Shown here piece after piece: positions 1 through 64,000 of a stretch of DNA of 64,000 nucleotides. Below the pieces are notes generated by a model, which was not told where the DNA came from, did no database searches, and was given only the letters and a program-made list of their open reading frames with translations. Both the position numbers and the translations under genes were made by a program. Position 1 is the stretch's first letter; the number at the start of each line of letters is the position of its first letter. The DNA is from a virus, in the IMG/VR virus record IMGVR_UViG_3300042888_000931, positions 1 through 64,000 of that record. One strand, 5' to 3'.

Positions 1-2
1 TC

Positions 3-212
3 TCAGATGATAATACATTTGTTCAGTGTGCAATCAGACCTCCAGAAGGAGAGCAATTACTTGCTGGAACAGAATATGTTTATGACGTTGAGGTTAGAAG
101 AGAAAAAGGTTCTTCAGGAGTTGGAGATTATGCAATAGTTCAAACACTTCTAACAGGAAAAATAACAGTTACAGATCAGGTCACAGGCGCAACTGCTGCG
201 ACTAGGCCATAG
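3..212 (+). CDS. 3' end of a virion adaptor/baseplate-upper-like protein (truncated at window start)
   Basis: Own translation from position 3: ...YVYDVEVRREK...LLTGKITVTDQVTG...RP*, stop TAG at 210-212. Pattern resembles the C-terminus of 7160..7549 (DIFDIQL...VAKGSMVIIEDVT). Confidence 0.55.
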   Translation, partial: SDDNTFVQCAIRPPEGEQLLAGTEYVYDVEVRREKGSSGVGDYAIVQTLLTGKITVTDQVTGATAATRP

Positions 213-220
213 GGAGCACA

Positions 221-817
221 ATGGCAGATATTCTTTTATCAAATGACGACCTAACTGTATTTGGTGGACCAGAAACAATCAGTCTTGATTTAGATATAGG
301 ACCACAGGGTGATCGTGGAAGTATTATTGTAGGATCAAATGGAAATCCACAAGATGCCAATGTAAATGCCACAATAGTTCAAGATCTTCAGGCATTAGAT
401 ATTGCAATTGATTATAATCCAGCATCTACAACATATAAGACAGTTTTTCAAAGAGTAGCAACAGCAACTGGGACACAATGGACACAACTGTTTAACCTAA
501 AGACAAATTATTACTCTTCAATAAAAGATGTAACTGCTGCTAATGGAGTGCTTTCAATCCCGCCAATAAATGTTGCAGACATCTACGGTTCTTCTGGCAT
601 AACTGCAGCAACCTCAGCAGCATTCAATGTTCAGTATTCAATATCGTCTTCAGATGCCTCTGGTCCTTTAGCAACAACGCTTCTAGTAAAAGAACTTATA
701 ACCAGTCAAGGCTTTTTGGCACTACCACTTGAAATAAAGGGTGTAGAATATATTGACGATGCTTGGCAGCCTTTGGCTGGTCCAAAGCGTGTCCATTTAT
801 TTATTACAGTGGTATAA
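221..817 (+). CDS. Hypothetical virion-associated protein
   Basis: 198-aa ORF with GGAG RBS upstream and a short GPQGDRG motif; lies among fibre genes. Confidence 0.6.
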   Translation: MADILLSNDDLTVFGGPETISLDLDIGPQGDRGSIIVGSNGNPQDANVNATIVQDLQALDIAIDYNPASTTYKTVFQRVATATGTQWTQLFNLKTNYYSSIKDVTAANGVLSIPPINVADIYGSSGITAATSAAFNVQYSISSSDASGPLATTLLVKELITSQGFLALPLEIKGVEYIDDAWQPLAGPKRVHLFITVV

Positions 818-836
818 TGACAAGAGGTGATTTATA

Positions 837-2951
837 GTGGCAGAAGAGAATATTGACAATACCGCCAACGGTACTGGACCCTTCAACACCAAAATCCCTG
901 GACTTGGCGATGCAGCAGATATCCAGGCAGCCCTAAGACTTTATCACTATGGATCATATACTTATGATGCAGCAGCACCTGTTCCAGGCCCTCTTCCAAT
1001 CCCATCAGTTGCAAACCACCTAAAAACCCTTGTAGATGCAGATGCCCTAGAAGTAGTAAACAGAACTGCAGCAGATGACTTAGAAATAGTAAATAGAAAT
1101 GCAGCAATAGCAGCACATAATTCAGCAACTGTAAATGTCCACGGAATACTAGATACATCTGATTTAGTAACAATATCAGATCTAAATGATGCAATAGACA
1201 ACACAACTGGATCTTATCCTAACCTTGCTGGAAGCGGTATTGAGTGGAATTCTGTTGATGAGCAATTTGACCTTGATCAATCTTTATTAAACAATAATAC
1301 TGTAGTAATTAAGACAACTGGATTTACTTTAGATGCCCTCGATGTTAATAAAACAATTTTGCTTAATGCATCATCTCCAATGAATTTAACTGTTCCGCTA
1401 AATTCTGCTGTTAATATACCAGTTGGATACAAATATAATTTAGTTGAAATCGGAACAGCAAAAACAACTTTTGTTCCATCATCTGGCGTAACAATTGGTA
1501 GCAAGAACTCACAACTATTTTTAGATGGACAATATAGCAGAGGAAATCTTGTAAAGATTGGAACAGATTCTTGGATTTTGTATGGAGATGTTTATGAAGG
1601 TGTTGCAACACCTACCCCTACACCTGTAGCACCTACCCCTGTAGCACCTACCCCTGTAGCACCTACCCCTGTAGCGCCTACCCCTGTAGCGCCTACACCT
1701 GTAGCGCCTACACCTGTAGCGCCTACACCTGTAGCACCTACCCCAACACCAGTAGCACCGACTCCAGTTGCTCCAACACCAGTAGCACCTACCCCTACTC
1801 CTGTTGCACCAACACCTGTTCCAACACCAGTCCCTACTCCTGTAACACCGTTCTTTTCTCCAACACCAACACCAACACCAACACCAACACCAGTAGCACC
1901 TTCTTCAGGAGTTTGGTACACATTCTGCGGTAATGTTTCTGCAGGATATGCGCCAGGAACTGTAGTCGGACCAGTGTTTGATCCATCACTTACATGTTCT
2001 GAAGCATTAGCACAACAAACCTCATTTGGTGAAATTGGATCTGGATGGAACTGTGCATCAGGAACATCCGCATCTTCTTCTGTACCAGCAGCAAGTTGTG
2101 GAGTAACCCCTACACCAGTAGCACCTACTCCTACACCAGTTGCACCAACACCAGTCAACCCTTGTAACCCAGACTGGAGTTTAATTCCTCAATCACAATG
2201 TGTTGAGTGTGGATTAGTCTGGTCACCTGAGTTTGGTGAATGTATTAGCGTATCACCAACCCCTGTTGCCCCTACACCTGTAGCACCTACCCCTGTAGCA
2301 CCTACCCCTGTAGCGCCTACCCCTGTAGCGCCTACACCAGTTGCTCCAAGTTGTGTTCCAGCCGATGCGTGGTCATACAACCAGTCTAAGTGTCAGTCAT
2401 GCGGATATTACTACAGCACAGAATTTGGAGAGTGCTCAACAACTCCTTGGAATACACCTACCCCAGTTGCTCCAACACCAGTTGCTCCAACTCCAGTTGC
2501 TCCAACTCCAGTAGCACCTACACCTGTACCAGTTGCTCCTACACCAGTAGCACCTGTACCTGTACCTGTTGCTCCTACTCCAACTAATATATGTGCTGGA
2601 GATATTTCCTTACTTAGCCCAAGCCAGTGTACTGCTTGTGGATACTTCTACTCAACACAATTTGGTGAGTGTATAACTACTGCACCTACACCTGTAGCAC
2701 CACCGTTCTTCCCACCATTCTTCCCACCTTACTTCCCATTCTTCCCACCATTCTTCCCACCATTCTTTGGACCTGCACCAGTTGCTCCAACTCCAGTAGC
2801 ACCTACACCAGTAGCACCTACACCAGTAGCACCTGTACCTGTAGCACCTACACCTGTAGCACCTACACCAACAGGGGGATGTACTGGATGTATTAGAAAC
2901 TATTGCTACGAGCCATGTCCAGCATGTTGTAATGGCGACTGCGGATGCTAG
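837..2951 (+). CDS. Fibre/appendage protein with PTPVA repeats, three 4-Cys modules, a PPFF repeat and an 8-Cys C-terminal tail
   Basis: GTG start after GAGGTG. Shares HNSATVNVHGILDT and LTVPLNS...WILYGD domains with the fibre at 10323. Repeats are visible in the translation. Confidence 0.75.
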   Translation: MAEENIDNTANGTGPFNTKIPGLGDAADIQAALRLYHYGSYTYDAAAPVPGPLPIPSVANHLKTLVDADALEVVNRTAADDLEIVNRNAAIAAHNSATVNVHGILDTSDLVTISDLNDAIDNTTGSYPNLAGSGIEWNSVDEQFDLDQSLLNNNTVVIKTTGFTLDALDVNKTILLNASSPMNLTVPLNSAVNIPVGYKYNLVEIGTAKTTFVPSSGVTIGSKNSQLFLDGQYSRGNLVKIGTDSWILYGDVYEGVATPTPTPVAPTPVAPTPVAPTPVAPTPVAPTPVAPTPVAPTPVAPTPTPVAPTPVAPTPVAPTPTPVAPTPVPTPVPTPVTPFFSPTPTPTPTPTPVAPSSGVWYTFCGNVSAGYAPGTVVGPVFDPSLTCSEALAQQTSFGEIGSGWNCASGTSASSSVPAASCGVTPTPVAPTPTPVAPTPVNPCNPDWSLIPQSQCVECGLVWSPEFGECISVSPTPVAPTPVAPTPVAPTPVAPTPVAPTPVAPSCVPADAWSYNQSKCQSCGYYYSTEFGECSTTPWNTPTPVAPTPVAPTPVAPTPVAPTPVPVAPTPVAPVPVPVAPTPTNICAGDISLLSPSQCTACGYFYSTQFGECITTAPTPVAPPFFPPFFPPYFPFFPPFFPPFFGPAPVAPTPVAPTPVAPTPVAPVPVAPTPVAPTPTGGCTGCIRNYCYEPCPACCNGDCGC
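1609..2870 (+). repeat. Degenerate 15-bp coding tandem repeats (CCTACCCCTGTAGCA-type, PTPVA) in several blocks
   Basis: Directly visible at about 1609-1900, 2110-2155, 2255-2348, 2455-2585 and 2770-2870. Confidence 0.95.
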
Positions 2952-2995
2952 TGTATAATAGATATTACCAAAATAATCTATAGAAAAGAGCATTT

Positions 2996-3235
2996 ATGTC
3001 AGAAGAATTAACTCCTTGGCAAAAATACAAACAAAGTTTGGGAGAAACTAGACCCTGGGATCTTGTCAATCCTGAAACACAGTGGGCTACTTCCGAGGTA
3101 GCAGAAGAAAGATACTCTATTTGTAAGGGCTGTCCAGAACTAATAAAATTAACCAAACAGTGTAAAAAATGTGGATGTTTCATGGCAGCAAAAACAAAAC
3201 TAGAAAAGGCAGTATGCCCACTAGGTAAGTGGTAA
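2996..3235 (+). CDS. Small Cys-rich protein (DUF6171-like, CxxC-x8-CxxCGC-x12-CPxGKW)
   Basis: CKGCP...CKKCGCFM...KLEKAVCPLGKW motif. Confidence 0.65.
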   Translation: MSEELTPWQKYKQSLGETRPWDLVNPETQWATSEVAEERYSICKGCPELIKLTKQCKKCGCFMAAKTKLEKAVCPLGKW

Positions 3236-3819
3236 AAATGAAACCTCCTTATCTATTAAAAAATGTGTTACCACCAAAAGAACATAGAGAGTTACAAAAT
3301 TTGGCAATGAACTTGTGGTCAACAGACAAAACAACTTTTGATGAAGGATTTGGAAGGCATCAGTGGGCAATCTGGGATAACACACACAGAGAAAATGTAG
3401 AACCACTTAGAAAATTTCATGAGATGCTTTTGCCATTAGCAAAAGAAGAGTTTGAGTCAGAAACACTTTTGCCATCATGGTCTCTTATAAGTATTTATGA
3501 AACTGATAAGGCAAGGCTGTGGAAACATAAAGATGATAATGCTTGTACATATCATATGAACTATACTATTTTTCATAAGACACCCTGGGATTTTTATGTA
3601 GAGGGAGAAAGGTTTCAGCCAGAAGAAAACGATATGGTTATATCATATGGAAATGATCAAGAGCACTGGAGAGAAGAGTTTCCCAATCCAGAAACAAATT
3701 TAGTTGCAAATGCGTTTTTCTTTTATACAGAGCCAGATCACTGGTTTTTTACTGAAGGCCCTCAATATCTATATACCAATATTCGTGCTAAAAAAGATGA
3801 AGACTCTCCGAGTATGTAG
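3229..3819 (+). CDS. 2OG-Fe(II) oxygenase-like protein
   Basis: LWKHKDD (HxD) and distal EHWRE His; DSBH-type spacing. The start may be the ATG at 3238. Confidence 0.65.
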   Translation: MVKMKPPYLLKNVLPPKEHRELQNLAMNLWSTDKTTFDEGFGRHQWAIWDNTHRENVEPLRKFHEMLLPLAKEEFESETLLPSWSLISIYETDKARLWKHKDDNACTYHMNYTIFHKTPWDFYVEGERFQPEENDMVISYGNDQEHWREEFPNPETNLVANAFFFYTEPDHWFFTEGPQYLYTNIRAKKDEDSPSM

Positions 3820-3821
3820 TT

Positions 3822-4856
3822 ATGGGAAATATTTTTTATCAACTTTATCAGCCTTGCGGTTTGTTTAATCAGATAACAAGTTTAGAAACTGCGGTTGGTT
3901 TGTCAAGTAGATATAAAAAACAATTAATATTTTACAACATCAGTAATCCTGCAAATGGAGATTATGGTGGAGCAAGAGTTCCAATTTACTCTGCAAACTA
4001 TAGATATAATGAAAGAAGTCATCTAATTGATGTAGATGTTTTTCCAAATATTTCAGATTTGATGGATTGGGAAAATAAAGATTGCAATATTTTAATAAAT
4101 GATATTGTGGATAGTTTTACTAATGAAGATTTAAAAATAGAAAATTTAATGATGTACTATTCACCTGCGTCAAATGACTATAAAGATACGGAGAGTTACT
4201 TTTCTGAAGGAAGAGAGAGGCTGCTACTAGATAACTACAACAATGTACATTTAAAAAAAACATTGGGGTATTACAGCAGATTTTTTTTAGATCGTGAACC
4301 CTCATTAGATAAAAGTCTATCTTCTGTAAGATTTAAATCAGAATATTATCAACTAGCAGAAAAGATAGCCTTGTCTATTGGACTTTTTAATGGGGCACAC
4401 TTTAGGCTTACAGACCATAAAGGTATGTTTGACCCAGACAGCAACATTTTAGATTCTGGAATTAGCCAAATAGATAATGGCTTGCCTATAGTCATGTGCA
4501 CCGATCAACCAAATAGTGAATTAATAAAAAACTCTTCTTATAGTTATTTGTTATTAGATGACTATATATTGAATAATTTTTATAAAGAGTTTAGAGAGTT
4601 TAAATTTAAAGAAGAGGTTTCATTTGGCATATTAAATAACCTAGTTATGCACTATAGTCAAGAATTTATTGGAAGCCCAGGAAGCACATACACTGGATAC
4701 ATCCATAGAGGATTAAATCAAAAAAGAGATATACAATGGAGAATATTCGGGGAAGAAGAGCATCCACAAGATGGTCCGTACTCCTGGAATGGGTATGACA
4801 ATAAGGATAGTTTAACAAAACAGTGGTGGAGAGAATGGAAGGAATCAAGAATATGA
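3822..4856 (+). CDS. O-fucosyltransferase family glycosyltransferase (GT-B, POFUT-like)
   Basis: N-terminal GLFNQ, central GAHFRLTD (HxRxxD), MCTD, and C-terminal FIGSPGSTYT motifs typical of GDP-fucose-using GT-B enzymes. Confidence 0.75.
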   Translation: MGNIFYQLYQPCGLFNQITSLETAVGLSSRYKKQLIFYNISNPANGDYGGARVPIYSANYRYNERSHLIDVDVFPNISDLMDWENKDCNILINDIVDSFTNEDLKIENLMMYYSPASNDYKDTESYFSEGRERLLLDNYNNVHLKKTLGYYSRFFLDREPSLDKSLSSVRFKSEYYQLAEKIALSIGLFNGAHFRLTDHKGMFDPDSNILDSGISQIDNGLPIVMCTDQPNSELIKNSSYSYLLLDDYILNNFYKEFREFKFKEEVSFGILNNLVMHYSQEFIGSPGSTYTGYIHRGLNQKRDIQWRIFGEEEHPQDGPYSWNGYDNKDSLTKQWWREWKESRI

Positions 4857-5884
4857 AAACAGCATTAGTATTTGGCGCAGGTGGGTTTATAGGAAGCCAT
4901 ATGGTAAAGCGTTTAAAGTCAGAAGGATACTGGGTTCGTGGTGTTGACTTAAAACATCCAGACTTTTCAGAAACACAGGCAGACGAGTTTATTGAAAGAG
5001 ATTTGTCCGTATATGAAAATGTTGAAAAGGTTATTCAGTTTAAAGGATATCAAGGAAACTTCTACCATGAAATTCCTTATCGTTCTATAGATTCATTTGA
5101 CGAGATTTACCAGTTTGCTGCAGATATGGGTGGTGCAGGATATATTTTTACTGGTTTGAACGATTCTCAGATTATGGAAAACTCTGCCTTAATAAACCTC
5201 AATCTTTTAAGAGCACAGTCTAGGCTTAATGAAAAATATGATATTAACAAGACTAAAATATTTTATTCAAGTTCTGCCTGCATGTATCCTGACTACAAGC
5301 AGTTAGATGTCAATAATCCTGGACTTAAAGAATCTGATGCATACCCTGCAGACCCTGACAGCGAGTATGGTTGGGAAAAACTCTTTAGTGAAAGAATGTT
5401 CTTGGCATTTAATAGAAACAATAAGATCCCAGTGGCCATTGCTAGATACCACAATATTTATGGACCAGAAGGAACCTGGGATGGTGGAAAAGAAAAAGCA
5501 CCTGCTGCAATGTGTCGAAAAGTTATACAGGCAGATGGCTTTGTAGAAATTTGGGGGGATGGAGAACAAACCCGTTCATTCCTATACATAGATGAATGCA
5601 TAGAGGCAACAAGAAGACTTATGCAATCAGATTTTACTGGTCCTGTTAATATAGGGTCTGAAGAGATGGTTACTATAAATCAACTGGTTGATATTGCTTG
5701 CAGTATTGAGGGCAAGGTTTTGAGCAAGATGCATATTCCTGGACCTTTGGGAGTTAGAGGAAGAAATTCTAATAATGATTTGGTAAGAGAAAGACTAGGC
5801 TGGGATTACTCAATGTCTCTTAAAGATGGAATTGAAAAAACCTACAACTGGATACTTCAGGAAACAAAAAAGAACCCCTCCTAA
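4853..5884 (+). CDS. GDP-mannose 3,5-epimerase-like NAD-dependent epimerase
   Basis: GAGGFIGSH, AADMGG, SSACMYP, YGWEK, HNIYGPEGTWDGGKEKAPAAMCRK, WGDGEQTRSF and GVRGRNS match GME signatures. ATGA overlap with the upstream stop codon. Confidence 0.85.
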   Translation: MKTALVFGAGGFIGSHMVKRLKSEGYWVRGVDLKHPDFSETQADEFIERDLSVYENVEKVIQFKGYQGNFYHEIPYRSIDSFDEIYQFAADMGGAGYIFTGLNDSQIMENSALINLNLLRAQSRLNEKYDINKTKIFYSSSACMYPDYKQLDVNNPGLKESDAYPADPDSEYGWEKLFSERMFLAFNRNNKIPVAIARYHNIYGPEGTWDGGKEKAPAAMCRKVIQADGFVEIWGDGEQTRSFLYIDECIEATRRLMQSDFTGPVNIGSEEMVTINQLVDIACSIEGKVLSKMHIPGPLGVRGRNSNNDLVRERLGWDYSMSLKDGIEKTYNWILQETKKNPS

Positions 5885-5890
5885 GAGGGG
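5862..5890 (-). terminator. Intrinsic terminator between convergent genes
   Basis: CCCCTC-CTAA-GAGGGG hairpin at 5875-5890, preceded by an A-rich run that forms the U-tract on the minus strand. Confidence 0.7.
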
Positions 5891-5905
5891 GCCTAATTTG
5901 AGATA

Positions 5906-6469
5906 TTACTTAGGAAATTTAGCCATCCAGTATTTGGTTCTTGGAGTGATGCCCTTCCATGAGGACCAATCATCTCCACCATTTGTCATATAGTATGCAA
6001 TCTCTGCATTCTTGACGGGATTGAATAACTCAGCGTTTGACTCAAGATCAAACTTGGTTCTACGATCAGGACCAAGGTTGTCGATCATATTAATTTGGAA
6101 CATACCATAAGATGAGTCACCAGTCTTGTGGTTTCCGTTAAATGCTAATGGACGACCATTAGATTCCTTCTTGGCAACTGCCCAAGCCACAACAAGGTCT
6201 TTACCCTTGAAGCCAACTAGTGAAAGCAGTTCTTTTAGTTCTAGATCAGTCAGAGAAACCTTATTCTCAAAACTCTCTAGTTTTTTAGCCTTAGAAACCA
6301 AAAAAACCTCTTTCGAGGTGGTTTCCGATGTCTGAGCCTGTTCAAGGCTAAGATTGTTCTTTGTATCAAGACCTGAATCAGCATTTGCACCGTTCGACAA
6401 AACAGTTACTAATGCTACGATACTGAGTGTGCTAATGATCTCTTTGTTTCTTTCGATAAATTTAATCAT
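5906..6469 (-). CDS. Secreted lysozyme-like/lytic transglycosylase
   Basis: AVAKKES (catalytic Glu), SYGMFQINM, LFNPVKNA and WSSW motifs; N-terminal signal peptide ending ANA; AAGGAGG RBS before the ATG at 6469. Confidence 0.8.
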   Translation of the reverse strand: MIKFIERNKEIISTLSIVALVTVLSNGANADSGLDTKNNLSLEQAQTSETTSKEVFLVSKAKKLESFENKVSLTDLELKELLSLVGFKGKDLVVAWAVAKKESNGRPLAFNGNHKTGDSSYGMFQINMIDNLGPDRRTKFDLESNAELFNPVKNAEIAYYMTNGGDDWSSWKGITPRTKYWMAKFPK

Positions 6470-6516
6470 AGTTTCCTCCTTAGAAAACAATAACACCCTG
6501 GTAGGTGTTACTACCA

Positions 6517-6564
6517 AGTATATCATGAGATTTTTCAAAAAGCAACTTTAGAGGGTGGTATAAT
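6517..6564. promoter_or_regulatory. Divergent extended -10 promoters
   Basis: Minus-strand TGATATACT at about 6525-6517; plus-strand TGGTATAAT at 6556-6564, 7 nt before the ATG at 6572. Confidence 0.65.
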
Positions 6565-6571
6565 AAAGATT

Positions 6572-7147
6572 ATGGCTACAGGCGTATCATCTAATTATCC
6601 TACTATTAAGTATCCACTTGCTTCTGATCCCGTGAACGTACACGGTGATATAAAAGTCCTGGTAGACGCATTAAATAATATTCTTCCACCACTTGGAACG
6701 ACAAGCGTATCTTCTACTGTAAGAAATGCAAGTTCGTCTGTTTCTATTCCAGCAGGAACTCCAGTTTATATTTCTGGAAGCGTTTCTCATGAAGGAAAGC
6801 AAAAGCCAACAGTAGAAAAATATAATCCCTTAAGTCCTAATCATAATCCAAACACCCCAATACTTGGTTTGACTCAGGCAGATATACTTCCTGCAAGTTC
6901 AACTGATGGAGATGGCGTTGTTGTGGTTTCTGGAATTATACAAATGAATACAACAGGCCTAGGAGTTTCTGGAACAAAAATTTATGTAGATGGAAGTGGA
7001 ACATTAGTAAGTGGTCGTCCATCTTCTGGTCCCGCAAGATATATTGGAATAGTTGCAGTTCAAGCAACCAAACCTTTGGGTGGAATGATTATCGTTCAGA
7101 CAAAGGGAAACGGTACTTGGGGAGCACTAAAAGACGGATTGTCGTGA
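6572..7147 (+). CDS. Virion structural protein (capsid-decoration/fibre-like)
   Basis: IPAGTPVYISG...GVVVVSG...IYVDGSG pattern seen in phage structural proteins. Confidence 0.5.
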   Translation: MATGVSSNYPTIKYPLASDPVNVHGDIKVLVDALNNILPPLGTTSVSSTVRNASSSVSIPAGTPVYISGSVSHEGKQKPTVEKYNPLSPNHNPNTPILGLTQADILPASSTDGDGVVVVSGIIQMNTTGLGVSGTKIYVDGSGTLVSGRPSSGPARYIGIVAVQATKPLGGMIIVQTKGNGTWGALKDGLS

Positions 7148-7159
7148 TATAATAACATT

Positions 7160-7549
7160 ATGGCTACCTTTAGAAATCAACCCACAGATTCTTATGCACT
7201 TGGATCAGCCCCACCAGAAATTCGTTGGACAGTTGTCCGTGGAGATTCAGCATCATTTCGTGTTTATGTAACTAACGATGCAAGAGAGCCACTTCTTCTT
7301 GACGATTGGGAAGTTGCCATGGATGTTTATCGTCCTTCAACAGATGATGTTGTTTTATCTTTGTCCCCTGAGCCAATTGAGTTTCAAGATACAGAGGGAA
7401 GTTTTACTGTAAACCTTACATCCTCTCAATCAGAACTTCTTGAGACAGGAGACATCTTCGATATCCAACTCACAGAACTTCTATCAGAAGGCAGAGTTTG
7501 GACGGTAGCCAAAGGGTCAATGGTTATTATTGAAGATGTAACACAGTAA
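7160..7549 (+). CDS. Virion adaptor protein (BppU/LtfC-like beta-sandwich)
   Basis: VRGDS...FDIQL...VWTVAKGSM pattern; leaderless-type promoter 6 nt upstream. Confidence 0.5.
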   Translation: MATFRNQPTDSYALGSAPPEIRWTVVRGDSASFRVYVTNDAREPLLLDDWEVAMDVYRPSTDDVVLSLSPEPIEFQDTEGSFTVNLTSSQSELLETGDIFDIQLTELLSEGRVWTVAKGSMVIIEDVTQ

Positions 7550-7794
7550 TGCCAACAAACCTAACCCCACTATCACAAGAGTTTTATAGAACAACACACA
7601 GACTTGCTCATACACAAATTCAAGACCTTGATGTCAAAAGAATAAAGATCGATCACTTCCAGCCAAAGGCTAGAGTTGAAGAGGTTTTGCCATTTAGAGT
7701 TCAGTTTATAAACGTAAGTGTGTTTGGATATTCCAAAACTAACCCACCCCCAATCCCACTACAGATCATTGGCTATAGCAACTACATTCTCTAA
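7549..7794 (+). CDS. Hypothetical protein
   Basis: 81-aa ORF, TAATG-coupled to the upstream gene. Confidence 0.55.
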   Translation: MPTNLTPLSQEFYRTTHRLAHTQIQDLDVKRIKIDHFQPKARVEEVLPFRVQFINVSVFGYSKTNPPPIPLQIIGYSNYIL

Positions 7795-7827
7795 TAGTAT
7801 TATTAAAAGGGGTGTTATAATTACCAC

Positions 7828-8274
7828 ATGGCTAAAGTATCAATTCCATCAGTTAAGGCTCTATTCCAAACAGGAGATAGACCTACTCAAGAAAACTATG
7901 AAGATTTAATCGACACCGCAACTGCTCAGTCAACAGACTTGGGCTCTTCAGGTAATAATGAAAATACAATCAATGGTATTGAGAACTTAACTGTTGTTGA
8001 TAACTTTGACGCTACAGTTTGGCGTATGGTCAAGTATATTGTTTCAATATCAAAGACCTCTGCAGGGGACAATAAGTTCTATGCAACCGAACTAACAATT
8101 CTCGTTGACGGTACAAATGTAAATGTCAGCGAATACGGAACAATCGACAATGATGGGAATATTGGCACCATTAATGTCTCTCGCACTGGAAATACCGTGG
8201 CCTTAACAGTCACTCCAGATCCTGCGATCAAGCCAGTCACAGTTCGTTTTGCACGAATTGGACTTAAGGCATAA
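7828..8274 (+). CDS. Virion protein, paralog of the C-terminal domain of 8292..9779
   Basis: FQTGDRPT N-terminus; ELTILVDGTNVNVSEYGTI resembles KVLLTLDASDNIAMTEYGIV. Confidence 0.6.
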   Translation: MAKVSIPSVKALFQTGDRPTQENYEDLIDTATAQSTDLGSSGNNENTINGIENLTVVDNFDATVWRMVKYIVSISKTSAGDNKFYATELTILVDGTNVNVSEYGTIDNDGNIGTINVSRTGNTVALTVTPDPAIKPVTVRFARIGLKA

Positions 8275-8291
8275 CTAAGGAGATATAAAAA

Positions 8292-9779
8292 ATGGCAACA
8301 GTAAATAAAGATTTTAAAATTAAGAGTGGACTTATCGTTGAGGGCCTACAAGGTACAATCAACAATAAGAGAATTCTTACAGAGGATGCAGGAGATCAAT
8401 ACATCCTGGACCTTATTGGTGGAGAAACACTAGTAAAGTCAGTTTCAAATGAATTTGATGTTTCAGCAGGTGGAGAACTTTCACTTGACCGTGTAGTAGT
8501 AGATGCTTATTACGATGCAGCAGGCGATGCAGCAGCAGCACAGGCTGCAGCAGAAGCAACTGCTTCAGCAGATGCAACATCTAAGGCTAACGCTGCACAG
8601 GCTGCAGCAGAGGCTACAGCATCAGCAGATGCAACATCTAAGGCTAACGCAGCCCAAGCAGCAGCAGAGGCTACAGCATCAGCAGATGCAACATCTAAGG
8701 CTAACGCAGCCCAAGCAGCAGCAGAGGCTACAGCATCAGCAGATGCAACTTCAAAGGCTAACGCTGCACAGGCTGCAGCAGAAGCAACTGCTTCAGCAGA
8801 CGCTACTTCAAAGGCTAATGCAGCAGAAGCAGCAGCAAACCTTTACACAGATGGAGCAGTTTCAGCACTTGTTGATTCAGCACCAGAACTTCTAAATACA
8901 CTTAATGAATTGGCAGAAGCACTTGGTGATTCACCAGATACAATTACAAACCTTACAACATTAGTTGGAACAAAGGCTGACACATCATATGTTGACTCAG
9001 AAATTTCTGATCTTGACACAGCAGCACAGGGTTATGCATCAGCAGCACAGGCTGCAGCAGAGGCTACAGCATCAGCAGATGCAACTTCAAAGGCTAACGC
9101 TGCACAGGCTGCAGCAGAAGCAACTGCTTCAGCAGATGCAACTTCAAAGGCTAATGCAGCAGAAGCAGCAGCAATCGCACACGCAGATGCTCTTACAACA
9201 TCTGATGTAGCAGAAGGAACAGCACAGTACTTCACAGATGCTCGTGCTAAGTCTTCAGCAGCAAGTCTTTTGACTGGTGCAACACTTACAAACATTACAA
9301 TCACAGGAACAGGTGCAGGACTTACTATTACTGCAGAAAACGGTGTAGCAGACTCTACAACATCTGATCTTGCAGAAGGTTCACGACTATACTTCACAGA
9401 CGAAAGAGCAGTAGACGCTCTTGAAGCAGTAGTTCCAAACTTCACAGCAGTTGAGGTAAACTCAGTTGCTAAGCAGGTTGCTTCAACAATGTCAGCAGCA
9501 TCTGCAGGTGCTCATGTAGGACACGCATTTGCTAAAGCAGATTACCGTTCAGCAGAGTTCCTTGTAAAGGTTGCTTACGGATCACATACTGAAATCTCAA
9601 AGGTCCTTTTGACACTTGACGCTTCAGACAACATTGCAATGACCGAATACGGAATTGTTGGAACAAATGGCACAGCGATGTCAGTTTCAGCAAATGTTGA
9701 CGGTGCAAATGTACAACTTCTAGTAACAACCACAAACAATAACTCAACAGTTACTGTTGTCGGAACACTACTTGCGTAA
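8292..9779 (+). CDS. Tail fibre protein with Ala-rich 19-aa coiled-coil repeats
   Basis: AAGGAG RBS; 7 copies of AAQAAAEATASADATSKAN; APELLNTLNELAEALGD fibre motif; TSDxAEG..YFTD repeats. Confidence 0.8.
   Translation: MATVNKDFKIKSGLIVEGLQGTINNKRILTEDAGDQYILDLIGGETLVKSVSNEFDVSAGGELSLDRVVVDAYYDAAGDAAAAQAAAEATASADATSKANAAQAAAEATASADATSKANAAQAAAEATASADATSKANAAQAAAEATASADATSKANAAQAAAEATASADATSKANAAEAAANLYTDGAVSALVDSAPELLNTLNELAEALGDSPDTITNLTTLVGTKADTSYVDSEISDLDTAAQGYASAAQAAAEATASADATSKANAAQAAAEATASADATSKANAAEAAAIAHADALTTSDVAEGTAQYFTDARAKSSAASLLTGATLTNITITGTGAGLTITAENGVADSTTSDLAEGSRLYFTDERAVDALEAVVPNFTAVEVNSVAKQVASTMSAASAGAHVGHAFAKADYRSAEFLVKVAYGSHTEISKVLLTLDASDNIAMTEYGIVGTNGTAMSVSANVDGANVQLLVTTTNNNSTVTVVGTLLA
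8533..9170 (+). repeat. 57-bp coding tandem repeats (5 + 2 copies)
   Basis: GCTGCACAGGCTGCAGCAGAGGCTACAGCATCAGCAGATGCAACATCTAAGGCTAAC-type units. Confidence 0.9.
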
Positions 9780-9814
9780 TAAAAAATAAAAATAGTTGGA
9801 AGAGGGAGCAGTAA

Positions 9815-10264
9815 ATGGCAACAGTCGATAAAGACTTCAAGGTCAAGAATGGATTAGTCGTAGCAAACGGCGGTACATTCGGAGATGCAGTAACAGTAGG
9901 AGCCCCAACTCTTAATGTCCATGCAGCAACTAAGGAGTATGTCGATAACCGATCAATGGCTGTTGGCTCAACTGCTCCTTCTTCACCAACTAATGGAACC
10001 CAGTGGTTAGACACTGGAACAAACCGAATTAATTTCTATTACAATGGAGTTTGGTATACCCAAGCAACTATTGATGATACAAATAATTTACCACAGCACA
10101 TTCACGATACCGCAATTGATGGAACTGGCTTCATAGTATCCCAGTTCTATGAAGGTGGATCATTCAACAGCCCATTGGGTGTAGGTTTGGATGCAGGTGG
10201 ACCAGACTCAACAGTTTGGACAGTTGTATTCGATGGCGGTAGTGTAGTAGATAACTTCAATTAA
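9815..10264 (+). CDS. Small fibre-associated virion protein
   Basis: N-terminus MATVDKDFKVKNGL is nearly the same as that of 8292; HAATKEYVD and APSSPTNGTQWLDT are phage fibre motifs. Confidence 0.65.
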   Translation: MATVDKDFKVKNGLVVANGGTFGDAVTVGAPTLNVHAATKEYVDNRSMAVGSTAPSSPTNGTQWLDTGTNRINFYYNGVWYTQATIDDTNNLPQHIHDTAIDGTGFIVSQFYEGGSFNSPLGVGLDAGGPDSTVWTVVFDGGSVVDNFN

Positions 10265-10322
10265 AAAATTGATGTTATAATAAGATAAGTTAATGGGCAG
10301 CCCCCATAAGGAGAATATACAA

Positions 10323-11804
10323 ATGGCAACAAGAATGCAACAGCGCAGAGGTACTGCAGCACAATGGACGGCTGCAAACCCAATTCTAGCAGCAGGTGAA
10401 ATCGGTTTTGAAACAGATACAAGTAAGTTTAAGATGGGTAACGGCTCTTCAACATGGTCTGCCCTAACATATTTTGCTAATGCAACAGAATTAGCAGCAA
10501 TCGTTGATGGAGCACCAGCAGCCCTGAACACTCTCAATGAGTTAGCAGAAGCACTAGGAGACAATCCAGCATTTTTAACAGATATTTCAAACAATCTATC
10601 AAGCCATGCTAACGATACAACACTAATCCATGGTATTGCTGACACAGCACTTCTTGCAACTACAGCAAATGTAGAAGCAGCAAATCAGGCTGCCTCTGGA
10701 GCACTCTCAGAACACGCTGCAGATACTACATCAATCCATGGTATTGCAGACACATCACTTCTTGCAACAACTGCAGATATCACAACACACAATTCAGACA
10801 CAACAGGCGTACATGGTATTGCAGATACATCACTTCTAGCAACTACAGCAAATGTACAAGCAGCAGCAGATAGCGCATCAGCAGCACTTGGAGTACACGC
10901 TTCAGACACAACAGATGTTCATGGAATCGCTGATACTTCACTTCTTGCAACAACAGCAGATATTTCAACACACAACTCAGCAACAGAAAATGTTCACGGA
11001 ATTCTAGATACAGCAGAACTAGTGACACAGTCAGACCTAGTAACCGCACTAGGAAATGCTGCAGTAGATCAGTCAACTCTTGCAGGAGTAGGTATTGACT
11101 GGAACGGAACTTCAGAAGCATTTGACATTGATTCAACTGTAGCAACAAAGACTTACGCAGACGATGCAGTGACAACACACAACTCTGACACAACAAATGT
11201 TCACGGAATTGCAGACACATCACTTCTTGCGACAACTGCAGATGTGGCAGCAGTTACAAAAACCACTCTAGGTCTTGGAAATGTTGACAATACATCAGAT
11301 GCTGACAAGCCAGTTTCAACAGCAACTGTAACAGCAATCGCAACAGCAAAGTCTGAAGCAATTGCAGAAGTAACAGCAGTTATTGATGGTGCACCAAACG
11401 CACTTAACACCCTTAACGAACTTGCTGCAGCACTTGGCGATGATGCTAACTTTGCTTCAACAATTACAACATCACTTGCAGCAAAGGTAGATTCATACAC
11501 ACCAATTACACAAAAGACAGCATCTTATACTCTATCAACGCTAGATCACAGAGATGATTTAATTGAAATGGGTTCAGCATCAGCACTTACATTAACAATT
11601 CCGCTAAATTCATCAATTGCTTACCCAGTAGGAACATCTTTAGATATTCTTCAAACTGGTGCAGGTCAAGTAACGATTGCTGGAGCAGCAGGAGTTACCG
11701 TAAATGCAACACCAGGTCTTAAGTTGAGAACTCAGTGGTCATCTGCAACTCTTTTCAAGAGAGCAGAAAACACATGGGTTGTCTACGGCGATCTAACAGC
11801 GTAA
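10323..11804 (+). CDS. Tail fibre protein with Mtd-N-type anchor domain and His-containing repeats
   Basis: AAGGAG RBS; QRRGTAAQW...GEIGFETDT.KFKMGNG N-terminus; six HxxxTxxxHGIxDT repeats; LGLGNVDNTSDADKPVS motif. Confidence 0.8.
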   Translation: MATRMQQRRGTAAQWTAANPILAAGEIGFETDTSKFKMGNGSSTWSALTYFANATELAAIVDGAPAALNTLNELAEALGDNPAFLTDISNNLSSHANDTTLIHGIADTALLATTANVEAANQAASGALSEHAADTTSIHGIADTSLLATTADITTHNSDTTGVHGIADTSLLATTANVQAAADSASAALGVHASDTTDVHGIADTSLLATTADISTHNSATENVHGILDTAELVTQSDLVTALGNAAVDQSTLAGVGIDWNGTSEAFDIDSTVATKTYADDAVTTHNSDTTNVHGIADTSLLATTADVAAVTKTTLGLGNVDNTSDADKPVSTATVTAIATAKSEAIAEVTAVIDGAPNALNTLNELAAALGDDANFASTITTSLAAKVDSYTPITQKTASYTLSTLDHRDDLIEMGSASALTLTIPLNSSIAYPVGTSLDILQTGAGQVTIAGAAGVTVNATPGLKLRTQWSSATLFKRAENTWVVYGDLTA

Positions 11805-11836
11805 TACAAAATTCAATAAGAAATTAGGAGATACAA

Positions 11837-12808
11837 ATGGCAGCAGGTAAGAAGATAGGTAAGAAGTCCCAAGCGTCAAATGACTTTTTGGAGCCATTAA
11901 AGCCAGTTATTGGTACTGCAACAAACGTAGGAACTAACAGACCATTTAACAATGGAGCAGCAGTTGTTACATTTTCTTTACCCGCACTTTCCCCTGCTGC
12001 CACATCTTTCACAGTAACAGCAAGCACTGGACAGACAGGAACTGGAGCATCTTCTCCAATCACTGTAGAAGGCATTGCATCAACAGCAACACCAACATTT
12101 ACAGTAAGAGCAACTAATGCAGCAGGAACATCTGCTGCTTCTGATGCATCTAATTCTGTAACAATTACAACAGTTCCAGCAACACCATCTGCACCAACTG
12201 CAACAGCGGGAGTAGATCAAGATACAGTTTCTTGGACAGCACCAGCAAACGGAGGAAGTGCAATCACTTCTTATGTTTGGGCAGCATCAGATGGCAAAAC
12301 TAATTCAACAGCATCAACATCTGTCGCTGTAGGACAAGAAGCAAACACTGCACAGACATACACTGTTCGTGCAATAAATGCTAACGGAACATCTGCAACA
12401 TCTCCAGCATCCAATAACGTAACCACAATTGCTCCATTCTTTCCCCCATTCTTCCCCCCATTCTTCCCATTCTTCCCTCCATTTTTCCCACCATTCTTCC
12501 CGTTCTTCCCACCATTTTTCCCACCATTCTTCCCATTCTTCCCACCGTTCTTCCCATTCTTCCCTTACTTCCCATTCTTCCCACCGTTCTTCCCATTCTT
12601 CCCGTTCTTCCCACCGTTCTTCCCACCTTACTTCCCATTCTTTCCACCGTTCTTCCCATTCTTCCCTTACTTCCCATTCTTCCCACCGTTCTTCCCGTTC
12701 TTCCCGTTCTTCCCACCGTTCTTCCCACCAACATTCTCATCAAGTTCAGGACCAAAGTGTACAGCCAACTATTGCTGGCAGTGCCCATGTCAACCATGCG
12801 CTTGTTAA
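11837..12808 (+). CDS. FN3-domain virion protein with about 100-aa Pro/Phe repeat and 6-Cys tail
   Basis: Two FN3-like units (TFTVRATNAAGTS; VSWTAPANGGSAITSY...YTVRAINANGTS), then (PFFP/PPFF/PYFP)n, ending CTANYCWQCPCQPCAC. Confidence 0.8.
   Translation: MAAGKKIGKKSQASNDFLEPLKPVIGTATNVGTNRPFNNGAAVVTFSLPALSPAATSFTVTASTGQTGTGASSPITVEGIASTATPTFTVRATNAAGTSAASDASNSVTITTVPATPSAPTATAGVDQDTVSWTAPANGGSAITSYVWAASDGKTNSTASTSVAVGQEANTAQTYTVRAINANGTSATSPASNNVTTIAPFFPPFFPPFFPFFPPFFPPFFPFFPPFFPPFFPFFPPFFPFFPYFPFFPPFFPFFPFFPPFFPPYFPFFPPFFPFFPYFPFFPPFFPFFPFFPPFFPPTFSSSSGPKCTANYCWQCPCQPCAC
12433..12735 (+). repeat. Pyrimidine-rich 9/12-bp coding repeat (CCATTCTTC / CCACCGTTCTTC)
   Basis: Directly visible; a shorter copy of the same repeat lies at about 2699-2768. 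Confidence 0.95.
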
Positions 12809-12816
12809 AGATAGGG

Positions 12817-12841
12817 GGCACATACAAAACTAGTATGTGCC
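12817..12841 (+). other. 9-bp inverted repeat after the FN3/PF gene (hairpin or operator)
   Basis: GGCACATAC-AAAACTA-GTATGTGCC with no U-tract, directly upstream of promoter TGCTATACT at 12856-12864. Confidence 0.55.
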
Positions 12842-12887
12842 AACTGTCAAAGATATGCTATACTACTAATACAAAAGGAGAATATAC

Positions 12888-13316
12888 ATGTACGCAATAC
12901 TTGTAAAAGATAACAATAACATCTACGATGTGCTTGGTGTGCTTAAGACTGATGAAGAAATAAGAACTAAACTTGACTCAGAGTGGGATAAGAACTTGCC
13001 TATAATCGGTATGGATGTAAATGCTCACAAAGCAACAGCAACTAGAGGTGCAACATGGAATGGCACATCTTTTGACGGAACTGCAAACGAAGGATTTTTT
13101 GCATTATCACAAGAAGAAAAAGATGCCTATAAGCAATATGCATTTTTATGTGACAACAAGATAATCTACAGACTTGCTCTAGACGCTGCTGATGAAAAGA
13201 CAGCAATGTACGATGCAGCATTTTCTAGCGAAGTAATATTGGTAAAGTGTACCTTTGTTACTGCTGGAGTAAAAGTTGTATACGACGAAGCAACCAGAGA
13301 ATTCACAGCCGCTTAA
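12888..13316 (+). CDS. Hypothetical protein (possible fibre chaperone/partner)
   Basis: AAGGAG RBS, own -10 promoter, GATWNGTSF motif. Confidence 0.6.
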   Translation: MYAILVKDNNNIYDVLGVLKTDEEIRTKLDSEWDKNLPIIGMDVNAHKATATRGATWNGTSFDGTANEGFFALSQEEKDAYKQYAFLCDNKIIYRLALDAADEKTAMYDAAFSSEVILVKCTFVTAGVKVVYDEATREFTAA

Positions 13317-13375
13317 TCTATACTGTTTTTAGTTTTTGTGATATACTATAGTCATAGCCCAAACAAAGGAACTAA

Positions 13376-14089
13376 ATGACAACTTATGATGAAAATGAAA
13401 CCCCTTGGTTTACCAAGGATAGATCAGAAACAGCCTTAAATAGATATCCATCAAAAACTATTGGAAACAATATTTTAGTTGAAAACCCAGCATTAGGAAT
13501 TAACCTATACAGAAATGTGTTTTCAAAAGAAGATTCTGAAAGATACATAAAAATATTAGAGTCTAATCTAGGTGGCAATGGAAAATACAAATGGTCAGAA
13601 GCAAAAGTAACTAACTCAGATGTGCCAATTAAAAAGGCTAGAGATGCTGTAGACTTTAGATTTAAGCAAGAAAATTTAGGTCCAAGAGACGAAGATAACT
13701 CTGAACTAATTGACCTACACGAAGAGATCTATCAAAAGTTAAAGTTCTGTGTTGACGATTATGCACGGTACTGGGGAATCAACGTAGTATATTATGAAGC
13801 ATTTAACTTTGTAAAGTATGAAGGAGAAGGAACCCACTTCAACATTCATGCCGATCACGGTCCAATGTATAATTGCACGGTCTCTGCTGTTATTTATATA
13901 AATGAAGACTACGAAGGTGGAGAGATTAGATTTCCAAGAATGGACAATTATACTCATAGTCCAAAAATAGGAGACATTGTTCTTTGCCCATCAAACTATA
14001 TTTATGAGCATGCTTCATTGCCTATGAAAGAGGGAACAAAGTATTGTGTTGTCGTAATGACAGACATTAATGAACTAGGACACAAGTAG
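13376..14089 (+). CDS. Prolyl 4-hydroxylase-like 2OG-Fe(II) oxygenase 1
   Basis: HAD...YINEDYEGGEI.F...HAS...GTKY. Confidence 0.85.
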   Translation: MTTYDENETPWFTKDRSETALNRYPSKTIGNNILVENPALGINLYRNVFSKEDSERYIKILESNLGGNGKYKWSEAKVTNSDVPIKKARDAVDFRFKQENLGPRDEDNSELIDLHEEIYQKLKFCVDDYARYWGINVVYYEAFNFVKYEGEGTHFNIHADHGPMYNCTVSAVIYINEDYEGGEIRFPRMDNYTHSPKIGDIVLCPSNYIYEHASLPMKEGTKYCVVVMTDINELGHK

Positions 14090-14856
14090 TGTCTTTAGTC
14101 GCTAAGTTCAGATCCTTTAGACCCTGGCTAGATAAAGAGAATATCTCTACACCAGTACCAACACAAAAAGAAATGCCAGATTGGTATAAAAACGCAGACA
14201 GATTTGCTAAAATGCCAAACGGAGAATACTATAAAGCACCAAAAGAAGTTTGTCCATTTCCCAAAGAAGGAACAACAGACGACTATGGAAAGATACCTAC
14301 ATGGAAGGCGTGTCCTGCAATTATGGATGCGTTTGCAACTGGTTATGTGTTTAAAACTCCTTGCGACCTAACATTTGCTAAAAATTCTCAGGGGATAATT
14401 AATGTTACAATTGATGATCCTAAATATAGAGACTTCTGTACACAAAGACCACCAATGCCACAGTTTGAACATCCAAAAGGATATTACCAGTACCACTTTG
14501 CCTGGAGTTCTCCATGGGGGCTAGAATTACCAGAAGGATATAGTGCATTATTTATGACTCCAATGAATAGGTTTGATCTGCCATTTTTAAATACTACTGG
14601 AGTTGTTGATTCTGACAAGGTACACCTTCTTGGAAGTTTTCCATTTTTTATAGCAGAGGGCTGGGAAGGAACGCTTCCTGCTGGAACCCCATACTTGCAA
14701 GTTCTTCCATTTAAAAGAGAAAACTGGGAACATGAGATAGAGATTTTAGGTCAGTCTGATATATATGGTAAAATGGTAGATAACGCAAAATTCTATCGGC
14801 AACCTGATGGAGGAGTGTACATTAAAAAAGTTTGGTCCCGTAGAGAATATAAATAG
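14089..14856 (+). CDS. Conserved phage protein, DUF6065-related
   Basis: PDWYK, TWKACPAIMD...GY, PEGYSALF..PMNR, GVVDSD, PAGTPYLQVLPFKRE. Confidence 0.6.
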   Translation: MSLVAKFRSFRPWLDKENISTPVPTQKEMPDWYKNADRFAKMPNGEYYKAPKEVCPFPKEGTTDDYGKIPTWKACPAIMDAFATGYVFKTPCDLTFAKNSQGIINVTIDDPKYRDFCTQRPPMPQFEHPKGYYQYHFAWSSPWGLELPEGYSALFMTPMNRFDLPFLNTTGVVDSDKVHLLGSFPFFIAEGWEGTLPAGTPYLQVLPFKRENWEHEIEILGQSDIYGKMVDNAKFYRQPDGGVYIKKVWSRREYK

Positions 14857-14865
14857 GAGAATAAA

Positions 14866-15549
14866 ATGCAAACATGGACAGAAAAAGAAGACCTTGGCAA
14901 TGGAATCATCTGCTATAGAAATGTAATCAAAAAAGAGTTTGACGTAATAAACAGACTTGAGTCCAACTTGGGATTAGTTGCTGACTACGGAGTGTTGTCT
15001 GCAGATGGCAAAAGATATCACTGGATGCCAGCCTATGTTGGATACCAGCAACTTATGCCAGACTATAGAGACTGCGTTGATTTTAAGTTTAAAAAAACAG
15101 ACATAGAATTAGACAAAAGCGAAGAGTCCTTAAATCTACAGGCATTGTGGCAAGACATTTATGATGCACAACATGCAGCAGTAGAAGATTATAGAAAAGA
15201 CTACAACATTATGCCACTTAAATACTGGGAGGCTTTTAACTTTATCAAGTATGGTCCAGGTCAGCACTTTATGGAGCACCATGACCACGGATATTCTTAC
15301 AACTGCACACTATCTTTAGTTGCATACGTAAATGACGACTATGATGGCGGAGAGTTATTCTTTAGACTGCAAGGACTAAACATTAAGCCACAGGCTGGAG
15401 ATTTGTACATCTTCCCATCTAATTTTATGTATCCTCATCAGGCTATGCCAGTTCACTCTGGAACAAAGTATTCTATTGTAACAATGTTAGACTATAGCAA
15501 GAAGTATCATACACCAGATATGTATGATCCAAAGTGGGACAATGAGTAA
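14866..15549 (+). CDS. P4H-like 2OG-Fe(II) oxygenase 2 (close paralog of 13376)
   Basis: EAFNFIKY, HHDHG, YVNDDYDGGEL, FPSNFMYPHQA, GTKY. Confidence 0.85.
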   Translation: MQTWTEKEDLGNGIICYRNVIKKEFDVINRLESNLGLVADYGVLSADGKRYHWMPAYVGYQQLMPDYRDCVDFKFKKTDIELDKSEESLNLQALWQDIYDAQHAAVEDYRKDYNIMPLKYWEAFNFIKYGPGQHFMEHHDHGYSYNCTLSLVAYVNDDYDGGELFFRLQGLNIKPQAGDLYIFPSNFMYPHQAMPVHSGTKYSIVTMLDYSKKYHTPDMYDPKWDNE

Positions 15550-16265
15550 TGCTAAATATATCAGTAGAAAGGATGCAAGGTAGTAATTTTAATATTAGTC
15601 CAATGTCTATTAAAAGAGATTGGATGGACCTTACATCTGAACACCATGCATATAGATGTTTTCCAGTAACACAGGCAAACGTTATTGGATGGAATCTTAC
15701 TTGCACAGAAGATATTGAGTTTGAGTGGGATGGTATAAATGATCAAACAGATCAGCATGTAACAATATTTAATCCACAAGGTTCTTATGCTGGTAGAGGT
15801 CAGTCTTCTATAAGTTTAAATACTAGTTTAGTTTTTAGAACAGATCCAGAAATTAGCATCTGGACAATTAATCCAGTAAACTATTTTAGCGAAGACTTTG
15901 AGACAATGTCTAACCTGGTTAGCACATCTTTTTATCCCAATCCACTACCACTTGCCATTAGAGCACGAAAAGCAAATCAAAGAGTAGTCATAAAAGCAGG
16001 TACTCCAATAGCAACGATTATTCCTATATCTCTAACAAACTTAAATAACACTACTATAGAGGTTGTTGAATATAGAGATGACGACAGGTCAAAGGAAAAC
16101 GCAAACAGATCCTACGGTGAAGCAGCACAAGAAGTAAACAAGTCTGGACAATGGACAGATTGGTATAGAGATGCTATTAACGAAAAGGGAGAAAGTTTAG
16201 GTTCTCACGAAGTAAAAGCATTAAAACTTTCAGTTAAAGATAACACGAATGGTGATACAATATGA
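15549..16265 (+). CDS. DUF6065-family protein
   Basis: RDWMD...HAYRCFPVTQANVIGW and KAGTPIATIIP motifs. Confidence 0.7.
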   Translation: MLNISVERMQGSNFNISPMSIKRDWMDLTSEHHAYRCFPVTQANVIGWNLTCTEDIEFEWDGINDQTDQHVTIFNPQGSYAGRGQSSISLNTSLVFRTDPEISIWTINPVNYFSEDFETMSNLVSTSFYPNPLPLAIRARKANQRVVIKAGTPIATIIPISLTNLNNTTIEVVEYRDDDRSKENANRSYGEAAQEVNKSGQWTDWYRDAINEKGESLGSHEVKALKLSVKDNTNGDTI

Positions 16266-16936
16266 ACATGGATGAATACAAAGTAGTACAAAGAAAGCCA
16301 TCAATGACGCCATCAGGCTGGTTTGGTAACAGCAAGGATATGATTGTTGAATTAGAAAATTTTATGACACAACAAGAAATAGAGTTTCTAGAAAAGGCTG
16401 CAAAGTCATTAACAATTTGGGATGTTACTGAAAGCCATGTTAATGAAAATGGAACTGTCGTATATGAAGCAAGTTATTGGAAAGACAGGGTTGCTACTAG
16501 TCCTACTCTAGATAAGAATGATCCATCGATTGCTCCAATTATTGCAGGTCTGTTTGAAAGACTAAAGCCAATAGTTGAAGAGTTCTACAAGGTAAAGGTT
16601 ATTCCTACTGGAACAACCATTGTTAGATGGCTTCCTGGTCAGTTCCAGAAGCCTCATGCAGACAAAGAACTGCATGAAGGTCCAGATGCTGGAACTCCAA
16701 ATGATTTTCCAAACTACGACCTTTCTAGTTTGTTCTATTTGAATGATGATTATGAGGGTGGAGAGTTATACTTCCCATTACAAGATGTTAAGTTTAAACC
16801 TAAAAAAGGTGCTGCTTACTTTTTTCCAGGGGATATGAATTATATTCACGGAGTAACAGAGATTAAGAGTGGTATCAGATACACCTGCCCATTCTTCTGG
16901 GAAATTACAGAGCATACGGGAGATAGAAAGCCATGA
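16262..16936 (+). CDS. P4H-like 2OG-Fe(II) oxygenase 3
   Basis: HAD, YLNDDYEGGELYF, HGV, RYT. A leaderless start at 16268 is possible. Confidence 0.85.
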   Translation: MNMDEYKVVQRKPSMTPSGWFGNSKDMIVELENFMTQQEIEFLEKAAKSLTIWDVTESHVNENGTVVYEASYWKDRVATSPTLDKNDPSIAPIIAGLFERLKPIVEEFYKVKVIPTGTTIVRWLPGQFQKPHADKELHEGPDAGTPNDFPNYDLSSLFYLNDDYEGGELYFPLQDVKFKPKKGAAYFFPGDMNYIHGVTEIKSGIRYTCPFFWEITEHTGDRKP

Positions 16937-17805
16937 CAGAGTCTCTTAATGCAGTTGAAATATATCCAAAGATTTTTGTATATAAGGGTCTCTTTAAAGA
17001 CATAAATCACACCTATAGTCTTTTAAAAGAATCAGAAGGACAGGAAGATGGACTTTTTAGTCCTTGGACGAGTTGGTCTCACTTTGGAGAATATATTAAT
17101 CCAATATTTAAAAACCATAATGATAATTTAAAAATAGAACATGTTCAAACTATAAAAACTTCAACAGAAAAACAAGAAGAACATAAGCAAGTTCTTTTAG
17201 AAATTCTTAATAATTTTATGATAGCAACAAAAGACTATATTGCAAAAAACAATGTTGACTTTGACGAAGATAGGCTTGTCCCAGGTATTAAAGATCAAAG
17301 AGGAAATGATGTTAAAGAATGGGTATATACTGGACCATCTATAGCAAGATACAAGGTAGACATTGAAGACCCACTGGCAATGACATATCATACAGACTAC
17401 ATAAGAGAGCCAATAGTAAGCCCAGGACACAAGTTTGCAATTACTGCTTTAACATACTTTAATGACGATTACCACGGTGGAGAAATTGATTTTATAGCAA
17501 ATGGAGAAGCGTATATGTATAAGCCAGAGGCTGGAGACCTTCTCGTTTTTCCATCAGGTCATCCAGAATTTCTAATGTCTGAAAAGTCTATATACCTTCA
17601 TGGAGTAATGCCTGCAGAGCATAACTCAAAGTATCTTTCAAGAATGTACTGGACAAAATACTCTACTGGTTCACCAGAGTGGCTTGAGAACGAAGAAAGA
17701 CTTGGCAAGGAAAAGTGGCAGGAAGAATGGAAAGACATTATGCAAAAGTTTAGAGATGAGAATCCTAATAGAAATAATGCTGATAAAGAAAGAAGGATAC
17801 AATGA
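16933..17805 (+). CDS. P4H-like 2OG-Fe(II) oxygenase 4
   Basis: HTD, YFNDDYHGGEI, HGV, SKY. Confidence 0.8.
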   Translation: MTESLNAVEIYPKIFVYKGLFKDINHTYSLLKESEGQEDGLFSPWTSWSHFGEYINPIFKNHNDNLKIEHVQTIKTSTEKQEEHKQVLLEILNNFMIATKDYIAKNNVDFDEDRLVPGIKDQRGNDVKEWVYTGPSIARYKVDIEDPLAMTYHTDYIREPIVSPGHKFAITALTYFNDDYHGGEIDFIANGEAYMYKPEAGDLLVFPSGHPEFLMSEKSIYLHGVMPAEHNSKYLSRMYWTKYSTGSPEWLENEERLGKEKWQEEWKDIMQKFRDENPNRNNADKERRIQ

Positions 17806-18548
17806 ATCTAGATAATAAAAAGAGAATAACTAAGGACATAGTTGTTTATGAAAACTTTATTGATGCAGAAACTGCTGCAAAACTTGTAAAGGTTTTAGAC
17901 AAGCATGTAGAAGTTGGCACAATAACCTGGATGCCTATATCTTTCTATGAGTCTTATTCCTCAGTATTGCCACAAGACAATGATGAGCATGTAGAAAACG
18001 AAGGATTGCCAAGCGACATATTTTCACAAATGAAGCAAGGAATTATTGAGGCAGTTGCAAGTGTTCACGATCTTGACCCAAAGATAATTTCTCAAATTGG
18101 ATACCATACGCAAAAGTGGGAGCCAGGAGCATATGCAAGAAAGCATTCCGATAACACTGATGAGCATGGAAAATCTGGTGCTTTTACAAGAAGCAGGTAT
18201 GCAGCATTCTTATATTTGAATGATGACTTTGAAGGTGGAATGTTGCAGTTCCCAGACCAAGACATAAGTCTTCAACCTAAAGTTGGAATGCTTGCTGCAT
18301 TTGACGGGGGATTTAACAATATGCACGAAGTAACCCTTATCACTAGTGGAGTTAGATACACCATTGGTTCATTCTGGGATGATCGTGAAGAGGATGCTTA
18401 CCCTCAAGAAGTAAGAGATGCTTGGGCTGAAGAGATGAAGGCCACTAGAGCACAACAGGAAATTGAAAGAGCAGAGTGGCAAGAGTTGCTGAAGCAAGGC
18501 TGGAAACTTGATGCTGATGGAAATAAATATAAGGCGGAGGACCTGTAA
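17802..18548 (+). CDS. P4H-like 2OG-Fe(II) oxygenase 5
   Basis: HSD, YLNDDFEGG, HEV, RYT. Confidence 0.85.
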   Translation: MNLDNKKRITKDIVVYENFIDAETAAKLVKVLDKHVEVGTITWMPISFYESYSSVLPQDNDEHVENEGLPSDIFSQMKQGIIEAVASVHDLDPKIISQIGYHTQKWEPGAYARKHSDNTDEHGKSGAFTRSRYAAFLYLNDDFEGGMLQFPDQDISLQPKVGMLAAFDGGFNNMHEVTLITSGVRYTIGSFWDDREEDAYPQEVRDAWAEEMKATRAQQEIERAEWQELLKQGWKLDADGNKYKAEDL

Positions 18549-19211
18549 GTGGAAGTTTTTTTAAAAAAAGAGTTTGATGATGCTGGATATAGTACTGAGG
18601 TTTTTCATGAACATGTTTTGTTTATAGAAGACTTTATCAGTGCTGAAGAACTTGATACTATTTTAAAAATAATTGAAACGACCCCAAACGAAGACTGGAT
18701 GATAGAGTATACTAAAAATCTTGCTAGATTCTGCATGGAAAAGTTTGGAAGAGATGATGTAGATAATCTTGTTGCAGAAGGAAAGTTTGAGATTACTCAA
18801 AATTGGGCAGACAAGAATTTAAACATTGTTACTGAGCCGATAAGCGTAACCCTTCAAGGAAGACTTGGAAGACTTCTGGCACTTGCAGACCCATCTCTAG
18901 AACTTGCTGGTTTTGGAACACTACAAAGGATGCAGGGTGGGGTTGAACTAAAGTCTCACACAGACCAGCATACAGATCCATCCATTAGATATGCTGCTAT
19001 ACTATACATTAACGATGACTACAAGGATGGAACTTTATTCTTTAAAAATAAAGAGAATTCAGACTTAAGGCCAAAGCCAGGAACATTGCTTATTTTCCCA
19101 GGTAACGAAGAATATGAGCATGGAGTAAGGCCTGTAGGAGAAGGACCCATAAGATATGTTACTGTAGGCTTTATGAAGGTAACAGGTTTTTATGAGAAAA
19201 ATAAATACTAA
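18549..19211 (+). CDS. P4H-like 2OG-Fe(II) oxygenase 6
   Basis: HTD, YINDDYKDG, HGV, RYV; GGAGG RBS before a GTG start. Confidence 0.85.
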   Translation: MEVFLKKEFDDAGYSTEVFHEHVLFIEDFISAEELDTILKIIETTPNEDWMIEYTKNLARFCMEKFGRDDVDNLVAEGKFEITQNWADKNLNIVTEPISVTLQGRLGRLLALADPSLELAGFGTLQRMQGGVELKSHTDQHTDPSIRYAAILYINDDYKDGTLFFKNKENSDLRPKPGTLLIFPGNEEYEHGVRPVGEGPIRYVTVGFMKVTGFYEKNKY

Positions 19212-19222
19212 GGAGATACAAA

Positions 19223-19852
19223 ATGGACAGAGAAATACTTGAGGAAAAGGTTTATTATTACACAAATGTAATTGAAGACCCAAAGAAACTTGTTGAGGCA
19301 ATTGAAAATGACAACAAGGATGAATGGGGAGAGTGGATGGCATGCAGCGGAGAGCACTATGTCTATGGAACAGACAAGAGCATATCTTTAACAGCAGAGT
19401 CAAACGAAAAAGATAAGTATATTTATAACACTCTACAAAAGGCATTTGATGATGTAGCAAGAGACTACGCTGCAGCACAAGGTATTACAGAAGAGCCAAA
19501 ACTGTTTCCAATGTATCCTATCAAGAAGTACCAGCCTGGAACGTTTATGGGTGCACACTTTGATCAGCAAGAAGGAGACGAAAGACTAAAGGTTTCTTTT
19601 GTTATGTACCTTAATGATGATTACGAAGGCGGAGAAATATCTTTCACTATTGCTTCTCCAGACGGAGTTTTACAGAATCCAAGCCCAGAAGCAGATTTTG
19701 CAGAAGCACAGCATAATGGAAATTATTCATTTGCAGTAAAGCCAAAGGCTGGAAGCATCATTGTGTTCCCACCATCACCACCATACCATCACACTGCACA
19801 CCTAGTTAAAAGCGGTGAAAAGATCATGGTCCCACAACACTGGATTCACTAG
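19223..19852 (+). CDS. P4H-like 2OG-Fe(II) oxygenase 7
   Basis: HFD, YLNDDYEGGEI, HTA, GEK. Confidence 0.85.
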   Translation: MDREILEEKVYYYTNVIEDPKKLVEAIENDNKDEWGEWMACSGEHYVYGTDKSISLTAESNEKDKYIYNTLQKAFDDVARDYAAAQGITEEPKLFPMYPIKKYQPGTFMGAHFDQQEGDERLKVSFVMYLNDDYEGGEISFTIASPDGVLQNPSPEADFAEAQHNGNYSFAVKPKAGSIIVFPPSPPYHHTAHLVKSGEKIMVPQHWIH

Positions 19853-19853
19853 T

Positions 19854-20447
19854 ATGACCCAGGGCTATCAAAATTTTAGCGAACAAGAACAGTTTGTTTT
19901 AAATTTACTTGATAACAAAAAAGAAGGATACTATGTAGAACTTGGTGCTGCCCATTCAAAAAATGGAAGCAATACTTACAGACTTGAAAATGAGTTTGAC
20001 TGGAAGGGTGTTTCTTTTGAAATTGTTCCAGAACTACACAAAGAAGTTTCTGAGAATAGGAAAAACCCTTGTATCCTTGGGGATGCTACAAAGTTTGACT
20101 ATATCAAATACTTTGAAGAAAACAACTTTCCAAACCAGATAGATTACTTGCAGGTAGATATTGATGCTGGATACCAAACAGATGGTAGACCTGCTGGTAA
20201 CCACTATACAACTCTACATGGTTTGATTGCTGTACCTCTAAATAAGTATAGATTTACAGTTATAACTTTTGAGCACGATTCAAACATGTACTGGAGAAAT
20301 ACGGCAATGCGTGATGCACAAAGAGAAATTCTTGACTCGTTGGGCTACTCTCTAGTTGTTAGACAAATCCATGAAGACTGGTGGGTAGACCCAACAGCAA
20401 TTGGACTAGAAAAATATAGAGAGTACTTTAAATGGGACACCCTATAA
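19854..20447 (+). CDS. FkbM-like SAM-dependent methyltransferase
   Basis: YYVELGA, NGSNT..LE, WKGVSFE, IDYLQVDID, ITFEH, EDWWV. Confidence 0.75.
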   Translation: MTQGYQNFSEQEQFVLNLLDNKKEGYYVELGAAHSKNGSNTYRLENEFDWKGVSFEIVPELHKEVSENRKNPCILGDATKFDYIKYFEENNFPNQIDYLQVDIDAGYQTDGRPAGNHYTTLHGLIAVPLNKYRFTVITFEHDSNMYWRNTAMRDAQREILDSLGYSLVVRQIHEDWWVDPTAIGLEKYREYFKWDTL

Positions 20448-21112
20448 ACAATAAGACAGCAATTGTTACAGGAGCCAGCAAAGGTGTTGGATACGCAACA
20501 GTAAAACTTTTATCTGAAAATGGATATAAAGTTATTGCTGTTTCAAGAGACCTCTCTAAAGTTTCAGAACTTGTTTCTGAGAATGTTGAAATGTATGAAT
20601 TAGACATTACAAATTCAGAAGAAATTAAACGCTTTCACGAACACTATAAAGACATAACTTTAGATCTTTTAGTAAACAATGCTGGTGGAGGCTCAGGGCC
20701 AACATATATAATTAATGAGACTATGGACAACTTTAGAAGAGCGTATGATATAAATGTTTCTGGTCCAATGTATCTTTCCCAACTTTTTGTTCCATCTATG
20801 AAAAAGTCAGAGTCTGCAACAATCATTTTCGTTAGTTCTATTGGTGGAAAATATCCATACAGATCTGGTGGAAATTACACAAACGCTAAAAGAGGAATGA
20901 TGGCACTTGTAGACACCATGAGACTAGAGTTCCCAGAGTACGGAATTAAGGTTACTGAAATTTGTCCAGGTACAATTGACACACAAATAGAAAAAAGAGA
21001 AATTGCCATTACTGCTGAAGACATGGCTGAGTCTATAAGATGGGTAGCAAGTTTGCCAAAGCATGTCAACATAAATCATATAGAGATAAATCATATACTT
21101 AGTGGTAAATAA
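20432..21112 (+). CDS. Short-chain dehydrogenase/reductase
   Basis: TGASKGVG, NNAG, catalytic YTNAK, ICPG. Confidence 0.9.
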   Translation: MGHPINNKTAIVTGASKGVGYATVKLLSENGYKVIAVSRDLSKVSELVSENVEMYELDITNSEEIKRFHEHYKDITLDLLVNNAGGGSGPTYIINETMDNFRRAYDINVSGPMYLSQLFVPSMKKSESATIIFVSSIGGKYPYRSGGNYTNAKRGMMALVDTMRLEFPEYGIKVTEICPGTIDTQIEKREIAITAEDMAESIRWVASLPKHVNINHIEINHILSGK

Positions 21113-21117
21113 TTACT

Positions 21118-21157
21118 AACTCTCAACCTCTTATTTAGGGGAGAGTTTTGCTTTTTT
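21118..21157 (+). terminator. Intrinsic terminator closing the oxygenase cassette
   Basis: AACTCTC...GAGAGTT stem followed by TTGCTTTTTT. Confidence 0.65.
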
Positions 21158-21211
21158 GAAAACTCTGCTATACTTAACACTTAATCCGTTTTTGAAAGGA
21201 CGATACATATT

Positions 21212-23245
21212 ATGTCAGATTTTTTTAGTTTTAAACTTCCAGAGGACTTCGTAGAAAAGTACAAGAGCCAAGAAAGCCCATTTGGGTTTAAGGATGCAGC
21301 AGAAAACTCACTTGGAGAAATTACTTTTATTCGTACATATTCTCGAATGAAGGAAGATGGAACTAAGGAGCGTTGGCATGAAGTTTGTCGTCGTGTAATC
21401 GAGGGTATGTATTCAGTTCAGAAGAATCATGCTAAAGAAAACCGTTTGCCATGGAATGACTACAAGGCTCAGAAGTCAGCACAAGAAGCATTCCAAAGAA
21501 TGTTTGAATTGAAGTGGACACCACCAGGACGAGGTATGTGGGCATTTGGAACTCCTATGACTATGGAGAAGAAGAACTCAGCAGCACTACAGAACTGTGC
21601 CATGGTCTCCACAAAGGACCTTGATAAGAATGATCCAGGAGCCCTATTTGCCTGGGTTATGGATGCATTGATGCTTGGCATTGGTGTAGGGTTTGACACA
21701 GTGGGACAGGATAAGAATTTTACAATCTATGCTCCAACAGAGCCAGAAGAGGTGTTCGAAATTCCAGACACTCGTGAAGGCTGGGTCGAGTCAGTCAGAC
21801 TTCTAATCAACTCATATTTGAGAGCAAACCAGAGCATTCAGAAGTTTAACTATGATTTGATCAGACCTCTTGGAGCCCCTATCAAGGGCTTTGGAGGCGT
21901 TGCATCAGGACCTGCACCTCTTATCAAGTTGCACGACCAGATAGACCGTGTAATCGGCTCCAGAGGCGGAGAAACACTAGACTCTCGTGCTATCGTAGAC
22001 TTGGTAAACCTTATTGGTACCTGCGTGGTATCAGGCAATGTTCGCAGATCAGCAACTCTTGCTTTAGGTAATGCAGGTGATGAGACATTCATGAATCTAA
22101 AGAATGCAGAACTATTCCCAGAGCGTAACTCGTTTGACCCAGACAATCCAGGTTGGGCCTGGATGTCAAACAATTCTATTTCAGCAGAAGTAGGAACAAA
22201 GTACGAAGACTATGTAGATTTAATTACGGAAAACGGAGAACCAGGTTTTATCTGGCTAGATGTTGCTCGTAATTATGGACGACTAAAGGATGCGCCAGAC
22301 GGTAAGGATTATCGTGTGATGGGATTTAACCCATGTGCGGAGCAGCCATTGGAATCATACGAACTATGTACACTTGTAGAAGTGCACTTGAATCGTCATG
22401 AATCTAAGGAAGACTTCCTGCGTACCCTTAAGTTTGCATACCTTTATGGAAAGACCGTAACACTTGTTCCAACACACTGGCCACAAACAAACGGTATCAT
22501 GCAGCGCAACCGTCGTATTGGTACGTCACTAACAGGTATAGCATCCTTTGCAGATCAAAAGGGTTTGCCAATTGTTCGTGAGTGGATGGATGAGGGATAC
22601 AACAAGATCCGTCACTATGACCACCAGTATTCAGAATGGCTTTGTGTTCGTGAATCAATTCGTGTAACAACAGTTAAGCCATCAGGATCAGTTTCAATTC
22701 TTTCTGGTGCAACTCCTGGAGTTCACTGGGGACCTGGAGGAAACTTCTTCCTTCGTGCAGTTCGATTTGGAAACACAGATCCAATGATGCACTTGTTCAA
22801 AGCAGCAGGGTACACAATTGAAGATGACGTAGTATCAGCAAACACCTCAGTAGTCTACTTCCCAATCAAGTCAGGTCATCCAAGATCTGAAAAGGATGTA
22901 ACATTGTTTGAGAAGATTGCACTTGCTGCAACTGCTCAGAAGTACTGGTCAGATAATGGTGTTTCTGTAACTCTATCCTTTGATAAGGAAACAGAGTCAA
23001 AGCATGTTGTTCCAGCACTTCACATGTACGAGGGACAACTAAAGGCAGTCTCATTCCTTCCAATGGGAAATACTGTTTATCCTCAGCAACCATATACTCA
23101 GATCACTGAAGAAGAATATGAGTCCTATATCGGCAAGTTGAAGCACATTGATTTCTCTGCTATCTATGATGGAGCAGAAAATCTTGAGGCTCAAGGCGAG
23201 ATGTACTGCACAACAGATTACTGTGAAATTAAAATAAACAAGTAG
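21212..23245 (+). CDS. nrdJ: Class II (adenosylcobalamin-dependent) ribonucleotide reductase, monomeric type
   Basis: PPGRGMW, ALQNC, GNVRRSA, NPCAEQ, TTVKPSG and C-terminal CTTDYC. Confidence 0.92.
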   Translation: MSDFFSFKLPEDFVEKYKSQESPFGFKDAAENSLGEITFIRTYSRMKEDGTKERWHEVCRRVIEGMYSVQKNHAKENRLPWNDYKAQKSAQEAFQRMFELKWTPPGRGMWAFGTPMTMEKKNSAALQNCAMVSTKDLDKNDPGALFAWVMDALMLGIGVGFDTVGQDKNFTIYAPTEPEEVFEIPDTREGWVESVRLLINSYLRANQSIQKFNYDLIRPLGAPIKGFGGVASGPAPLIKLHDQIDRVIGSRGGETLDSRAIVDLVNLIGTCVVSGNVRRSATLALGNAGDETFMNLKNAELFPERNSFDPDNPGWAWMSNNSISAEVGTKYEDYVDLITENGEPGFIWLDVARNYGRLKDAPDGKDYRVMGFNPCAEQPLESYELCTLVEVHLNRHESKEDFLRTLKFAYLYGKTVTLVPTHWPQTNGIMQRNRRIGTSLTGIASFADQKGLPIVREWMDEGYNKIRHYDHQYSEWLCVRESIRVTTVKPSGSVSILSGATPGVHWGPGGNFFLRAVRFGNTDPMMHLFKAAGYTIEDDVVSANTSVVYFPIKSGHPRSEKDVTLFEKIALAATAQKYWSDNGVSVTLSFDKETESKHVVPALHMYEGQLKAVSFLPMGNTVYPQQPYTQITEEEYESYIGKLKHIDFSAIYDGAENLEAQGEMYCTTDYCEIKINK

Positions 23246-23270
23246 TCTTCTGTGGTAAAATAGACCTATA

Positions 23271-26200
23271 ATGTCTACTCCCTCAAACCTATATGCCGAA
23301 AAAGTCTTTGCTGAGCATCCGACTGGTCTATGGGCATTGGATGACAAAGCAGATTATGTTTCTTTAATTTCAGAGGCTCAGAGAGATCTCTCTAACAGTC
23401 TAAAATGGACGGTAACGGGTGGAACTGTATCTGTATACTCCCAGTCAGTAGATGAGCCATTTATCAATAGTTATGTTCATAGAATAGTTGCCACTCCAAC
23501 ATCTGATGAGTCTGCATCCATTGTTGCAGTAAGCGATGAGATCATGAATCTAGAAGACCTAAATGCCTATTTAAAAACATTTTCTGTTGGAGGATATTTC
23601 TATTCTGAAAGTACTTACATTGCTGGTTTTGAAATTGGGTACAGATATGAAGATTCAACTAGCGGAAATGTGATCACACATCTAAAAAACTATGACACCA
23701 TTATAAATAATAATTGGGTTTTTATATCAGAAACATTTGACACACCACCAGAGGATTCACAAATACGATTAGTATTTAAGATTAACTTCATTGGAGGCTC
23801 AGGAGTAGAAGATGCGTTTTTGGTAAATGGTTTAAGTTTTGGGCAATGGTCAGAAGAGTTCTCTTCCACATCTCTTGGAGTAACACCAATAGACCTTCCT
23901 TCATCGATTGCACTTGCCCCACAAAAGGCTGTTGTTGCAAGATGCTATGGACTGCAAGAACTTGATGGATATTATTTAATTTCTGACAACATGCTTAAGG
24001 CAAAAAATTTAGGAATCCCAATTGTTTATGGAACATCTAGTTTGACAGCCTTGTATCCAAATGGAGCGAACCCATCAATTATAATTCCTGGCCTAGGATT
24101 TTTAAATGATTCTGGAAAGTTTAAACAGTATACTTTAGAAACTTGGCTTAGAGTTAACGCATACACAAATGATAGAAAGCGTATCATTGGTCCCATAGCA
24201 TCTAATGATGGAATCTATGTTGATGGTCCTTCAATTGGACTAAAGATAGGCAATGAGTATCAAACATATTATGTTGGAGAATGGACAAGACCAATGCTTG
24301 TTCACCTAAGACTTGGAAAAGATACTGCCTCTCTTGTTATTAATGGTCAAGAAGTTATATCGTTTAGTTATAATCCTGACCTGTTAGATTTTCCAGATCT
24401 GATTTTAAATGAAAAAGATCAAGACTGGATAGGTTTTTATGCACACGAAGATGTATTCCCAATCGATATCGACTGTGTAGCAATTTATCCATACGTTGTT
24501 CCGACTGCAGTTACAAAGAGAAAGTTTGTTTTTGGTCAGGGTGTCGAAATACCAGAAAACATTAATACATCGTATAGCGGAACCTCCGTGTTTATTGATT
24601 ATGCTTTTGCAAATTACTCTGCTAACTACCAATATCCTAAGATCGGTTCTTGGCAACAGGCTTTTAACGATAACACTTTAATTCAGAGTAAAGGCTTATC
24701 AGTATCAAAAAATCCACTTCCTCAAATCCTGCTGTCTTCAAAAACACAAGAAGAGTTGTTCTCAGATTGCAATACTGCACAATCTTCAGACACGGTAAAC
24801 TTTTTTTCGTTTAGACCAAACGATTCTTGGAATGCAGTGTCTGGACATATTCTATTTGAAAATTTTGATTTCTTAAAAAGTTCTGTATCCGCTTTCTACG
24901 GATGCTTTAGATTGCCACAATCATCTTCCCAAGTACAAACCTTGTTTAGAATTGAAAAAGAAAATAGCAGCAGTTATTTTTTAATACAGTTGTTAAATAA
25001 TCAAATATCATATGTAATTAATTATAATGGAACCTTGCAGACACTTTACTCACCACTAGTTGCTGAGCCAGGCGAGTTGGTTGATGTTGGAATAAACATT
25101 CCAGCCTTTGTTGAAAGATTTGGAGATCAGGCTTCAGACTTTTTTGGATCTTTATCTGACCTAAGATTGTACGTAGGCGGAAAGAAAGATAACACTTCAA
25201 CATTTACTGGAAAAATATACAAGGTTGGATTTTCTACAAAATACAATTTTCAAAAAATCAGGGGATTGTTTAATGAAGTAGGTGTGCCAATATGGAACGA
25301 AGACCTATTCGCTGTATATCAAAACAACCAGTTAATAAATATAGACGGTGGAGTAGACACAACATCAATGGGTCCTTCTGGAGGAATAACTTCAACCGTC
25401 GTAGGTGCTATCTCTGGTGGAGGGGTTTTTGTTAATGACGAAGACTCGCTTATGGACCATGTTGCTAGTTACACACTTGCCCCTAGCAAAGTATTTGATA
25501 ATTACAAGTTGTCAGTATCTGCAAATGCATACTGGGAAGATCAGATTCCATTAACTTATTTTGCTGAGTCTGTTATTGATAAAAGGGGAGACCAGTATTT
25601 TGACCTTGATTTTATTCAGTTTAATATTGACTATCCAGTACCATCAAAAACAATCGCAATAGAAACTGAGCCAGTTGACTGGACATATGCAGAACTTGCA
25701 AGCGAGTACGGATTGCCAGTTCAAAGAACTTATGAGTCACTGGATAATTACTTATTTACTGGCTATAACGATTATGAAGATCTTAAAAATAAAATAGCAA
25801 AAGACTATAGGTATGACACGGACGGGGCAATTGTAAAAAGTTATGTAACTTTTCAGTATACTAAATTAGGAGCAAATGCAACCCCATTCTATTTTACAAA
25901 AACAGAGAGACCTTCTAGAAACGGAATCCTAACACCAGGCTCAGACTGGATGACAACAAAGTATGAGGTTGTAGACAACATGATTATCTATCCACCTTCT
26001 GGAGTGGACTTTAACGATCTATCTATTGTGACACATATTGACATGAACGTTAAAGATTCAGATATTGGAAATGTTATTATTAAAAAACTTTCTTATGCAT
26101 CACAGGCATTGAATGAATCTGATGCCAGCCCAATTGGAACAAGGTTTGGAACTCCTATTTATCCTTATACAAAAACAGGAATATATTATGACTTCAAAAA

Positions 26201-26993
26201 ACAAAATCCGTTTTCAATATATAATGGCTCATCTTCCTATTTGTATTTGACTAAAACAAGTGGAATACAGGTGAGAGGAAAACATGATCCTCTAGTAAAC
26301 AGGGGTCTTTTAATTCCAATCAATAGCAGCAGAGCAAATGACTTTAAGGCAATTGCAATGCAGATGGCAATTAGATTTGATGGAGAGTACTTCCCTTACG
26401 CACCTACACAAATATTTGAAATAGAAAGCAAAGATTCATACATAAAGTTCTACATGGTTGCAAGTGACCCAAGTGGAAGAAGAGCAAAAATTTATGCAAT
26501 TGATGCAAAGACTGGCCTAGTCCAGAATGGTATAGGTTTTTATTGGAACGGAAAGATTGTTAAAGAGCCAGTGCTGAGTCTTCAGGAGTGGGGATTCTTG
26601 GGTATAAGTTTTGCAGATAGCCTAGTGTTCTCATCTTTCGAGGGGGCCATAAGATTAACAGGGCCACTACTATTTAATAGCATTTCATATTACCAGTCAA
26701 CAAACCTGCAGGAGGTTCAGAACGTTTCAGACAGACCCTGGTTTAGAGTAAAGGTATTGTCTGGGTCTGTCCTAGATTGGGAGTTTTGGGATTCTCCTTC
26801 ATTTAACTGGAATAAGGTTCTTGTTTTGGCAGAAACTAGTTATTATGGTGTCAATCCAGCAGAGGTTTATAAGAGTTATACAGGAACCAATAAGTTGATT
26901 GTAGGGGATGATATACCTGTATCGTTAAAGAATTACGGATATTCTGTATATACGGATGTTAACTGGGTCAAATACGTTGTCGATCCAGTTTAA
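23271..26993 (+). CDS. Large virion protein (LamG/concanavalin-like domains likely)
   Basis: 1240 aa; EHPTGLWALDD N-terminus and YTLETWLR...HL..G...SLVING pattern. Confidence 0.55.
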   Translation: MSTPSNLYAEKVFAEHPTGLWALDDKADYVSLISEAQRDLSNSLKWTVTGGTVSVYSQSVDEPFINSYVHRIVATPTSDESASIVAVSDEIMNLEDLNAYLKTFSVGGYFYSESTYIAGFEIGYRYEDSTSGNVITHLKNYDTIINNNWVFISETFDTPPEDSQIRLVFKINFIGGSGVEDAFLVNGLSFGQWSEEFSSTSLGVTPIDLPSSIALAPQKAVVARCYGLQELDGYYLISDNMLKAKNLGIPIVYGTSSLTALYPNGANPSIIIPGLGFLNDSGKFKQYTLETWLRVNAYTNDRKRIIGPIASNDGIYVDGPSIGLKIGNEYQTYYVGEWTRPMLVHLRLGKDTASLVINGQEVISFSYNPDLLDFPDLILNEKDQDWIGFYAHEDVFPIDIDCVAIYPYVVPTAVTKRKFVFGQGVEIPENINTSYSGTSVFIDYAFANYSANYQYPKIGSWQQAFNDNTLIQSKGLSVSKNPLPQILLSSKTQEELFSDCNTAQSSDTVNFFSFRPNDSWNAVSGHILFENFDFLKSSVSAFYGCFRLPQSSSQVQTLFRIEKENSSSYFLIQLLNNQISYVINYNGTLQTLYSPLVAEPGELVDVGINIPAFVERFGDQASDFFGSLSDLRLYVGGKKDNTSTFTGKIYKVGFSTKYNFQKIRGLFNEVGVPIWNEDLFAVYQNNQLINIDGGVDTTSMGPSGGITSTVVGAISGGGVFVNDEDSLMDHVASYTLAPSKVFDNYKLSVSANAYWEDQIPLTYFAESVIDKRGDQYFDLDFIQFNIDYPVPSKTIAIETEPVDWTYAELASEYGLPVQRTYESLDNYLFTGYNDYEDLKNKIAKDYRYDTDGAIVKSYVTFQYTKLGANATPFYFTKTERPSRNGILTPGSDWMTTKYEVVDNMIIYPPSGVDFNDLSIVTHIDMNVKDSDIGNVIIKKLSYASQALNESDASPIGTRFGTPIYPYTKTGIYYDFKKQNPFSIYNGSSSYLYLTKTSGIQVRGKHDPLVNRGLLIPINSSRANDFKAIAMQMAIRFDGEYFPYAPTQIFEIESKDSYIKFYMVASDPSGRRAKIYAIDAKTGLVQNGIGFYWNGKIVKEPVLSLQEWGFLGISFADSLVFSSFEGAIRLTGPLLFNSISYYQSTNLQEVQNVSDRPWFRVKVLSGSVLDWEFWDSPSFNWNKVLVLAETSYYGVNPAEVYKSYTGTNKLIVGDDIPVSLKNYGYSVYTDVNWVKYVVDPV

Positions 26994-27011
26994 TATGGTA
27001 TACTTATGGAT

Positions 27012-27398
27012 ATGGATTCCTTAATAAACCCAAAAACTGGTGAACCGATTGTAAAGAATGTAAGACGACAGGTCATTGAAAAGAACTATGACTGGGGCCT
27101 TTATGTGTACAAGAAGGCAAATGGCAAATGGTTTACAGATGGGAACGGCTCTGTGCTTAATATTCCTTCAGATAAAAACGATATTTCTAGAATGGCAGAA
27201 TTAAAAAAGACTGCAATGTATTATGGAGATCCAGGAGATGGCACATGCGTGTTTGTTCCAGGACTAACAAGAGTTTCTGAAGAAGAGTATTCTGAGCAAG
27301 TTGATAGGCTAAATGCTGGACTTATCCCTTCTCTAAATGACCTTGGAGCAGTACAAGCAGCCAAAGACACTATTGCTAAATATGGGGATGAGGAGTAA
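27012..27398 (+). CDS. Hypothetical protein upstream of portal
   Basis: ORF; TGGTATACT at 26996-27004 sits 7 nt before the ATG at 27012. Confidence 0.6.
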   Translation: MDSLINPKTGEPIVKNVRRQVIEKNYDWGLYVYKKANGKWFTDGNGSVLNIPSDKNDISRMAELKKTAMYYGDPGDGTCVFVPGLTRVSEEEYSEQVDRLNAGLIPSLNDLGAVQAAKDTIAKYGDEE

Positions 27399-27400
27399 TC

Positions 27401-28993
27401 ATGGAAGACAACGATTATGAAATCTACGCAAGAATTGATGATCCAATAAAGAAGGATGACACATTCTCAAAGTCAGATCCATTTAGTGGTAACTGGGATA
27501 CACTAAAATCTCTTGACGGACTAGAAGCAAATTTTAAAAGACGCATCAGCAGATCTTCAACTAAAATGGTTGAACCAACAACACAATATACAACTGCAGC
27601 ACTTGCTGGAAAAAGCGGTATTGATGGAGCACAATCAAAAGAGATCAACCCAGGACTAGTATATGTAAACGGCTATGGAATGTTCGATGTCATTACACCA
27701 CCATGGAACCTTTATGAATTAGCAAACTACTACGATACTTCATTTGCAAACCACGCAGCAATTGATGCTAAGGTAGAGAACATCGTTGGTCTTGGTTATG
27801 AGTTCAAGGTTTCTCAAAGAACAATGATGAGACTTGAGTCATCAGAAGATAACAGTGCAACACAGAAGGCAAGAAAAAGAATTGAAAGAACAAAGATTGA
27901 AGCAAGAGACTGGCTAGAGTCACTTAATGACGATGACTCATTTACAGCCACAATGGAAAAGGTTTACACAGACCTACAGTCAACTGGAAATGGTTATCTT
28001 GAAATTGGAAGAACAACTCGTGGAGAAATTGGATACGTTGGACACATACCATCAACAACCATGCGAGTACGAAGACTGAAAGATGGTTATGTACAAATCA
28101 TTGGAAATAAGATTGTTTACTTCCGTAACTTTGGGGCAAAGAATCAAAATCCACTAACAACAGATGCTAGACCAAACGAGATTATTCACTTTAAGCAGTA
28201 CTCACCTCTCAACACATTCTACGGAGTGCCAGACATCATGTCGGCTATCAACTCACTTCATGGAGACTCACTTGCTTCACAATACAATATTGACTACTTT
28301 GCAAACAAGGCAGTTCCAAGATACGTTGTAACACTAAAGGGTGCAAAACTTTCTGGAGATGCAGAAGATAAGATGTTCCGATTCTTGCAGACAAATCTCA
28401 GAGGGCAGTCACACAGAACGCTATATATTCCACTTCCAGGTGATAGCGAAAATAACAAAGTCGAATTTAAGATGGAGCCCATCGAAGACGGTATACAGGA
28501 CGGCTCATTTAAAGAGTATCGTAAGCAAAACCGTGATGATATCCTAGTAGCACATCAGGTGCCACTGTCTAAACTTGGAGGTGGCGATTCTGGTTCTATT
28601 GCAGCAGCACTTGCACAGGATCGCACCTTTAAGGAGCAGGTTGCAAGACCAGCACAGAGACAACTTGAAAAGATGATCAACAAGATTATTCGTGAAAAGA
28701 CAGATATCATTGAGTTTGTATTTAACGAGTTGACACTGACAGATGAAATTGCACAGTCTCAAATTCTTGAAAGATACGTTAAGAATCAGATCATGACTCC
28801 TAACGAGGCAAGAGTTGTTTTGGACATGCCACAAAGAGATGGTGGTGATGAGGTCCTAGACCTTAAACCAGAAGCAGCAGCAGAGGCAACTACTACAAGA
28901 GCCAGAGATGCTGAAAGAACAAACAACAACTCTGACAGTTCATCGACTGTCGCTGGACGAAACCCAAAGGGTGAAGGAAGAAAAACTCCTTAA
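27401..28993 (+). CDS. Portal protein
   Basis: GNGYLEI.R, EIIHFK.Y....FYGVPDI, YFANKAVP, MTPNEAR; position before the protease and capsid genes. Confidence 0.9.
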   Translation: MEDNDYEIYARIDDPIKKDDTFSKSDPFSGNWDTLKSLDGLEANFKRRISRSSTKMVEPTTQYTTAALAGKSGIDGAQSKEINPGLVYVNGYGMFDVITPPWNLYELANYYDTSFANHAAIDAKVENIVGLGYEFKVSQRTMMRLESSEDNSATQKARKRIERTKIEARDWLESLNDDDSFTATMEKVYTDLQSTGNGYLEIGRTTRGEIGYVGHIPSTTMRVRRLKDGYVQIIGNKIVYFRNFGAKNQNPLTTDARPNEIIHFKQYSPLNTFYGVPDIMSAINSLHGDSLASQYNIDYFANKAVPRYVVTLKGAKLSGDAEDKMFRFLQTNLRGQSHRTLYIPLPGDSENNKVEFKMEPIEDGIQDGSFKEYRKQNRDDILVAHQVPLSKLGGGDSGSIAAALAQDRTFKEQVARPAQRQLEKMINKIIREKTDIIEFVFNELTLTDEIAQSQILERYVKNQIMTPNEARVVLDMPQRDGGDEVLDLKPEAAAEATTTRARDAERTNNNSDSSSTVAGRNPKGEGRKTP

Positions 28994-29045
28994 TGTCCAA
29001 TTTGTCCACAATGTGATACTTATATAAAACGGAGGGTATAATATA

Positions 29046-30383
29046 ATGGTGAGCAATATATCCAAGGCCCATTGGAACTCAGATGGGGAAAATTTACGTC
29101 TTTCCATGCCACTTACTAAGGTGGACAAGGAGCGTAGAGTTGTTTCTGGATTTGCATCTTTAGACAATGTTGATAAGCAGGATGACATTGTAACAGCAGA
29201 AGCATCAATGGAGGCTTTTGCAAAATTCCGAGGGAACATTAGAGAAATGCATCAGCCACTAGCAGTAGGCAAGATGGTATCATTCAAAGCAGATAAGTAT
29301 TTTGATCCAGAATCAAAGAAGTTTTATAACGGAGTATTTGTATCAGCATATGTTTCAAAGGGTGCACAAGATACTTGGGAAAAAGTTCTAGATGGAACAC
29401 TAACTGGTTTTTCTATTGGTGGACGTATGAACAAGTGGGATGAAGGGTTTGACGAGAAGTCAGACAAGGCAATTAGAATTATTAAGCAATATGATTTGAT
29501 TGAGTTGAGTCTTGTAGATTCCCCAGCAAATCAATTTGCAAACATTGTATCTGTTGAAAAGGTTGACGGAGTAGATGTTATTAAGGGTGACGAAACAGTT
29601 TTAGAGAATGTTTTTTATGATAAGGAATCAGGTCTCGTAATGGTTTCAGAAAATGAGTCAGAGGTAAGCCCAACTACTGGTGAGCAAATGGAAAACATAG
29701 GTTTCGTTGAAAAAACGGATAATGAAAAGACAGACATGATAAAATTCTTAGTTGATAGTGCTAAAGGCATTAATACTTCTAAGATTAACAAGGAGGTACA
29801 ACCTATGACAAAATCAAAAACACAAGTTGAAAAGACAGACGTAATTGAAGATGTTGTGGTCGCTCCAGAGGCAGATGCAGCAGTTGCAGAGGTTACTGAA
29901 GAAATTACAAAGGCAGAAGAGACAGAAACAACAGAGGTTGTTGAAGTTGAGAAGGCACTTGTAGATATCAACGGAGAGGCACCAGTTGCCGACTCAGTTG
30001 AAGCAGTAACAGAAGCAGTTGTAGAAGTATCTAAGTCAGAAGAGGTAATTGCAGAAGCAGTTACTGAAATGAAGAATACTCTAGAATCAGCCTTTAGCGA
30101 TCTAGTGTCAACAGTAAAGTCTTTGCAAGCAGAAGTAGAACTTCTTAAGTCTTCAAAGGTCGATGTTGATACAGTAAAGGATTCATTTGCAGCAGTTGCA
30201 AAAGATATTGCAGCAGTATCAAATGAGTTTAATGAATTTGGAAAACGAGTAGACGCTGTGGAAGCAGACACCGCATTCCGAAAGTCTGGAGATATCGGCG
30301 ATATCTTTCAGAATCAACCTGAAACGGTTGAAAAATCCCTATGGGGCGGTAGTTTCCTCAAAACAGCCGATCTATTCAAATGA
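29046..30383 (+). CDS. Prohead protease (XkdF/HK97-like) fused to an acidic scaffold domain
   Basis: VSGFAS...DKQDD, REMHQ, GFSIGG, ELSLVDSPANQ; Glu/Ala-rich coiled-coil C-terminal half. Confidence 0.85.
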   Translation: MVSNISKAHWNSDGENLRLSMPLTKVDKERRVVSGFASLDNVDKQDDIVTAEASMEAFAKFRGNIREMHQPLAVGKMVSFKADKYFDPESKKFYNGVFVSAYVSKGAQDTWEKVLDGTLTGFSIGGRMNKWDEGFDEKSDKAIRIIKQYDLIELSLVDSPANQFANIVSVEKVDGVDVIKGDETVLENVFYDKESGLVMVSENESEVSPTTGEQMENIGFVEKTDNEKTDMIKFLVDSAKGINTSKINKEVQPMTKSKTQVEKTDVIEDVVVAPEADAAVAEVTEEITKAEETETTEVVEVEKALVDINGEAPVADSVEAVTEAVVEVSKSEEVIAEAVTEMKNTLESAFSDLVSTVKSLQAEVELLKSSKVDVDTVKDSFAAVAKDIAAVSNEFNEFGKRVDAVEADTAFRKSGDIGDIFQNQPETVEKSLWGGSFLKTADLFK

Positions 30384-30406
30384 ACAAATCACTAGGAGGT
30401 GACAAT

Positions 30407-31540
30407 ATGTCAGAAGAAATAATCAAAAACCAGCCAGGCGAGAGTGCAAATCTAGGAGGAACAACTCCAGGTCTGTACCAAGGCCAAGGTGCTTTCGCAT
30501 CAGGTGGAATTGGTGGAGTAAGTAACCCAGGTGCAGATACACTTGGAAATATTCCAACAGCAACTCTTGGATCTACAAGCGGAGCAAACGCTGTTAACCC
30601 TAGTGGTTCAGCGGCTTCTGGAATTTTGCGCCCTGAGCAGGCACGTCGTTTTATCGACTATGTTTGGGACGCAACAGTATTAGCAAAGGATGGCCGTCGT
30701 GTAACAATGAAGGCTAACTCAATGGAACTTGAGAAGGTAAACGTCGGTGAGCGTGTAATTCGTGCAGCAGCGCAAGCAGTTGGTAACTACACAAACACAG
30801 GTGCAACATTCTCTAAGGTCGAACTTACTACCAAGAAGATTCGTCTTGATTGGGAAGTAACAGCAGAATCATTGGAAGATGGTGTAGAAGGTGACGCTCT
30901 AGAAGATCACTTGGTACGCTTGATGACCAACGCATTCGCAAATGATATCGAAGATCTCGCTATCAATGGTGATGGTGCAACAGGAGCATTCTTGTCAATC
31001 ATGCCAGGCTTTATCAACAAGGTAAAGACAAACGGAGATGCACATGAGTCAGTAGTGACCGTAGCAGATAATGCTTGGACACCTGATGTAATGCAGGGCA
31101 TCATCAATGCAATGCCACGTAAGTATCGTGCACTTAAGAACAATCTTAAGTTCTACGCAGGTACAGATGCATTCGGTGGAATCGTTAAGAACAACGGTAC
31201 ACTTGCTGATGCAGTAGCAGAAGCATTTGCTGGACAGGTCCCAGGATCAACCCAGGCAAACCGCCAGTCATACCTTGATGGTATCGGACAGACATTCGGT
31301 GGAGCACGTACAACACGTGTTCTCGGAATTGAAGTTCAGGAAGTTCCTTACTACCCAGCAGGCTATATCGATTTGACATTCCCTGCAAACCGTGTATGGG
31401 GATTCCAGAGAGATATCACTGTAAACCGTGAGTACGTAGCGAAGAAGGATACAATTGAATACACTGTATTCGTTCGCTTCGGTATCAACTGGGAAGAAGA
31501 GGATGCAATCGCATTCGCTGACGCTGCTTCAGATTCATAA
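30407..31540 (+). CDS. Major capsid protein (HK97 fold)
   Basis: GGAGG RBS; GILRPEQARRFID, ELTTKKIRL..EV..ESLED, AFANDIEDLAINGD; followed by a strong terminator. Confidence 0.88.
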   Translation: MSEEIIKNQPGESANLGGTTPGLYQGQGAFASGGIGGVSNPGADTLGNIPTATLGSTSGANAVNPSGSAASGILRPEQARRFIDYVWDATVLAKDGRRVTMKANSMELEKVNVGERVIRAAAQAVGNYTNTGATFSKVELTTKKIRLDWEVTAESLEDGVEGDALEDHLVRLMTNAFANDIEDLAINGDGATGAFLSIMPGFINKVKTNGDAHESVVTVADNAWTPDVMQGIINAMPRKYRALKNNLKFYAGTDAFGGIVKNNGTLADAVAEAFAGQVPGSTQANRQSYLDGIGQTFGGARTTRVLGIEVQEVPYYPAGYIDLTFPANRVWGFQRDITVNREYVAKKDTIEYTVFVRFGINWEEEDAIAFADAASDS

Positions 31541-31561
31541 TCTGTAAACAGTACCTTTAAT

Positions 31562-31596
31562 GGGGGGCGGGAGTTCACTCTCCTGTCCCCCTTAAT
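31562..31596 (+). terminator. Terminator after the major capsid gene
   Basis: GGGGGGCGGGAG-TTCACT-CTCCTGTCCCCC followed by TTAAT. Confidence 0.75.
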
Positions 31597-31630
31597 ACTT
31601 TAATGATATAATACAAACAAGGAGGATACA

Positions 31631-32077
31631 ATGGAAAATAATGATTACAACAAGCCATTTTCAGTAGAAAATGTAGAAGAGCCAGCACACGTTGAAGCCC
31701 CAGTGGTCGAGACACCAGCAGAGCCAGTAGTAGAGCCAGTCGTAGAGCCAGTAGTTGAGGCACCAGTTGAGGTAGCAGTCGAATCACCAGTTGTCGAAGC
31801 ACCACCAGCAGAAGAGCCAGTTCAATCACTAGGATTTACAGAAACAGGTGCTATTGGATCAATGGCAGCAGATGGTCCAAAGAAAGATATTAAGCCAGAA
31901 CTAGGCCTTGCAGACAAGGTTGCTATCTACTCAACAAGCAATGTTCGTTGGGAAGAAGCAAATGGAGCAATCTACAAGGGTGTTAATATTGTAACAAAAG
32001 ACCAAGCAGACAAGTGGCTAACTCGTTCACATGTTCGCATCGCAACACCCGAAGAAGTCCAAAAGGTTTTAGGGTAA
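31631..32077 (+). CDS. Acidic Glu/Pro/Val-repeat protein
   Basis: GGAGG RBS; EPVV repeats followed by a small C-terminal globular domain. Confidence 0.65.
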   Translation: MENNDYNKPFSVENVEEPAHVEAPVVETPAEPVVEPVVEPVVEAPVEVAVESPVVEAPPAEEPVQSLGFTETGAIGSMAADGPKKDIKPELGLADKVAIYSTSNVRWEEANGAIYKGVNIVTKDQADKWLTRSHVRIATPEEVQKVLG

Positions 32078-32083
32078 TTTAGC

Positions 32084-32980
32084 ATGGAGATATTGAGAGT
32101 TTCGCCATATGCAGAAGTACCTGCTAATTTTGTAATTCCTGCGGGGATTGTAGATGCAGATATAACTGTTACCATAACGGATATGGCGGACCTTTCAATT
32201 TCAACATCAACATTTACAGAGTCTTCTTCTGGAGAAACATTAGAGATTTCTTTGCCAGGAAAATATGACTCTTCATACAGAGTTGAGATTGTCAAAGATC
32301 TTGGAACATCAGATGAGCAAATTTTACAAGATGAGACATACGAGATAGTTAGACCGTATATTGATCCATCAACAAAAGCAACAACAGCATCAGACATCGC
32401 AGCCTATGCATTAAATGAGGAAATTGCTAGAGCAATTATTGACTCAATAATCCCAGAAGGATTTTATTATAAGAAAAAAGTTTTACATTTTACAGGAACA
32501 GGTGCCGACTATCTTCCAATCTGGGACGATGTTAAAAAAGTTTTAGCGGTATATGAAAACAATAAGTTAGTAGAAGATAGACAATACGAAGTATCATCAG
32601 ACAAGACGGCGATTATAGAAAAGTCTTCTGATAACATCAATCGTGCAGAGTCTTCTCCACTAGTTTTACCAGCAGCAGCATCAGATTCTTTGGACCCACA
32701 GTTTGTATATAGAGGGTTTGGCAAAACATGGGACTACCTAATAACTGTTGAGTATGGATATACAACAGTTCCATCAGACATTATCAGAGCAACAGAGATG
32801 CTAGTCCACGATTTAGAGTGTGGAAAGTTAGATTATTACAAGAGATTTATTTCTTCTTACAACACAGATCAATACAGAATTCAGTTTGATAAGGGTCTTT
32901 TCGAAGGAACAGGAAATATAATTGTAGACAAGATACTTTCTAAGTATGCTAAGTCTATTACAAAACTTGGGGTGTTGTAA
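32084..32980 (+). CDS. Head-tail adaptor/connector protein
   Basis: Position after the capsid gene; YGY..VPSDIIRAT..LV and TGNIIVDKILSKY motifs. Confidence 0.65.
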   Translation: MEILRVSPYAEVPANFVIPAGIVDADITVTITDMADLSISTSTFTESSSGETLEISLPGKYDSSYRVEIVKDLGTSDEQILQDETYEIVRPYIDPSTKATTASDIAAYALNEEIARAIIDSIIPEGFYYKKKVLHFTGTGADYLPIWDDVKKVLAVYENNKLVEDRQYEVSSDKTAIIEKSSDNINRAESSPLVLPAAASDSLDPQFVYRGFGKTWDYLITVEYGYTTVPSDIIRATEMLVHDLECGKLDYYKRFISSYNTDQYRIQFDKGLFEGTGNIIVDKILSKYAKSITKLGVL

Positions 32981-33429
32981 TGACAGTTTGCGAAACTCCA
33001 GACTTCATGTTTCCAATGCAGGCCTCTCTTTATCACCCAATCATTGAGCAGGGTGACTTTGGAGCAATTAAAAAACAATGGGTTTTAGATAGAACCTTTG
33101 CCTGTAGTTTTTCATCAGGTGGATCAGCATTCAAAGAGGATGTAAAGCCAAATGTTAACATTACTCAGAACTCACTACTGGTCGGAAGAACAAAATCAGA
33201 CATAAGAATATCTTCAAGAGACAATAAAAATGCACTAACAAACATATTAATAACGGATATCAAAGACCAAGAAGGAAATCTAATATACATGGAAACCTCT
33301 GGCGTTAGATCTGGAAAGCCAACTCTTTTTGAAATAGCAACATGCGAACCATTCGTAGGCCCTTTCGGAGTTGTAGAGTCATTTAAGTTAGTTATTAGAA
33401 GATCAGAAAATCAATCAGGTGACCTATGA
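32980..33429 (+). CDS. Putative head closure/stopper protein
   Basis: Synteny and size (149 aa). Confidence 0.5.
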   Translation: MTVCETPDFMFPMQASLYHPIIEQGDFGAIKKQWVLDRTFACSFSSGGSAFKEDVKPNVNITQNSLLVGRTKSDIRISSRDNKNALTNILITDIKDQEGNLIYMETSGVRSGKPTLFEIATCEPFVGPFGVVESFKLVIRRSENQSGDL

Positions 33430-34100
33430 AACCAGTATACAATTCTAAGAAGTTTAAAAAAGAAATGAACAACATTATGAACTACTCTATTGGTTTCTTG
33501 GACGGTGTTCAAAGAGGAAAGACTCCATTCTTAAGATCTTTAGGAGCACAAACCGTAGAAGTAATGAAGCAGTTTGTGGACTCAAATGCAAGGGTAAATC
33601 CAGAGATGCTTCACCATATATACGAGTGGAACAGAACAGGAAGCCCAGGGGCAAGACTATACGACATAGAGTTTACAACTAGTAATATCGGACTATCTTT
33701 TAAATCATCTTTCCGTCAATCATCATCAATCAAGGATGGATCGAAGGTTCCTTTCTACGACAAAGCAAGAATTATTGAAAGCGGAGCCTCTGTATTAATT
33801 AAGCCAAGAACTTCAGAGGTTTTGGCTTTTGAAGAAAATGGAGAAACTGTGTTTACAAAAAAGCCAATTAAGATTAGTAACCCTGGAGGAGAAGAAGCAC
33901 AGGGTGGATTTGAAAAAACACTAGATCTATTCTTTAATAGATATTTTTCACAATCATTCTTGAGAACTAGTGGAGTTGCAAAGTATCTTGAAAACCCACA
34001 GGTATATAAAAAGAATTTAAGAGCAGGGAAAGCAAGAGGAAGAAGCAAGGGCGTTTCAGTAGGATACGTCTGGGTTGCTAATGCTGGAGTAGGTGCATAA
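33426..34100 (+). CDS. Putative neck/tail completion protein
   Basis: Basic 224-aa protein at the syntenic position; LHHIYEW motif. Confidence 0.5.
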   Translation: MKPVYNSKKFKKEMNNIMNYSIGFLDGVQRGKTPFLRSLGAQTVEVMKQFVDSNARVNPEMLHHIYEWNRTGSPGARLYDIEFTTSNIGLSFKSSFRQSSSIKDGSKVPFYDKARIIESGASVLIKPRTSEVLAFEENGETVFTKKPIKISNPGGEEAQGGFEKTLDLFFNRYFSQSFLRTSGVAKYLENPQVYKKNLRAGKARGRSKGVSVGYVWVANAGVGA

Positions 34101-34711
34101 TGGCAGCAGCAATTCATCATCCACCAACAATTATTAATGCTTACTTAGCAGCCAAGATTGGTCCAAGTTTTGGTTCCTCTGGAACTACATACTTTTTCCC
34201 TACACTTCCTACCCAAATAGACGATCTCATAAACACGTTTCCTCAGAGTAACGGTGTCTTTGGAGTATACGACAGAATGTTCAAGATGAGAAGAGAGGCT
34301 TTTCCATACATTAAGTGTGAGCAACTCTTATATTATTTTTATTCTGTAGGTGAGGATGCACAAAAGAATATGATAATTACTCAGCAAGAGATAAGTGATC
34401 TGCTTGATAATGGTGATGACTCAGCAAAAGACCTAAATGAGTGGGCTGCAGCAAACATAGACTACGAAACAATAGACTCCAAGCCATGCTTCTTTCATAA
34501 CTTCAAGATCTATCAATTAGAAGAGACACGAGATATTGTTGACTTTGCCACAGCCCGTACTTATGCGGGTAACAAGATAATTATTGACTATGACTGGCAC
34601 CCAGAATATGTTTACCAGGGTGCCCCATGTGAAAAAATAGGCATTGTAAAAGGTAGTTTTACTTGCATAAAGACAGATGAAAATAAGTTAGTCTGGGATA
34701 AAAACACCTAA
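34100..34711 (+). CDS. Putative tail terminator with a short Cys-pair C-terminal extension
   Basis: Immediately upstream of the major tail gene. Confidence 0.5.
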   Translation: MAAAIHHPPTIINAYLAAKIGPSFGSSGTTYFFPTLPTQIDDLINTFPQSNGVFGVYDRMFKMRREAFPYIKCEQLLYYFYSVGEDAQKNMIITQQEISDLLDNGDDSAKDLNEWAAANIDYETIDSKPCFFHNFKIYQLEETRDIVDFATARTYAGNKIIIDYDWHPEYVYQGAPCEKIGIVKGSFTCIKTDENKLVWDKNT

Positions 34712-34777
34712 TAAAAAGCCTGTATAATTAAGGTGAGGAAACAACCCCCTTTTAATAAAATGAAAGAGGTGAGATAT

Positions 34778-35431
34778 ATGGCATACAGCCGTGGTTCAAG
34801 TAGTAACATCATCGTGGGTGCAGCAGCACTATTTACGCATGATGCAGGTCCAATCGGACTAGATGAGGACGGAAAGATTACCGATGCTCAAGCAGCAACA
34901 GATCTTCCACCGTTAACAGCATCAGCAACATCATACAAGACAACATTGTCAGCAGACAATGCATACACAAATATCGGTTACACATCAAATGGTCTAGAAC
35001 TAGCGTTCGAACCAGATTTTGGTGAAGTAGCGGTAGATCAACTTCTCGACGTTGCTCGTTTATTCAAGCAAGGTATGACAGTTAACCTAAATACATCTTT
35101 CGCAGAGGCAACACTAGAAAACCTTCTAGTAGCAATTGCAGCAGATGAAGACGATCTATCTCCAGAGGCCCTAGGTCTTCAGACAATGAACATGTCAGCA
35201 GGAGATATTGGCGACGTTCCACTAGAGCGTGGTCTAGTAGCAGTAGGACCAGGTTCTGGTTCTTCAGCAGATCCAAAGGAAAGAATCTATGTTGCATACC
35301 GTGCACTCTCAATCGAGAGCGTAACAGTATCAGCAAAGCGTGATGAGGCTTCAATGTTTGAAGTATCATTCCGTCTTCTTCCAAACGATGACGCATCATA
35401 CGGTAAGATCGTAGATCGTTCACTCGCATAA
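34778..35431 (+). CDS. Major tail tube protein
   Basis: NIIVGAA.LF, IGYTSNGLE, VDQLLD, FAEATLENL, FEVSFRLLP; GAGGTG RBS; followed by a terminator. Confidence 0.85.
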   Translation: MAYSRGSSSNIIVGAAALFTHDAGPIGLDEDGKITDAQAATDLPPLTASATSYKTTLSADNAYTNIGYTSNGLELAFEPDFGEVAVDQLLDVARLFKQGMTVNLNTSFAEATLENLLVAIAADEDDLSPEALGLQTMNMSAGDIGDVPLERGLVAVGPGSGSSADPKERIYVAYRALSIESVTVSAKRDEASMFEVSFRLLPNDDASYGKIVDRSLA

Positions 35432-35446
35432 TACAACTTAATACAT

Positions 35447-35483
35447 GAGAGGCTCAATCCTTCGGGGTTGGGCCTTTCTGTTT
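35447..35483 (+). terminator. Terminator with C(UUCG)G tetraloop
   Basis: AGGCTCAATCC-TTCG-GGGTTGGGCCT followed by TTCTGTTT. Confidence 0.85.
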
Positions 35484-35497
35484 GGTATACTTATATA

Positions 35498-36178
35498 ATG
35501 GCAACAAGCATATATCAAAAACGAAAGTTCTATTTTGTAGATAGGACAGAGATTTCTGCGGGACCCCTTAAGATAAAATATCTTAGAGATTTTCTAGAAA
35601 CCTTTGAACCAATTAAAGAAGCAAAAACAGATAGCGAATCAATAACTATTTTAGTTGACTGTGCACTAATTGCAATGAAGCAGTATGCTCCACACATAAA
35701 GACAATAGAAGATCTTGAGGACAACCTAGACCTTCCTACAATCTATGAGGTTTTAGATATTGCAGCAGGTATTAAGATTAATTCAAAATCAGAAGAACCA
35801 GTAAAATCTCAAGCCGTAGAAAGCGGATCATCATGGGAAACTCTAGACTTGGCAAAACTAGAGTCAGAAGTATTTGTTCTTGGAATATGGAAAGACTATG
35901 AGGAACTAGAGCAGTCTTTATCTATGCCAGAGTTAACTGCAACGCTTGAAATAAAAAGAGAACTAGAGTATAACGATAAAAAGTTTTTTGCTGCAATGAA
36001 GGGTATTGATTTAGACAAGAAATCAGGCAAGGGAAATGAATGGGAAGACATGAAAGCCAGGGTATTTAGCAAGGGCAAGGCAACAGATGGAAGCGACATT
36101 ATGGCTTTACAGGGCAAGAATGCACAGAGGGCTGGTTTTGGAATAGGAAATGGACTCTCTTACGAGGTTTACGAATAG
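35498..36178 (+). CDS. Tail assembly chaperone, long (GT-like) form
   Basis: Between the major tail and tape measure genes; N-terminal half is paralogous to 36233..36556. Confidence 0.7.
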   Translation: MATSIYQKRKFYFVDRTEISAGPLKIKYLRDFLETFEPIKEAKTDSESITILVDCALIAMKQYAPHIKTIEDLEDNLDLPTIYEVLDIAAGIKINSKSEEPVKSQAVESGSSWETLDLAKLESEVFVLGIWKDYEELEQSLSMPELTATLEIKRELEYNDKKFFAAMKGIDLDKKSGKGNEWEDMKARVFSKGKATDGSDIMALQGKNAQRAGFGIGNGLSYEVYE

Positions 36179-36232
36179 CCAAAAATAAGCCTGCACTATG
36201 GTATAATTGACTAAACCTTATAAGGAGGACAG

Positions 36233-36556
36233 ATGTCTACAAAAGTTGAAGACAAAGAAGAACTATATCTTATCGATGGAACAAAGTTTGAAGTAAGACC
36301 ACTAAAGATCTCACTTCTAAAGCCATTTATGCAGAAGTTTAATGAGTTGCAGGAAGTGGCAGAAGATAACGAAAAGTCAATGAACGTTTTGCTAGATTGT
36401 GTGCAGATTGCATTTAAGCAATATCTACCACTAGTAGCAGACAACAGAGAGGCGATTGAGGAAAATCTAGATCTTCCTACAGTCTATAAGATTATTGATG
36501 CAGCGTCAGGTATGAAACTGGCAGATGCAACTGGTCTTCTAAACTCAATCAAATAA
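36233..36556 (+). CDS. Tail assembly chaperone, short (G-like) form
   Basis: AAGGAGG RBS; PLKI...DC..IA.KQY.P...E.NLDLPT.Y...D.A.G.K is shared with 35498. Confidence 0.7.
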   Translation: MSTKVEDKEELYLIDGTKFEVRPLKISLLKPFMQKFNELQEVAEDNEKSMNVLLDCVQIAFKQYLPLVADNREAIEENLDLPTVYKIIDAASGMKLADATGLLNSIK

Positions 36557-36574
36557 AGAAGAGGGTGTTAATGA

Positions 36575-39500
36575 GTGGCTGATGTAAACTCAAATATTGG
36601 TATTAATTTTGATACCAGAGCAGCCCTCGCATCTCTTCGTAAACTCCAGGCTGGATTAAGCACATTTAATCAATCCCTGACTCAGGGTAACGTTGCAGCA
36701 ATGAATGCCCAAAAGGGACTTAATGATTCATTGATGCAGTCTATCAATGCTACTGGCAAGTTTGTTGCAAGTCAAAAAGAGATAGCAACAAGTACGTCGT
36801 CATTCACAAGTGCTCTTGAAAAGAACCAACTCTCTATGCGAGAGTACTTTAGATATACAGCAGCAGCAGCGACGGCAAACACAAAAACCTTTAAGGGTAT
36901 GTTTGCCCAAGAGCGTGAGATTATTAACCGTGCTCGTAGAGACAGAGTAAAACTTCTTCAGTCTCAGTACATACAATTGGGTAATGCCAATGGTGACCTT
37001 GTCAAGGTTTTGCAGGTAGTTCCAAAGCACCTACAAATGGCCAATGGCAAGTACGCTGACTATGCAACAAGAGTTCAGATGGCTGCACAGCGTCAACAGT
37101 TCTTAAATCAGTTATTGAAGCAAGGATCAACAAACCTTCTAAACTTCGGTAAGAATACTCAGTGGGCAGGCCGTCAGTTGATGGTTGGTTTGACTATTCC
37201 TCTTTCCATTCTTGGATCTGCAGCAGCAAAAACATTTATGGAAATGGAAGAGGCAGTCCTCAAGTTTACAAGAGTTTATGGAGATATAACAACCTCTGGA
37301 GATGCAACAAATAAAGCAGTTGCTAATATTCAAAGACTAGGTAAAGAGTTTACAAAATACGGTATTACCGTAAAGGACACAATGGAAATGGCTGCAACTG
37401 CAGCAGCAATGGGTATGCAAGGAGATGCTCTAGAAGCCCAAGTAGTTCAAGCAACACGACTTTCTGTACTTGGTCAAGTAGAACAGCAGCAAGCACTTGA
37501 GACTACAATCTCTTTACAAAATGCTTTTGGTATATCTTCAGAACAACTTGCACAGAAAATCAACTTCCTCAACGCAGTAGAAAACCAGACTGTTCTTTCT
37601 ATCGAAGACTTAACGATTGCAATTCCAAAGGCTGGACCAGTTGTAAAGCAACTTGGTGGTGATGTTGAAGATCTAGCCTTCTTTATGACTGCAATGAAGG
37701 AAGGTGGAATTAACGCATCAGAAGGTGCTAACGCACTCAAGTCTGGTCTTGCATCTTTGATTAACCCTTCAAAAAAGTCAGCAGAATTCATGGCACAACT
37801 TGGAATCAACGTAAAGGGAATTGTAAATAATAATGCTGGAGATCTTAAAGGTACAGTAGTTGGTTTTGCTAGAGCACTTGATACTTTAGATCCACTTAAC
37901 CGTGCAAGAGCAATTGAGCAGATGTTTGGTAAGTTCCAGTTTGCTCGTCTATCAACATTATTCCAGAACGTTACAAAAGACTCTTCTCAAGCAGCAAGGG
38001 CATTAGGACTTGCAGGAGCATCAGTTGAAGAGTTAGCAATTCTGTCTGAGCGAGAATTAAAAAGAGTTGAAGATTCAACAGGGGCTAAATTCAAAAAAGC
38101 CATGGAAAATTTAAAGAATGAACTAATACCAGTAGGTAAAGCATTCTTACAAGCAATAACACCAGTCGTTGAATTTGTTGGAAGACTGCTAGAAAGATTT
38201 AATGGTCTCAGTGATGGAACCAAGAAGGTAATAACAATTATGATTGGAGTGCTTGGAGCAATTGCCCCAGTTGCACTTATGACATTCGGTGTTCTTGTTA
38301 ACGGTATTGCAAACGTAATTAAGTTCTTTGCCATGTTGCGTGGTGGAATTGCTAAACTTAACGGACAGAACAATGTTCTTGGTGGAGGGTTTGACTATTT
38401 AAGTAATAAGCAGACTGAGTTGCTTGCAGAAACAAATGCTCTTCATACCTCTCACCAGCAATTAATCTCTACATTCAATGTTGAAAAATCTGCAGTTGAT
38501 GGTTTGGCAGCATCATACGCTACCGCAGCAAGCCAAGCACGTGCCCTTGCAAGTTCATCACCAGGACTGTTTAATTCAGTCCCAGGGGCAGCAGGAGCCG
38601 TAGCAGGGCTACCTCCTAAGAAGTTTGCAGAGGGTGGAGTTGTTCCAGGCACAGGAAATAAAGACACAGTACCAGCACTACTAACCCCTGGAGAGGTTGT
38701 TCTTACAAAGCAGACTGCAAAAGAAAATCCAGAATTAGTTGCAGCACTTCAAAACGGATCTGTTATGAAGTACAATAACGGAACTGGTAAAAGACAGACC
38801 ACAGGACAATCATCTAAGGGAGTAGCATTTGATGTTGGCGGACAACAACTTCGTTTAGCAATAAAGCCAGAATCAGAAAAGAATGTTACAGCAGTAACAA
38901 ACCTTGTAAAAGCAATGCAAGATGGATCAATGGGTGTTGAAAATGGAGCAGAGGTTCTTCAAGAAGTCTTTGCAAGATTAGCAAAAGAAGGAAAGGTAAA
39001 ACTTGAAACCTTCCTTGCAGAATTAAGAATTGTAACAGAAGAAATGAGTGGTGTTACTTTAGCATCTAATCAAATCAATGACAAAGCAGGATTTACAGGT
39101 AAGCAAAAAATTGCAGGTCACTCTCAAGGAGAATCTGAGGGTGGTGGTAGTAGTGTAAGAGATGACATGTACGCAGCAGGTCGAGGTGCTGAGTATGAAA
39201 GAATGCAGAAAATTGCTAATGAGTCTGGAGACAGAATAGATCAAATACCTGGAATGAAACCACTTCAAAGGCCAGATGCATCAAAGGGCAAGAAGGGAAA
39301 TGTTCAGTTAGACAGAGGTCATATTGCTTCTCCTGGTGCAACGGCAAAATCAGTTTCTGAAGGATGGGACCCAGACTTGTGGGATATCTCAACCCACTCA
39401 GAAAATGAACTATCTGAAATGCTTGCACCTAAGCAAAATGAAGACGGCACAGAAAAAGCAAATGCAGCAAGAGATCTTTATTTTAAAAAATTAGATGAAC

Positions 39501-42500
39501 TTGAAGCAAAAAAAGCAGCAACAACAGAACAAATAAATTCTATAAAAGAAAAAATTCTTGTTAATGGAGCATTGAACGAAGAAGAACTTCAGATCCAAGC
39601 AGGAGTCCTTCAATCAATGCTGGATGACACAGAGTTTATGGCTAAAGAAACAACAGGAAAGAAAGGCAATAAAGGAACTGTTGCAACCCCTGGATTTAAA
39701 AGAGCAGCAACAGCAACAATTTTTGATGCCGAAGGAAGAGCAAAATATCCTAAAACAGATATTGCAGACCAAAGACCTAAAGAAGAGCGTATTGCTTCTG
39801 GAATGGCAAAGGTTGAAAAAAGAAAAGGAAAGTTTAATGAAGACGGTGGTGATGGTTTTGTCCCACTATCAGAAGCCGAAAAGAAAGCAAGACTTGATTC
39901 AATCACAGTTGCTGAAGATGTAGACGCAGACCTTACTGCTGCAGAAAAGAAAGCAGAGACAGCATCACCATCAAAAAGAACTAAGCGTCTTGGAAAAGAT
40001 ATTGCAGACGGACTTGCACAAGGATTAGAAGAAGGAACTCCTGGGGTAAAGACAAAGTCTTCACAACTTACTGATGCAGCGCTTCCATCAGCAGCAGAAA
40101 CACAAGGCAAAGTTGACAAGATGGATCTTGCAAACAAAGCATTCTATGATGATATTGATACACCAGAAATGCGTGATGAAAGACAAGTTCTTAAGTCTCT
40201 AGATAGACAAAGAAGAAAGCGTGGTGCTACAGGAACGGTAGATTCAGTTTCATCAACACCAGTAGCATCTCAAGCATCACTTCTAAATGCTTCAAAGACT
40301 AGCGCAGCAGCAGAAGAGTTAGCGGTAAGCACAGAGCAGGCAGCGACAGCACAAGCACAAGTTGTCCAGCAGATCAAGGATGAAAGCAGATCAAGAGTTA
40401 CTGTTAAGGGTAACACCATTAATATTGGTAAGGCTCGTCAAGAAGCAGATAGATTAGACAAAGAAGCATCTGAAGCAGAAGCAGCAGCAGCAAAAGTTAG
40501 AACTGAAGCAGCAAAGTGGGAAGAGGTTGCAGCCCGTGAAGGTGGCAAGAATATGCACACTGCTGAGAATGCTAGAGACCTTAAGAAACTGGCAGATGAA
40601 GCAGAAATCAGAGCAGCAGAAGCAAGAATAAGAGCAGCAGAAGCAGACATACAGGCAACTCAGTTAGAAAACGGTACTGAAGCGTCAAATGAAATTATCT
40701 CCAATGGAACACAAGAGCAAGGCGATGGCTTAAAGAGAATTGTTGAAGGTACAGAAGACACAGCAGGATCAACACTTTTGGTTGCAGACCAAACTGACGA
40801 ACTTGCAAATGTAACTGGTGATGCCCTTGACGCTCAAACAACAAATACAGAAAACTTAATAACCACTGGTCAGTTAACAGCAGCAGCAAATAATAACCTT
40901 GGAGAAATGCTTCCAGCAATGGATCAAACAGGAGTTGCACAGCAAGACCTTGCAGCATCTTCTGCAAACATTGCAACTGTAAATGATCAAATAGAGGCAG
41001 AAAAAAGAGAGCAGTTAGCACAACTAAAAGCATATAACGCTCAAGAGGCTGCAAGACAAGCAGCAGAAAATGGAATTATCCCACCAGGAAGCCAGTCAGG
41101 AAACGAAGAATTGGGCAAGAACAGAATGGGATCTGTTGCGGCATATGAAGAAGCATCCACATATACCAGAGACAAGAATGGTCAAATTATCTTTGATCCA
41201 GAACTAGATGCAAATGGAAAGAAGCAACCAACAACTCTTTCAGAAAAGCAAGTTAAAGAAAAGAAACGTGGAATGCGTAGAGAAAGGGCTGGCAGGTTTT
41301 CTGGAAAAGTTTCAGGCGGATTAGGTACCGCAGCGATGGTTGCTGGTATGGCAGGAGCACCAGCAGCAGTTACAGGAGGATTAGGAGCAGCAGCAACTGT
41401 TTCACAGTTTGCTCCTATGCTTGTAGGAATGACTGGACCTCAAGGAGTTGTCGTAGGTTTGGCAGCCCTTGCAGCAGGAGCATATGTTTTAAATAAAAAA
41501 TTAGAAGGAACCGCAATAGCAATTGCAAAGTTTACAAGGTCTACAACTGTTGGTGCTGACCTGCTCAAAAAGATAGGAGAGCAAACTGGAAAGGTTGGCG
41601 CTTCTGAATTAATGAACAAGAAAAGATCTGGAGGGCAACTACAGAATTATAACGAAGCAAATAGAGACAGCACCATGGAAGCAACCCAGTTCCTTGAAGG
41701 AGATGCAGGTAAGGCTCTTCAAGCAGCATTTGTTTCAAATTCAACAAAAAATGGAACAGAAGTTGCTGCTCAACAGTTTGCCCTACAACTTGCAGCAGCG
41801 ATATCTGATGGAACAATTGCTCCAGAATTAGGACAAAAAATTGCATACCAGATGGGAATCAATCTTAAAGATTCAGTTGCTGCAACAAGAATTAATGTAC
41901 AGTTAAGAAAACTTATCGGTCCAAATGGAGAAGATCTAGGAAAAGATCCTCTAGAGATTAGAGCAAGAATTGCACAGCAAGCATCTTCTCTATCTGAAGA
42001 TTTAGTGAAAAAAATTAACTCAACCGATAGATCAGAAGTTGGTGGCAACAGCAAACTTTCTATGTTCGGAACACTTGGACTCATCGGAGCAGCATCTGGC
42101 TCTGATAAAACAGCAGCACTTGCAGTTGCTGGTTCTTCAGCAATTGAAACAGCACAGGCACAGGCTGATGCAATGTCGTTATATTATGATGAGCAACTTA
42201 GAGTATTAAGAGCACAAAGAGAAACAACTACAGATAAAGCAAAGCAGTTAGAACTAGACACAAAAATTAAAGACATGTTGGCAGAACAAGAAGCAGGAAT
42301 GACTAGAATGAACTCGGCAGTTCTTGGTCAACTAGCAAGACAGAATGCAATTGCAAAAGATCTAATTGCTAATGGATCATTAAAGGTTAATGCTAGTAGC
42401 GGAGACGATTCAAGTAGGTCCTTCTTCCTTAATGATGGAGCAAGAAGAGAAGATGCATTCTTTGATGCTCAGAAGGCCGATGTTAAGGCTAAATTCCAGG

Positions 42501-45500
42501 GAACAGCACAAGAAGCCTCAGCACAAAGAGTATTAAACTTAGGTGCTAGAGCAGACGAAGATACGTCTTTCCAAAAAAATTATGATCCAGCAGCAGAAGG
42601 AAGCAAGTATGCACAAGGCAAGCAAGCAGGAAGAGCCTTTGAAGCAAAAGTTAATTTCTTGATGCAGTCTGGACAGATGCAGCCAGAACAAATTGAAACA
42701 ATGATGAAGATGTTTAGTGGCGATTTGCAAAAAATGGATACTGTCTTGGCTGTTGGAATGAGACTTCACGGTGGAGCAAAAATGGGAGAACTTGCCTCTA
42801 TGCTGACTGGCGTTGATAAGAAAACTGCTAAGACAATTATGCTTAGAATGGCAAGAAAAAATCCAAAAGAGTTTGATGAAGTTGGAAATGCTATAGCCCT
42901 ATTGCAAGCATCTGATGGTTTAGAAGTAGACATGGAAGCAGCAATCGAACTTCTTGGTGAAAAAGGTTTAGCCCAACTAGGTAAAGATCTTGCAGCAATT
43001 GAAGCACTGCCAGACCCAATAGAAAAAACAGGAATGATAAAGTTTATAGAAGAAAATCCTGATATGAACTTACAAGGTGTAATAGATAATTGGGAGTATT
43101 ACCAATCTCTTGAGCCAGCAGTCAGAAAAGAAGCAATTCAAACTTACAAAACTTTGTTTGAAACAGCAACTAACTTTAACACAGTAGCAGAAAGAGATGC
43201 ATGGGCAAGGATTCAGGCAGAAAATGCAGGACTCTTAGCAGGAGACAAGGGCACAAAAGAATATAACGAAAAATATAAAACAACATTTGAGGCTTTAACA
43301 ATGATAAACGGAAAGCCTGCGACTCTAGAACAGATGCAAATTGTAGGTGCGGACTTTGCACAAGAAGGAACAGAAGCAAAATACAGAAGCAAGTCTACTG
43401 TAGGATCTAAAGATGGAGGGAAAGTTCCAAGCACTGGCGGAGGAGATAAGAAAAACCCTCTAGACTTCCTTGATTCACTTGCAATGAGAATTAAGAATGT
43501 TCGTGATGGAGCATTTGATGCAACAAAGCCATTAGAGTCTATGCTTGCTGCATTTAGTAATCCAAAAATAAAGAAGGACATGGATAGTGCATTTAAGGCA
43601 TTCGATGGTCTTCAGCAAAGAATGATTGGAATGAAGGTTCCAAAAGAATTTAGAGATATGATTGCTGGCATGTCTTCTGAAGATTTTAAAGACCTTGCAA
43701 ACCTAACGGGCAAGAAGGCTATCTTTGAATTTGAAAAGGGTAAGCCAAAAACAAAGGCAAACATTAAGGGCCTTACCGACACTGGCAAAAAGATGATGAA
43801 GACATATAACGAGGCTATAGTTGGAGAAGGCAATGTTGTTAATAGAGAAGCAGTAGAGCAAGTTGCCAACCAAGAAAAAGCGTTTAATATATTAATTTCC
43901 GAAGGAGCAACTGCAACAGAAGCATTAGAACATGTTCAGGATGCAGCCCTTGCTGCAGCAATTGCAGCAGGTGCACTTGGTAAAAAGGGAAGCAAGGAAA
44001 GAAAGCAATATCTTGCAGATCTCAAAAAGGCTACTGATGAAACAGAAAGATTTGCTCTTAAACAAAAAATGATTCAGGCTAACGAAGACTTCAAACTTCT
44101 TCAACAAATGCCAAAACTTTCAACAGCGATGAAATCAGCAGGATTTACTGCAGATCAAATGAGCGAGGTATTGAATGACCCAGCACTTGCAAAGTCTTTA
44201 ATTGAAGACCTCAAAGATGGAAAGGTTGACTCTAAAGAAATAGCAGACTACCTAAACTCTATTGAGGCTAGAAAAATGATTGACATTAAGGTAAACTACA
44301 ACGCTGGAAAATACTCTGATTCCGCCAAGCCAGGAATGGAAATTGTAGATGAGATGTTTGCTGTTCAAGAACAGATGCTAAGAACAGGTGCTGACCCAAG
44401 AACAGAAGGCATGGTTGCACAATTCCAGGCTAACGAAGACCAGTTATTGGCACTAGAAAAAGCAGCAAAACCAATTAGAAGAGAAATTGAACTGCTTAAT
44501 CGTGAGATTAGAGATATAGAGCAGGGTATTGAAAAGAACTACACAAGACCAATAGAAGGACTACAGGAAGAGATTAGCGACTTTGAGCGAACTCTAGAAA
44601 TAGATCCAAAATTTGGTGATCGTGCAATGGAAGAAATTAACAAGGCAAATGCTAAGATGTCAAATGATTCTGCGATTATGGCAAATCAAGCAGAAAAAAT
44701 TAATGAAGAATATGACAAGCAAGCAGAGGCTCTTGAAAAGGTCGCACAAGTAAATGAAGAAATTACAAATCAGCAAAAGAGCCAACTTGATATTGCAGGG
44801 GCTTTAACTAGCGGAGACATAGCAGCAGCAGCAAGAGCAGCACAAGAGGCCCGTGCACAATCAGCACAAAGGTTTGGTACAGCAACAGCAGATGCTTTGC
44901 AACAGTCTAGAGAAAATGAAATCAAGAATCTTAGATCTTCGGATGGTTTAACTCAAAAAGAAATTGATGAAAAACAATTTGAAAATTCTCAAAAACTTTA
45001 CAAAATGGAAAACGATCCAGCACGAATTACAATTCTTGAAAATATTAGGAAAAAGCAAGACGAGATTTATAGACTCGAAGAGTTGCGTGAAGAAGAACTT
45101 CTTAAGATTCAGAAAAAAGAAGATGCTATTCTTAAAATACAAAAAGAACAACTCCAACCTTTGGAAGATAAGATTGCAGATCTCACATATGCTAATGAAA
45201 AGATACAGGAAGAAATAGACCTGCTTGTCAAGGGTATAACAGTTTTGGGCAACACTCAATTAGAGTGGGACAAGATCAAGGCTAAGATTGATGCCAACGC
45301 CCTTGCAAGTAAAAACCTTAATGGTGATCTTGGAGCGTTGCTTGCTTCAACTGCTGCTATAGATGACAAGTGGCAATCTATTCTTGACAAGTTGGCAGAA
45401 TACAATGGCACACCACAAGGCGTTCTTGATGCTCAGGCAGAGGTTGATGGAAGTGCAGAAGATTATGCAGCCTTTGATTCTTCAGTAGAAGCATTGTCAG

Positions 45501-46039
45501 CAGCAGAAGAGGCAATGTGGGCAGCAGAAGATGCACTTAACGCAGCAACCGATGCTGGACAATGGGCAAAGTTTGCAGAACTTCAAAGAGCACTTGCCGC
45601 AGCAAAGGCAAAAGTCGCTGATGCAACTGAGGCATATGACGCTGCTTCAGCGCAAATTAGTGGAAGTGCTGCAGAAGTAACTCCTGGTGCTGGTGGAGGT
45701 GGAGGCTCTACTTCAATGCAAATGATGTCTAAGGGCGGAATGGTAAAGCCAAACTACTTTGCAATGGGTGGATTTGCAAAGGGTACAGATACAGTGCCAG
45801 CAATGCTTACACCAGGAGAATTCATAATGAGCAAGTACGCTGTAGATGCTCACGGTATAAATACATTGAAGTCAATGAATAGCGGACAACCAGTTGGCGG
45901 AGCAGTGTATAATAATACATATACGTTAACAGTAAATGCCAAGACCGATGCAAACCCTAATGAGATTGCACAGGCAGTTATGTCAACAATTAAAAACGTT
46001 GAGGGCAGAAGAGTTAGAGGAGTGTCACTAAATGGCTGA
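36575..46039 (+). CDS. Tape measure protein (3154 aa)
   Basis: TP901-type TMP core in the N-terminal region; long Ala/Glu/Lys helical stretches; two GG...DTVPAxLTPGE motifs; typical C-terminus. Confidence 0.92.
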   Translation: MADVNSNIGINFDTRAALASLRKLQAGLSTFNQSLTQGNVAAMNAQKGLNDSLMQSINATGKFVASQKEIATSTSSFTSALEKNQLSMREYFRYTAAAATANTKTFKGMFAQEREIINRARRDRVKLLQSQYIQLGNANGDLVKVLQVVPKHLQMANGKYADYATRVQMAAQRQQFLNQLLKQGSTNLLNFGKNTQWAGRQLMVGLTIPLSILGSAAAKTFMEMEEAVLKFTRVYGDITTSGDATNKAVANIQRLGKEFTKYGITVKDTMEMAATAAAMGMQGDALEAQVVQATRLSVLGQVEQQQALETTISLQNAFGISSEQLAQKINFLNAVENQTVLSIEDLTIAIPKAGPVVKQLGGDVEDLAFFMTAMKEGGINASEGANALKSGLASLINPSKKSAEFMAQLGINVKGIVNNNAGDLKGTVVGFARALDTLDPLNRARAIEQMFGKFQFARLSTLFQNVTKDSSQAARALGLAGASVEELAILSERELKRVEDSTGAKFKKAMENLKNELIPVGKAFLQAITPVVEFVGRLLERFNGLSDGTKKVITIMIGVLGAIAPVALMTFGVLVNGIANVIKFFAMLRGGIAKLNGQNNVLGGGFDYLSNKQTELLAETNALHTSHQQLISTFNVEKSAVDGLAASYATAASQARALASSSPGLFNSVPGAAGAVAGLPPKKFAEGGVVPGTGNKDTVPALLTPGEVVLTKQTAKENPELVAALQNGSVMKYNNGTGKRQTTGQSSKGVAFDVGGQQLRLAIKPESEKNVTAVTNLVKAMQDGSMGVENGAEVLQEVFARLAKEGKVKLETFLAELRIVTEEMSGVTLASNQINDKAGFTGKQKIAGHSQGESEGGGSSVRDDMYAAGRGAEYERMQKIANESGDRIDQIPGMKPLQRPDASKGKKGNVQLDRGHIASPGATAKSVSEGWDPDLWDISTHSENELSEMLAPKQNEDGTEKANAARDLYFKKLDELEAKKAATTEQINSIKEKILVNGALNEEELQIQAGVLQSMLDDTEFMAKETTGKKGNKGTVATPGFKRAATATIFDAEGRAKYPKTDIADQRPKEERIASGMAKVEKRKGKFNEDGGDGFVPLSEAEKKARLDSITVAEDVDADLTAAEKKAETASPSKRTKRLGKDIADGLAQGLEEGTPGVKTKSSQLTDAALPSAAETQGKVDKMDLANKAFYDDIDTPEMRDERQVLKSLDRQRRKRGATGTVDSVSSTPVASQASLLNASKTSAAAEELAVSTEQAATAQAQVVQQIKDESRSRVTVKGNTINIGKARQEADRLDKEASEAEAAAAKVRTEAAKWEEVAAREGGKNMHTAENARDLKKLADEAEIRAAEARIRAAEADIQATQLENGTEASNEIISNGTQEQGDGLKRIVEGTEDTAGSTLLVADQTDELANVTGDALDAQTTNTENLITTGQLTAAANNNLGEMLPAMDQTGVAQQDLAASSANIATVNDQIEAEKREQLAQLKAYNAQEAARQAAENGIIPPGSQSGNEELGKNRMGSVAAYEEASTYTRDKNGQIIFDPELDANGKKQPTTLSEKQVKEKKRGMRRERAGRFSGKVSGGLGTAAMVAGMAGAPAAVTGGLGAAATVSQFAPMLVGMTGPQGVVVGLAALAAGAYVLNKKLEGTAIAIAKFTRSTTVGADLLKKIGEQTGKVGASELMNKKRSGGQLQNYNEANRDSTMEATQFLEGDAGKALQAAFVSNSTKNGTEVAAQQFALQLAAAISDGTIAPELGQKIAYQMGINLKDSVAATRINVQLRKLIGPNGEDLGKDPLEIRARIAQQASSLSEDLVKKINSTDRSEVGGNSKLSMFGTLGLIGAASGSDKTAALAVAGSSAIETAQAQADAMSLYYDEQLRVLRAQRETTTDKAKQLELDTKIKDMLAEQEAGMTRMNSAVLGQLARQNAIAKDLIANGSLKVNASSGDDSSRSFFLNDGARREDAFFDAQKADVKAKFQGTAQEASAQRVLNLGARADEDTSFQKNYDPAAEGSKYAQGKQAGRAFEAKVNFLMQSGQMQPEQIETMMKMFSGDLQKMDTVLAVGMRLHGGAKMGELASMLTGVDKKTAKTIMLRMARKNPKEFDEVGNAIALLQASDGLEVDMEAAIELLGEKGLAQLGKDLAAIEALPDPIEKTGMIKFIEENPDMNLQGVIDNWEYYQSLEPAVRKEAIQTYKTLFETATNFNTVAERDAWARIQAENAGLLAGDKGTKEYNEKYKTTFEALTMINGKPATLEQMQIVGADFAQEGTEAKYRSKSTVGSKDGGKVPSTGGGDKKNPLDFLDSLAMRIKNVRDGAFDATKPLESMLAAFSNPKIKKDMDSAFKAFDGLQQRMIGMKVPKEFRDMIAGMSSEDFKDLANLTGKKAIFEFEKGKPKTKANIKGLTDTGKKMMKTYNEAIVGEGNVVNREAVEQVANQEKAFNILISEGATATEALEHVQDAALAAAIAAGALGKKGSKERKQYLADLKKATDETERFALKQKMIQANEDFKLLQQMPKLSTAMKSAGFTADQMSEVLNDPALAKSLIEDLKDGKVDSKEIADYLNSIEARKMIDIKVNYNAGKYSDSAKPGMEIVDEMFAVQEQMLRTGADPRTEGMVAQFQANEDQLLALEKAAKPIRREIELLNREIRDIEQGIEKNYTRPIEGLQEEISDFERTLEIDPKFGDRAMEEINKANAKMSNDSAIMANQAEKINEEYDKQAEALEKVAQVNEEITNQQKSQLDIAGALTSGDIAAAARAAQEARAQSAQRFGTATADALQQSRENEIKNLRSSDGLTQKEIDEKQFENSQKLYKMENDPARITILENIRKKQDEIYRLEELREEELLKIQKKEDAILKIQKEQLQPLEDKIADLTYANEKIQEEIDLLVKGITVLGNTQLEWDKIKAKIDANALASKNLNGDLGALLASTAAIDDKWQSILDKLAEYNGTPQGVLDAQAEVDGSAEDYAAFDSSVEALSAAEEAMWAAEDALNAATDAGQWAKFAELQRALAAAKAKVADATEAYDAASAQISGSAAEVTPGAGGGGGSTSMQMMSKGGMVKPNYFAMGGFAKGTDTVPAMLTPGEFIMSKYAVDAHGINTLKSMNSGQPVGGAVYNNTYTLTVNAKTDANPNEIAQAVMSTIKNVEGRRVRGVSLNG

Positions 46040-46673
46040 TGAAGTAATAGACCCAAGAGTCACCTATATGCTAGGTCGTAAAAAGTATAGAAGACCAAGC
46101 GGTATGCTGTGGTCAGAAAACACTGGCACCCTACAAAATGGACTCTATGTCCCTAATGGCTATGAGGTCGGGGCAGATCCAGAAGGAGTTGACGATCCAT
46201 CACTAGTAGACCAGTTCTTATTAATTACTGATGATAATAGACAGACCCTACAGTTTAAAAATGAAAGAATTGAAAAGCGTGAAAGAATGATTAATGGTCG
46301 AATGAGATCTTATCATATTGCTGACAAACTTACTCTAAGTACCAGTTGGACACTAATTCCATCTAGGTCTCATGATGATGTTCCAACATTTAATACAGTA
46401 ACTGGTTTGTCTCCAAACAAATCATACACAACAGATGGAGGAGCAGGTGGTGCCGACATGCTCGAATGGTATGACGCACACAAGGGATCTTTTTGGGTAT
46501 TTCTTGCTTACGATAGAAAGGGTATATTCAAAGGAACTGCAGATCCTTATAACCATCTCCAGCAATATAACCAACTAATTGAAATGTTTATTAGCGACTT
46601 TTCTTACTCTGTTGAAAAACGAGGAAACAAGTTTGACTACTGGAATGTATCAGTAACCTTGGAAGAAGTATAA
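46032..46673 (+). CDS. Putative distal tail protein
   Basis: Directly after the TMP; RMINGRMRSY and WNVSVTLEEV motifs. Confidence 0.65.
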   Translation: MADEVIDPRVTYMLGRKKYRRPSGMLWSENTGTLQNGLYVPNGYEVGADPEGVDDPSLVDQFLLITDDNRQTLQFKNERIEKRERMINGRMRSYHIADKLTLSTSWTLIPSRSHDDVPTFNTVTGLSPNKSYTTDGGAGGADMLEWYDAHKGSFWVFLAYDRKGIFKGTADPYNHLQQYNQLIEMFISDFSYSVEKRGNKFDYWNVSVTLEEV

Positions 46674-49600
46674 TGTTTGAGGACAAAGACTTAAAAGCAT
46701 TTTTAGAGACTGCTGATACTGTTAGAAATAAGTCAGCAGTTATCGCAGAAATAAATATGAATAGGGCAACCAATATTAAGCATATTGGAAACTACAGATA
46801 CAGACCCACTCAACCAACATCCATATATTCTTCTTTGCCAACAAGTTTTGATATCAATGATGCTGGAAATTTTTATACAGGAGCAACTGATGCAGATGTT
46901 TTGATTGATGGAACATTTGAAAATGATAATACTCCAACTACATTTTTAACTAAAAAAGAAAAAACACAAACCCTGTATTCTTTAGAAAGTTGCTTTGAAA
47001 GATTTAGACCAAGGTCTGGAATAAACAAGGCAGTTTATTTTGAAAATGGAAAACTTCACTATCCTAATATGTTTATGGCAGATAGGCCTAGATACTATAT
47101 GCCAGACAAAAAGGATAAGTTTAAATACTGGACATCCTACAGATCCGAAACTAGATACAAATACACATACAATGATTCTTCTATTTCTTATGGGTTTAGT
47201 GAAAAATTTATTGACAAAGACAATACAGAGAAAAAGGGTGTGGCAGAAAATTCTGAGTATGGAATTTCTTCAAAGGTAAGTGGTGTTAGCAATGCAATAG
47301 AAGATGCTTGTCCTTTCGTGGTGTATAAAGATCAGATACCAACAAACAGAATTGTAGTAAAGATGCAAACTCATACTGGTACTGAAGACCTAGGACCATT
47401 CTCATCTTCAACAGGATCATTTACTGATCCATTTTATGGAGAGGTAAATCAAAAAGTTCCAAGCAGATGGAAGATTCAATTCTTAAAAGATAATAACTGG
47501 CAAGATGTTATTTCTTTTGATCCATCAAAAAGAAGAAAAGATGGTTCTGCAATTATTAAAAGCGATGGCTATGTCGAGATTGCTTATGGGTTCATTGTCC
47601 CAGATGAATGGATAACTAGATTTGTTTTTGCAGAGGTATACTCAAGCGAGACACTCCTTCCTGAGCAGTCTGTAACTGGTTATGCATATCTTATTAAAGA
47701 AAATGAAAATGACATAGGCAAGTACTATATCTGGAACGAAACAGACTATGAAATCATAACTCCAAAATATGGATGGTATGTACAGGATGAGACTGTTGAC
47801 AGACTAACTAACTTTGTTACAGATGCTACATCTCCAGATAATTTTATAACACCTTTAAACAATAAAGTTCAGTATAGAGAGTTTGAGTATATTTCTGGAA
47901 TTAGAATTGTTGTAGACACAATGACTTCAAAAGATTCGACATTCGATCTTATTGAAATGTCTCCAAGACTTGTAATGAATCTTTCTGATAAGGTTATAAA
48001 TTATTCAATTAACAAGAGTGCATCTGACCTAGGACTAAGCGGTTTGCCAGTTGGTCAACTAGTTGCATCAAATGGAAGCGTAAGTATATTTGATCATGAT
48101 CAAGCATTCAATGATAACAATCCAGCAAGCATCATAGCAAAATATGTAGATAGCCACGTACAGTTTAAGTTTTATGAAATTATCATAAACGTTAAAGGTT
48201 GGGACTACTGGGTTCCAATGAAGACGTTGTACTCAGATTCGTTTCCAAAAACAGATCTAGAAAATAAAAAAATCTCAATAACACTAAGAGATATGTATTG
48301 GTATTTAGAATCAATTACAGCACCAGAAATCCTAATGACAGAAGTGTCAGTTAGTTCTGCCGTATCTCTACTACTAGACAGTATTGGGTTTTCTAACTAC
48401 ACTTTTAGAAGAGTTTTAAATGAAAAGGAAATGATCATGCCATTCTTTTTTGTTGCTCCAGACAAAAGCGTTGCTCAAGTACTACAAGATTTAGCAGTAT
48501 CAACACAAACAGCAATGTTCTTTGACGAATATAATAACTTTGTTATGATGAGCAAAGACTACATAATGCCAACCAGGGAGCAGAGACCAACAACTTTTGC
48601 ACTTAAAGGAACGAACGATCTATATGAAGACAACGAAATTAAGAACAAGACAACAGATGAATCTAAACTGTCAAACATCATTTCAGTCTCAAATGAATCA
48701 AACGCTATTTACAACGGAGGATCGATAAACTATACTGTAAGACATATTCAGAGATCTATCGGAACTCTAAGACAAGCAAGTCTTTTAGAAGATGAAAGAA
48801 TGTATGCTTATAAGCCAGCCCTGCTTTGGGAAGTATCTGGTACTGAAAATACAAAGTCAATCAACAATGAAGTTGGAACACAGTCTTCATACGTCCTTGC
48901 TGCGATACCTTTAAACTCAAACCTGTCAGACAAGGTTCCAGAAGTAAAAAACGGTATCGTAATAAATAATACCTTCAGCCTAGGAGAAGCAGTATACTGG
49001 ATAACAAGATACAACGGATACTTCTACTCTAGTGGAGAGGTAATTAAATATGACGCAGTTCAATATAATGTTACTGGGTTTGGCAATGTTTGGATCTCGT
49101 CCGTTGAAGAGTACCAGAATTATTTCTCTAAGTTGCCATTTAATGGAAAGATCTATCCTACTGGTCTTGTAAGAATTTACTCTGTGCCTAATTACTTTGA
49201 GCAAGAGGGAGTTATCAAACTTAAGAATGGCCCAGTAGCAAAGCATGGTCGTGGTCAGTTTGGAACAACAGTTGTAGAACATTCTGCTGGAATATCTGAT
49301 TACTGGAAATCTGATGACAACGTAAAGGGGTGCTCTATGGCCTCAGAATATTTGTTTGAAACAAAAACTGATTCTCCAGTAACCACTGTTGCATCAGCAG
49401 GAAAGACATTAATCACTGGCATTTCATCAGATGCCCTAGCAAGAACTTCAACAAGAACAGGACTTATCAAAAATTTCTTATCAACTTCTTTAACAGGAGA
49501 AATAACCACAAAGACTCAACAAGTTCCTGGCTCTGTGCAGTCATCAGCATTCTCTTTGACTGGTCCAAATTTTACAACAAAAGATAAGCCAAGAGATTTT

Positions 49601-51061
49601 ATATCTTATGTTCACAAGCCTCTAACAGATAAAAAATACAAGCACTTTGGTACAAGAGTTAGACTAATTGGTAAAATAGAAAACAATCAAGACAGAGGTC
49701 AAACTGCCAATGGCGCAGCAGCATACTATGTTGTAAATGGATCTACACCAGACAAGAATGTTACAATCTCTGGAGGTTCTGCTGGAATAGCAGTAATGCT
49801 AAATCCAACCACAAATGTAGGGTATTACTTTGAAATTGCAGCACTTGGTTTGAACAAGTTGTCAGAAAGAGAAAAGCAAAATGTTCAAAATGTTTTATTC
49901 TATAAGGTTAAATCTGATGCTGGTAAAGCAATTCCAGTCCCCCTATACAAGGGTCTGGCTAAAATTATTGTAGATGATGGTAGGTTCACTGGACAGTCAA
50001 GACTGTTTGCTGAAGAAAATCCGACGGTATATGATTTAGCAGTTGAGTATGAGAACATAGGAAAGATAAGAAGATTCTACCTATACATAAACGGAACCAT
50101 GGTAAAGACAGTGGATGATCCAGATCCGCTACCAGAGTACTCTGATATTGCCCTATTTACTAGAGGTTCCTCAAGAGCAATGTTTGAGAATGTCTATGCC
50201 TTGTCCAACAACTACTCTCAAAATACATCATTCTCTTTGGGCACAATCGCTAACTCTGTTTTTGCAGACTCTGATATTGATGCAAGCAATTCTTTTAGAA
50301 AGTATGCCTTAAGTGGTCTTATCCAAAATACCTACCTTACTGGAATTGGATCTTCAGAGCCACCAAAATACAATATTTATTTTGAAGAATTTGGAAGCAT
50401 AATGCGAGAAGTAGCAGAATTTAGTTTTAGATATGACAAGGCCTTCCCAGCCCTTACTGCAAAAATTTCTCCTACCTTTAATAATATAAAAGGTTTTGTT
50501 ATCTCTGGCTTCAGGGCAGGATCCTACGGAGCAGAGTTCTTGGTGTTTAATGCAACAGACACTGCCCTCAACCTAGATGAGACTAGTGGAAACTATTTAA
50601 GAATTCAGGGAATTACTTTTACTCAGCAGTCAAACAATACTTTGACAGTTGATCAATATTTTACAAAGAATAGTCTTATGTCAGATCCAAAGTTTGTTGC
50701 AGATAAGTTAATTTCAAATCCGTTCAAGTTTAAACTAGACTATGAAGATATCAAGTTTAGCAGAATGCAACACGGCAAAAAAGATTTTTCTTTAGACGCA
50801 GCCTATATTCAGTCACAAGATGAAGCATCAGAGTTGATGAAGTGGATTGTTACAAAAATATCAAAACCAAGAAAGTCTTTAGGAGTTAAGATATTCTCTA
50901 TCCCAACTATTCAACTTGGAGATATAGTAACTTTAGACTATAAAGAAAATGGAATAGACATTGCAGCAAATTCATCTAACCGATTTGTTGTATACAACAT
51001 TGACTTTTCAAGAACTTCCAACGGCCCAGAAATGCAATTGTTCTTAAGTGAGGTGATCTAA
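46673..51061 (+). CDS. Large tail tip/baseplate hub protein
   Basis: 1462 aa; LQDLAVSTQTAMFFDEYN and C-terminal PTIQLGDIV hub-like motifs. Confidence 0.65.
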   Translation: MFEDKDLKAFLETADTVRNKSAVIAEINMNRATNIKHIGNYRYRPTQPTSIYSSLPTSFDINDAGNFYTGATDADVLIDGTFENDNTPTTFLTKKEKTQTLYSLESCFERFRPRSGINKAVYFENGKLHYPNMFMADRPRYYMPDKKDKFKYWTSYRSETRYKYTYNDSSISYGFSEKFIDKDNTEKKGVAENSEYGISSKVSGVSNAIEDACPFVVYKDQIPTNRIVVKMQTHTGTEDLGPFSSSTGSFTDPFYGEVNQKVPSRWKIQFLKDNNWQDVISFDPSKRRKDGSAIIKSDGYVEIAYGFIVPDEWITRFVFAEVYSSETLLPEQSVTGYAYLIKENENDIGKYYIWNETDYEIITPKYGWYVQDETVDRLTNFVTDATSPDNFITPLNNKVQYREFEYISGIRIVVDTMTSKDSTFDLIEMSPRLVMNLSDKVINYSINKSASDLGLSGLPVGQLVASNGSVSIFDHDQAFNDNNPASIIAKYVDSHVQFKFYEIIINVKGWDYWVPMKTLYSDSFPKTDLENKKISITLRDMYWYLESITAPEILMTEVSVSSAVSLLLDSIGFSNYTFRRVLNEKEMIMPFFFVAPDKSVAQVLQDLAVSTQTAMFFDEYNNFVMMSKDYIMPTREQRPTTFALKGTNDLYEDNEIKNKTTDESKLSNIISVSNESNAIYNGGSINYTVRHIQRSIGTLRQASLLEDERMYAYKPALLWEVSGTENTKSINNEVGTQSSYVLAAIPLNSNLSDKVPEVKNGIVINNTFSLGEAVYWITRYNGYFYSSGEVIKYDAVQYNVTGFGNVWISSVEEYQNYFSKLPFNGKIYPTGLVRIYSVPNYFEQEGVIKLKNGPVAKHGRGQFGTTVVEHSAGISDYWKSDDNVKGCSMASEYLFETKTDSPVTTVASAGKTLITGISSDALARTSTRTGLIKNFLSTSLTGEITTKTQQVPGSVQSSAFSLTGPNFTTKDKPRDFISYVHKPLTDKKYKHFGTRVRLIGKIENNQDRGQTANGAAAYYVVNGSTPDKNVTISGGSAGIAVMLNPTTNVGYYFEIAALGLNKLSEREKQNVQNVLFYKVKSDAGKAIPVPLYKGLAKIIVDDGRFTGQSRLFAEENPTVYDLAVEYENIGKIRRFYLYINGTMVKTVDDPDPLPEYSDIALFTRGSSRAMFENVYALSNNYSQNTSFSLGTIANSVFADSDIDASNSFRKYALSGLIQNTYLTGIGSSEPPKYNIYFEEFGSIMREVAEFSFRYDKAFPALTAKISPTFNNIKGFVISGFRAGSYGAEFLVFNATDTALNLDETSGNYLRIQGITFTQQSNNTLTVDQYFTKNSLMSDPKFVADKLISNPFKFKLDYEDIKFSRMQHGKKDFSLDAAYIQSQDEASELMKWIVTKISKPRKSLGVKIFSIPTIQLGDIVTLDYKENGIDIAANSSNRFVVYNIDFSRTSNGPEMQLFLSEVI

Positions 51062-51597
51062 TGGCAGATACAAGCATGCCAGCAACAGCAGGGATTCCAT
51101 CCCCAGCCAAGACAAGCACATCTGATTCTGTAAAAATTGCAACACCTGATCTTCTTATATTTGGAGAGCAGGCTGTTGCTATTGAAATAATGACAGACCT
51201 TATCTTTGAAGATATAGGTGGGTTTGAACTTGCAACGATATCTAGACACGATTTGGTAAATGGTCAGACAGTAATCTATGCACCAATTAAAAACTTAACA
51301 GATCTTTATCTGCAGTATAATCCAAATAACGTATTAAGGCTTCAGTCTGCAGACTCATTCTTTAATTCCTTGGCTATAACGCTTGCTAATTACCTTCCAA
51401 AGTATGGCAATGGATATGACTTGGTTGGAACCAACCCAGACTTAACAAAAAGAGTAAAGGTCTATAATGGCAAAGCAATATACATCGATCCAATAAGCGG
51501 AGACCTTGTAATTAATCTAATAAACATAAAAGAAAATGAGCAGGTAGAGGTTGAAATCTTAACTGCTGGAGGTACTTTTGATGATACAATGTACTAA
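51061..51597 (+). CDS. Minor tail protein (hypothetical)
   Basis: Coupled ORF within the tail module. Confidence 0.55.
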   Translation: MADTSMPATAGIPSPAKTSTSDSVKIATPDLLIFGEQAVAIEIMTDLIFEDIGGFELATISRHDLVNGQTVIYAPIKNLTDLYLQYNPNNVLRLQSADSFFNSLAITLANYLPKYGNGYDLVGTNPDLTKRVKVYNGKAIYIDPISGDLVINLINIKENEQVEVEILTAGGTFDDTMY

Positions 51598-51608
51598 GGG
51601 AGCAATCA

Positions 51609-52772
51609 ATGATAACTAATGTAGGCAAAAATATCTTAGCAAAGTACCTTGTTGGACAGACAACATCTTATGCATCTCACATCGCTATAGGGTGTGGAAC
51701 AAATCCAGTGGCATCTGACTACACATTTAGTCCTGCCGAGTTACTGGCAATGAAAAATAGAGAATCCCTAGAGTTTGAAATGATCCGCATGCCTATTGTT
51801 TCTAGAGGCTTTGTTGATGAGGACGGAATATCAAAGGTTGTTCTAACTGCAGAACTTCCAACTCAAGAAAGATATGAAATTACAGAGGTAGGTATATTTT
51901 CTGCAGCATCAAACCCAGTAGCAGGAGCATTCGATAGCAGAGTTGTTTATTCTTTTTCAGACACCGACAACTGGCGATACAGTATTGATGGAGAATCTCC
52001 TACTAATATTTTTGTACAAAATGCTCCGCTAGATGGAGAAACAAATACTGGAAATATTATTCAGACACCAAAAGTTTTTGCAACAAATGCAGACAATAGA
52101 ATTTTTACAGACGAAGACAGAGTTGCCAGAAATGAAAGATGTAGATTTTTAAATAACATTATTGCAATGAGAGGCGACACATCGAGCCTTGGCTATAACC
52201 CACAAGGAAGCATGGTTCCTCTAACTGGTTCAGACTACATTATATTAGATCCTACATCTATAGATTTTACAAAGAATAGCCCATTAGATGAACTTCGTCT
52301 TGCATTTTCTATTGCTAACAAGACTGCAAACTCTCTAACTGTTCCAGACAACGTTAAAATACTTTTAGAGTTTTCTCACCCTGGAGCAAACTCAAGCATA
52401 CAGTATGCAAAGTTTCAAGTAGACATTGATGATACAGGATACGACAATGGGACGTCTGTAAACTCTCATGATTTTGAAAACAATAGATACGTCGTAGTAA
52501 ACAAAACTTTTCAAGAGTTAGACAAGAGTTTGAGATTTAGTTGGTCAGAAGTTAAAACAGCAAAGATTTATGCCACTATTACTAAAAACAATCTTCCATC
52601 TGATTCCTATTATGTTTGTCTGGATGCTCTGAGGGTTGAAAATAATACAGCAACAAACTCTCTCTATGGAATGACTGGGTACTCTGTAATTAAAAATGTA
52701 CAGTCTAGACCAATTATTAAATCAGCAAACACAACAAACTATATTGAGTTTAGATTTGCATTGGATGTTTAA
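51609..52772 (+). CDS. Minor tail/baseplate protein
   Basis: MITNVGK..LAKYL...IAIGCG and ITEVGIF motifs typical of tail-collar N-termini. Confidence 0.6.
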   Translation: MITNVGKNILAKYLVGQTTSYASHIAIGCGTNPVASDYTFSPAELLAMKNRESLEFEMIRMPIVSRGFVDEDGISKVVLTAELPTQERYEITEVGIFSAASNPVAGAFDSRVVYSFSDTDNWRYSIDGESPTNIFVQNAPLDGETNTGNIIQTPKVFATNADNRIFTDEDRVARNERCRFLNNIIAMRGDTSSLGYNPQGSMVPLTGSDYIILDPTSIDFTKNSPLDELRLAFSIANKTANSLTVPDNVKILLEFSHPGANSSIQYAKFQVDIDDTGYDNGTSVNSHDFENNRYVVVNKTFQELDKSLRFSWSEVKTAKIYATITKNNLPSDSYYVCLDALRVENNTATNSLYGMTGYSVIKNVQSRPIIKSANTTNYIEFRFALDV

Positions 52773-52774
52773 CA

Positions 52775-53212
52775 ATGGCAATTACACCAGACCCTGGAAT
52801 TAAAAATATTATTATTAAAAAGCAATCACTAGGAAAAGTGACAGAAAATAATAAAACTGTTTTAAGATTTAGAATAGTTGCAGAAGATAAGAACAGAAAG
52901 TCTGCCTATTCTCCAATAGTTTTTACTCAATCAGAGCAGGTTGAGGATGGAACTGGAGACCTAAGACAACTAGGAAACACTCTGATTCTCAGTTGGGATC
53001 CTGGCAACACTTCTACACAATTGCTATATGATGTTTTTGTTGGGTTTGACTCTGCTGAACCAACATATAAAGCAACAACTGGATCTACAAGTTATTCATT
53101 TTTAAAAACTGGAACAACCTCCGTTCGTGCTATTGTTCAGGTATCTTCAATTAACCCAAAGATAAATGTAGGGCTACAGATTTACGATTCTGGAACTGAG
53201 AGTCTGGTATAA
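52775..53212 (+). CDS. Minor virion protein (FN3-like C-terminus)
   Basis: LILSWD...YDVFV pattern. Confidence 0.5.
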   Translation: MAITPDPGIKNIIIKKQSLGKVTENNKTVLRFRIVAEDKNRKSAYSPIVFTQSEQVEDGTGDLRQLGNTLILSWDPGNTSTQLLYDVFVGFDSAEPTYKATTGSTSYSFLKTGTTSVRAIVQVSSINPKINVGLQIYDSGTESLV

Positions 53213-53219
53213 TTATATT

Positions 53220-53666
53220 ATGGCAATTTTACCTGTACCAGAACGAGGACAGCCCTTAGATGTAACCTACATTTATCAGATTGTTAAGGCTGTTAATGAT
53301 TTGTCAACTCAGGCTTCTACATCTATAAATAAGTATGTAACAGTAGACACTCCCAATGCAGGCAAGCAGAGTGTCAAGACTTCAGAGGCAAGAGTTATCG
53401 GTGGTTATGTTAGAGTTACAAATGGTGAAACCCAGACTGCTGGGTCAGCACTTCCATTTTCCTATTCTTTTCCAACTGAATTTAAGTTTACTCCAATCGT
53501 AACAGCAACCCCAGTGAACAATGCAATTGCCTCTACTGCAGGAAATGATGTTGTTGTCACCCTTTCTAGCGTAACTACCTCAAGCATAGAAGGATCAGTC
53601 AAGTTTAATGTTGGTGGAGTTTCAAGTGTTGGCGTTAACCTTATTGCAATAGGTATACCCAACTGA
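53220..53666 (+). CDS. Minor tail protein (H-type-lectin/gp53-like C-terminus)
   Basis: FPTEFKFTPIVTAT...VNLIAIG; leaderless-type promoter. Confidence 0.5.
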   Translation: MAILPVPERGQPLDVTYIYQIVKAVNDLSTQASTSINKYVTVDTPNAGKQSVKTSEARVIGGYVRVTNGETQTAGSALPFSYSFPTEFKFTPIVTATPVNNAIASTAGNDVVVTLSSVTTSSIEGSVKFNVGGVSSVGVNLIAIGIPN

Positions 53667-53857
53667 TGATTTTTTGTAAAAAATGTAAAGGTAGAATGTT
53701 TATAGACAGACAGTATACCGAAATAAACAATTTAGAAATGTACTGTATGTCTTGTGGAGCACGAGCATTCTTTCATCCACCAAGCAATTCTCAGGAGGGC
53801 CGATGGCTATTAAAAAGGGAACAATTGAGAGCGAAGGCTACAATGTCCTCCCTGTAA
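53666..53857 (+). CDS. Small zinc-ribbon protein
   Basis: CKKCKGRM...CMSCG. Confidence 0.65.
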   Translation: MIFCKKCKGRMFIDRQYTEINNLEMYCMSCGARAFFHPPSNSQEGRWLLKREQLRAKATMSSL

Positions 53858-54345
53858 TTCAAGGGAATAAAAAAGTCTGGTTCTTAAATGGAGACTTAGT
53901 AAGAGTCCATCACCTCAACAAGTCTAATGGGATTATGTCTGTTTACAATATCACAAAAGATCAGATTGAAAGTTGTTTAATTAGTGATTTTAAAAATAAA
54001 AGAGAACGGGCATACACTGTAGGGCAGACTGCTGATTTAGTTAATCGTCATAAAAAATATATGCCATCACTAATGAAACGAAGAGTCATTCCTTTTCCAA
54101 CGGGATCTCAAAAGGGTGGAGCAAGAGGATTTCAAGTAAGATCGTATTACTCAGAATCGCAAGTCAGAGAGATACGTGATATACTTGCTTCATACCATAT
54201 TGGTAGACCAAGAAAAGATAAATTAATAACTAATGATATTACGCCCAGCAAGCAAGAGTTGACACGCAGGATGGGCGATGGTATACTTACATATACGAGA
54301 ACAGAAGATGGACGGTTTGTTCCCATTTGGGGCGAATCTATTTAA
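53803..54345 (+). CDS. Putative DNA-binding protein (MerR-like HTH)
   Basis: AGGAGG RBS before the ATG at 53803; YTVGQTADLVNRH...YYSESQVREI pattern. Confidence 0.55.
   Translation: MAIKKGTIESEGYNVLPVIQGNKKVWFLNGDLVRVHHLNKSNGIMSVYNITKDQIESCLISDFKNKRERAYTVGQTADLVNRHKKYMPSLMKRRVIPFPTGSQKGGARGFQVRSYYSESQVREIRDILASYHIGRPRKDKLITNDITPSKQELTRRMGDGILTYTRTEDGRFVPIWGESI
54259..54287 (+). promoter_or_regulatory. Consensus sigma70/HrdB-type promoter for the replication module
   Basis: TTGACA (54259-64), 17 nt spacer, TATACT (54282-87) with TG extension. Confidence 0.8.
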
Positions 54346-54358
54346 CGAAGGGTATAAA

Positions 54359-54592
54359 ATGCAAAACGATTCAGGATATGTAGTAACAAATGAACCAACA
54401 AAAGTATCCGTTACACTGGGATACACACTTAATCTAGGAAATTTTCAATCACTAAGACTTGACCTTGGTGTTGTAGACTCAAAGCGTGATGGAGAGAATA
54501 CAGATCAGGCTTTTGAGCGTGTGTACAAGTTTGTTGAAGACAAACTAACTGCCAAGATTTTAGAAGCACAATCCGAGGCTGAAGAAAAGTAA
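54359..54592 (+). CDS. Conserved hypothetical phage protein
   Basis: VSVTLGYTLNLGNFQSLRLD; downstream of the 54259 promoter. Confidence 0.6.
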   Translation: MQNDSGYVVTNEPTKVSVTLGYTLNLGNFQSLRLDLGVVDSKRDGENTDQAFERVYKFVEDKLTAKILEAQSEAEEK

Positions 54593-54900
54593 TGGCTGAA
54601 CGCAAAGACCGTATGGCTTTGCTTTCAAGATACAGCAAGTATCATACCGCAAGGTACGAATCAAAGCCATCTCTAAACCTGAATGTAGAACAGTGGGCAT
54701 CTGATGCTCTTATTGAATCCTACACACTGCCAGGATGCTACGATATACTTGAGTACTACTTTGCTGTTTCAGAAACCCCATCGTGGAATTACTTTGCATA
54801 CAATGCAGAGAAAATATTACAGGCAAAAAAGGATAGACTAAAAGATAGTCAAGAAAGAGCAGAGCGTAGACGAATGGCAAAGGAGTGGCTAAGTGAATAA
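54592..54900 (+). CDS. Hypothetical protein (possible helicase partner)
   Basis: Coupled ORF directly before dnaB. Confidence 0.55.
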   Translation: MAERKDRMALLSRYSKYHTARYESKPSLNLNVEQWASDALIESYTLPGCYDILEYYFAVSETPSWNYFAYNAEKILQAKKDRLKDSQERAERRRMAKEWLSE

Positions 54901-56113
54901 TACAGAGTCAAAACTAATTACTGCTGTTCTTCAGGATAAGCAGATCCATGTTCTGCTACAGGCAAACGTAGATACATTACTTAGAACTCACGGAGATATT
55001 TGGAATTTTGTAAGACTTTATTTTGAGAATAACTCGTCTCTTCCTCCAGTAGATTTGGTAAGAGAAAAGTTTCGTGACTTTGATCCAGTTCCAGGTGTTG
55101 GTGCTACCAAGCATCACCTTGAAGAGTTGCAAGGAGAATACTTAAGGGATAGTCTAAAAGATATCTTAAGGTCTGCTGCAACTGATGTTCAGCAAGGCGA
55201 GGGTGGTAAAGCCCTAGAAGGACTTATTACAAAAACCTCAGAACTAAAAAAGAATACTGCTGCTATTCGTGATATTGATGTAACAGATCTAGAGTCTGCG
55301 ATTGCTTACTTTGAAAATGTAAAGAAGCAACAAGCCCTAGGTCATATTGGCATCAAGACTGGCTTGCCAGGATTTGATAACTATCTGCCATCTGGAATTA
55401 TGCCAGGGCAGTTAGGAGTCTTCTTGGCATACCCAGGTATAGGAAAGTCCTGGTTAGCCCTGTACTTCGCTGTACAGGCCTGGAAACAGGGTAAGACACC
55501 CCTTGTAATCTCTCTTGAGATGTCTGAGACAGAAGTCAGAAACCGTGTCTTTACCATTATGGGAGAAGGTCGTTGGTCTCACAGAAAGATTAGTAATGGC
55601 GAGATTGAGATTGATATGCTAAAGGAATGGCATGCAAAGAATCTTCAAGGCAAGCCAGAGTTTCACATTATCTCAAACGATCAGGGTGGAGAAATTAACC
55701 CTTCTGTTCTTCGTGGAAAGATTGACCAGTACAAGCCAGACTTTGTAATCGTTGACTACCTTCAGTTGATGGCTCCTAATCAGAAGTCAGATAATGAAAC
55801 GGTACGAATGAAGAACCTTTCACGAGAACTTAAACTAATGGCTATTGGTGAAGAGGTTCCTATTATTGCTATCTCATCTGCTACACCAGATGACGTTAAT
55901 GACCTATCTACCGTCCCTACCCTGGGCCAAACGGCATGGTCTAGACAGATTGCCTACGATGCTGACTGGGTCCTTGCCCTAGGCCGTGGGACTAATAGTG
56001 ACATCATTGAGTGTGCCTTTAGGAAGAATCGTAATGGTTTTATGGGAGACTTCTTAGTCCAGTGCGACTTTGACAAGGGATACTACAGGTATAAAGACTT
56101 TGAAGATAAGTAG
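54893..56113 (+). CDS. dnaB: Replicative DnaB-like helicase
   Basis: AYPGIGKS Walker A, SLEMS, VDYLQLM, IAYDAD, KNRNG. Confidence 0.92.
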   Translation: MNNTESKLITAVLQDKQIHVLLQANVDTLLRTHGDIWNFVRLYFENNSSLPPVDLVREKFRDFDPVPGVGATKHHLEELQGEYLRDSLKDILRSAATDVQQGEGGKALEGLITKTSELKKNTAAIRDIDVTDLESAIAYFENVKKQQALGHIGIKTGLPGFDNYLPSGIMPGQLGVFLAYPGIGKSWLALYFAVQAWKQGKTPLVISLEMSETEVRNRVFTIMGEGRWSHRKISNGEIEIDMLKEWHAKNLQGKPEFHIISNDQGGEINPSVLRGKIDQYKPDFVIVDYLQLMAPNQKSDNETVRMKNLSRELKLMAIGEEVPIIAISSATPDDVNDLSTVPTLGQTAWSRQIAYDADWVLALGRGTNSDIIECAFRKNRNGFMGDFLVQCDFDKGYYRYKDFEDK

Positions 56114-56125
56114 GTATAATATGGT

Positions 56126-56497
56126 ATGTCAAAAACCAAGGAGAACATACCTCCAGATTTCTATCACCACAAGCCACTTAAAAAGTTTTACATAAGTGGG
56201 ATAATCCAAGATGAGGCCTTGCTTGGAAGATTAAAGATAGAGTACGTAAGACTATTAGTTTCAGAAATGAGGTTGAGTGGGTATGTTCCAAGAATTGACC
56301 TTGACCCAGACTTCACCTTACTGTATAATGATAGTAAAGACTTTTTTGAATTTGAATTATCTGTACACGGAGTTTACGCAGGGAAAAGGAAGAGCGAATG
56401 CATAGCAGGGGTAGACGGGACCAATCCAGTCCTTATACAGCCGAGCAAGTCAAGCGAGTCATCACTGGATCAGGCACAACAATCGAGTCAGAACTAG
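56126..56497 (+). CDS. Hypothetical protein
   Basis: TATAAT 5 nt before the ATG; 3' end overlaps the primase ORF. Confidence 0.55.
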   Translation: MSKTKENIPPDFYHHKPLKKFYISGIIQDEALLGRLKIEYVRLLVSEMRLSGYVPRIDLDPDFTLLYNDSKDFFEFELSVHGVYAGKRKSECIAGVDGTNPVLIQPSKSSESSLDQAQQSSQN

Positions 56498-57342
56498 ATG
56501 CTGACTTTATAATCTTTTGTCCATTTCACAACAATCATAGAACTCCAGCAGGAGAAGTGCACAAGACCAACGGAATGTTCTTTTGTTTTTCATGTCAGAA
56601 GTCTGCAGATCTAATAGAGTTAGTAATGCACACATCTAACAGGACATATTTTGAAGCAGCAAGATTCATAAAGAGCAAAGAAAAAGAAAGTAATCTTGCA
56701 GTCGAGATTGACCGTGCCTTAGTAAAAGAAGAACAGTACAAGCCATTTGATGAATTGATTATCAAAAGACTTCACAATAATCTTATTTCATCTGACAGGG
56801 CCAAGAGTTATTTTCAATATCGAAAACTAACTAAGCACTCTTGCGAGAAGTTTGTTTTAGGATATTCTGAAAAGCAGGATATGGTTACTGTACCAGTGCA
56901 CAGTCCAGACGGAGTTCCTATTGGATTTGTTGGAAGGTCTATTGAGGGCAAAGACTTTAAGAATACTCCAGGGCTTCCTAAAAGCAAAACTCTTTTTAAC
57001 TTGCATCGTGTCAAGAAATCTGATATAGTATATGTTGTAGAGTCTTCATTTGATGTGATCAGGCTTGACCAATTAGGAATTCCTGCAGTCGCAACACTAG
57101 GTGCAAACGTTTCAGGAAAACAAATAGAATTGCTTCAAAAGTATTTCAATAACATTCTTGTTATTGCAGATAATGATGAGGCAGGAGGAAACATGAAAGA
57201 CAGGATAATTGAAAAACTTGGATCTCGTGTATCTGTTGTACAACTAAATACAAAATATAAAGACATAGGCGATATGCCAGATGAAGAAATTAAAGACTTA
57301 AGTTCTTCGTTTGACAAAACCATAGAGTCTATGCTAAACTAA
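56398..57342 (+). CDS. dnaG: DNA primase (Zn-binding + TOPRIM)
   Basis: CPFH...CFSC, GFVGR, VESSFD, ADNDEAG, KDIGD. The exact start is uncertain. Confidence 0.88.
   Translation: MHSRGRRDQSSPYTAEQVKRVITGSGTTIESELDADFIIFCPFHNNHRTPAGEVHKTNGMFFCFSCQKSADLIELVMHTSNRTYFEAARFIKSKEKESNLAVEIDRALVKEEQYKPFDELIIKRLHNNLISSDRAKSYFQYRKLTKHSCEKFVLGYSEKQDMVTVPVHSPDGVPIGFVGRSIEGKDFKNTPGLPKSKTLFNLHRVKKSDIVYVVESSFDVIRLDQLGIPAVATLGANVSGKQIELLQKYFNNILVIADNDEAGGNMKDRIIEKLGSRVSVVQLNTKYKDIGDMPDEEIKDLSSSFDKTIESMLN
57311..57340 (+). promoter_or_regulatory. Promoter for ssb/dnaE
   Basis: TTGACA (57311-16), 18 nt spacer, TAAACT with TG extension. Confidence 0.6.
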
Positions 57343-57366
57343 TACAAACACACAAAGGAGAAAAAT

Positions 57367-58023
57367 ATGAGCATTGTAAAGGGAATCAAGAACATCAACG
57401 CCCTGCTCGACAGACCAAAGTACGAAAACGAAGGACCAAAGGTTAAGTGGCTAAAACTTGCCGATGGGCAATCAGTAAAGATCCGATTCATTGAAGAACT
57501 CGATGAGGATTCTGCAAACTATAATGAAAAGCGTGGACTAGCACTTGTTGTTAAGGAGCACGTAAATCCAAAGGACTACAAGCGTAAGGCTGTAGACACA
57601 ATGGAATCAGAAGGCCGTGACTGGGCAGAAGAAATGCACCGCAAGGATCCAAAGGCAGGATGGCGTGGCCGTCTTCGCTTCTATTGCAACGTTCTTGTTG
57701 ACGATGGAATTGAAGCACCGTATGTTGCAATCTGGTCAATGGGTATCAGCAAGCAGTCATCATTTAATACAATTCGTGAGTATGCACTTGAAACAGGAAG
57801 CATCTCAAACGTAATCTGGAAGTTAAAGCGTAATGGTCAGGGAACTGAAACCAATTACACACTTATTCCATCAGCACCAGATAAGGAACCATTCGATTGG
57901 AAAGATATCGAACCTTATCCTTTGGAGTCAGCACTAAAGAAGATTCCATACGCAGAACAAGAAGCGTTCTACTTGGGCTTTGATGGCCCATCTACTACCT
58001 CAGCAACAAACGCTGATTGGTAA
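57367..58023 (+). CDS. Single-stranded DNA-binding protein (gp32-like)
   Basis: WLKLADGQSVKIRF, KLKRNGQGTETNY; short tail ending DW; lies between primase and polymerase. Confidence 0.7.
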   Translation: MSIVKGIKNINALLDRPKYENEGPKVKWLKLADGQSVKIRFIEELDEDSANYNEKRGLALVVKEHVNPKDYKRKAVDTMESEGRDWAEEMHRKDPKAGWRGRLRFYCNVLVDDGIEAPYVAIWSMGISKQSSFNTIREYALETGSISNVIWKLKRNGQGTETNYTLIPSAPDKEPFDWKDIEPYPLESALKKIPYAEQEAFYLGFDGPSTTSATNADW

Positions 58024-58024
58024 T

Positions 58025-61000
58025 ATGAACTACGTAGGCTTACATGTCCACACCCATTTTAGTTTGTTTGATGGGATTGCTACTCCAGAAGAATACGTTG
58101 ACCGTGCAGTTGAGTTAGGGATGCCTGCAATAGCCATCACTGACCACGGTACTTTATCTGGGCATAGGGAACTGCACCGTATTGCAAAAGCAAAGGGCAT
58201 AAAGCCAATTCTTGGACTAGAGGGATACATGTGTGCAGACATATCTGATACACGAGATAAGTCTGAAAGAGAAGGTCAGCAAGATCTTGTCTACAACCAC
58301 ATTATCCTTCTAGCCAAGAATCAAATTGGTTTGGAAAACTTAAACAAGATTAGTGAACTATCTTGGACAGATGGTTTCTTTAAGAAGCCACGCTTTGACT
58401 TTACTATTTTAGAAAAGTATAAAGAAGGAATTATCGTAACTTCTGCTTGCCCAAGTAGCGTTTTAGTTAAAGCACTTGAAGAAGAAGAGTTTGCTCTTGC
58501 TAAGAAATATATATCTTGGTTTAAGGAACGCTTTGAAGATGACTACTATATTGAAGTCATGCCTCACAACGAAGCACATATTAATAAATATTTAATTGAA
58601 CTTGCAGATGAGTTTGGAATTAAGGTTGTTGTAACACCAGACTGCCACCATGTAGACTCGTCACAAAAAGAAGTTCAAGAATTTAAGTTGCTTATGAACA
58701 CCCACGGTAAGTTTGTAAAAGATGCAACATACGAGAAGTCAAAGAAAAAAGGCAACATGATGGAACGCCTTGACTATCTTTATGGCGAAGACCGTCAGAT
58801 CACATTTAATAAATTTGATATCCACCTACTCTCATACGAAGAGATTAAAGCAGCGATGGAATCGCAGGGTATTGATAGACCAGACATATATTCAAATACA
58901 CTTCTATTAGCAGATAAAGTAGAAGACTATGGCATTCAAGAAGGATTAAACCTACTACCAGTACAGTATAAGAGTCCTGACAAAGAACTTGCAAAGGTAG
59001 CATTAGAAGGTTTGGCAGAGAGAGGTTTGTCAGAAAACCAAGAGTATCTCGATAGACTTGAAGAAGAATTACAAATTATTAAAGATAAGAAGTTTGCTCC
59101 ATACTTCCTTGTTGTGAGTAACATGATCAACTGGGCAAAAAAGGAAGGAATTATGGTTGGGCCAGGTCGTGGTTCATCTGCTGGCTCTCTTGTTTGCTAC
59201 GCACTAAAAATTACAGACATTGATCCTATTGAACACAACCTTTTGTTCTTCCGTTTTATTAATCCAGAGCGTAATGACTTCCCAGATATTGATACAGATA
59301 TTCAAGATACTCGTCGTGAAGAAGTAAAAGACTATCTTGTTAGACAGTATCGACACGTTGCATCCATTGCTACCTTCCTTCAGTTTACTGGAAAGGGAAT
59401 TGTTAGAGATGTCTCAAGAGTTCTAAATATTCCTTTGTCAGATGTAAACAAGGTTTTGAAAACTGTAGACTCATGGGATGATTTCTGTACATCAAAATCA
59501 ACATACGAGTTTCGTGAGAAGTATCCAGAGGTAGAGGTTTACGGAGAACAACTTCGTGGTCGAATTCGTGGCACAGGTATTCACGCTGCTGGTGTTGTTA
59601 CTGCAAAAGAACCAATCTTTAGGTATGCCCCACTTGAAACAAGATCATCTACTGGGTCTGACGAAAGAATTCCAGTAGTTGGTGTTGACATGGAAGAGGC
59701 TGAAAGAATTGGTTTAATTAAGATTGATGCACTTGGTCTTAAGACTTTATCTGTTCTTAAGAATACAATTGACATTATTAAAGAACGAGATGGCAAAAAG
59801 ATTGATCTTCTTAAGATTAAGATGGACGATGCCAATGTATATCAGATGTTATCAGATGGATATACAAAGGGAGTGTTCCAGTGTGAAGCAGCACCATACA
59901 CAAACCTTCTTGTCAAGATGGGTGTCAAGAATCTAAATGAACTTGCAGCATCAAACGCACTTGTCCGTCCAGGTGCAATGAATACTATTGGTAAGGACTA
60001 TGTTGATCGCAAGCATGGTCGTCAAAACATTTCCTATACTCACCAAGTACTAAAACAATTTACGGAGGACACATATGGCTGTATTCTTTACCAGGAACAA
60101 GTTATGCAAGCATGCGTACACCTTGGCGGTATGTCCATGTCGGAAGCAGATAAAGTTAGAAAGATCATTGGAAAGAAAAAGGATGCTAAAGAATTTGATC
60201 AGTTTAAAGAAAAATTCGTAGAGGGAGCATCTAAATTCATTACTCCTCATGCTGCTTTAGATCTATGGCATGACTTTGAGGCTCACGCAGGGTACTCATT
60301 TAACAAGTCACACGCAGTAGCATACTCAACGCTATCATATTGGACAGCATGGTTAAAGTATTATTATCCACTTGAGTTTATGTACTCAGTGCTAAAGAAT
60401 GAAAAGGACAAGGATGCAAGAACTGAATATCTTATTGAAGCAAAGAGAATGGGTATTAGCGTTAAGTTACCTCACATTAACGATTCGGATATCGATTTTA
60501 AAATTGAGGGTAAGGGTATTCGGTTTGGGCTCACTGCTATCAAGTTCATATCTGACAAGATTGCAGAAAGATATATTGCAGCACGACCATTTAGTTCTTA
60601 CAAAGAACTTGAAGAGTTTACATTCACCAAGGGTAACGGAGTAAACAGTCGTGCACTACAAGCACTAAGAGTAATTGGTGCTGCAACATTCAATGATAAT
60701 CCTAGAAATGATCAGGATATTAAAGAGAACTTATATGAATACTTAAACCTTCCAGAGTTTAATATCACTATACCTTCTCACTACTATGCCTTCATTCAAG
60801 ATATTGTTGACTTTGAAGAAAAGGGATCATACATATTTATGGGTATGGTAAAATCAATTAAACGAGGAACAGGATGGTCACGAGTTGAAATTTTGGACAA
60901 AACTGGCAGTGTCGGTATATTTGACGACGAAAATACAACTATTGAGACGGGTCGTTCTTATCTTGTCTTGTGTAATGATAACAGGATTGTTTCTTTCATA

Positions 61001-61300
61001 CCTTCAGATGAGATAAAAGAATCATCACATGCTCTTGTAAAGTTCTTAAGTTACAAGCAGTTGCCATACAAGGATGATGAAATGTTTGTTGTATCGTTTA
61101 AGCCAAGGATCACAAAGGCTGGAAAGAAGATGGCATCTCTTACACTTGCAGATACGAGCAGAGACTTGCATTCTATTACAGTTTTTCCTACATCTTTTGC
61201 AAAGGCGTATATGCATATTGAAGAAGGAAAGTCATACAAGTTTGATTTTGGAAAGACTAAAGACGGAACAGTAACATTGGAGGATGTACATGTCAGTTAG
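58025..61300 (+). CDS. dnaE: DNA polymerase III alpha subunit (family C)
   Basis: PHP motifs HVHTHFS and TDHG; GRGSSAGS, PDIDTD, HAAGVV, KIDALGL, YSFNKSH. Confidence 0.95.
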   Translation: MNYVGLHVHTHFSLFDGIATPEEYVDRAVELGMPAIAITDHGTLSGHRELHRIAKAKGIKPILGLEGYMCADISDTRDKSEREGQQDLVYNHIILLAKNQIGLENLNKISELSWTDGFFKKPRFDFTILEKYKEGIIVTSACPSSVLVKALEEEEFALAKKYISWFKERFEDDYYIEVMPHNEAHINKYLIELADEFGIKVVVTPDCHHVDSSQKEVQEFKLLMNTHGKFVKDATYEKSKKKGNMMERLDYLYGEDRQITFNKFDIHLLSYEEIKAAMESQGIDRPDIYSNTLLLADKVEDYGIQEGLNLLPVQYKSPDKELAKVALEGLAERGLSENQEYLDRLEEELQIIKDKKFAPYFLVVSNMINWAKKEGIMVGPGRGSSAGSLVCYALKITDIDPIEHNLLFFRFINPERNDFPDIDTDIQDTRREEVKDYLVRQYRHVASIATFLQFTGKGIVRDVSRVLNIPLSDVNKVLKTVDSWDDFCTSKSTYEFREKYPEVEVYGEQLRGRIRGTGIHAAGVVTAKEPIFRYAPLETRSSTGSDERIPVVGVDMEEAERIGLIKIDALGLKTLSVLKNTIDIIKERDGKKIDLLKIKMDDANVYQMLSDGYTKGVFQCEAAPYTNLLVKMGVKNLNELAASNALVRPGAMNTIGKDYVDRKHGRQNISYTHQVLKQFTEDTYGCILYQEQVMQACVHLGGMSMSEADKVRKIIGKKKDAKEFDQFKEKFVEGASKFITPHAALDLWHDFEAHAGYSFNKSHAVAYSTLSYWTAWLKYYYPLEFMYSVLKNEKDKDARTEYLIEAKRMGISVKLPHINDSDIDFKIEGKGIRFGLTAIKFISDKIAERYIAARPFSSYKELEEFTFTKGNGVNSRALQALRVIGAATFNDNPRNDQDIKENLYEYLNLPEFNITIPSHYYAFIQDIVDFEEKGSYIFMGMVKSIKRGTGWSRVEILDKTGSVGIFDDENTTIETGRSYLVLCNDNRIVSFIPSDEIKESSHALVKFLSYKQLPYKDDEMFVVSFKPRITKAGKKMASLTLADTSRDLHSITVFPTSFAKAYMHIEEGKSYKFDFGKTKDGTVTLEDVHVS

Positions 61301-62300
61301 TATAGAAGAAGCATTAGCACAACTTGATCCTAAGTTGAGAAAAAGATTAGGCAGTGGAGTAGGTGTTAACTATGAGTACCAGCCAACCCCTAGTTATGGA
61401 TTAAATCGTGCACTAGGTGGTGGACTTCCTTATGGTAGACAGGTACTTATCTGGGGTTCAAAGTCTTCGGCAAAGTCTTCTATGTGCCTTCAGATGATTG
61501 CTTTAGCACAGGCAGAAGGAAAGTTGTGTGCCTGGATTGACTCAGAGATGTCATACTCTGAAGACTGGGCCAGAACTCTTGGGGTAGATCCAGAAAAACT
61601 AATCTACTCACAAGCAAGAACTATCAGTGACATGGTAGACGTTGGTGTTGGACTTATGAATGCTGGTGTAGACCTAATCGTGGTAGACTCTATTACATCA
61701 ATGCTTCCTGCAATCTATTTTGAAAAAGATACAGATGAAATGAAAGCGTTAGAAAATACAAAACAGATTGGAGCAGAATCCCGTGACTTTAGTAACGCAT
61801 GGAAAATGCTTAACTATGCAAACAATAAAGTTAAGCCAACTTTGCTTGTTCTTATTTCTCAGTCTCGTAATAATATTAATGCTATGTATACTAGCCAGCA
61901 GCCTTCTGGTGGTCAGGCTACTAAGTTTTATTCCTCATGTATTGTTAAACTCTTTTCTTCAGAGTCAGACAATCAAGCGATTAAGGGTAAGATCAAGGTA
62001 GGAGATAAATTAATTGAAGAAAAAATTGGCAGAACTATTAAGTGGGAACTCCAGTTCTCCAAAACCTCTCCAGGGTTCCAGTCTGGTGAGTATGATTTTT
62101 ATTTTAGAGGTGACAATATTGGTCTTGATACCATTGGTGATCTGGTTACTACCGCAGAACTAAACGGCATTGTAGAACGAACAGGTGCCTGGTATATCCT
62201 TCCTGACGGAACAAAGGTGCAAGGCAAAGAAGCATTTGTTAATCGTGTAAGGGAGGATCTTGATTTGCAAGAATCAATCAAGGCTAAACTAAATGGCTAG
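61290..62300 (+). CDS. recA: RecA/UvsX-like recombinase
   Basis: LNRALGGGLPYGR, WIDSE, VVDSI, SGGQATKFY, GAWY; the P-loop is the variant GSKSSAKS. Confidence 0.88.
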   Translation: MSVSIEEALAQLDPKLRKRLGSGVGVNYEYQPTPSYGLNRALGGGLPYGRQVLIWGSKSSAKSSMCLQMIALAQAEGKLCAWIDSEMSYSEDWARTLGVDPEKLIYSQARTISDMVDVGVGLMNAGVDLIVVDSITSMLPAIYFEKDTDEMKALENTKQIGAESRDFSNAWKMLNYANNKVKPTLLVLISQSRNNINAMYTSQQPSGGQATKFYSSCIVKLFSSESDNQAIKGKIKVGDKLIEEKIGRTIKWELQFSKTSPGFQSGEYDFYFRGDNIGLDTIGDLVTTAELNGIVERTGAWYILPDGTKVQGKEAFVNRVREDLDLQESIKAKLNG

Positions 62301-62472
62301 TTATACTGTTTATCAGGGTCAGTGGGTTTGCCACACATGCAAAGCAATAGTTCCAACATTGAGATGCTATGCTGAAACAAAAACATTAACTTGGATGTGC
62401 AAAGATAAGCATCTAACCACTGTATATCTGGGCAGAAGAAAGAAGAAAGATTTTGATGACGGAGAAGAGTGA
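62293..62472 (+). CDS. Small Zn-ribbon-like protein (59 aa, not in the ORF track)
   Basis: Own translation: MASYTVYQGQWVCHTCK...WMCKDKH...DFDDGEE*; fills the gap between recA and the resolvase. Confidence 0.6.
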   Translation: MASYTVYQGQWVCHTCKAIVPTLRCYAETKTLTWMCKDKHLTTVYLGRRKKKDFDDGEE

Positions 62473-62737
62473 GTCTAAAAGGATTGGTGCTAAGCAGCAC
62501 AAGAACTCTGGTCGTAATACCCAAAAGGGAGATGCTTCATGGAAAAACTTTGTCGTAGACTTTAAAGAGGTTGGCAAATCCTTTACTTTAAATAAAGAGG
62601 TTTGGGCTAAGGCTACTACAGATGCTATGAAGAATGGCAAGGACCCAGCCATAGTAGTCGTAATAGGCGAGGGTAACTCTAAGGTCAGACTTGCTATAAT
62701 TGAGATGAGTATTCTAGAAGACATGGTGGAGGAATAA
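62456..62737 (+). CDS. Holliday junction resolvase-like PD-(D/E)xK nuclease
   Basis: E...NSGR...KGDA...VDFKE...SFTL pattern. Confidence 0.65.
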   Translation: MTEKSESKRIGAKQHKNSGRNTQKGDASWKNFVVDFKEVGKSFTLNKEVWAKATTDAMKNGKDPAIVVVIGEGNSKVRLAIIEMSILEDMVEE

Positions 62738-63042
62738 TGGAACAGCAAGGAACAACAATAGATATGGTCAATGGTCTTTCAGAGATAGCAGACTATATGC
62801 AAGACGAAGAACTTACGGTAGCACTAACAATGATTGCTAAATTAATTATAAAGCCAGACATCCCAATCAATGTTGCTCACGTAGAGATTGTAAGGCTTCA
62901 GGCAATTGCTGCAAAGATGGCTTTTAAGGCTACCTGGATGGCTAATGTTGACAAGTCGGATCGTGGAAAGAAGAATCTTTATTATACGGCAGCAGAGTCG
63001 CTTAATAATTTAGTGTCTGCACTCAAATATATTACACGCTAA
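62737..63042 (+). CDS. Hypothetical protein
   Basis: GGAGG RBS; coupled helical ORF. Confidence 0.6.
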   Translation: MEQQGTTIDMVNGLSEIADYMQDEELTVALTMIAKLIIKPDIPINVAHVEIVRLQAIAAKMAFKATWMANVDKSDRGKKNLYYTAAESLNNLVSALKYITR

Positions 63043-63076
63043 TCTGCTATACTTATACTAATAGAAACGAGAAACG

Positions 63077-63892
63077 ATGACGAAGAATTTACTGCACACT
63101 GTAATGATAAAGCCAGAAGAAAAGCCGATTCACCGCATGGATATAGCGGGACTTGAGGCAAAGATTAAAGAAGGCTATACGATTACTCGTGTAGACAAGC
63201 ACACAACAAAGAAAACTTTTGCACCATCAACCATTGCTTATGGCCATGGAGAGTGTGCAAGATACTGGTACCTTGCATTTGATGGTCAGATTTTTGAAGA
63301 TAATGCAGACGCATACGCATCAGCAAATATGACTGCTGGCACTCTATCACATGCAAGAATTCAAAACGCAATGCTAAATGCTGGTATTGTTAAGGTTTTC
63401 CGTGATGAAAATAATGAAGCAACAACAGAGTTTAAGATTATAAATGAAGATCCTCCTATCTTTGGGTATGGGGATGTCATGTTTAATTGGCAGGGAGAAG
63501 AACTCATTGGTGAAATTAAAACAATGATGAACGAAGGGTTTGAATATAGAAAGGCATCAGGCAAGGCCAAGACTGGTCACTTGATGCAATTACTTATCTA
63601 TATGAAAATCTTAAAGAAACCAACAGGTGTTATGATTTATGAAAATAAAAATAATCATGAACTTCTTTTAATACCTGTAGATGTAAACGATCATTACCGT
63701 CGGTGGGTAGACCAGGCATTTGATTGGATGAGACTAGTTCGCAAGACATGGGAAGACAGAACCCTGCCAAACAAAAACTATAGATCAAATTCCAAGATAT
63801 GCAAGTCATGCCCAATTAAAAAAGCATGTGAGTCTGCAGGTCCAGGCGTGTTAAAGATAGCACCCCTGGAGATTCTAAGTGAGACACTGTAA
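63077..63892 (+). CDS. Cas4-like PD-(D/E)xK exonuclease
   Basis: CARYW, GYGD, GEIKT, QLLIY and C-terminal CKSCPIKKAC (4-Cys Fe-S staple). Confidence 0.8.
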   Translation: MTKNLLHTVMIKPEEKPIHRMDIAGLEAKIKEGYTITRVDKHTTKKTFAPSTIAYGHGECARYWYLAFDGQIFEDNADAYASANMTAGTLSHARIQNAMLNAGIVKVFRDENNEATTEFKIINEDPPIFGYGDVMFNWQGEELIGEIKTMMNEGFEYRKASGKAKTGHLMQLLIYMKILKKPTGVMIYENKNNHELLLIPVDVNDHYRRWVDQAFDWMRLVRKTWEDRTLPNKNYRSNSKICKSCPIKKACESAGPGVLKIAPLEILSETL

Positions 63893-64000
63893 CTTTTGCG
63901 ATAAACAATTTACTCAATCAGTATCGTATCAAATATACTGCTCTGTTGAATGTAGAGAACTTGCAACAAAAGAAAAAATTGCTGCAAGGTATATGCAATC
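63879..64000 (+). CDS. Zn-finger protein, truncated at window end
   Basis: Own translation from GTG 63879: MRHCNFCDKQF...YCSVECRE... Confidence 0.55.
   Translation, partial: MRHCNFCDKQFTQSVSYQIYCSVECRELATKEKIAARYMQ

Follow-up and report, generated by a model that had tools for sequence, protein, structure and literature searches.

A transferase-epimerase cassette next to a proline-rich fibre gene in a probable actinophage, a candidate for L-sugar modification of protein

The equilibrium of GDP-mannose 3,5-epimerase (GME) favours GDP-mannose, and the GME residue numbers Y174, K178 and K217 reportedly go back to Major et al. in 2005. For POFUT2 and POFUT1, which we take to be CAZy families GT68 and GT65, the EGF and TSR acceptor patterns are C-x4-S/T-C and C-x2-S/T-C-x2-G, respectively; some PF10250 relatives act on polysaccharides. 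PF11397 is presumably the Gnt1/GT60 family.

The residues that define GME, with their roles, are listed in section 8 of PMC6678494. Passages in PMC6939170 describe Gnt1 as specific for hydroxyproline, and PMC3634087 includes the statement that the prolyl 4-hydroxylase of chlorovirus PBCV-1 hydroxylates viral Pro-rich repeats. In the cyanomyovirus S-SCSM1, a GME and an O-fucosyltransferase appear among the annotations given in PMC9602691. In mycobacteriophages, phage transferases decorate the phages' own structural proteins, with glycans placed on capsid and tail-tube C-termini in passages that cite Freeman et al. (2023).

The locus described here lies in a 64,000-nucleotide stretch of viral DNA (the window; positions 1-64,000 of IMGVR_UViG_3300042888_000931, one strand, 5' to 3'), whose full record of 90 kb is estimated to be 82% complete. 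A WhiB gene and a portal sharing 48% identity with those of Streptomyces phages point to a probable actinophage; the phage is uncultured and siphovirus-like, and its host is probably an actinobacterium.

Genes of the fibre-proximal cassette

The original prediction described five consecutive genes, the last two overlapping by ATGA, and all five ORFs were found where it placed them, on the plus strand and in the order fibre, DUF6171 Cys protein, 193-aa protein, transferase and epimerase (Table 1). The last four are separated by 2, 2 and -4 nt, the -4 being the ATGA stop/start overlap at 4853-4856. A GC-rich hairpin, with a T-run after it on the minus strand, likely marks the end of the cassette unit, though the site count of the pattern scan was not above that of shuffles.

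Table 1. Features of the locus, in window positions.
Feature	Position	Strand	Basis or remark
Tail-fibre protein, 704 aa	837..2951	+	ORF; PHROG tail families; composition, motifs
DUF6171 small Cys-rich protein, 79 aa	2996..3235	+	Pfam PF19668, phrog_13558
Conserved protein (OXY), 193 aa	3238..3819	+	alternative GTG start 3229; alignment A3, phrog_2954
Glycosyltransferase, O-FucT/POFUT (PF10250) superfamily (profile-based), 344 aa	3822..4856	+	family profile
GDP-mannose 3,5-epimerase homologue, 343 aa	4853..5884	+	PDB 2c59; Pfam, PHROG matches
GC-rich hairpin	5875..5890	.	between convergent epimerase and SLT lysozyme-like genes; pattern scan
SLT lysozyme-like gene	5906-6538	minus	convergent with epimerase gene

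The N-terminal ~256 residues of the fibre form a fibre/minor-tail-like domain, of which residues 142-256 match PHROG tail families. This domain is followed by a Pro/Thr/Val/Ala stalk in which we counted 31 exact PTPVA units, in agreement with the dozens noted originally. The protein also has three four-Cys modules of 27-28 aa, a PPFF stretch and an 8-Cys C-terminal tail (24 Cys altogether); Pro makes up 27% and Thr 15% of residues 257-704, and the fibre has 56 [ST]P and 39 AP dipeptides. At the DNA level, the gene contains 15-nt tandem arrays at 1617-1789, 2250-2349, 2463-2582, 2700-2767 and 2771-2870. A motif search of the fibre found no extensin SP3+ motif, its Pro residues being non-contiguous, and neither POFUT acceptor consensus had a match in it (0 for EGF, 0 for TSR).

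The small Cys-rich protein matches DUF6171 just above the Pfam cut-off (E 1.5e-6, 28.9 bits against 27) and phrog_13558 at E 5.8e-16, with the Cys pattern CxxC...CxxCxC...C. In relatives, DUF6171 occurs either as a separate protein ahead of tailoring enzymes or as a fusion with them, including with the 193-aa protein itself (P0299/P0301), and it may be an adaptor or metal-binding partner.

After the small Cys-rich protein, the original prediction placed a 2OG oxygenase. The ORF exists, as OXY, but the label is weak. Across the 41 sequences of alignment A3, H97-x-D99 and H168 are invariant and H143 nearly so, fitting an HxD/E...H iron triad with H143 or H168 as the distal His ligand. Matches to PF13532 all fell under the cut-off (16 of 41 members at E<=1, best 3.3e-4; 15.3 bits against a cut-off of 31.2 for the window's protein). 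No PDB match was obtained for OXY, including with the family profile A3; hhalign gave a probability of 4% against the PF13640 oxygenase family, and the Atlas lead scored 0.91 with only 118 shared features. OXY is possibly an AlkB-like 2OG/Fe(II) oxygenase, a putative assignment.

As a single sequence, the window's transferase had no match in Pfam or PDB (PF10250, none at E<=0.1), and scanning the phage's whole record with PF10250 found nothing; a tblastn search of 50,697 phage records returned no match to its family. Among family members, 38 of 55 match PF10250 at E<=0.01. All eight PDB matches of the 55-member profile A2 were POFUT2 or POFUT1 (best E 8.3e-11, POFUT2), bearing out the original description of a POFUT-like enzyme, whereas the narrower profile A1 reached POFUT2 only at E 0.73, behind chance matches. 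The POFUT match spans only the C-terminal, donor-binding half, in which H-x-R-x-x-D and G-S-T-F blocks align with POFUT2 (profile A2); H193-x-R195-x-x-D198 and S288-T289 are conserved there, with R195 and D198 invariant in the family. Its ESM-Atlas feature neighbours were O-FucT, NodZ, FUT8 and XG_FTase clusters (0.94-0.96). These comparisons support membership in the O-FucT/POFUT superfamily, the enzyme being POFUT-like at the family-profile level only.

The epimerase aligns over residues 6-341 with Arabidopsis GME (PDB 2c59; E 1.5e-90, 307 bits), far ahead of the next SDR family (6bwl; E 1e-21, 81 bits). The GME segments GAGGFIG, SSSAC, YGWEK, EKAP and VRGRNS are aligned and identical, and counting along the alignment shows that GxxGxxG, the triad Ser, the catalytic Cys (At C145), Y174xxxK178, K217 and R306 are kept. 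An 18-residue insertion (residues 61-78) is absent from the plant enzyme and, judged by eye, from a 57%-identical homologue in another locus (L025). By sequence, the product is, as first proposed, a GDP-mannose 3,5-epimerase; it is a true orthologue and retains all mechanistic residues. GME homologues were found in 37 phage records.

Coupling of transferase and epimerase

Of 62 related viral loci, 60 have a GME homologue on the strand of the transferase and no more than 1.1 kb from it, and this holds for 31 of 32 transferase clusters after redundancy removal at 95% identity. The transferase comes first in 43 loci and the GME in 17; the gap is 28 nt or less in 50, and one gene is inserted between the two in 10. 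The pair can also be inserted at a second place, where its neighbours are the homologues of the 6572 and 7160 genes, and in some loci (e.g., L053-L058, L101 and L123) it is not next to the fibre gene but flanked by two other structural genes. It also occurs on a different phage backbone with a clearly different gene order (L025), where the cassette follows a 181-aa, Thr-free (VP)n protein with a Cys tail. True GME without this transferase was seen in two loci, L076 and L137; in the latter, it precedes another, weakly GT11-like ORF (E 0.036, under the cut-off). Since the two genes adjoin so consistently, a functional tie between them is supported.

GME orthology, O-FucT/POFUT membership and this coupling together make it a well-founded inference that the phage itself would produce the L-sugar donor used by an enzyme of the fucosyltransferase fold, as originally put forward. 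The transferase might instead use host GDP-fucose or GDP-mannose, with the epimerase otherwise employed, or be inactive. The donor is not readable from the sequence, and the GME equilibrium noted above fits such a reading. However, the pair stays together through order inversion, relocation and backbone transfer, the conserved motif residues argue against transferase decay, and even the transferase-free GME of L137 precedes a weakly GT11-like ORF. We consider an ordinary donor, or an idle transferase, very improbable.

The hypervariable island and the candidate acceptor

Downstream of the fibre gene is a hypervariable island, which houses the pair. The 54 non-redundant fibre-to-SLT slots hold 35 island architectures, in a sample biased towards the transferase, with which half of the loci were fetched as query. 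Island parts include PF13640 oxygenases, cupins, an FkbM methyltransferase, radical SAM/SPASM enzymes, SDRs and PF11397 GlcNAc-transferase-like proteins, two of which (L099 and L118) are fused to DUF6171. In sister-phage islands, PF13640 prolyl-hydroxylase-type oxygenases occur with the PF11397 (Skp1-type GlcNAc-transferase-like) proteins; the window has seven PF13640 oxygenases, at 13376-19852. Because prolyl-hydroxylase-type, Skp1-type GlcNAc-transferase-like, methyltransferase and radical-SAM/SPASM genes gather in the islands of sister phages, island make-up favours protein tailoring, with the fibre as candidate acceptor.

The pair could alternatively act on the envelope of the infected host, altering a glycan such as a cell-wall polysaccharide, S-layer glycan or lipoglycan; this could block superinfection or slow progeny loss on cell debris. 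Such a role would suit the polysaccharide-active PF10250 relatives and the GT8-like and GT11-like candidates among neighbouring island genes, which could extend a glycan. It is also the usual reading of cyanomyovirus sugar genes: GME homologues of S-H68 and S-SM2 lie in large sugar/LPS-type islands far from fibre genes, and the GME (ORF123) and O-fucosyltransferase (ORF113) of S-SCSM1 are read in passages of PMC9602691 as cell-wall modification genes. Here, however, the cassette is embedded in the block of fibre genes and not in a metabolic island, and its slot is also home to protein- or peptide-modification-type enzymes (PF13640, PF11397, SPASM radical SAM). Moreover, it travels with a Pro-rich repeat protein: such an ORF ends within 6 kb upstream of the transferase in 29 of the 34 loci whose upstream sequence extends for 2.5 kb or more, while Pro-rich ORFs number only 44 among the 715 long ones of those loci. 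No flippase, polymerase or lipid-carrier transferase was found among the proteins scanned, which included some of the window's ORFs. An envelope target therefore seems unlikely to us.

The upstream Pro-rich ORF is also present in 8 of 9 such loci where the window's SLT and 7160 genes have no close homologue, a group that includes L025, although much of the fibre synteny could reflect common descent within one phage lineage. Three fibres with the pair have no Cys (L021, L023 and L028); since the pair occurs with these and with the Thr-free (VP)n protein, Pro is the only residue type common to all candidate acceptors. Close relatives have equally PT-rich fibres without the pair, which speaks against the fibre as acceptor, and Thr content does not follow the transferase: mean fibre Thr fraction was 0.133 in 22 loci with the transferase in the slot and 0.187 in 29 without, three of the latter carrying the pair elsewhere in the locus. 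The original proposal that Thr or hydroxyproline of PTPVA is glycosylated stands only in part: Thr is not required, because the cassette also follows the Thr-free (VP)n protein, whereas protein tailoring in general is backed by the island. On the proposed likeness to plant extensin and AGP chemistry the signs are mixed: the fibre lacks SP3+ and the oxygenase label is weak, but the fibre has many [ST]P and AP dipeptides and the window has PF13640 oxygenases elsewhere.

A further possibility is that the pair glycosylates another virion protein. It might act on capsid or tail-tube C-termini, following the mycobacteriophage pattern, or on a second fibre set (10293-12808) that includes a Pro/Phe polymer. 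The probable actinobacterial host, the loci with the pair between other structural genes, and the PT-rich fibres that exist without the pair in close relatives (identity of 89% or more in the SLT gene) all fit this alternative. Nevertheless, the commonest arrangement has the cassette directly after a fibre or Pro-rich gene, and on the L025 backbone it again follows the (VP)n protein rather than a capsid or tube gene. We hold a different virion acceptor to be a minority prospect, on a par with the envelope target.

We give roughly even credence to the reading that the L-sugar cassette glycosylates protein, with the upstream fibre stalk as the most likely acceptor. On this reading, DUF6171, OXY, the transferase and GME would form one optional, translationally packed cassette within the tailoring island directly after the fibre gene. 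GME would take host GDP-D-mannose and epimerise C3 and C5, giving GDP-L-galactose and/or GDP-L-gulose; no nucleotidyltransferase gene was found in the 90-kb record. The transferase, a predicted GT-B fucosyltransferase-fold enzyme expected to be inverting, would draw off this minor equilibrium product and move the L-hexose to a protein, most likely the Pro-rich, Cys-knotted stalk, at Thr/Ser or hydroxylated Pro. The glycan might make the fibre stiffer, protect it or mask it, or it might adjust adsorption.

More tentatively, and as a doubtful extension, the lineage, apparently of abundant uncultured freshwater actinophages, may carry a swappable "fibre glycocode" in which the stalk is hydroxylated and O-glycosylated in the cytoplasm by interchangeable cassettes. 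If so, one cassette would pair the POFUT-like transferase with GME to add alpha-L-galactose or L-gulose, a second would combine a P4H-type oxygenase with a Skp1-Gnt1-like GlcNAc transferase, and a third radical-SAM/SPASM with SDR enzymes, DUF6171 being the common docking module through which each enzyme reaches the fibre. Bacteriophages would then have their own equivalent of eukaryotic mucin, HRGP and Skp1 chemistry, and pressure from hosts or predators would drive its diversification.

Relation to known systems

The phage epimerase resembles the plant (2c59) and Methylacidiphilum GMEs in its full-length similarity to 2c59 and in its NAD motif, Ser/YxxxK triad, Cys, Lys and Arg, but it is translationally coupled to a transferase, carries the 61-78 insertion and has no link to ascorbate synthesis. 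POFUT2 and POFUT1 are the sole solved relatives of the transferase profile, sharing the two aligned blocks. They differ in that the match covers the C-terminal half only and that the phage fibre is devoid of the EGF/TSR consensus; they work in the ER, whereas the phage enzyme would be cytoplasmic and is bacterial-viral, and their donor is GDP-Fuc, as opposed to the GDP-L-Gal or GDP-L-Gul likely here.

As in the mycobacteriophage system, a phage transferase may decorate the phage's own structural proteins in a probable actinobacterial host; the candidate here is a fibre stalk rather than capsid and tail-tube C-termini, and the donor-making epimerase is the phage's own. The Skp1 PhyA-Gnt1 pathway and plant and algal HRGPs have parallels in sister islands that pair PF13640 oxygenases with PF11397 and in Pro-rich repeats as candidate substrates. 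In contrast, the window's cassette is without a PF11397 protein, its hydroxylase is only putative, its fibre is without SP3+ and contiguous Pro, and its transferase is not from a known Hyp-transferase family. The cyanomyoviruses S-SCSM1, S-SM2 and S-H68 come close in gene content, GME and O-fucosyltransferase both being annotated in S-SCSM1 (passages in PMC9602691), but their sugar genes are scattered in large LPS-like islands, whereas here the two form a tight pair by the fibre.

Gene layout and fibre architecture at the locus

The fibre gene is followed on the same strand by genes for a DUF6171 protein, a 193-aa protein, a transferase and an epimerase. A 44-nt gap lies 3′ of the fibre gene; the next two junctions are 2 nt each, and the last is an ATGA overlap of 4 nt. 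Because of the last three junctions, we treat the last four genes as one packed unit, which terminates at a hairpin facing a convergent SLT lysozyme-like gene. A scan for promoter-like sites (19 versus 20.7 expected) and terminator-like sites (6 versus 4.8 expected) found no excess over shuffled sequences, and we therefore claim no operon structure from it.

Features of the locus and its surroundings (window coordinates)
Feature	Position	Strand	Basis
Fibre gene	837-2951	+	ORF listing, 704 aa
PPFF/PFF repeat (fibre residues ~622-645)	2700-2767		
Fibre-to-SLT slot	2952-5905		
DUF6171 gene	2996-3235	+	ORF listing, 79 aa
193-aa protein gene	3229-3819; internal ATG at 3238, giving 193 aa	+	ORF listing
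Transferase gene	3822-4856	+	ORF listing, 344 aa
Epimerase gene	4823/4853-5884	+	ORF listing, 343 aa counted from the ATG
Insertion in epimerase (residues 61-78)	5033-5086		
SLT lysozyme-like gene	5906-6538	-	
Gene of Ala-rich repeat protein	8292-9779		495 aa
Second fibre set	10293-12808		
PF13640/DUF6065 row	13376-19852		
Portal gene	27401-28993		

Residues 142 to 256 of the fibre form a fibre/minor-tail-like domain (PHROG tail families). Beyond residue 256, the fibre repeats PTPVA 31 times and carries three modules of 27 to 28 residues with four Cys each, a PPFF stretch and an 8-Cys tail; Pro makes up 27%, Thr 15% and Cys 5% of residues 257 to 704. The original prediction of a fibre with dozens of PTPVA units, followed by a small Cys-rich protein (here the six-Cys DUF6171 module) and, further on, by transferase and epimerase genes overlapping by ATGA, was thus correct. 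The PPFF/PFF repeat resembles Pro/Phe polymers encoded in two related IMG/VR loci (L018, 16061-16909; L059, 7468-8220) and at 11837-12808 of the window. Elsewhere in the window, an Ala-rich 19-residue repeat (AAQAAAEATASADATSKAN) occurs in about seven near-identical copies in a protein that had no match in a PHROG search and is probably a coiled fibre shaft.

Identity of the predicted tailoring proteins

Pfam places the epimerase in the extended SDR family, and no NCBIfam model scored above its cut-off. Among PDB sequences, residues 6 to 341 matched Arabidopsis GDP-mannose 3,5-epimerase (GME) with an E value of 1.5e-90 (307 bits), while the next-best family reached 1e-21. Section 8 of Gevaert et al. 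(PMC6678494) lists the GM35E features as the NAD motif, the triad Ser, the catalytic Cys, YxxxK, the catalytic Lys and the supporting Arg; all were identical in the phage protein when counted along the printed alignment. This match and the retained features uphold the predicted GME-like assignment, and we accept the epimerase as a GME orthologue and infer its enzymatic activity. Relative to plant GME, it carries an 18-residue insertion between NAD-binding strands, which a 57%-identical homologue in locus L025 appears to lack.

As a single sequence, the transferase matched nothing in Pfam, NCBIfam, PHROGs, the PDB or GenBank phages (tblastn). It has 223 relatives in a protein collection clustered at 90% identity and 180 representatives, at 50% identity, in a library of 1.8 billion proteins. 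The O-FucT family PF10250 was matched by 14 of 30 close relatives and by 38 of 55 wider ones. In the PDB, a profile of those 55 members hit POFUT2 and POFUT1 and nothing else, with eight sequences in all (best E value, 8.3e-11). The alignment takes in H-x-R-x-x-D and G-S-T-F and covers the donor-binding half, leaving the N-terminal half unaligned. Language-model neighbours fell in O-FucT, NodZ, FUT8 and xyloglucan-FucT clusters, and R195, D198, S288 and T289 are invariant across the family. The POFUT signal required the wider profile: with a narrow profile of close homologues, POFUT2 ranked only fourth and fifth (E value, 0.73), below YbeY and cellulases. The transferase had been called POFUT-like; we assign it, as a prediction, to the fucosyltransferase-like superfamily, with the POFUTs as its nearest members, and do not claim POFUT orthology. 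An hhalign comparison of its family with cluster C8, another protein cluster of these loci, gave a probability of only 50% over 45 columns.

The 193-aa protein, originally labelled a 2OG oxygenase, has 492 relatives, and H97-x-D99 and H168 are retained in its family. This speaks for the label, but matches to the AlkB-like family PF13532 were sub-threshold in the 16 of 41 members that gave them (15.3 bits for the window's protein, against a cut-off of 31.2), PDB searches matched no solved structure, and a profile comparison with the genuine PF13640 oxygenases encoded in neighbouring loci showed no similarity. An Atlas lead was weak. We set aside a PHROG label of "ferrochelatase", with which no other search agrees. 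A 2OG oxygenase function is therefore possible, though not proven. Two metagenomic protein clusters (P0299 and P0301; 270 to 271 aa) join DUF6171 to the 193-aa protein, and two loci (L099, 10678-11865, minus strand; L118) join it to PF11397 transferase-like proteins of 395 to 400 aa. These fusions suggest that DUF6171 is a partner or docking module for tailoring enzymes; a metal-binding role is alternatively envisaged.

Coupling of transferase and epimerase, and the candidate acceptor

Scanning IMG/VR for the transferase family returned 62 loci. In 60 of them, the same strand carried a GME homologue no more than 1.1 kb away; with the transferases clustered at 95% identity, this held for 31 of 32 clusters. 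The two excepted loci were L051, where a contig end cuts the transferase, and L061, which holds a 32%-identical relative. The transferase gene came first in 43 loci and the GME gene in 17. The gap was 28 nt or less in 50 loci, and in the remaining 10 a single gene intervened; among these intervening genes is one for an FkbM-type methyltransferase. Pairs with GME first also occupy a second insertion site, flanked by homologues of genes 6572 and 7160 of the window, in nine loci (L052 to L058, L101 and L123). In L025, the block sits between the tail and lysis genes of a differently organized phage, in the order (VP)n protein with a Cys tail, small ORF, DUF6171, 193-aa protein, transferase and GME. 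Because the pair persists through inversion, relocation and transfer, we consider this association the strongest evidence that the epimerase would feed the transferase. The fibres of the nine second-site loci carry YTFTPVA/YSFTPVA heptads in place of PTPVA. Locus L137 (4100-5059 and 3366-4103, both minus strand) encodes a true GME (96% identical) without the POFUT-like transferase, followed by weakly GT11-like (E value, 0.036) and GT8-like (E value, 0.02) ORFs, both below cut-off.

Of the transferase loci, 34 had 2.5 kb or more of sequence upstream; in 29 of these, a Pro-rich ORF (threshold, 20% Pro) on the same strand ended no more than 6 kb upstream. Overall, only 44 of 715 long ORFs in these loci are Pro rich. 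Four of the five loci without one have a YTFTPVA-type fibre just below 20% Pro, and the fifth is L061. The pairing also held in 8 of 9 loci in which the window's SLT and 7160 genes have no close homologues. Thr-rich repeats showed no association with the transferase: PT-rich fibres were equally common without the pair, with a Thr fraction of 0.187 in 29 loci (3 of which carry the pair outside the slot) versus 0.133 in the 22 loci whose slot holds the pair. The L025 partner, a (VP)n protein, has almost no Thr. These results speak against the proposal that Thr on the PTPVA stalk is the simple acceptor. So does a motif search of the fibre, which found no extensin SP3+ motif. Cys-knot acceptors of the POFUT type were rejected as a general answer, since the same search found no POFUT acceptor motifs and three transferase-positive fibres are Cys free. 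All candidate partners share Pro and no other residue, which keeps hydroxyproline a candidate, though unproven, attachment site.

A hypervariable island, its likely host and known systems

The SLT gene retrieved at least 587 related stretches from IMG/VR. Among the best 80 of these (all ≥89% identical), many very close relatives lack the pair but encode the fibre and DUF6171. Pooled with the transferase loci, they gave 54 nonredundant fibre-to-SLT slots with 35 architectures; half of these loci were retrieved with the transferase as query, which is thus over-represented.

Components of 54 fibre-to-SLT slots
Component	Loci	Basis
PF13640 2OG oxygenases	29	Representative scanned
193-aa protein	29	Cluster
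GME cluster	27, 3 of them with 25-26% identical SDRs only	Cluster
Transferase	23	Cluster
PF11397 "Glycosyltransferase (GlcNAc)" proteins	12	3 verified
Cupins	11	Representative scanned
FkbM methyltransferase	4	Representative scanned
Second SDR	4	Representative scanned
Radical SAM/SPASM	3	Representative scanned
GT8-like and GT11-like candidates	Several	By-eye motifs or sub-threshold matches

The cluster labels C7, C8, C9, C22, C90 and C91 are likewise based on by-eye motifs or sub-threshold matches, and the "GME" of the L124, L139 and L140 architectures was rejected as not true GME. The slots also contain several transferase-like families that carry no assignment. From this component mix of predicted genes, the slot is a hypervariable tailoring island, with contents typical of protein hydroxylation and O-glycosylation; the cassette thus lies in an island that exchanges tailoring enzymes among close relatives. 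We take PF11397 to be the family of Gnt1 (GT60), the Skp1 hydroxyproline GlcNAc-transferase. Gnt1 depends on prolyl hydroxylation, according to PMC6939170. Seven PF13640 2OG-Fe(II) oxygenases and one DUF6065 protein are encoded in a row 8 to 14 kb downstream, 3′ of the second fibre set.

The portal is 46 to 48% identical to portals of ~130-kb Streptomyces phages, and the record carries a WhiB-family gene outside the window (G000:C1:81235-81408; E value, 8e-13, above the Pfam cut-off), a family present in only 1 of 14 control genomes, a Corynebacterium. Together these make an actinobacterial host likely, and an initial assumption of a cyanophage was dropped. No tRNA genes were found in the 64-kb window. 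The sugar-nucleotidyltransferase family PF00483 is absent from the 90-kb record (estimated to be 82% complete), of which the window is the first 64 kb; GDP-mannose must therefore come from the host.

We conclude that the cassette is a putative phage protein-glycosylation system in which gene identity and coupling are well supported, while sugar, site and target are unproven. If this is true, a bacterial virus protein would be shown to undergo L-galactosylation or L-gulosylation, there would be a compact route of two enzymes by which L-hexoses are attached to proteins, and a hypervariable region would be explained in a phage group with at least 587 related IMG/VR stretches.

In the literature searched, only one paper, on a cyanophage, mentions phage GME; none mentions DUF6171 or describes GME paired with a transferase next to a fibre gene. 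PMC9602691 interprets one phage gene annotated as GME as acting in host cell-wall modification. GME homologues occurred in 37 phage records, mostly of Synechococcus myoviruses, where they lie within large sugar islands, whereas here GME stands beside a fibre gene. A PBCV-1 prolyl hydroxylase acts on Pro-rich repeats, as PMC3634087 states. Glycosylation of bacteriophage particle proteins is documented in very few phages; in mycobacteriophages, phage-encoded transferases glycosylate capsid and tail-tube proteins, as papers citing Freeman (2023) describe. The present phage appears to bring a donor-making enzyme for a rare L-hexose together with a protein-O-fucosyltransferase-like enzyme, beside a mucin-like fibre.

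Follow-up and report, generated by a model that had tools for sequence, protein, structure and literature searches.

Collagen, the extensins and the mussel foot proteins, with their hydroxyproline or DOPA repeats, are repetitive proline-rich polymers that become functional through P4H-type enzymes. The chlorovirus PBCV-1 has a prolyl 4-hydroxylase as well as repeat peptides rich in Pro (Eriksson et al. 1999, cited in PMC7019647), and bacterial operons are known in which dioxygenases and sulfotransferases are encoded together with collagen-like or tail-collar proteins (PMC2938197). Of the published systems, the closest is the tandem array of dioxygenases (gp41-gp54) in Synechococcus phage Syn9, of which Iyer, Abhiman, de Souza and Aravind gave an in silico description (2010; PMC2938197). 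Here we describe a locus, found in a window of 64,000 nt (the whole stretch of DNA analysed), in which a gene encoding a Pro-Phe polymer precedes an island of oxygenase genes (Table 1).

Results

The carrier gene and its polymer

As the earlier note had reported, a protein with a Pro/Phe repeat and a 6-Cys tail is followed by seven oxygenases. The source of this carrier and of the oxygenase island is an uncultured lake phage. The carrier ORF is preceded by an AGGAG ribosome-binding site, and its 99-residue polymer consists of 53 F, 43 P and 3 Y, with no other residue, arranged in 28 units (13 PFF, 12 PPFF, 2 PYF and 1 PPYF). The repeat DNA has tandem periods of 9, 12, 21, 33 and 102 nt (Tandem Repeats Finder) and uses four codons for Pro and two for Phe; therefore, its variation is all synonymous, and in the carrier frame only. 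The FN3-FN3 assignment held in part: both matches of the carrier itself fall below the cut-off of 25 bits (fn3, 22 bits; PKD_6, 20.7), and homologues score above it (33-36 bits). Among 8000 candidates scored, 1168 carrier homologues were obtained (E ≤ 0.001), in some of which Hint-like domains or short tails replace the Cys tail module.

Table 1. Features of the polymer-oxygenase locus.
Feature	Position	Strand	Remarks
Second carrier, fibre-like	837-2951	+	704 aa; (PTPVA)n linkers, Cys-containing mini-domains, short PPFF/PFF block, NYC Cys-rich tail
Three fibre-like genes	8292-9779, 9815-10264, 10293-11804	+	always upstream of carrier gene
Carrier gene	11837-12808	+	323 aa; two FN3-like domains, then Pro-Phe polymer, then Cys-rich tail
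(PFF/PPFF)n polymer, proposed substrate	12434-12730	+	residues 200-298 of carrier
6-Cys tail of carrier	12731-12805	+	25 residues
Hairpin between carrier gene and island	12810-12848	+	dG −23.2 kcal/mol, z −9.25
Extended −10-like motif TGCTATACT	12856-12864	+	before island
142-aa protein, accessory	12888-13316	+	in 12/27 islands
Oxygenase 1 (P4H-like), core	13376-14089	+	PF13640 40.6 bits
d255, DUF6065-like, core	14089-14856	+	start overlaps stop of oxygenase 1; invariant Cys C75
Oxygenase 2 (P4H-like), core	14866-15549	+	PF13640 55.7 bits; the one modelled
DUF6065 protein, core	15549-16265	+	PF19541 108.3 bits; start overlaps stop of oxygenase 2
Oxygenase 3	16262-16936	+	above PF13640 cut-off
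Oxygenase 4	16933-17805	+	above PF13640 cut-off
Oxygenase 5	17802-18548	+	above PF13640 cut-off
Oxygenase 6	18549-19211	+	above PF13640 cut-off
Oxygenase 7	19223-19852	+	above PF13640 cut-off
Possible FkbM-type methyltransferase, accessory	19815-20447	+	start perhaps 19854; in 6/27 islands
SDR, accessory	20432-21112	+	PF00106 148.8 bits; in 14/27 islands
Hairpin and T run closing island	21118-21158	+	dG −10.4 kcal/mol, z −1.95
RNR gene	21212-23245		downstream of island; Pfam RNR matches

The second carrier ends in a Cys-rich NYC tail of the same type as that of the first, its residues 142-252 match minor tail and virion structural protein PHROGs (E about 1e-12), and its PFF block is retained in the homologues of loci L020 and L022. 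PT-rich linkers are found also in the array-less phage L085; therefore, the array does not track such linkers. Upstream of the main carrier, the gene order fib495-fib149-fib503-carrier is kept in related loci, and the 10293-11804 protein has an Mtd_N domain (E 9.1e-14). From just two lines, gene position and the homology of the second carrier to tail-protein PHROGs, we infer that the carrier protein would be located on the virion.

The oxygenases resemble peptidyl-prolyl hydroxylases

All seven oxygenases exceed the PF13640 gathering score, and the intact motifs described earlier were found in 7/7: HxD, the distal His with a K/R 9-10 residues after it, and Y-x-N-x-D-x3-G. Their profile matched Bacillus anthracis P4H (6e-12), prolyl 3-hydroxylase 1 (2e-9) and PBCV-1 P4H (3.7e-6). 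The model of oxygenase 2 (pLDDT 91.9) was compared using Foldseek; its best 50 matches were peptidyl-prolyl hydroxylases and one putative oxygenase, 3dkq, with the Pseudomonas PPHD-EF-Tu complex in first place. Sequence and modelled fold thus agree in placing the island oxygenases closest to peptidyl-prolyl hydroxylases, the affinity that had been suggested for them. A Tet-like dioxygenase appeared among the weaker profile matches (2.3e-5), as it might if the cassette acted on nucleotides or DNA, with oxygenases hydroxylating bases and dUTPase-fold proteins binding nucleotides next to the RNR gene; however, by sequence and by fold, the closest relatives of the oxygenases are enzymes that hydroxylate prolines of proteins, rather than AlkB, TET or JBP.

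The two DUF6065-like proteins are predicted to have a dUTPase fold

Two genes interleaved with those of the oxygenases encode the DUF6065-like proteins noted earlier. Both match phrog_7084 (d255, 1.9e-34; the 15549-16265 protein, 8.1e-10), and PF19541 recognizes only the latter, d255 having no Pfam match. The AF2 model of d255 (pLDDT 87) resembles a dUTPase-like beta-barrel: its best 23 VIA matches, with Z from 9.6 down to 5.2, are all members of the superfamily of dUTPases and dCTP deaminases, and Z drops to 3.9 at the following match. The modelled fold speaks against these proteins being oxygenase-like and is what an activity on nucleotides or DNA would lead one to expect. In the same direction, distant d255-like genes adjoin RNR in array-less loci and in halovirus HF1, and a canonical dUTPase (PF00692) is absent from the 90-kb record. 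We nevertheless regard such an activity as very unlikely, given that fibre genes, not RNR, flank the cassette in loci L139, L153 and L137, and that it would leave the polymer link unexplained.

Accessory genes and signals in the DNA

Gene frequencies were counted over 27 distinct complete islands. Oxygenases 1, 2, 3 and 5, d255 and the DUF6065 protein were present in 27/27, oxygenases 6 and 7 in 25/27, and oxygenase 4 in 22/27. Methylation and redox reactions, previously proposed as steps of the pathway, do not fit with these frequencies, since the methyltransferase-like gene and the SDR are optional. The SDR assignment itself was correct; that of the FkbM-like methyltransferase has as its sole support a language-model (atlas) lead, 0.97 to a cluster with PF05050 in 52% of its members, as no profile of Pfam, NCBIfam or PHROG matched this protein. 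The 142-aa protein likewise had no match in these three collections. An SDR and a possible methyltransferase at the end of the island would suit a cassette for the synthesis or alteration of a small molecule or a non-ribosomal peptide, the carrier gene being merely adjacent. A role in secondary metabolites was suggested by Iyer et al. (2010) for Syn9, whose array has, according to PMC2938197, 10 tandem dioxygenases, two tryptophan halogenases and a dUTPase-fold conserved-Cys protein. For the present island, we consider a small-molecule role very unlikely: profile searches found no synthetase, halogenase or transporter family within it, the two accessory enzymes are optional, and the strict two-way link with the polymer would have no explanation.

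The hairpin that separates the carrier gene from the island lacks a T run on the + strand, and none of 200 shuffles folded as well. Further copies of TGCTATACT are located at 13339-13347 and, upstream of the RNR gene, at 21166-21174; the extended −10-like motif has 10 matches in the window versus 2.39 expected, a number that 0/100 shuffles reached. Given the strong hairpin and the promoter-like motifs between them, the carrier gene and the island are probably transcribed separately. The terminator proposed at 21118 is plausible as a hairpin with a T run, but it is weak and was missed by a consensus terminator scan.

The oxygenase array and the polymer occur together

We analysed 102 related viral loci, 81 of which were informative, that is, extended at least 5 kb downstream or reached RNR. 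Between the carrier gene and RNR, 52/52 informative loci with a P[FY]FP-type (PFF/PPFF) repeat have 4-10 oxygenases. Among the 29 loci with other repeats (FGFxP, YxFxP, FGAFGA), 27 are without such oxygenases and two have two, so that the array is present in 0/29. When unique proteins were counted, the array accompanied 43/43 of the P[FY]FP type and 0/21 of the other types. The FGFxP loci contain 1-3 paralogues of a different, Oxy_5-like oxygenase family (19/19), and neither family is present with YxFxP (7 loci) or FGAFGA (3 loci). For the reverse test, loci were selected by DUF6065 and had to extend 2.5 kb or more upstream of their first oxygenase; just upstream, 46/48 have a P[FY]FP carrier, the exceptions being one PHFPP variant and one frameshifted repeat. 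The coupling between polymer and enzymes therefore runs both ways, and the co-occurrence and adjacency of PF-repeat genes and P4H/DUF6065 arrays anticipated in the earlier note are borne out. Where the carrier lies away from the array, 4/5 contigs have PF13640 matches elsewhere (6, 13, 7 and 7), and the fifth, the exception, is only 26% complete.

The core formed by ox1-d255-ox2-DUF6065-ox3 (40-90% identity) directly follows tandem single-FN3, FN3-less and Hint-ended carriers; in these comparisons, the conserved element is the polymer, while carrier architecture varies. On the FN3 tree, the tail module, located on the DNA between repeat and island, changed at least 21 times and mixes with all enzyme states. 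Repeat type and enzyme set changed six times each, with zero mismatches in 64 unique proteins. The loci are, however, related to one another and the genes lie side by side, and an independent-pairs sign test has 2 well-supported pairs (4 on the best tree), with which significance is unreachable.

This underpowered test leaves room for co-inheritance without an enzyme-substrate relation, in which the array would be an auxiliary or host-directed module that might hydroxylate host proteins (EF-Tu, ribosomal proteins) or consume 2OG; its link with the repeat type would then reflect no more than the adaptation of both to the same host lineage and their location in one hypervariable segment. The carrier-to-RNR segment is indeed hypervariable in backbones whose RNR is 94-99% identical, scattered PF13640 genes occur also in polymer-free phages (1, 0, 2, 5 and 2 matches in five contigs), and the best fold match being a complex with EF-Tu points the same way. 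The usual published reading of such genes, in PMC3037559 and PMC10611076, is also as auxiliary metabolic genes, or in terms of 2OG or DNA repair. However, repeat and enzyme set stayed matched while the tail between them was shuffled, the carriers that precede the cassette differ considerably in architecture and in neighbourhood, and both exceptions in the reverse test are altered carriers. We thus consider mere co-inheritance rather unlikely.

Discussion

With slightly better than even confidence, we propose that the island at 13376-19852 is a protein-tailoring cassette that would hydroxylate prolines of the (PFF/PPFF)n polymer. Given that the oxygenase-polymer pairing is kept in related phages, the polymer is a testable, though unproven, target of these enzymes. 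The targets would be the polymer module of the 11837-12808 protein and the short block in the fibre protein 837-2951, and it is from evidence that is comparative throughout that we infer both the substrate and proline as the modified residue. The most likely chemistry would be the formation of 4- and/or 3-hydroxyproline by P4H/PHD-type 2OG-Fe(II) oxygenases, several of which, being non-redundant, might each read a different sequence context. Through hydroxylation, a polyproline-like stalk that is otherwise uncharged and very hydrophobic would gain solubility and stiffness, as happens in collagen, the extensins and the mussel foot proteins. The two DUF6065-like proteins would be obligatory partners, at a guess as scaffold or chaperone, and the SDR, the methyltransferase-like gene and the 142-aa protein would be optional parts.

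Several observations count against hydroxylation. No P4H is known to act on a Phe-flanked proline, no known system of prolyl hydroxylation includes dUTPase-fold proteins, and carrier and island probably belong to separate transcripts. In addition, hydroxyproline was undetected in PBCV-1 particles, according to the reference list of the review PMC7019647. Of the earlier interpretation, the co-occurrence and the prolyl-hydroxylase class are retained, and the methylation and redox steps and the suggested hydroxylation of Phe find no support. The idea of a RiPP-like assembly line is unsupported as well: in place of leader/core peptides, the carriers are domain proteins with lengths from 164 to 1561 aa, and profile searches found no protease or recognition-element family among the island genes.

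Like the island, the Syn9 array is a tandem series of numerous divergent 2OG-Fe(II) dioxygenases accompanied by a dUTPase-fold conserved-Cys protein (PMC2938197); by eye, the same motifs are present in Syn9 gp43, and the array lies directly downstream of tail-fibre genes. It differs in its two tryptophan halogenases and a JmjC-type member, and the function suggested by its authors was the synthesis of secondary metabolites rather than the modification of virion proteins (PMC2938197). A Pro-aromatic polymer is absent from Syn9 gp32-gp40, where the best 30-residue window reaches 0.37 Pro plus aromatic. PBCV-1 resembles the phage in that the virus itself encodes both an enzyme of P4H type and repeats rich in Pro. 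The structure of its P4H (5c5t) matches the model of oxygenase 2 with a TM-score on target of 0.72; however, it is one enzyme of a eukaryotic virus, compared with 5-11 paralogues and dUTPase-fold partners here. The PBCV-1 repeats are not known to be Phe-rich. In the bacterial collagen-like operons, a co-encoded repeat or fibre-like protein was proposed as the substrate of the neighbouring dioxygenases, as here, and sulfotransferases occur in polymer-variant islands as well (L090, 35.1 bits; L054, 22.6 bits); those operons, as described in PMC2938197, differ in their beta-hydroxylase and PhyH families, cellular genomes and glycine-rich collagen-like repeats in place of Pro-Phe polymers. Unlike collagen and extensins, finally, the polymer described here is without a Gly-X-Y or Ser-Pro4 context, has an aromatic content above 50% and belongs to a phage.

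The Pro-Phe polymer and its carrier

The gene for the protein that bears the Pro-Phe polymer (the carrier, 323 aa) is preceded by three fibre-like genes, and an Mtd_N domain (9e-14) was detected in this upstream group (Table). Its two FN3-like domains scored 22 bits against PF00041 (cut-off 25) in the window protein and 27.6-36.5 bits in homologues, for most of which PF00041 is precomputed. Residues 200-298 consist of 53 Phe, 43 Pro and 3 Tyr and nothing else, arranged in 13 PFF, 12 PPFF, 2 PYF and 1 PPYF units, and the C-terminus is a 25-residue tail with six Cys. Because all four Pro codons and both Phe codons are used, the DNA differences between units are all silent in the Pro-Phe frame; neither of the other two frames would stay constant, an argument for selection on the Pro-Phe frame.

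In a second carrier, a short PPFF/PFF block and a Cys tail of the same kind accompany long PTPVA linkers. About 40% of this protein is PTPVA-type linker, and it includes three Cys-containing mini-domains that resemble one another (…C.(A/S)CG(Y/L).(Y/W)S..FGEC…). Its upstream counterpart in L039, a polymer-free phage, combines a YSFTP-type repeat with an end that is Hint-like, as does the FN3 protein of that phage; the two fibre loci thus change in concert. Polymer length differs among near-identical phages (L020-L023), whose carriers have 337, 348 and 371 aa and an unchanged tail, and in metatranscriptome contigs 3 bases are inserted at 12499 and a slip of 42 bases lies near 12700. Repeats were also observed in other fibre-like genes, namely a 57-nt tandem repeat encoding an Ala-rich 19-residue unit and a 183-nt repeat.

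In many homologues, the Cys-rich tail is swapped for a domain of ~170 aa, with a Cys right after the repeat and an HN(K/S) end (proteins P0096, P0114, P0092, P0082 and P0030; a gene of L044; loci L031, L039, L045 and L053). These sequence features suggest a Hint/intein-like domain that could support self-cleavage or ligation at the C-terminus of the polymer; the end domains of homologues scored below the Pfam cut-offs (Hint_2, 19.4 and 20.5 bits vs 28.4; Intein_splicing, 18 vs 35.8).

Coordinates of features in the window and in related viral loci
Record	Feature	Coordinates	Strand
Window	Second carrier	837-2951	
Window	Gene matching phrog_2954	3229-3819	
Window	344-aa gene and epimerase gene	3822-5884	
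Window	Fibre-like gene with 57-nt repeat	8292-9779	
Window	57-nt repeat, 5.3 copies	8535-8837	
Window	57-nt repeat, 2.3 copies	9042-9173	
Window	Gene with Mtd_N domain and 183-nt repeat	10293-11804	
Window	Carrier	11837-12808	
Window	Polymer	12434-12730	
Window	Hairpin behind carrier gene	12810-12848	
Window	d255	14089-14856	
Window	ox2	14866-15549	
Window	DUF6065 gene	15549-16265	
Window	Single ORF, tail region	36575-46039	
Window	TGNTATACT motif, near island start	12856, 13339	+
Window	TGNTATACT motif, ahead of RNR gene	21166	+
Window	TGNTATACT motif, other copies	18995, 26996, 35483, 54177, 54279, 63045	+
Window	TGNTATACT motif, other copy	6517	-
L044	Gene with ~170-aa end domain	10001-11266	
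L054	YxFxP locus with Sulfotransfer_2 gene	11707-12504	
L072	FGFxP-type repeat locus with ~215-aa family	8402-10300	
L081	FGFxP-type repeat locus with ~215-aa family	7374-9280	
L090	FGFxP-type repeat locus with ~215-aa family	8529-10576	
L096	FGFxP-type repeat locus with ~215-aa family	11208-12499	
L109 (Halophage HF1)	Distant d255 homologue	48119-49003	
L269	Repeat leaving its frame	3393-4139	
L307 (Syn9)	Oxygenase array region	21068-43144	

The oxygenases and predicted dUTPase-fold proteins of the island

All seven oxygenases of the island behind the carrier (ox1 to ox7) matched PF13640, with 34.2-55.7 bits (cut-off 27), and share 23-41% pairwise identity. The iron triad (H158, D160, H212), the K or R that comes after it, and a Y-x-N-x-D-x3-G motif are present in every one of them. 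The family profile matched the Bacillus anthracis P4H (6e-12), prolyl 3-hydroxylase 1 (2e-9) and the PBCV-1 P4H (3.7e-6), as well as PiuC-type hydroxylases and PHD2; a Tet-like enzyme was reached only at 2.3e-5. The AlphaFold model of ox2, the one of the seven that was modelled (pLDDT 91.9), retrieved only peptidyl-prolyl hydroxylases and one uncharacterised oxygenase (3dkq) among the Foldseek rows listed to rank 50, so that its predicted double-stranded beta-helix fold is closest to solved prolyl hydroxylases. When ox2 was predicted in complex with residues 197-240 of the polymer, the score was 0.00 against a mark of 0.32; this prediction, made without controls, is neutral on binding.

Outside the island, a 196-aa protein matches phrog_2954 (labelled 'ferrochelatase'), and in related loci its homologues share 27-40% identity with ox2. 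Its gene has as neighbours an uncharacterised gene of 344 aa and one for a nucleotide-sugar epimerase (phrog_540, 4.7e-80); these genes, which are found in polymer-free phages too, may form a further modification module.

Two genes among the oxygenases, d255 and the DUF6065 gene, have starts that overlap the stop of the oxygenase gene before each. The DUF6065 protein matched PF19541 (108.3 bits) and d255 had no Pfam match at E<=0.01; phrog_7084 was matched by both. The assignment of a dUTPase-type fold rests on the d255 model (pLDDT 87) and on two independent aligners: Foldseek related it to the dUTPase/dCTP deaminase superfamily with a probability of 0.98-1.0 (E 3e-3 to 5e-2), and the top 23 matches in VIA all belonged to this superfamily (Z 9.6-5.2; next 3.9). 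The model is thus predicted to be a trimeric-dUTPase-type beta barrel. Cys75 of d255 is invariant in the family alignment, and its GVVDSD-like and AGTP..Q motifs presumably correspond to dUTPase motifs, which they resemble by eye. The d255-family profile retrieved no dUTPase from the PDB sequences at E<=1, nor anything else useful, and PF00692 (canonical dUTPase) had no match at E<=0.01 in the whole 90-kb record. The fold of d255 and the neighbouring ribonucleotide reductase (RNR) gene would fit an island devoted to nucleotide or DNA chemistry; however, the neighbours of the cassette in other phages are fibre genes, not RNR, and we consider this role very improbable.

The best 120 of 1448 matches (E<=1e-5) to the DUF6065 protein were all close phage relatives with at least 75% identity, and none of these 120 had a cellular context. 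Caulobacter vibrioides was the sole bearer of DUF6065 among 14 control genomes, and PF13640 occurs there as well. Distant d255 homologues (28-32% identity) were observed in haloarchaeal tailed viruses, in Halophage HF1 and ~49 other records; the HF1 gene lies two genes from an RNR gene, and polymer-free lake phages have a distant d255 paralogue directly before RNR.

The earlier note had read the whole region as a RiPP-like assembly line, in which the oxygenases, a methyltransferase and an SDR modify a displayed Pro/Phe-repeat phage protein. The SDR was confirmed (PF00106, 148.8 bits vs a cut-off of 26.6). The FkbM assignment was not: the protein matched no family at E<=0.01 (PF05050 included) and none in NCBIfam or PHROGs, leaving only an Atlas language-model lead (0.97). 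The RiPP-like scheme also found no footing, as the carriers are multidomain proteins of 164-1561 aa, without a short leader/core precursor, and protease and recognition-element families were not matched among the island proteins. In 27 distinct complete islands, ox1, d255, ox2, DUF6065, ox3 and ox5 were always present, followed by ox6 and ox7 (25/27), ox4 (22/27), the SDR (14/27), a 142-aa gene (12/27) and the methyltransferase-like gene (6/27).

Co-occurrence of repeat type and enzyme set

The survey of the best 80 IMG/VR contigs per query gave 102 related viral loci, of which 81 were kept (at least 5 kb downstream, or RNR reached) and 21 were dropped (<5 kb, no RNR). The order of three fibre genes, carrier, island and RNR is conserved; RNR is 94-99% identical, and the C-terminal half of the carrier and the island are variable. 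The proposal that PF-repeat genes and oxygenase arrays co-occur held in every case, since all 52 loci with P[FY]FP-type repeats have 4-10 island oxygenases. Among the 29 loci with other repeats, 27 have no PF13640-type oxygenases and 2 have two. All 19 FGFxP loci carry one to three paralogues of a different oxygenase family (examples in the Table), which is unannotated, ~215 aa long, has an invariant HxH...H...R and resembles PF13759 (Atlas 0.96). A Sulfotransfer_2 gene is present in FGFxP islands of the L090 type and also in the YxFxP locus L054; neither enzyme family occurs in the YxFxP (7) and FGAFGA (3) loci. Overall, repeat type and enzyme family showed zero mismatches among 64 unique proteins.

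Five carriers had no array in the local stretch; their whole contigs contain 6, 13, 0, 7 and 7 PF13640 matches, the zero being a 26%-complete fragment. Five polymer-free contigs contain 1, 0, 2, 5 and 2 scattered matches. The coupling was also borne out in reverse: when loci were picked by DUF6065 alone and 48 of 79 were kept (those with 2.5 kb or more ahead of the first oxygenase; 31 dropped), a P[FY]FP carrier was found upstream in 46 of the 48, the exceptions being a PHFPP variant and a carrier with its repeat out of frame. At L269, the repeat leaves its frame after three units and continues in a Leu/Val/Pro frame, through either an assembly error or a real frameshift.

A DNA-pattern scan for sequences encoding PFFPPFFPFFP detected at least 120 stretches. 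Beside the form with two FN3 domains, the carrier types, listed without ORFs <150 aa, comprise tandem single-FN3 pairs, proteins without FN3, Hint-ended forms, and polymer blocks in 959- and 1561-aa proteins. The core cassette directly follows the carrier in L130, L139, L158, L149, L153, L203, L164, L133 and L215. The conserved unit is a Pro-aromatic polymer together with P4H-type oxygenases and two dUTPase-fold proteins.

The main alternative is that repeat and enzymes are merely inherited together through a common cause such as the host lineage. The independent-pairs test yielded 2-4 pairs only, which puts significance out of reach. In a tree built from the FN3 part, repeat type and enzyme set have each switched six times or more. 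Between repeat and island on the DNA lies the tail module (Cys-rich, Hint-like or short), which has switched no fewer than 21 times and is found with all enzyme states; this shuffling indicates that recombination does separate repeat and island, yet their pairing persists. We regard co-inheritance as unlikely, though it deserves serious weight.

Transcription, host and occurrence

A strong hairpin lies directly behind the carrier gene (dG -23.2 kcal/mol, z -9.25), and an extended -10-like motif, TGNTATACT, is present in 10 copies in the window vs 2.4 expected, mostly just 5' of gene starts (Table). This motif is probably the promoter type of the phage. A scan for consensus promoters and terminators did no better than shuffled sequences (35 promoter-like vs 42 expected; 8 terminator-like vs 10.5). 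The hairpin and the TGNTATACT motifs together suggest that the island is probably a separate transcription unit. Metatranscriptome contigs from four runs of three studies overlap pieces of the carrier gene and several oxygenases; RNA libraries can hold DNA, and such contigs give no expression level, so these overlaps are not taken as a sign of expression, and stretches left uncovered carry no meaning.

The window covers the opening 64 kb of a linear IMG/VR virus record (90,067 bp, estimated completeness 82%) and contains portal, protease, major-head and tail genes. In the tail region, a single ORF encodes 3154 aa, presumably a tape measure or fused tail protein. Streptomyces phages have portals that share 46-48% identity with the one encoded here, and the nearest relative of the class II RNR is that of Actinomycetia phage DSL-LC01 (62%); the host is probably an actinobacterium. 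DSL-LC01 was considered as a relative with the same arrangement and rejected: it has the nearest RNR, yet lacks the carrier/island arrangement. Of the words sampled from 11837-16265, a fraction of 0.71 or more is present in each of fifteen lake or freshwater DNA runs, and we take this to be a recurrent lake phage. In the cultured-phage collection, the 9.3-kb region had no match by megablast, and neither did the carrier protein or DUF6065 by tblastn (1e-5), a search in which the BLAST low-complexity filter may hide the repeat.

Interpretation and comparison with known systems

The simplest mechanism would be multi-site prolyl hydroxylation of the Pro-Phe polymer by the island oxygenases, and on the comparative evidence we lean towards this reading. 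Counting against it, carrier gene and island are probably transcribed separately, the mechanism does not account for the dUTPase-fold partners, the Syn9 array follows fibre genes, with no polymer found in gp32-gp40, and hydroxyproline was not detected in particles of PBCV-1, according to an entry in the reference list of PMC7019647. If prolyl hydroxylation does take place, this would be, within the literature searched, the first known phage that uses enzymes to hydroxylate, and so tailor, fibre proteins of its own; the hydroxylated Pro-Phe polymer would be a new protein material, DUF6065 would gain a function, and viral ecology would have to count such genes differently.

A broader and rather doubtful idea is that the fibre appendages of lake actinophage-like viruses are assembled from interchangeable modules of aromatic polymer (PFF/PPFF, FGFxP, YxFxP, FGAFGA), the chemistry of each being set by an adjacent cognate cassette: P4H-type oxygenases with dUTPase-fold partners for Pro-Phe, and Oxy_5-type enzymes, sometimes with a sulfotransferase, for FGFxP. 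Should matched cassettes prove real, many phage '2OG oxygenase AMGs' would be virion-protein tailoring enzymes, and the dUTPase fold would have taken on a partner role in modifying proteins.

Tandem 2OG-oxygenase arrays of phages are usually filed as auxiliary metabolic genes (PMC2938197, PMC3037559 and PMC10611076). The first of these papers (Iyer et al. 2010) described in silico tandem 2OG-oxygenase arrays in phages together with a dUTPase-fold protein, and had already published the idea that bacterial dioxygenases hydroxylate co-encoded fibre-like proteins. Like the Syn9-type array as presented there, the island combines several divergent tandem 2OG dioxygenases with a Cys-bearing dUTPase-fold protein; unlike it, tryptophan halogenases and a JmjC/MINA member were not found among the Pfam matches of the 13 island proteins. 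The published Syn9 array starts right behind tail-fibre and fibre-assembly genes, and Syn9 gp43 has d255-like motifs by eye. Small-molecule synthesis, as put forward for Syn9, appears improbable for the island.

The literature searched offered no substrate for phage tandem 2OG-oxygenase arrays and, at the level of titles, nothing relevant on native phage Pro-Phe polymers or hydroxyproline in phage virions; the papers listed dealt with PR-39-type peptides, PfFPPS or unrelated subjects. The arrays described here have a concrete, genetically coupled candidate substrate, open to expression and mass spectrometry. What is new relative to that literature is the Pro-Phe polymer, the strict coupling of polymer and array in both directions, and the pairing of other repeat chemistries with different enzyme families.
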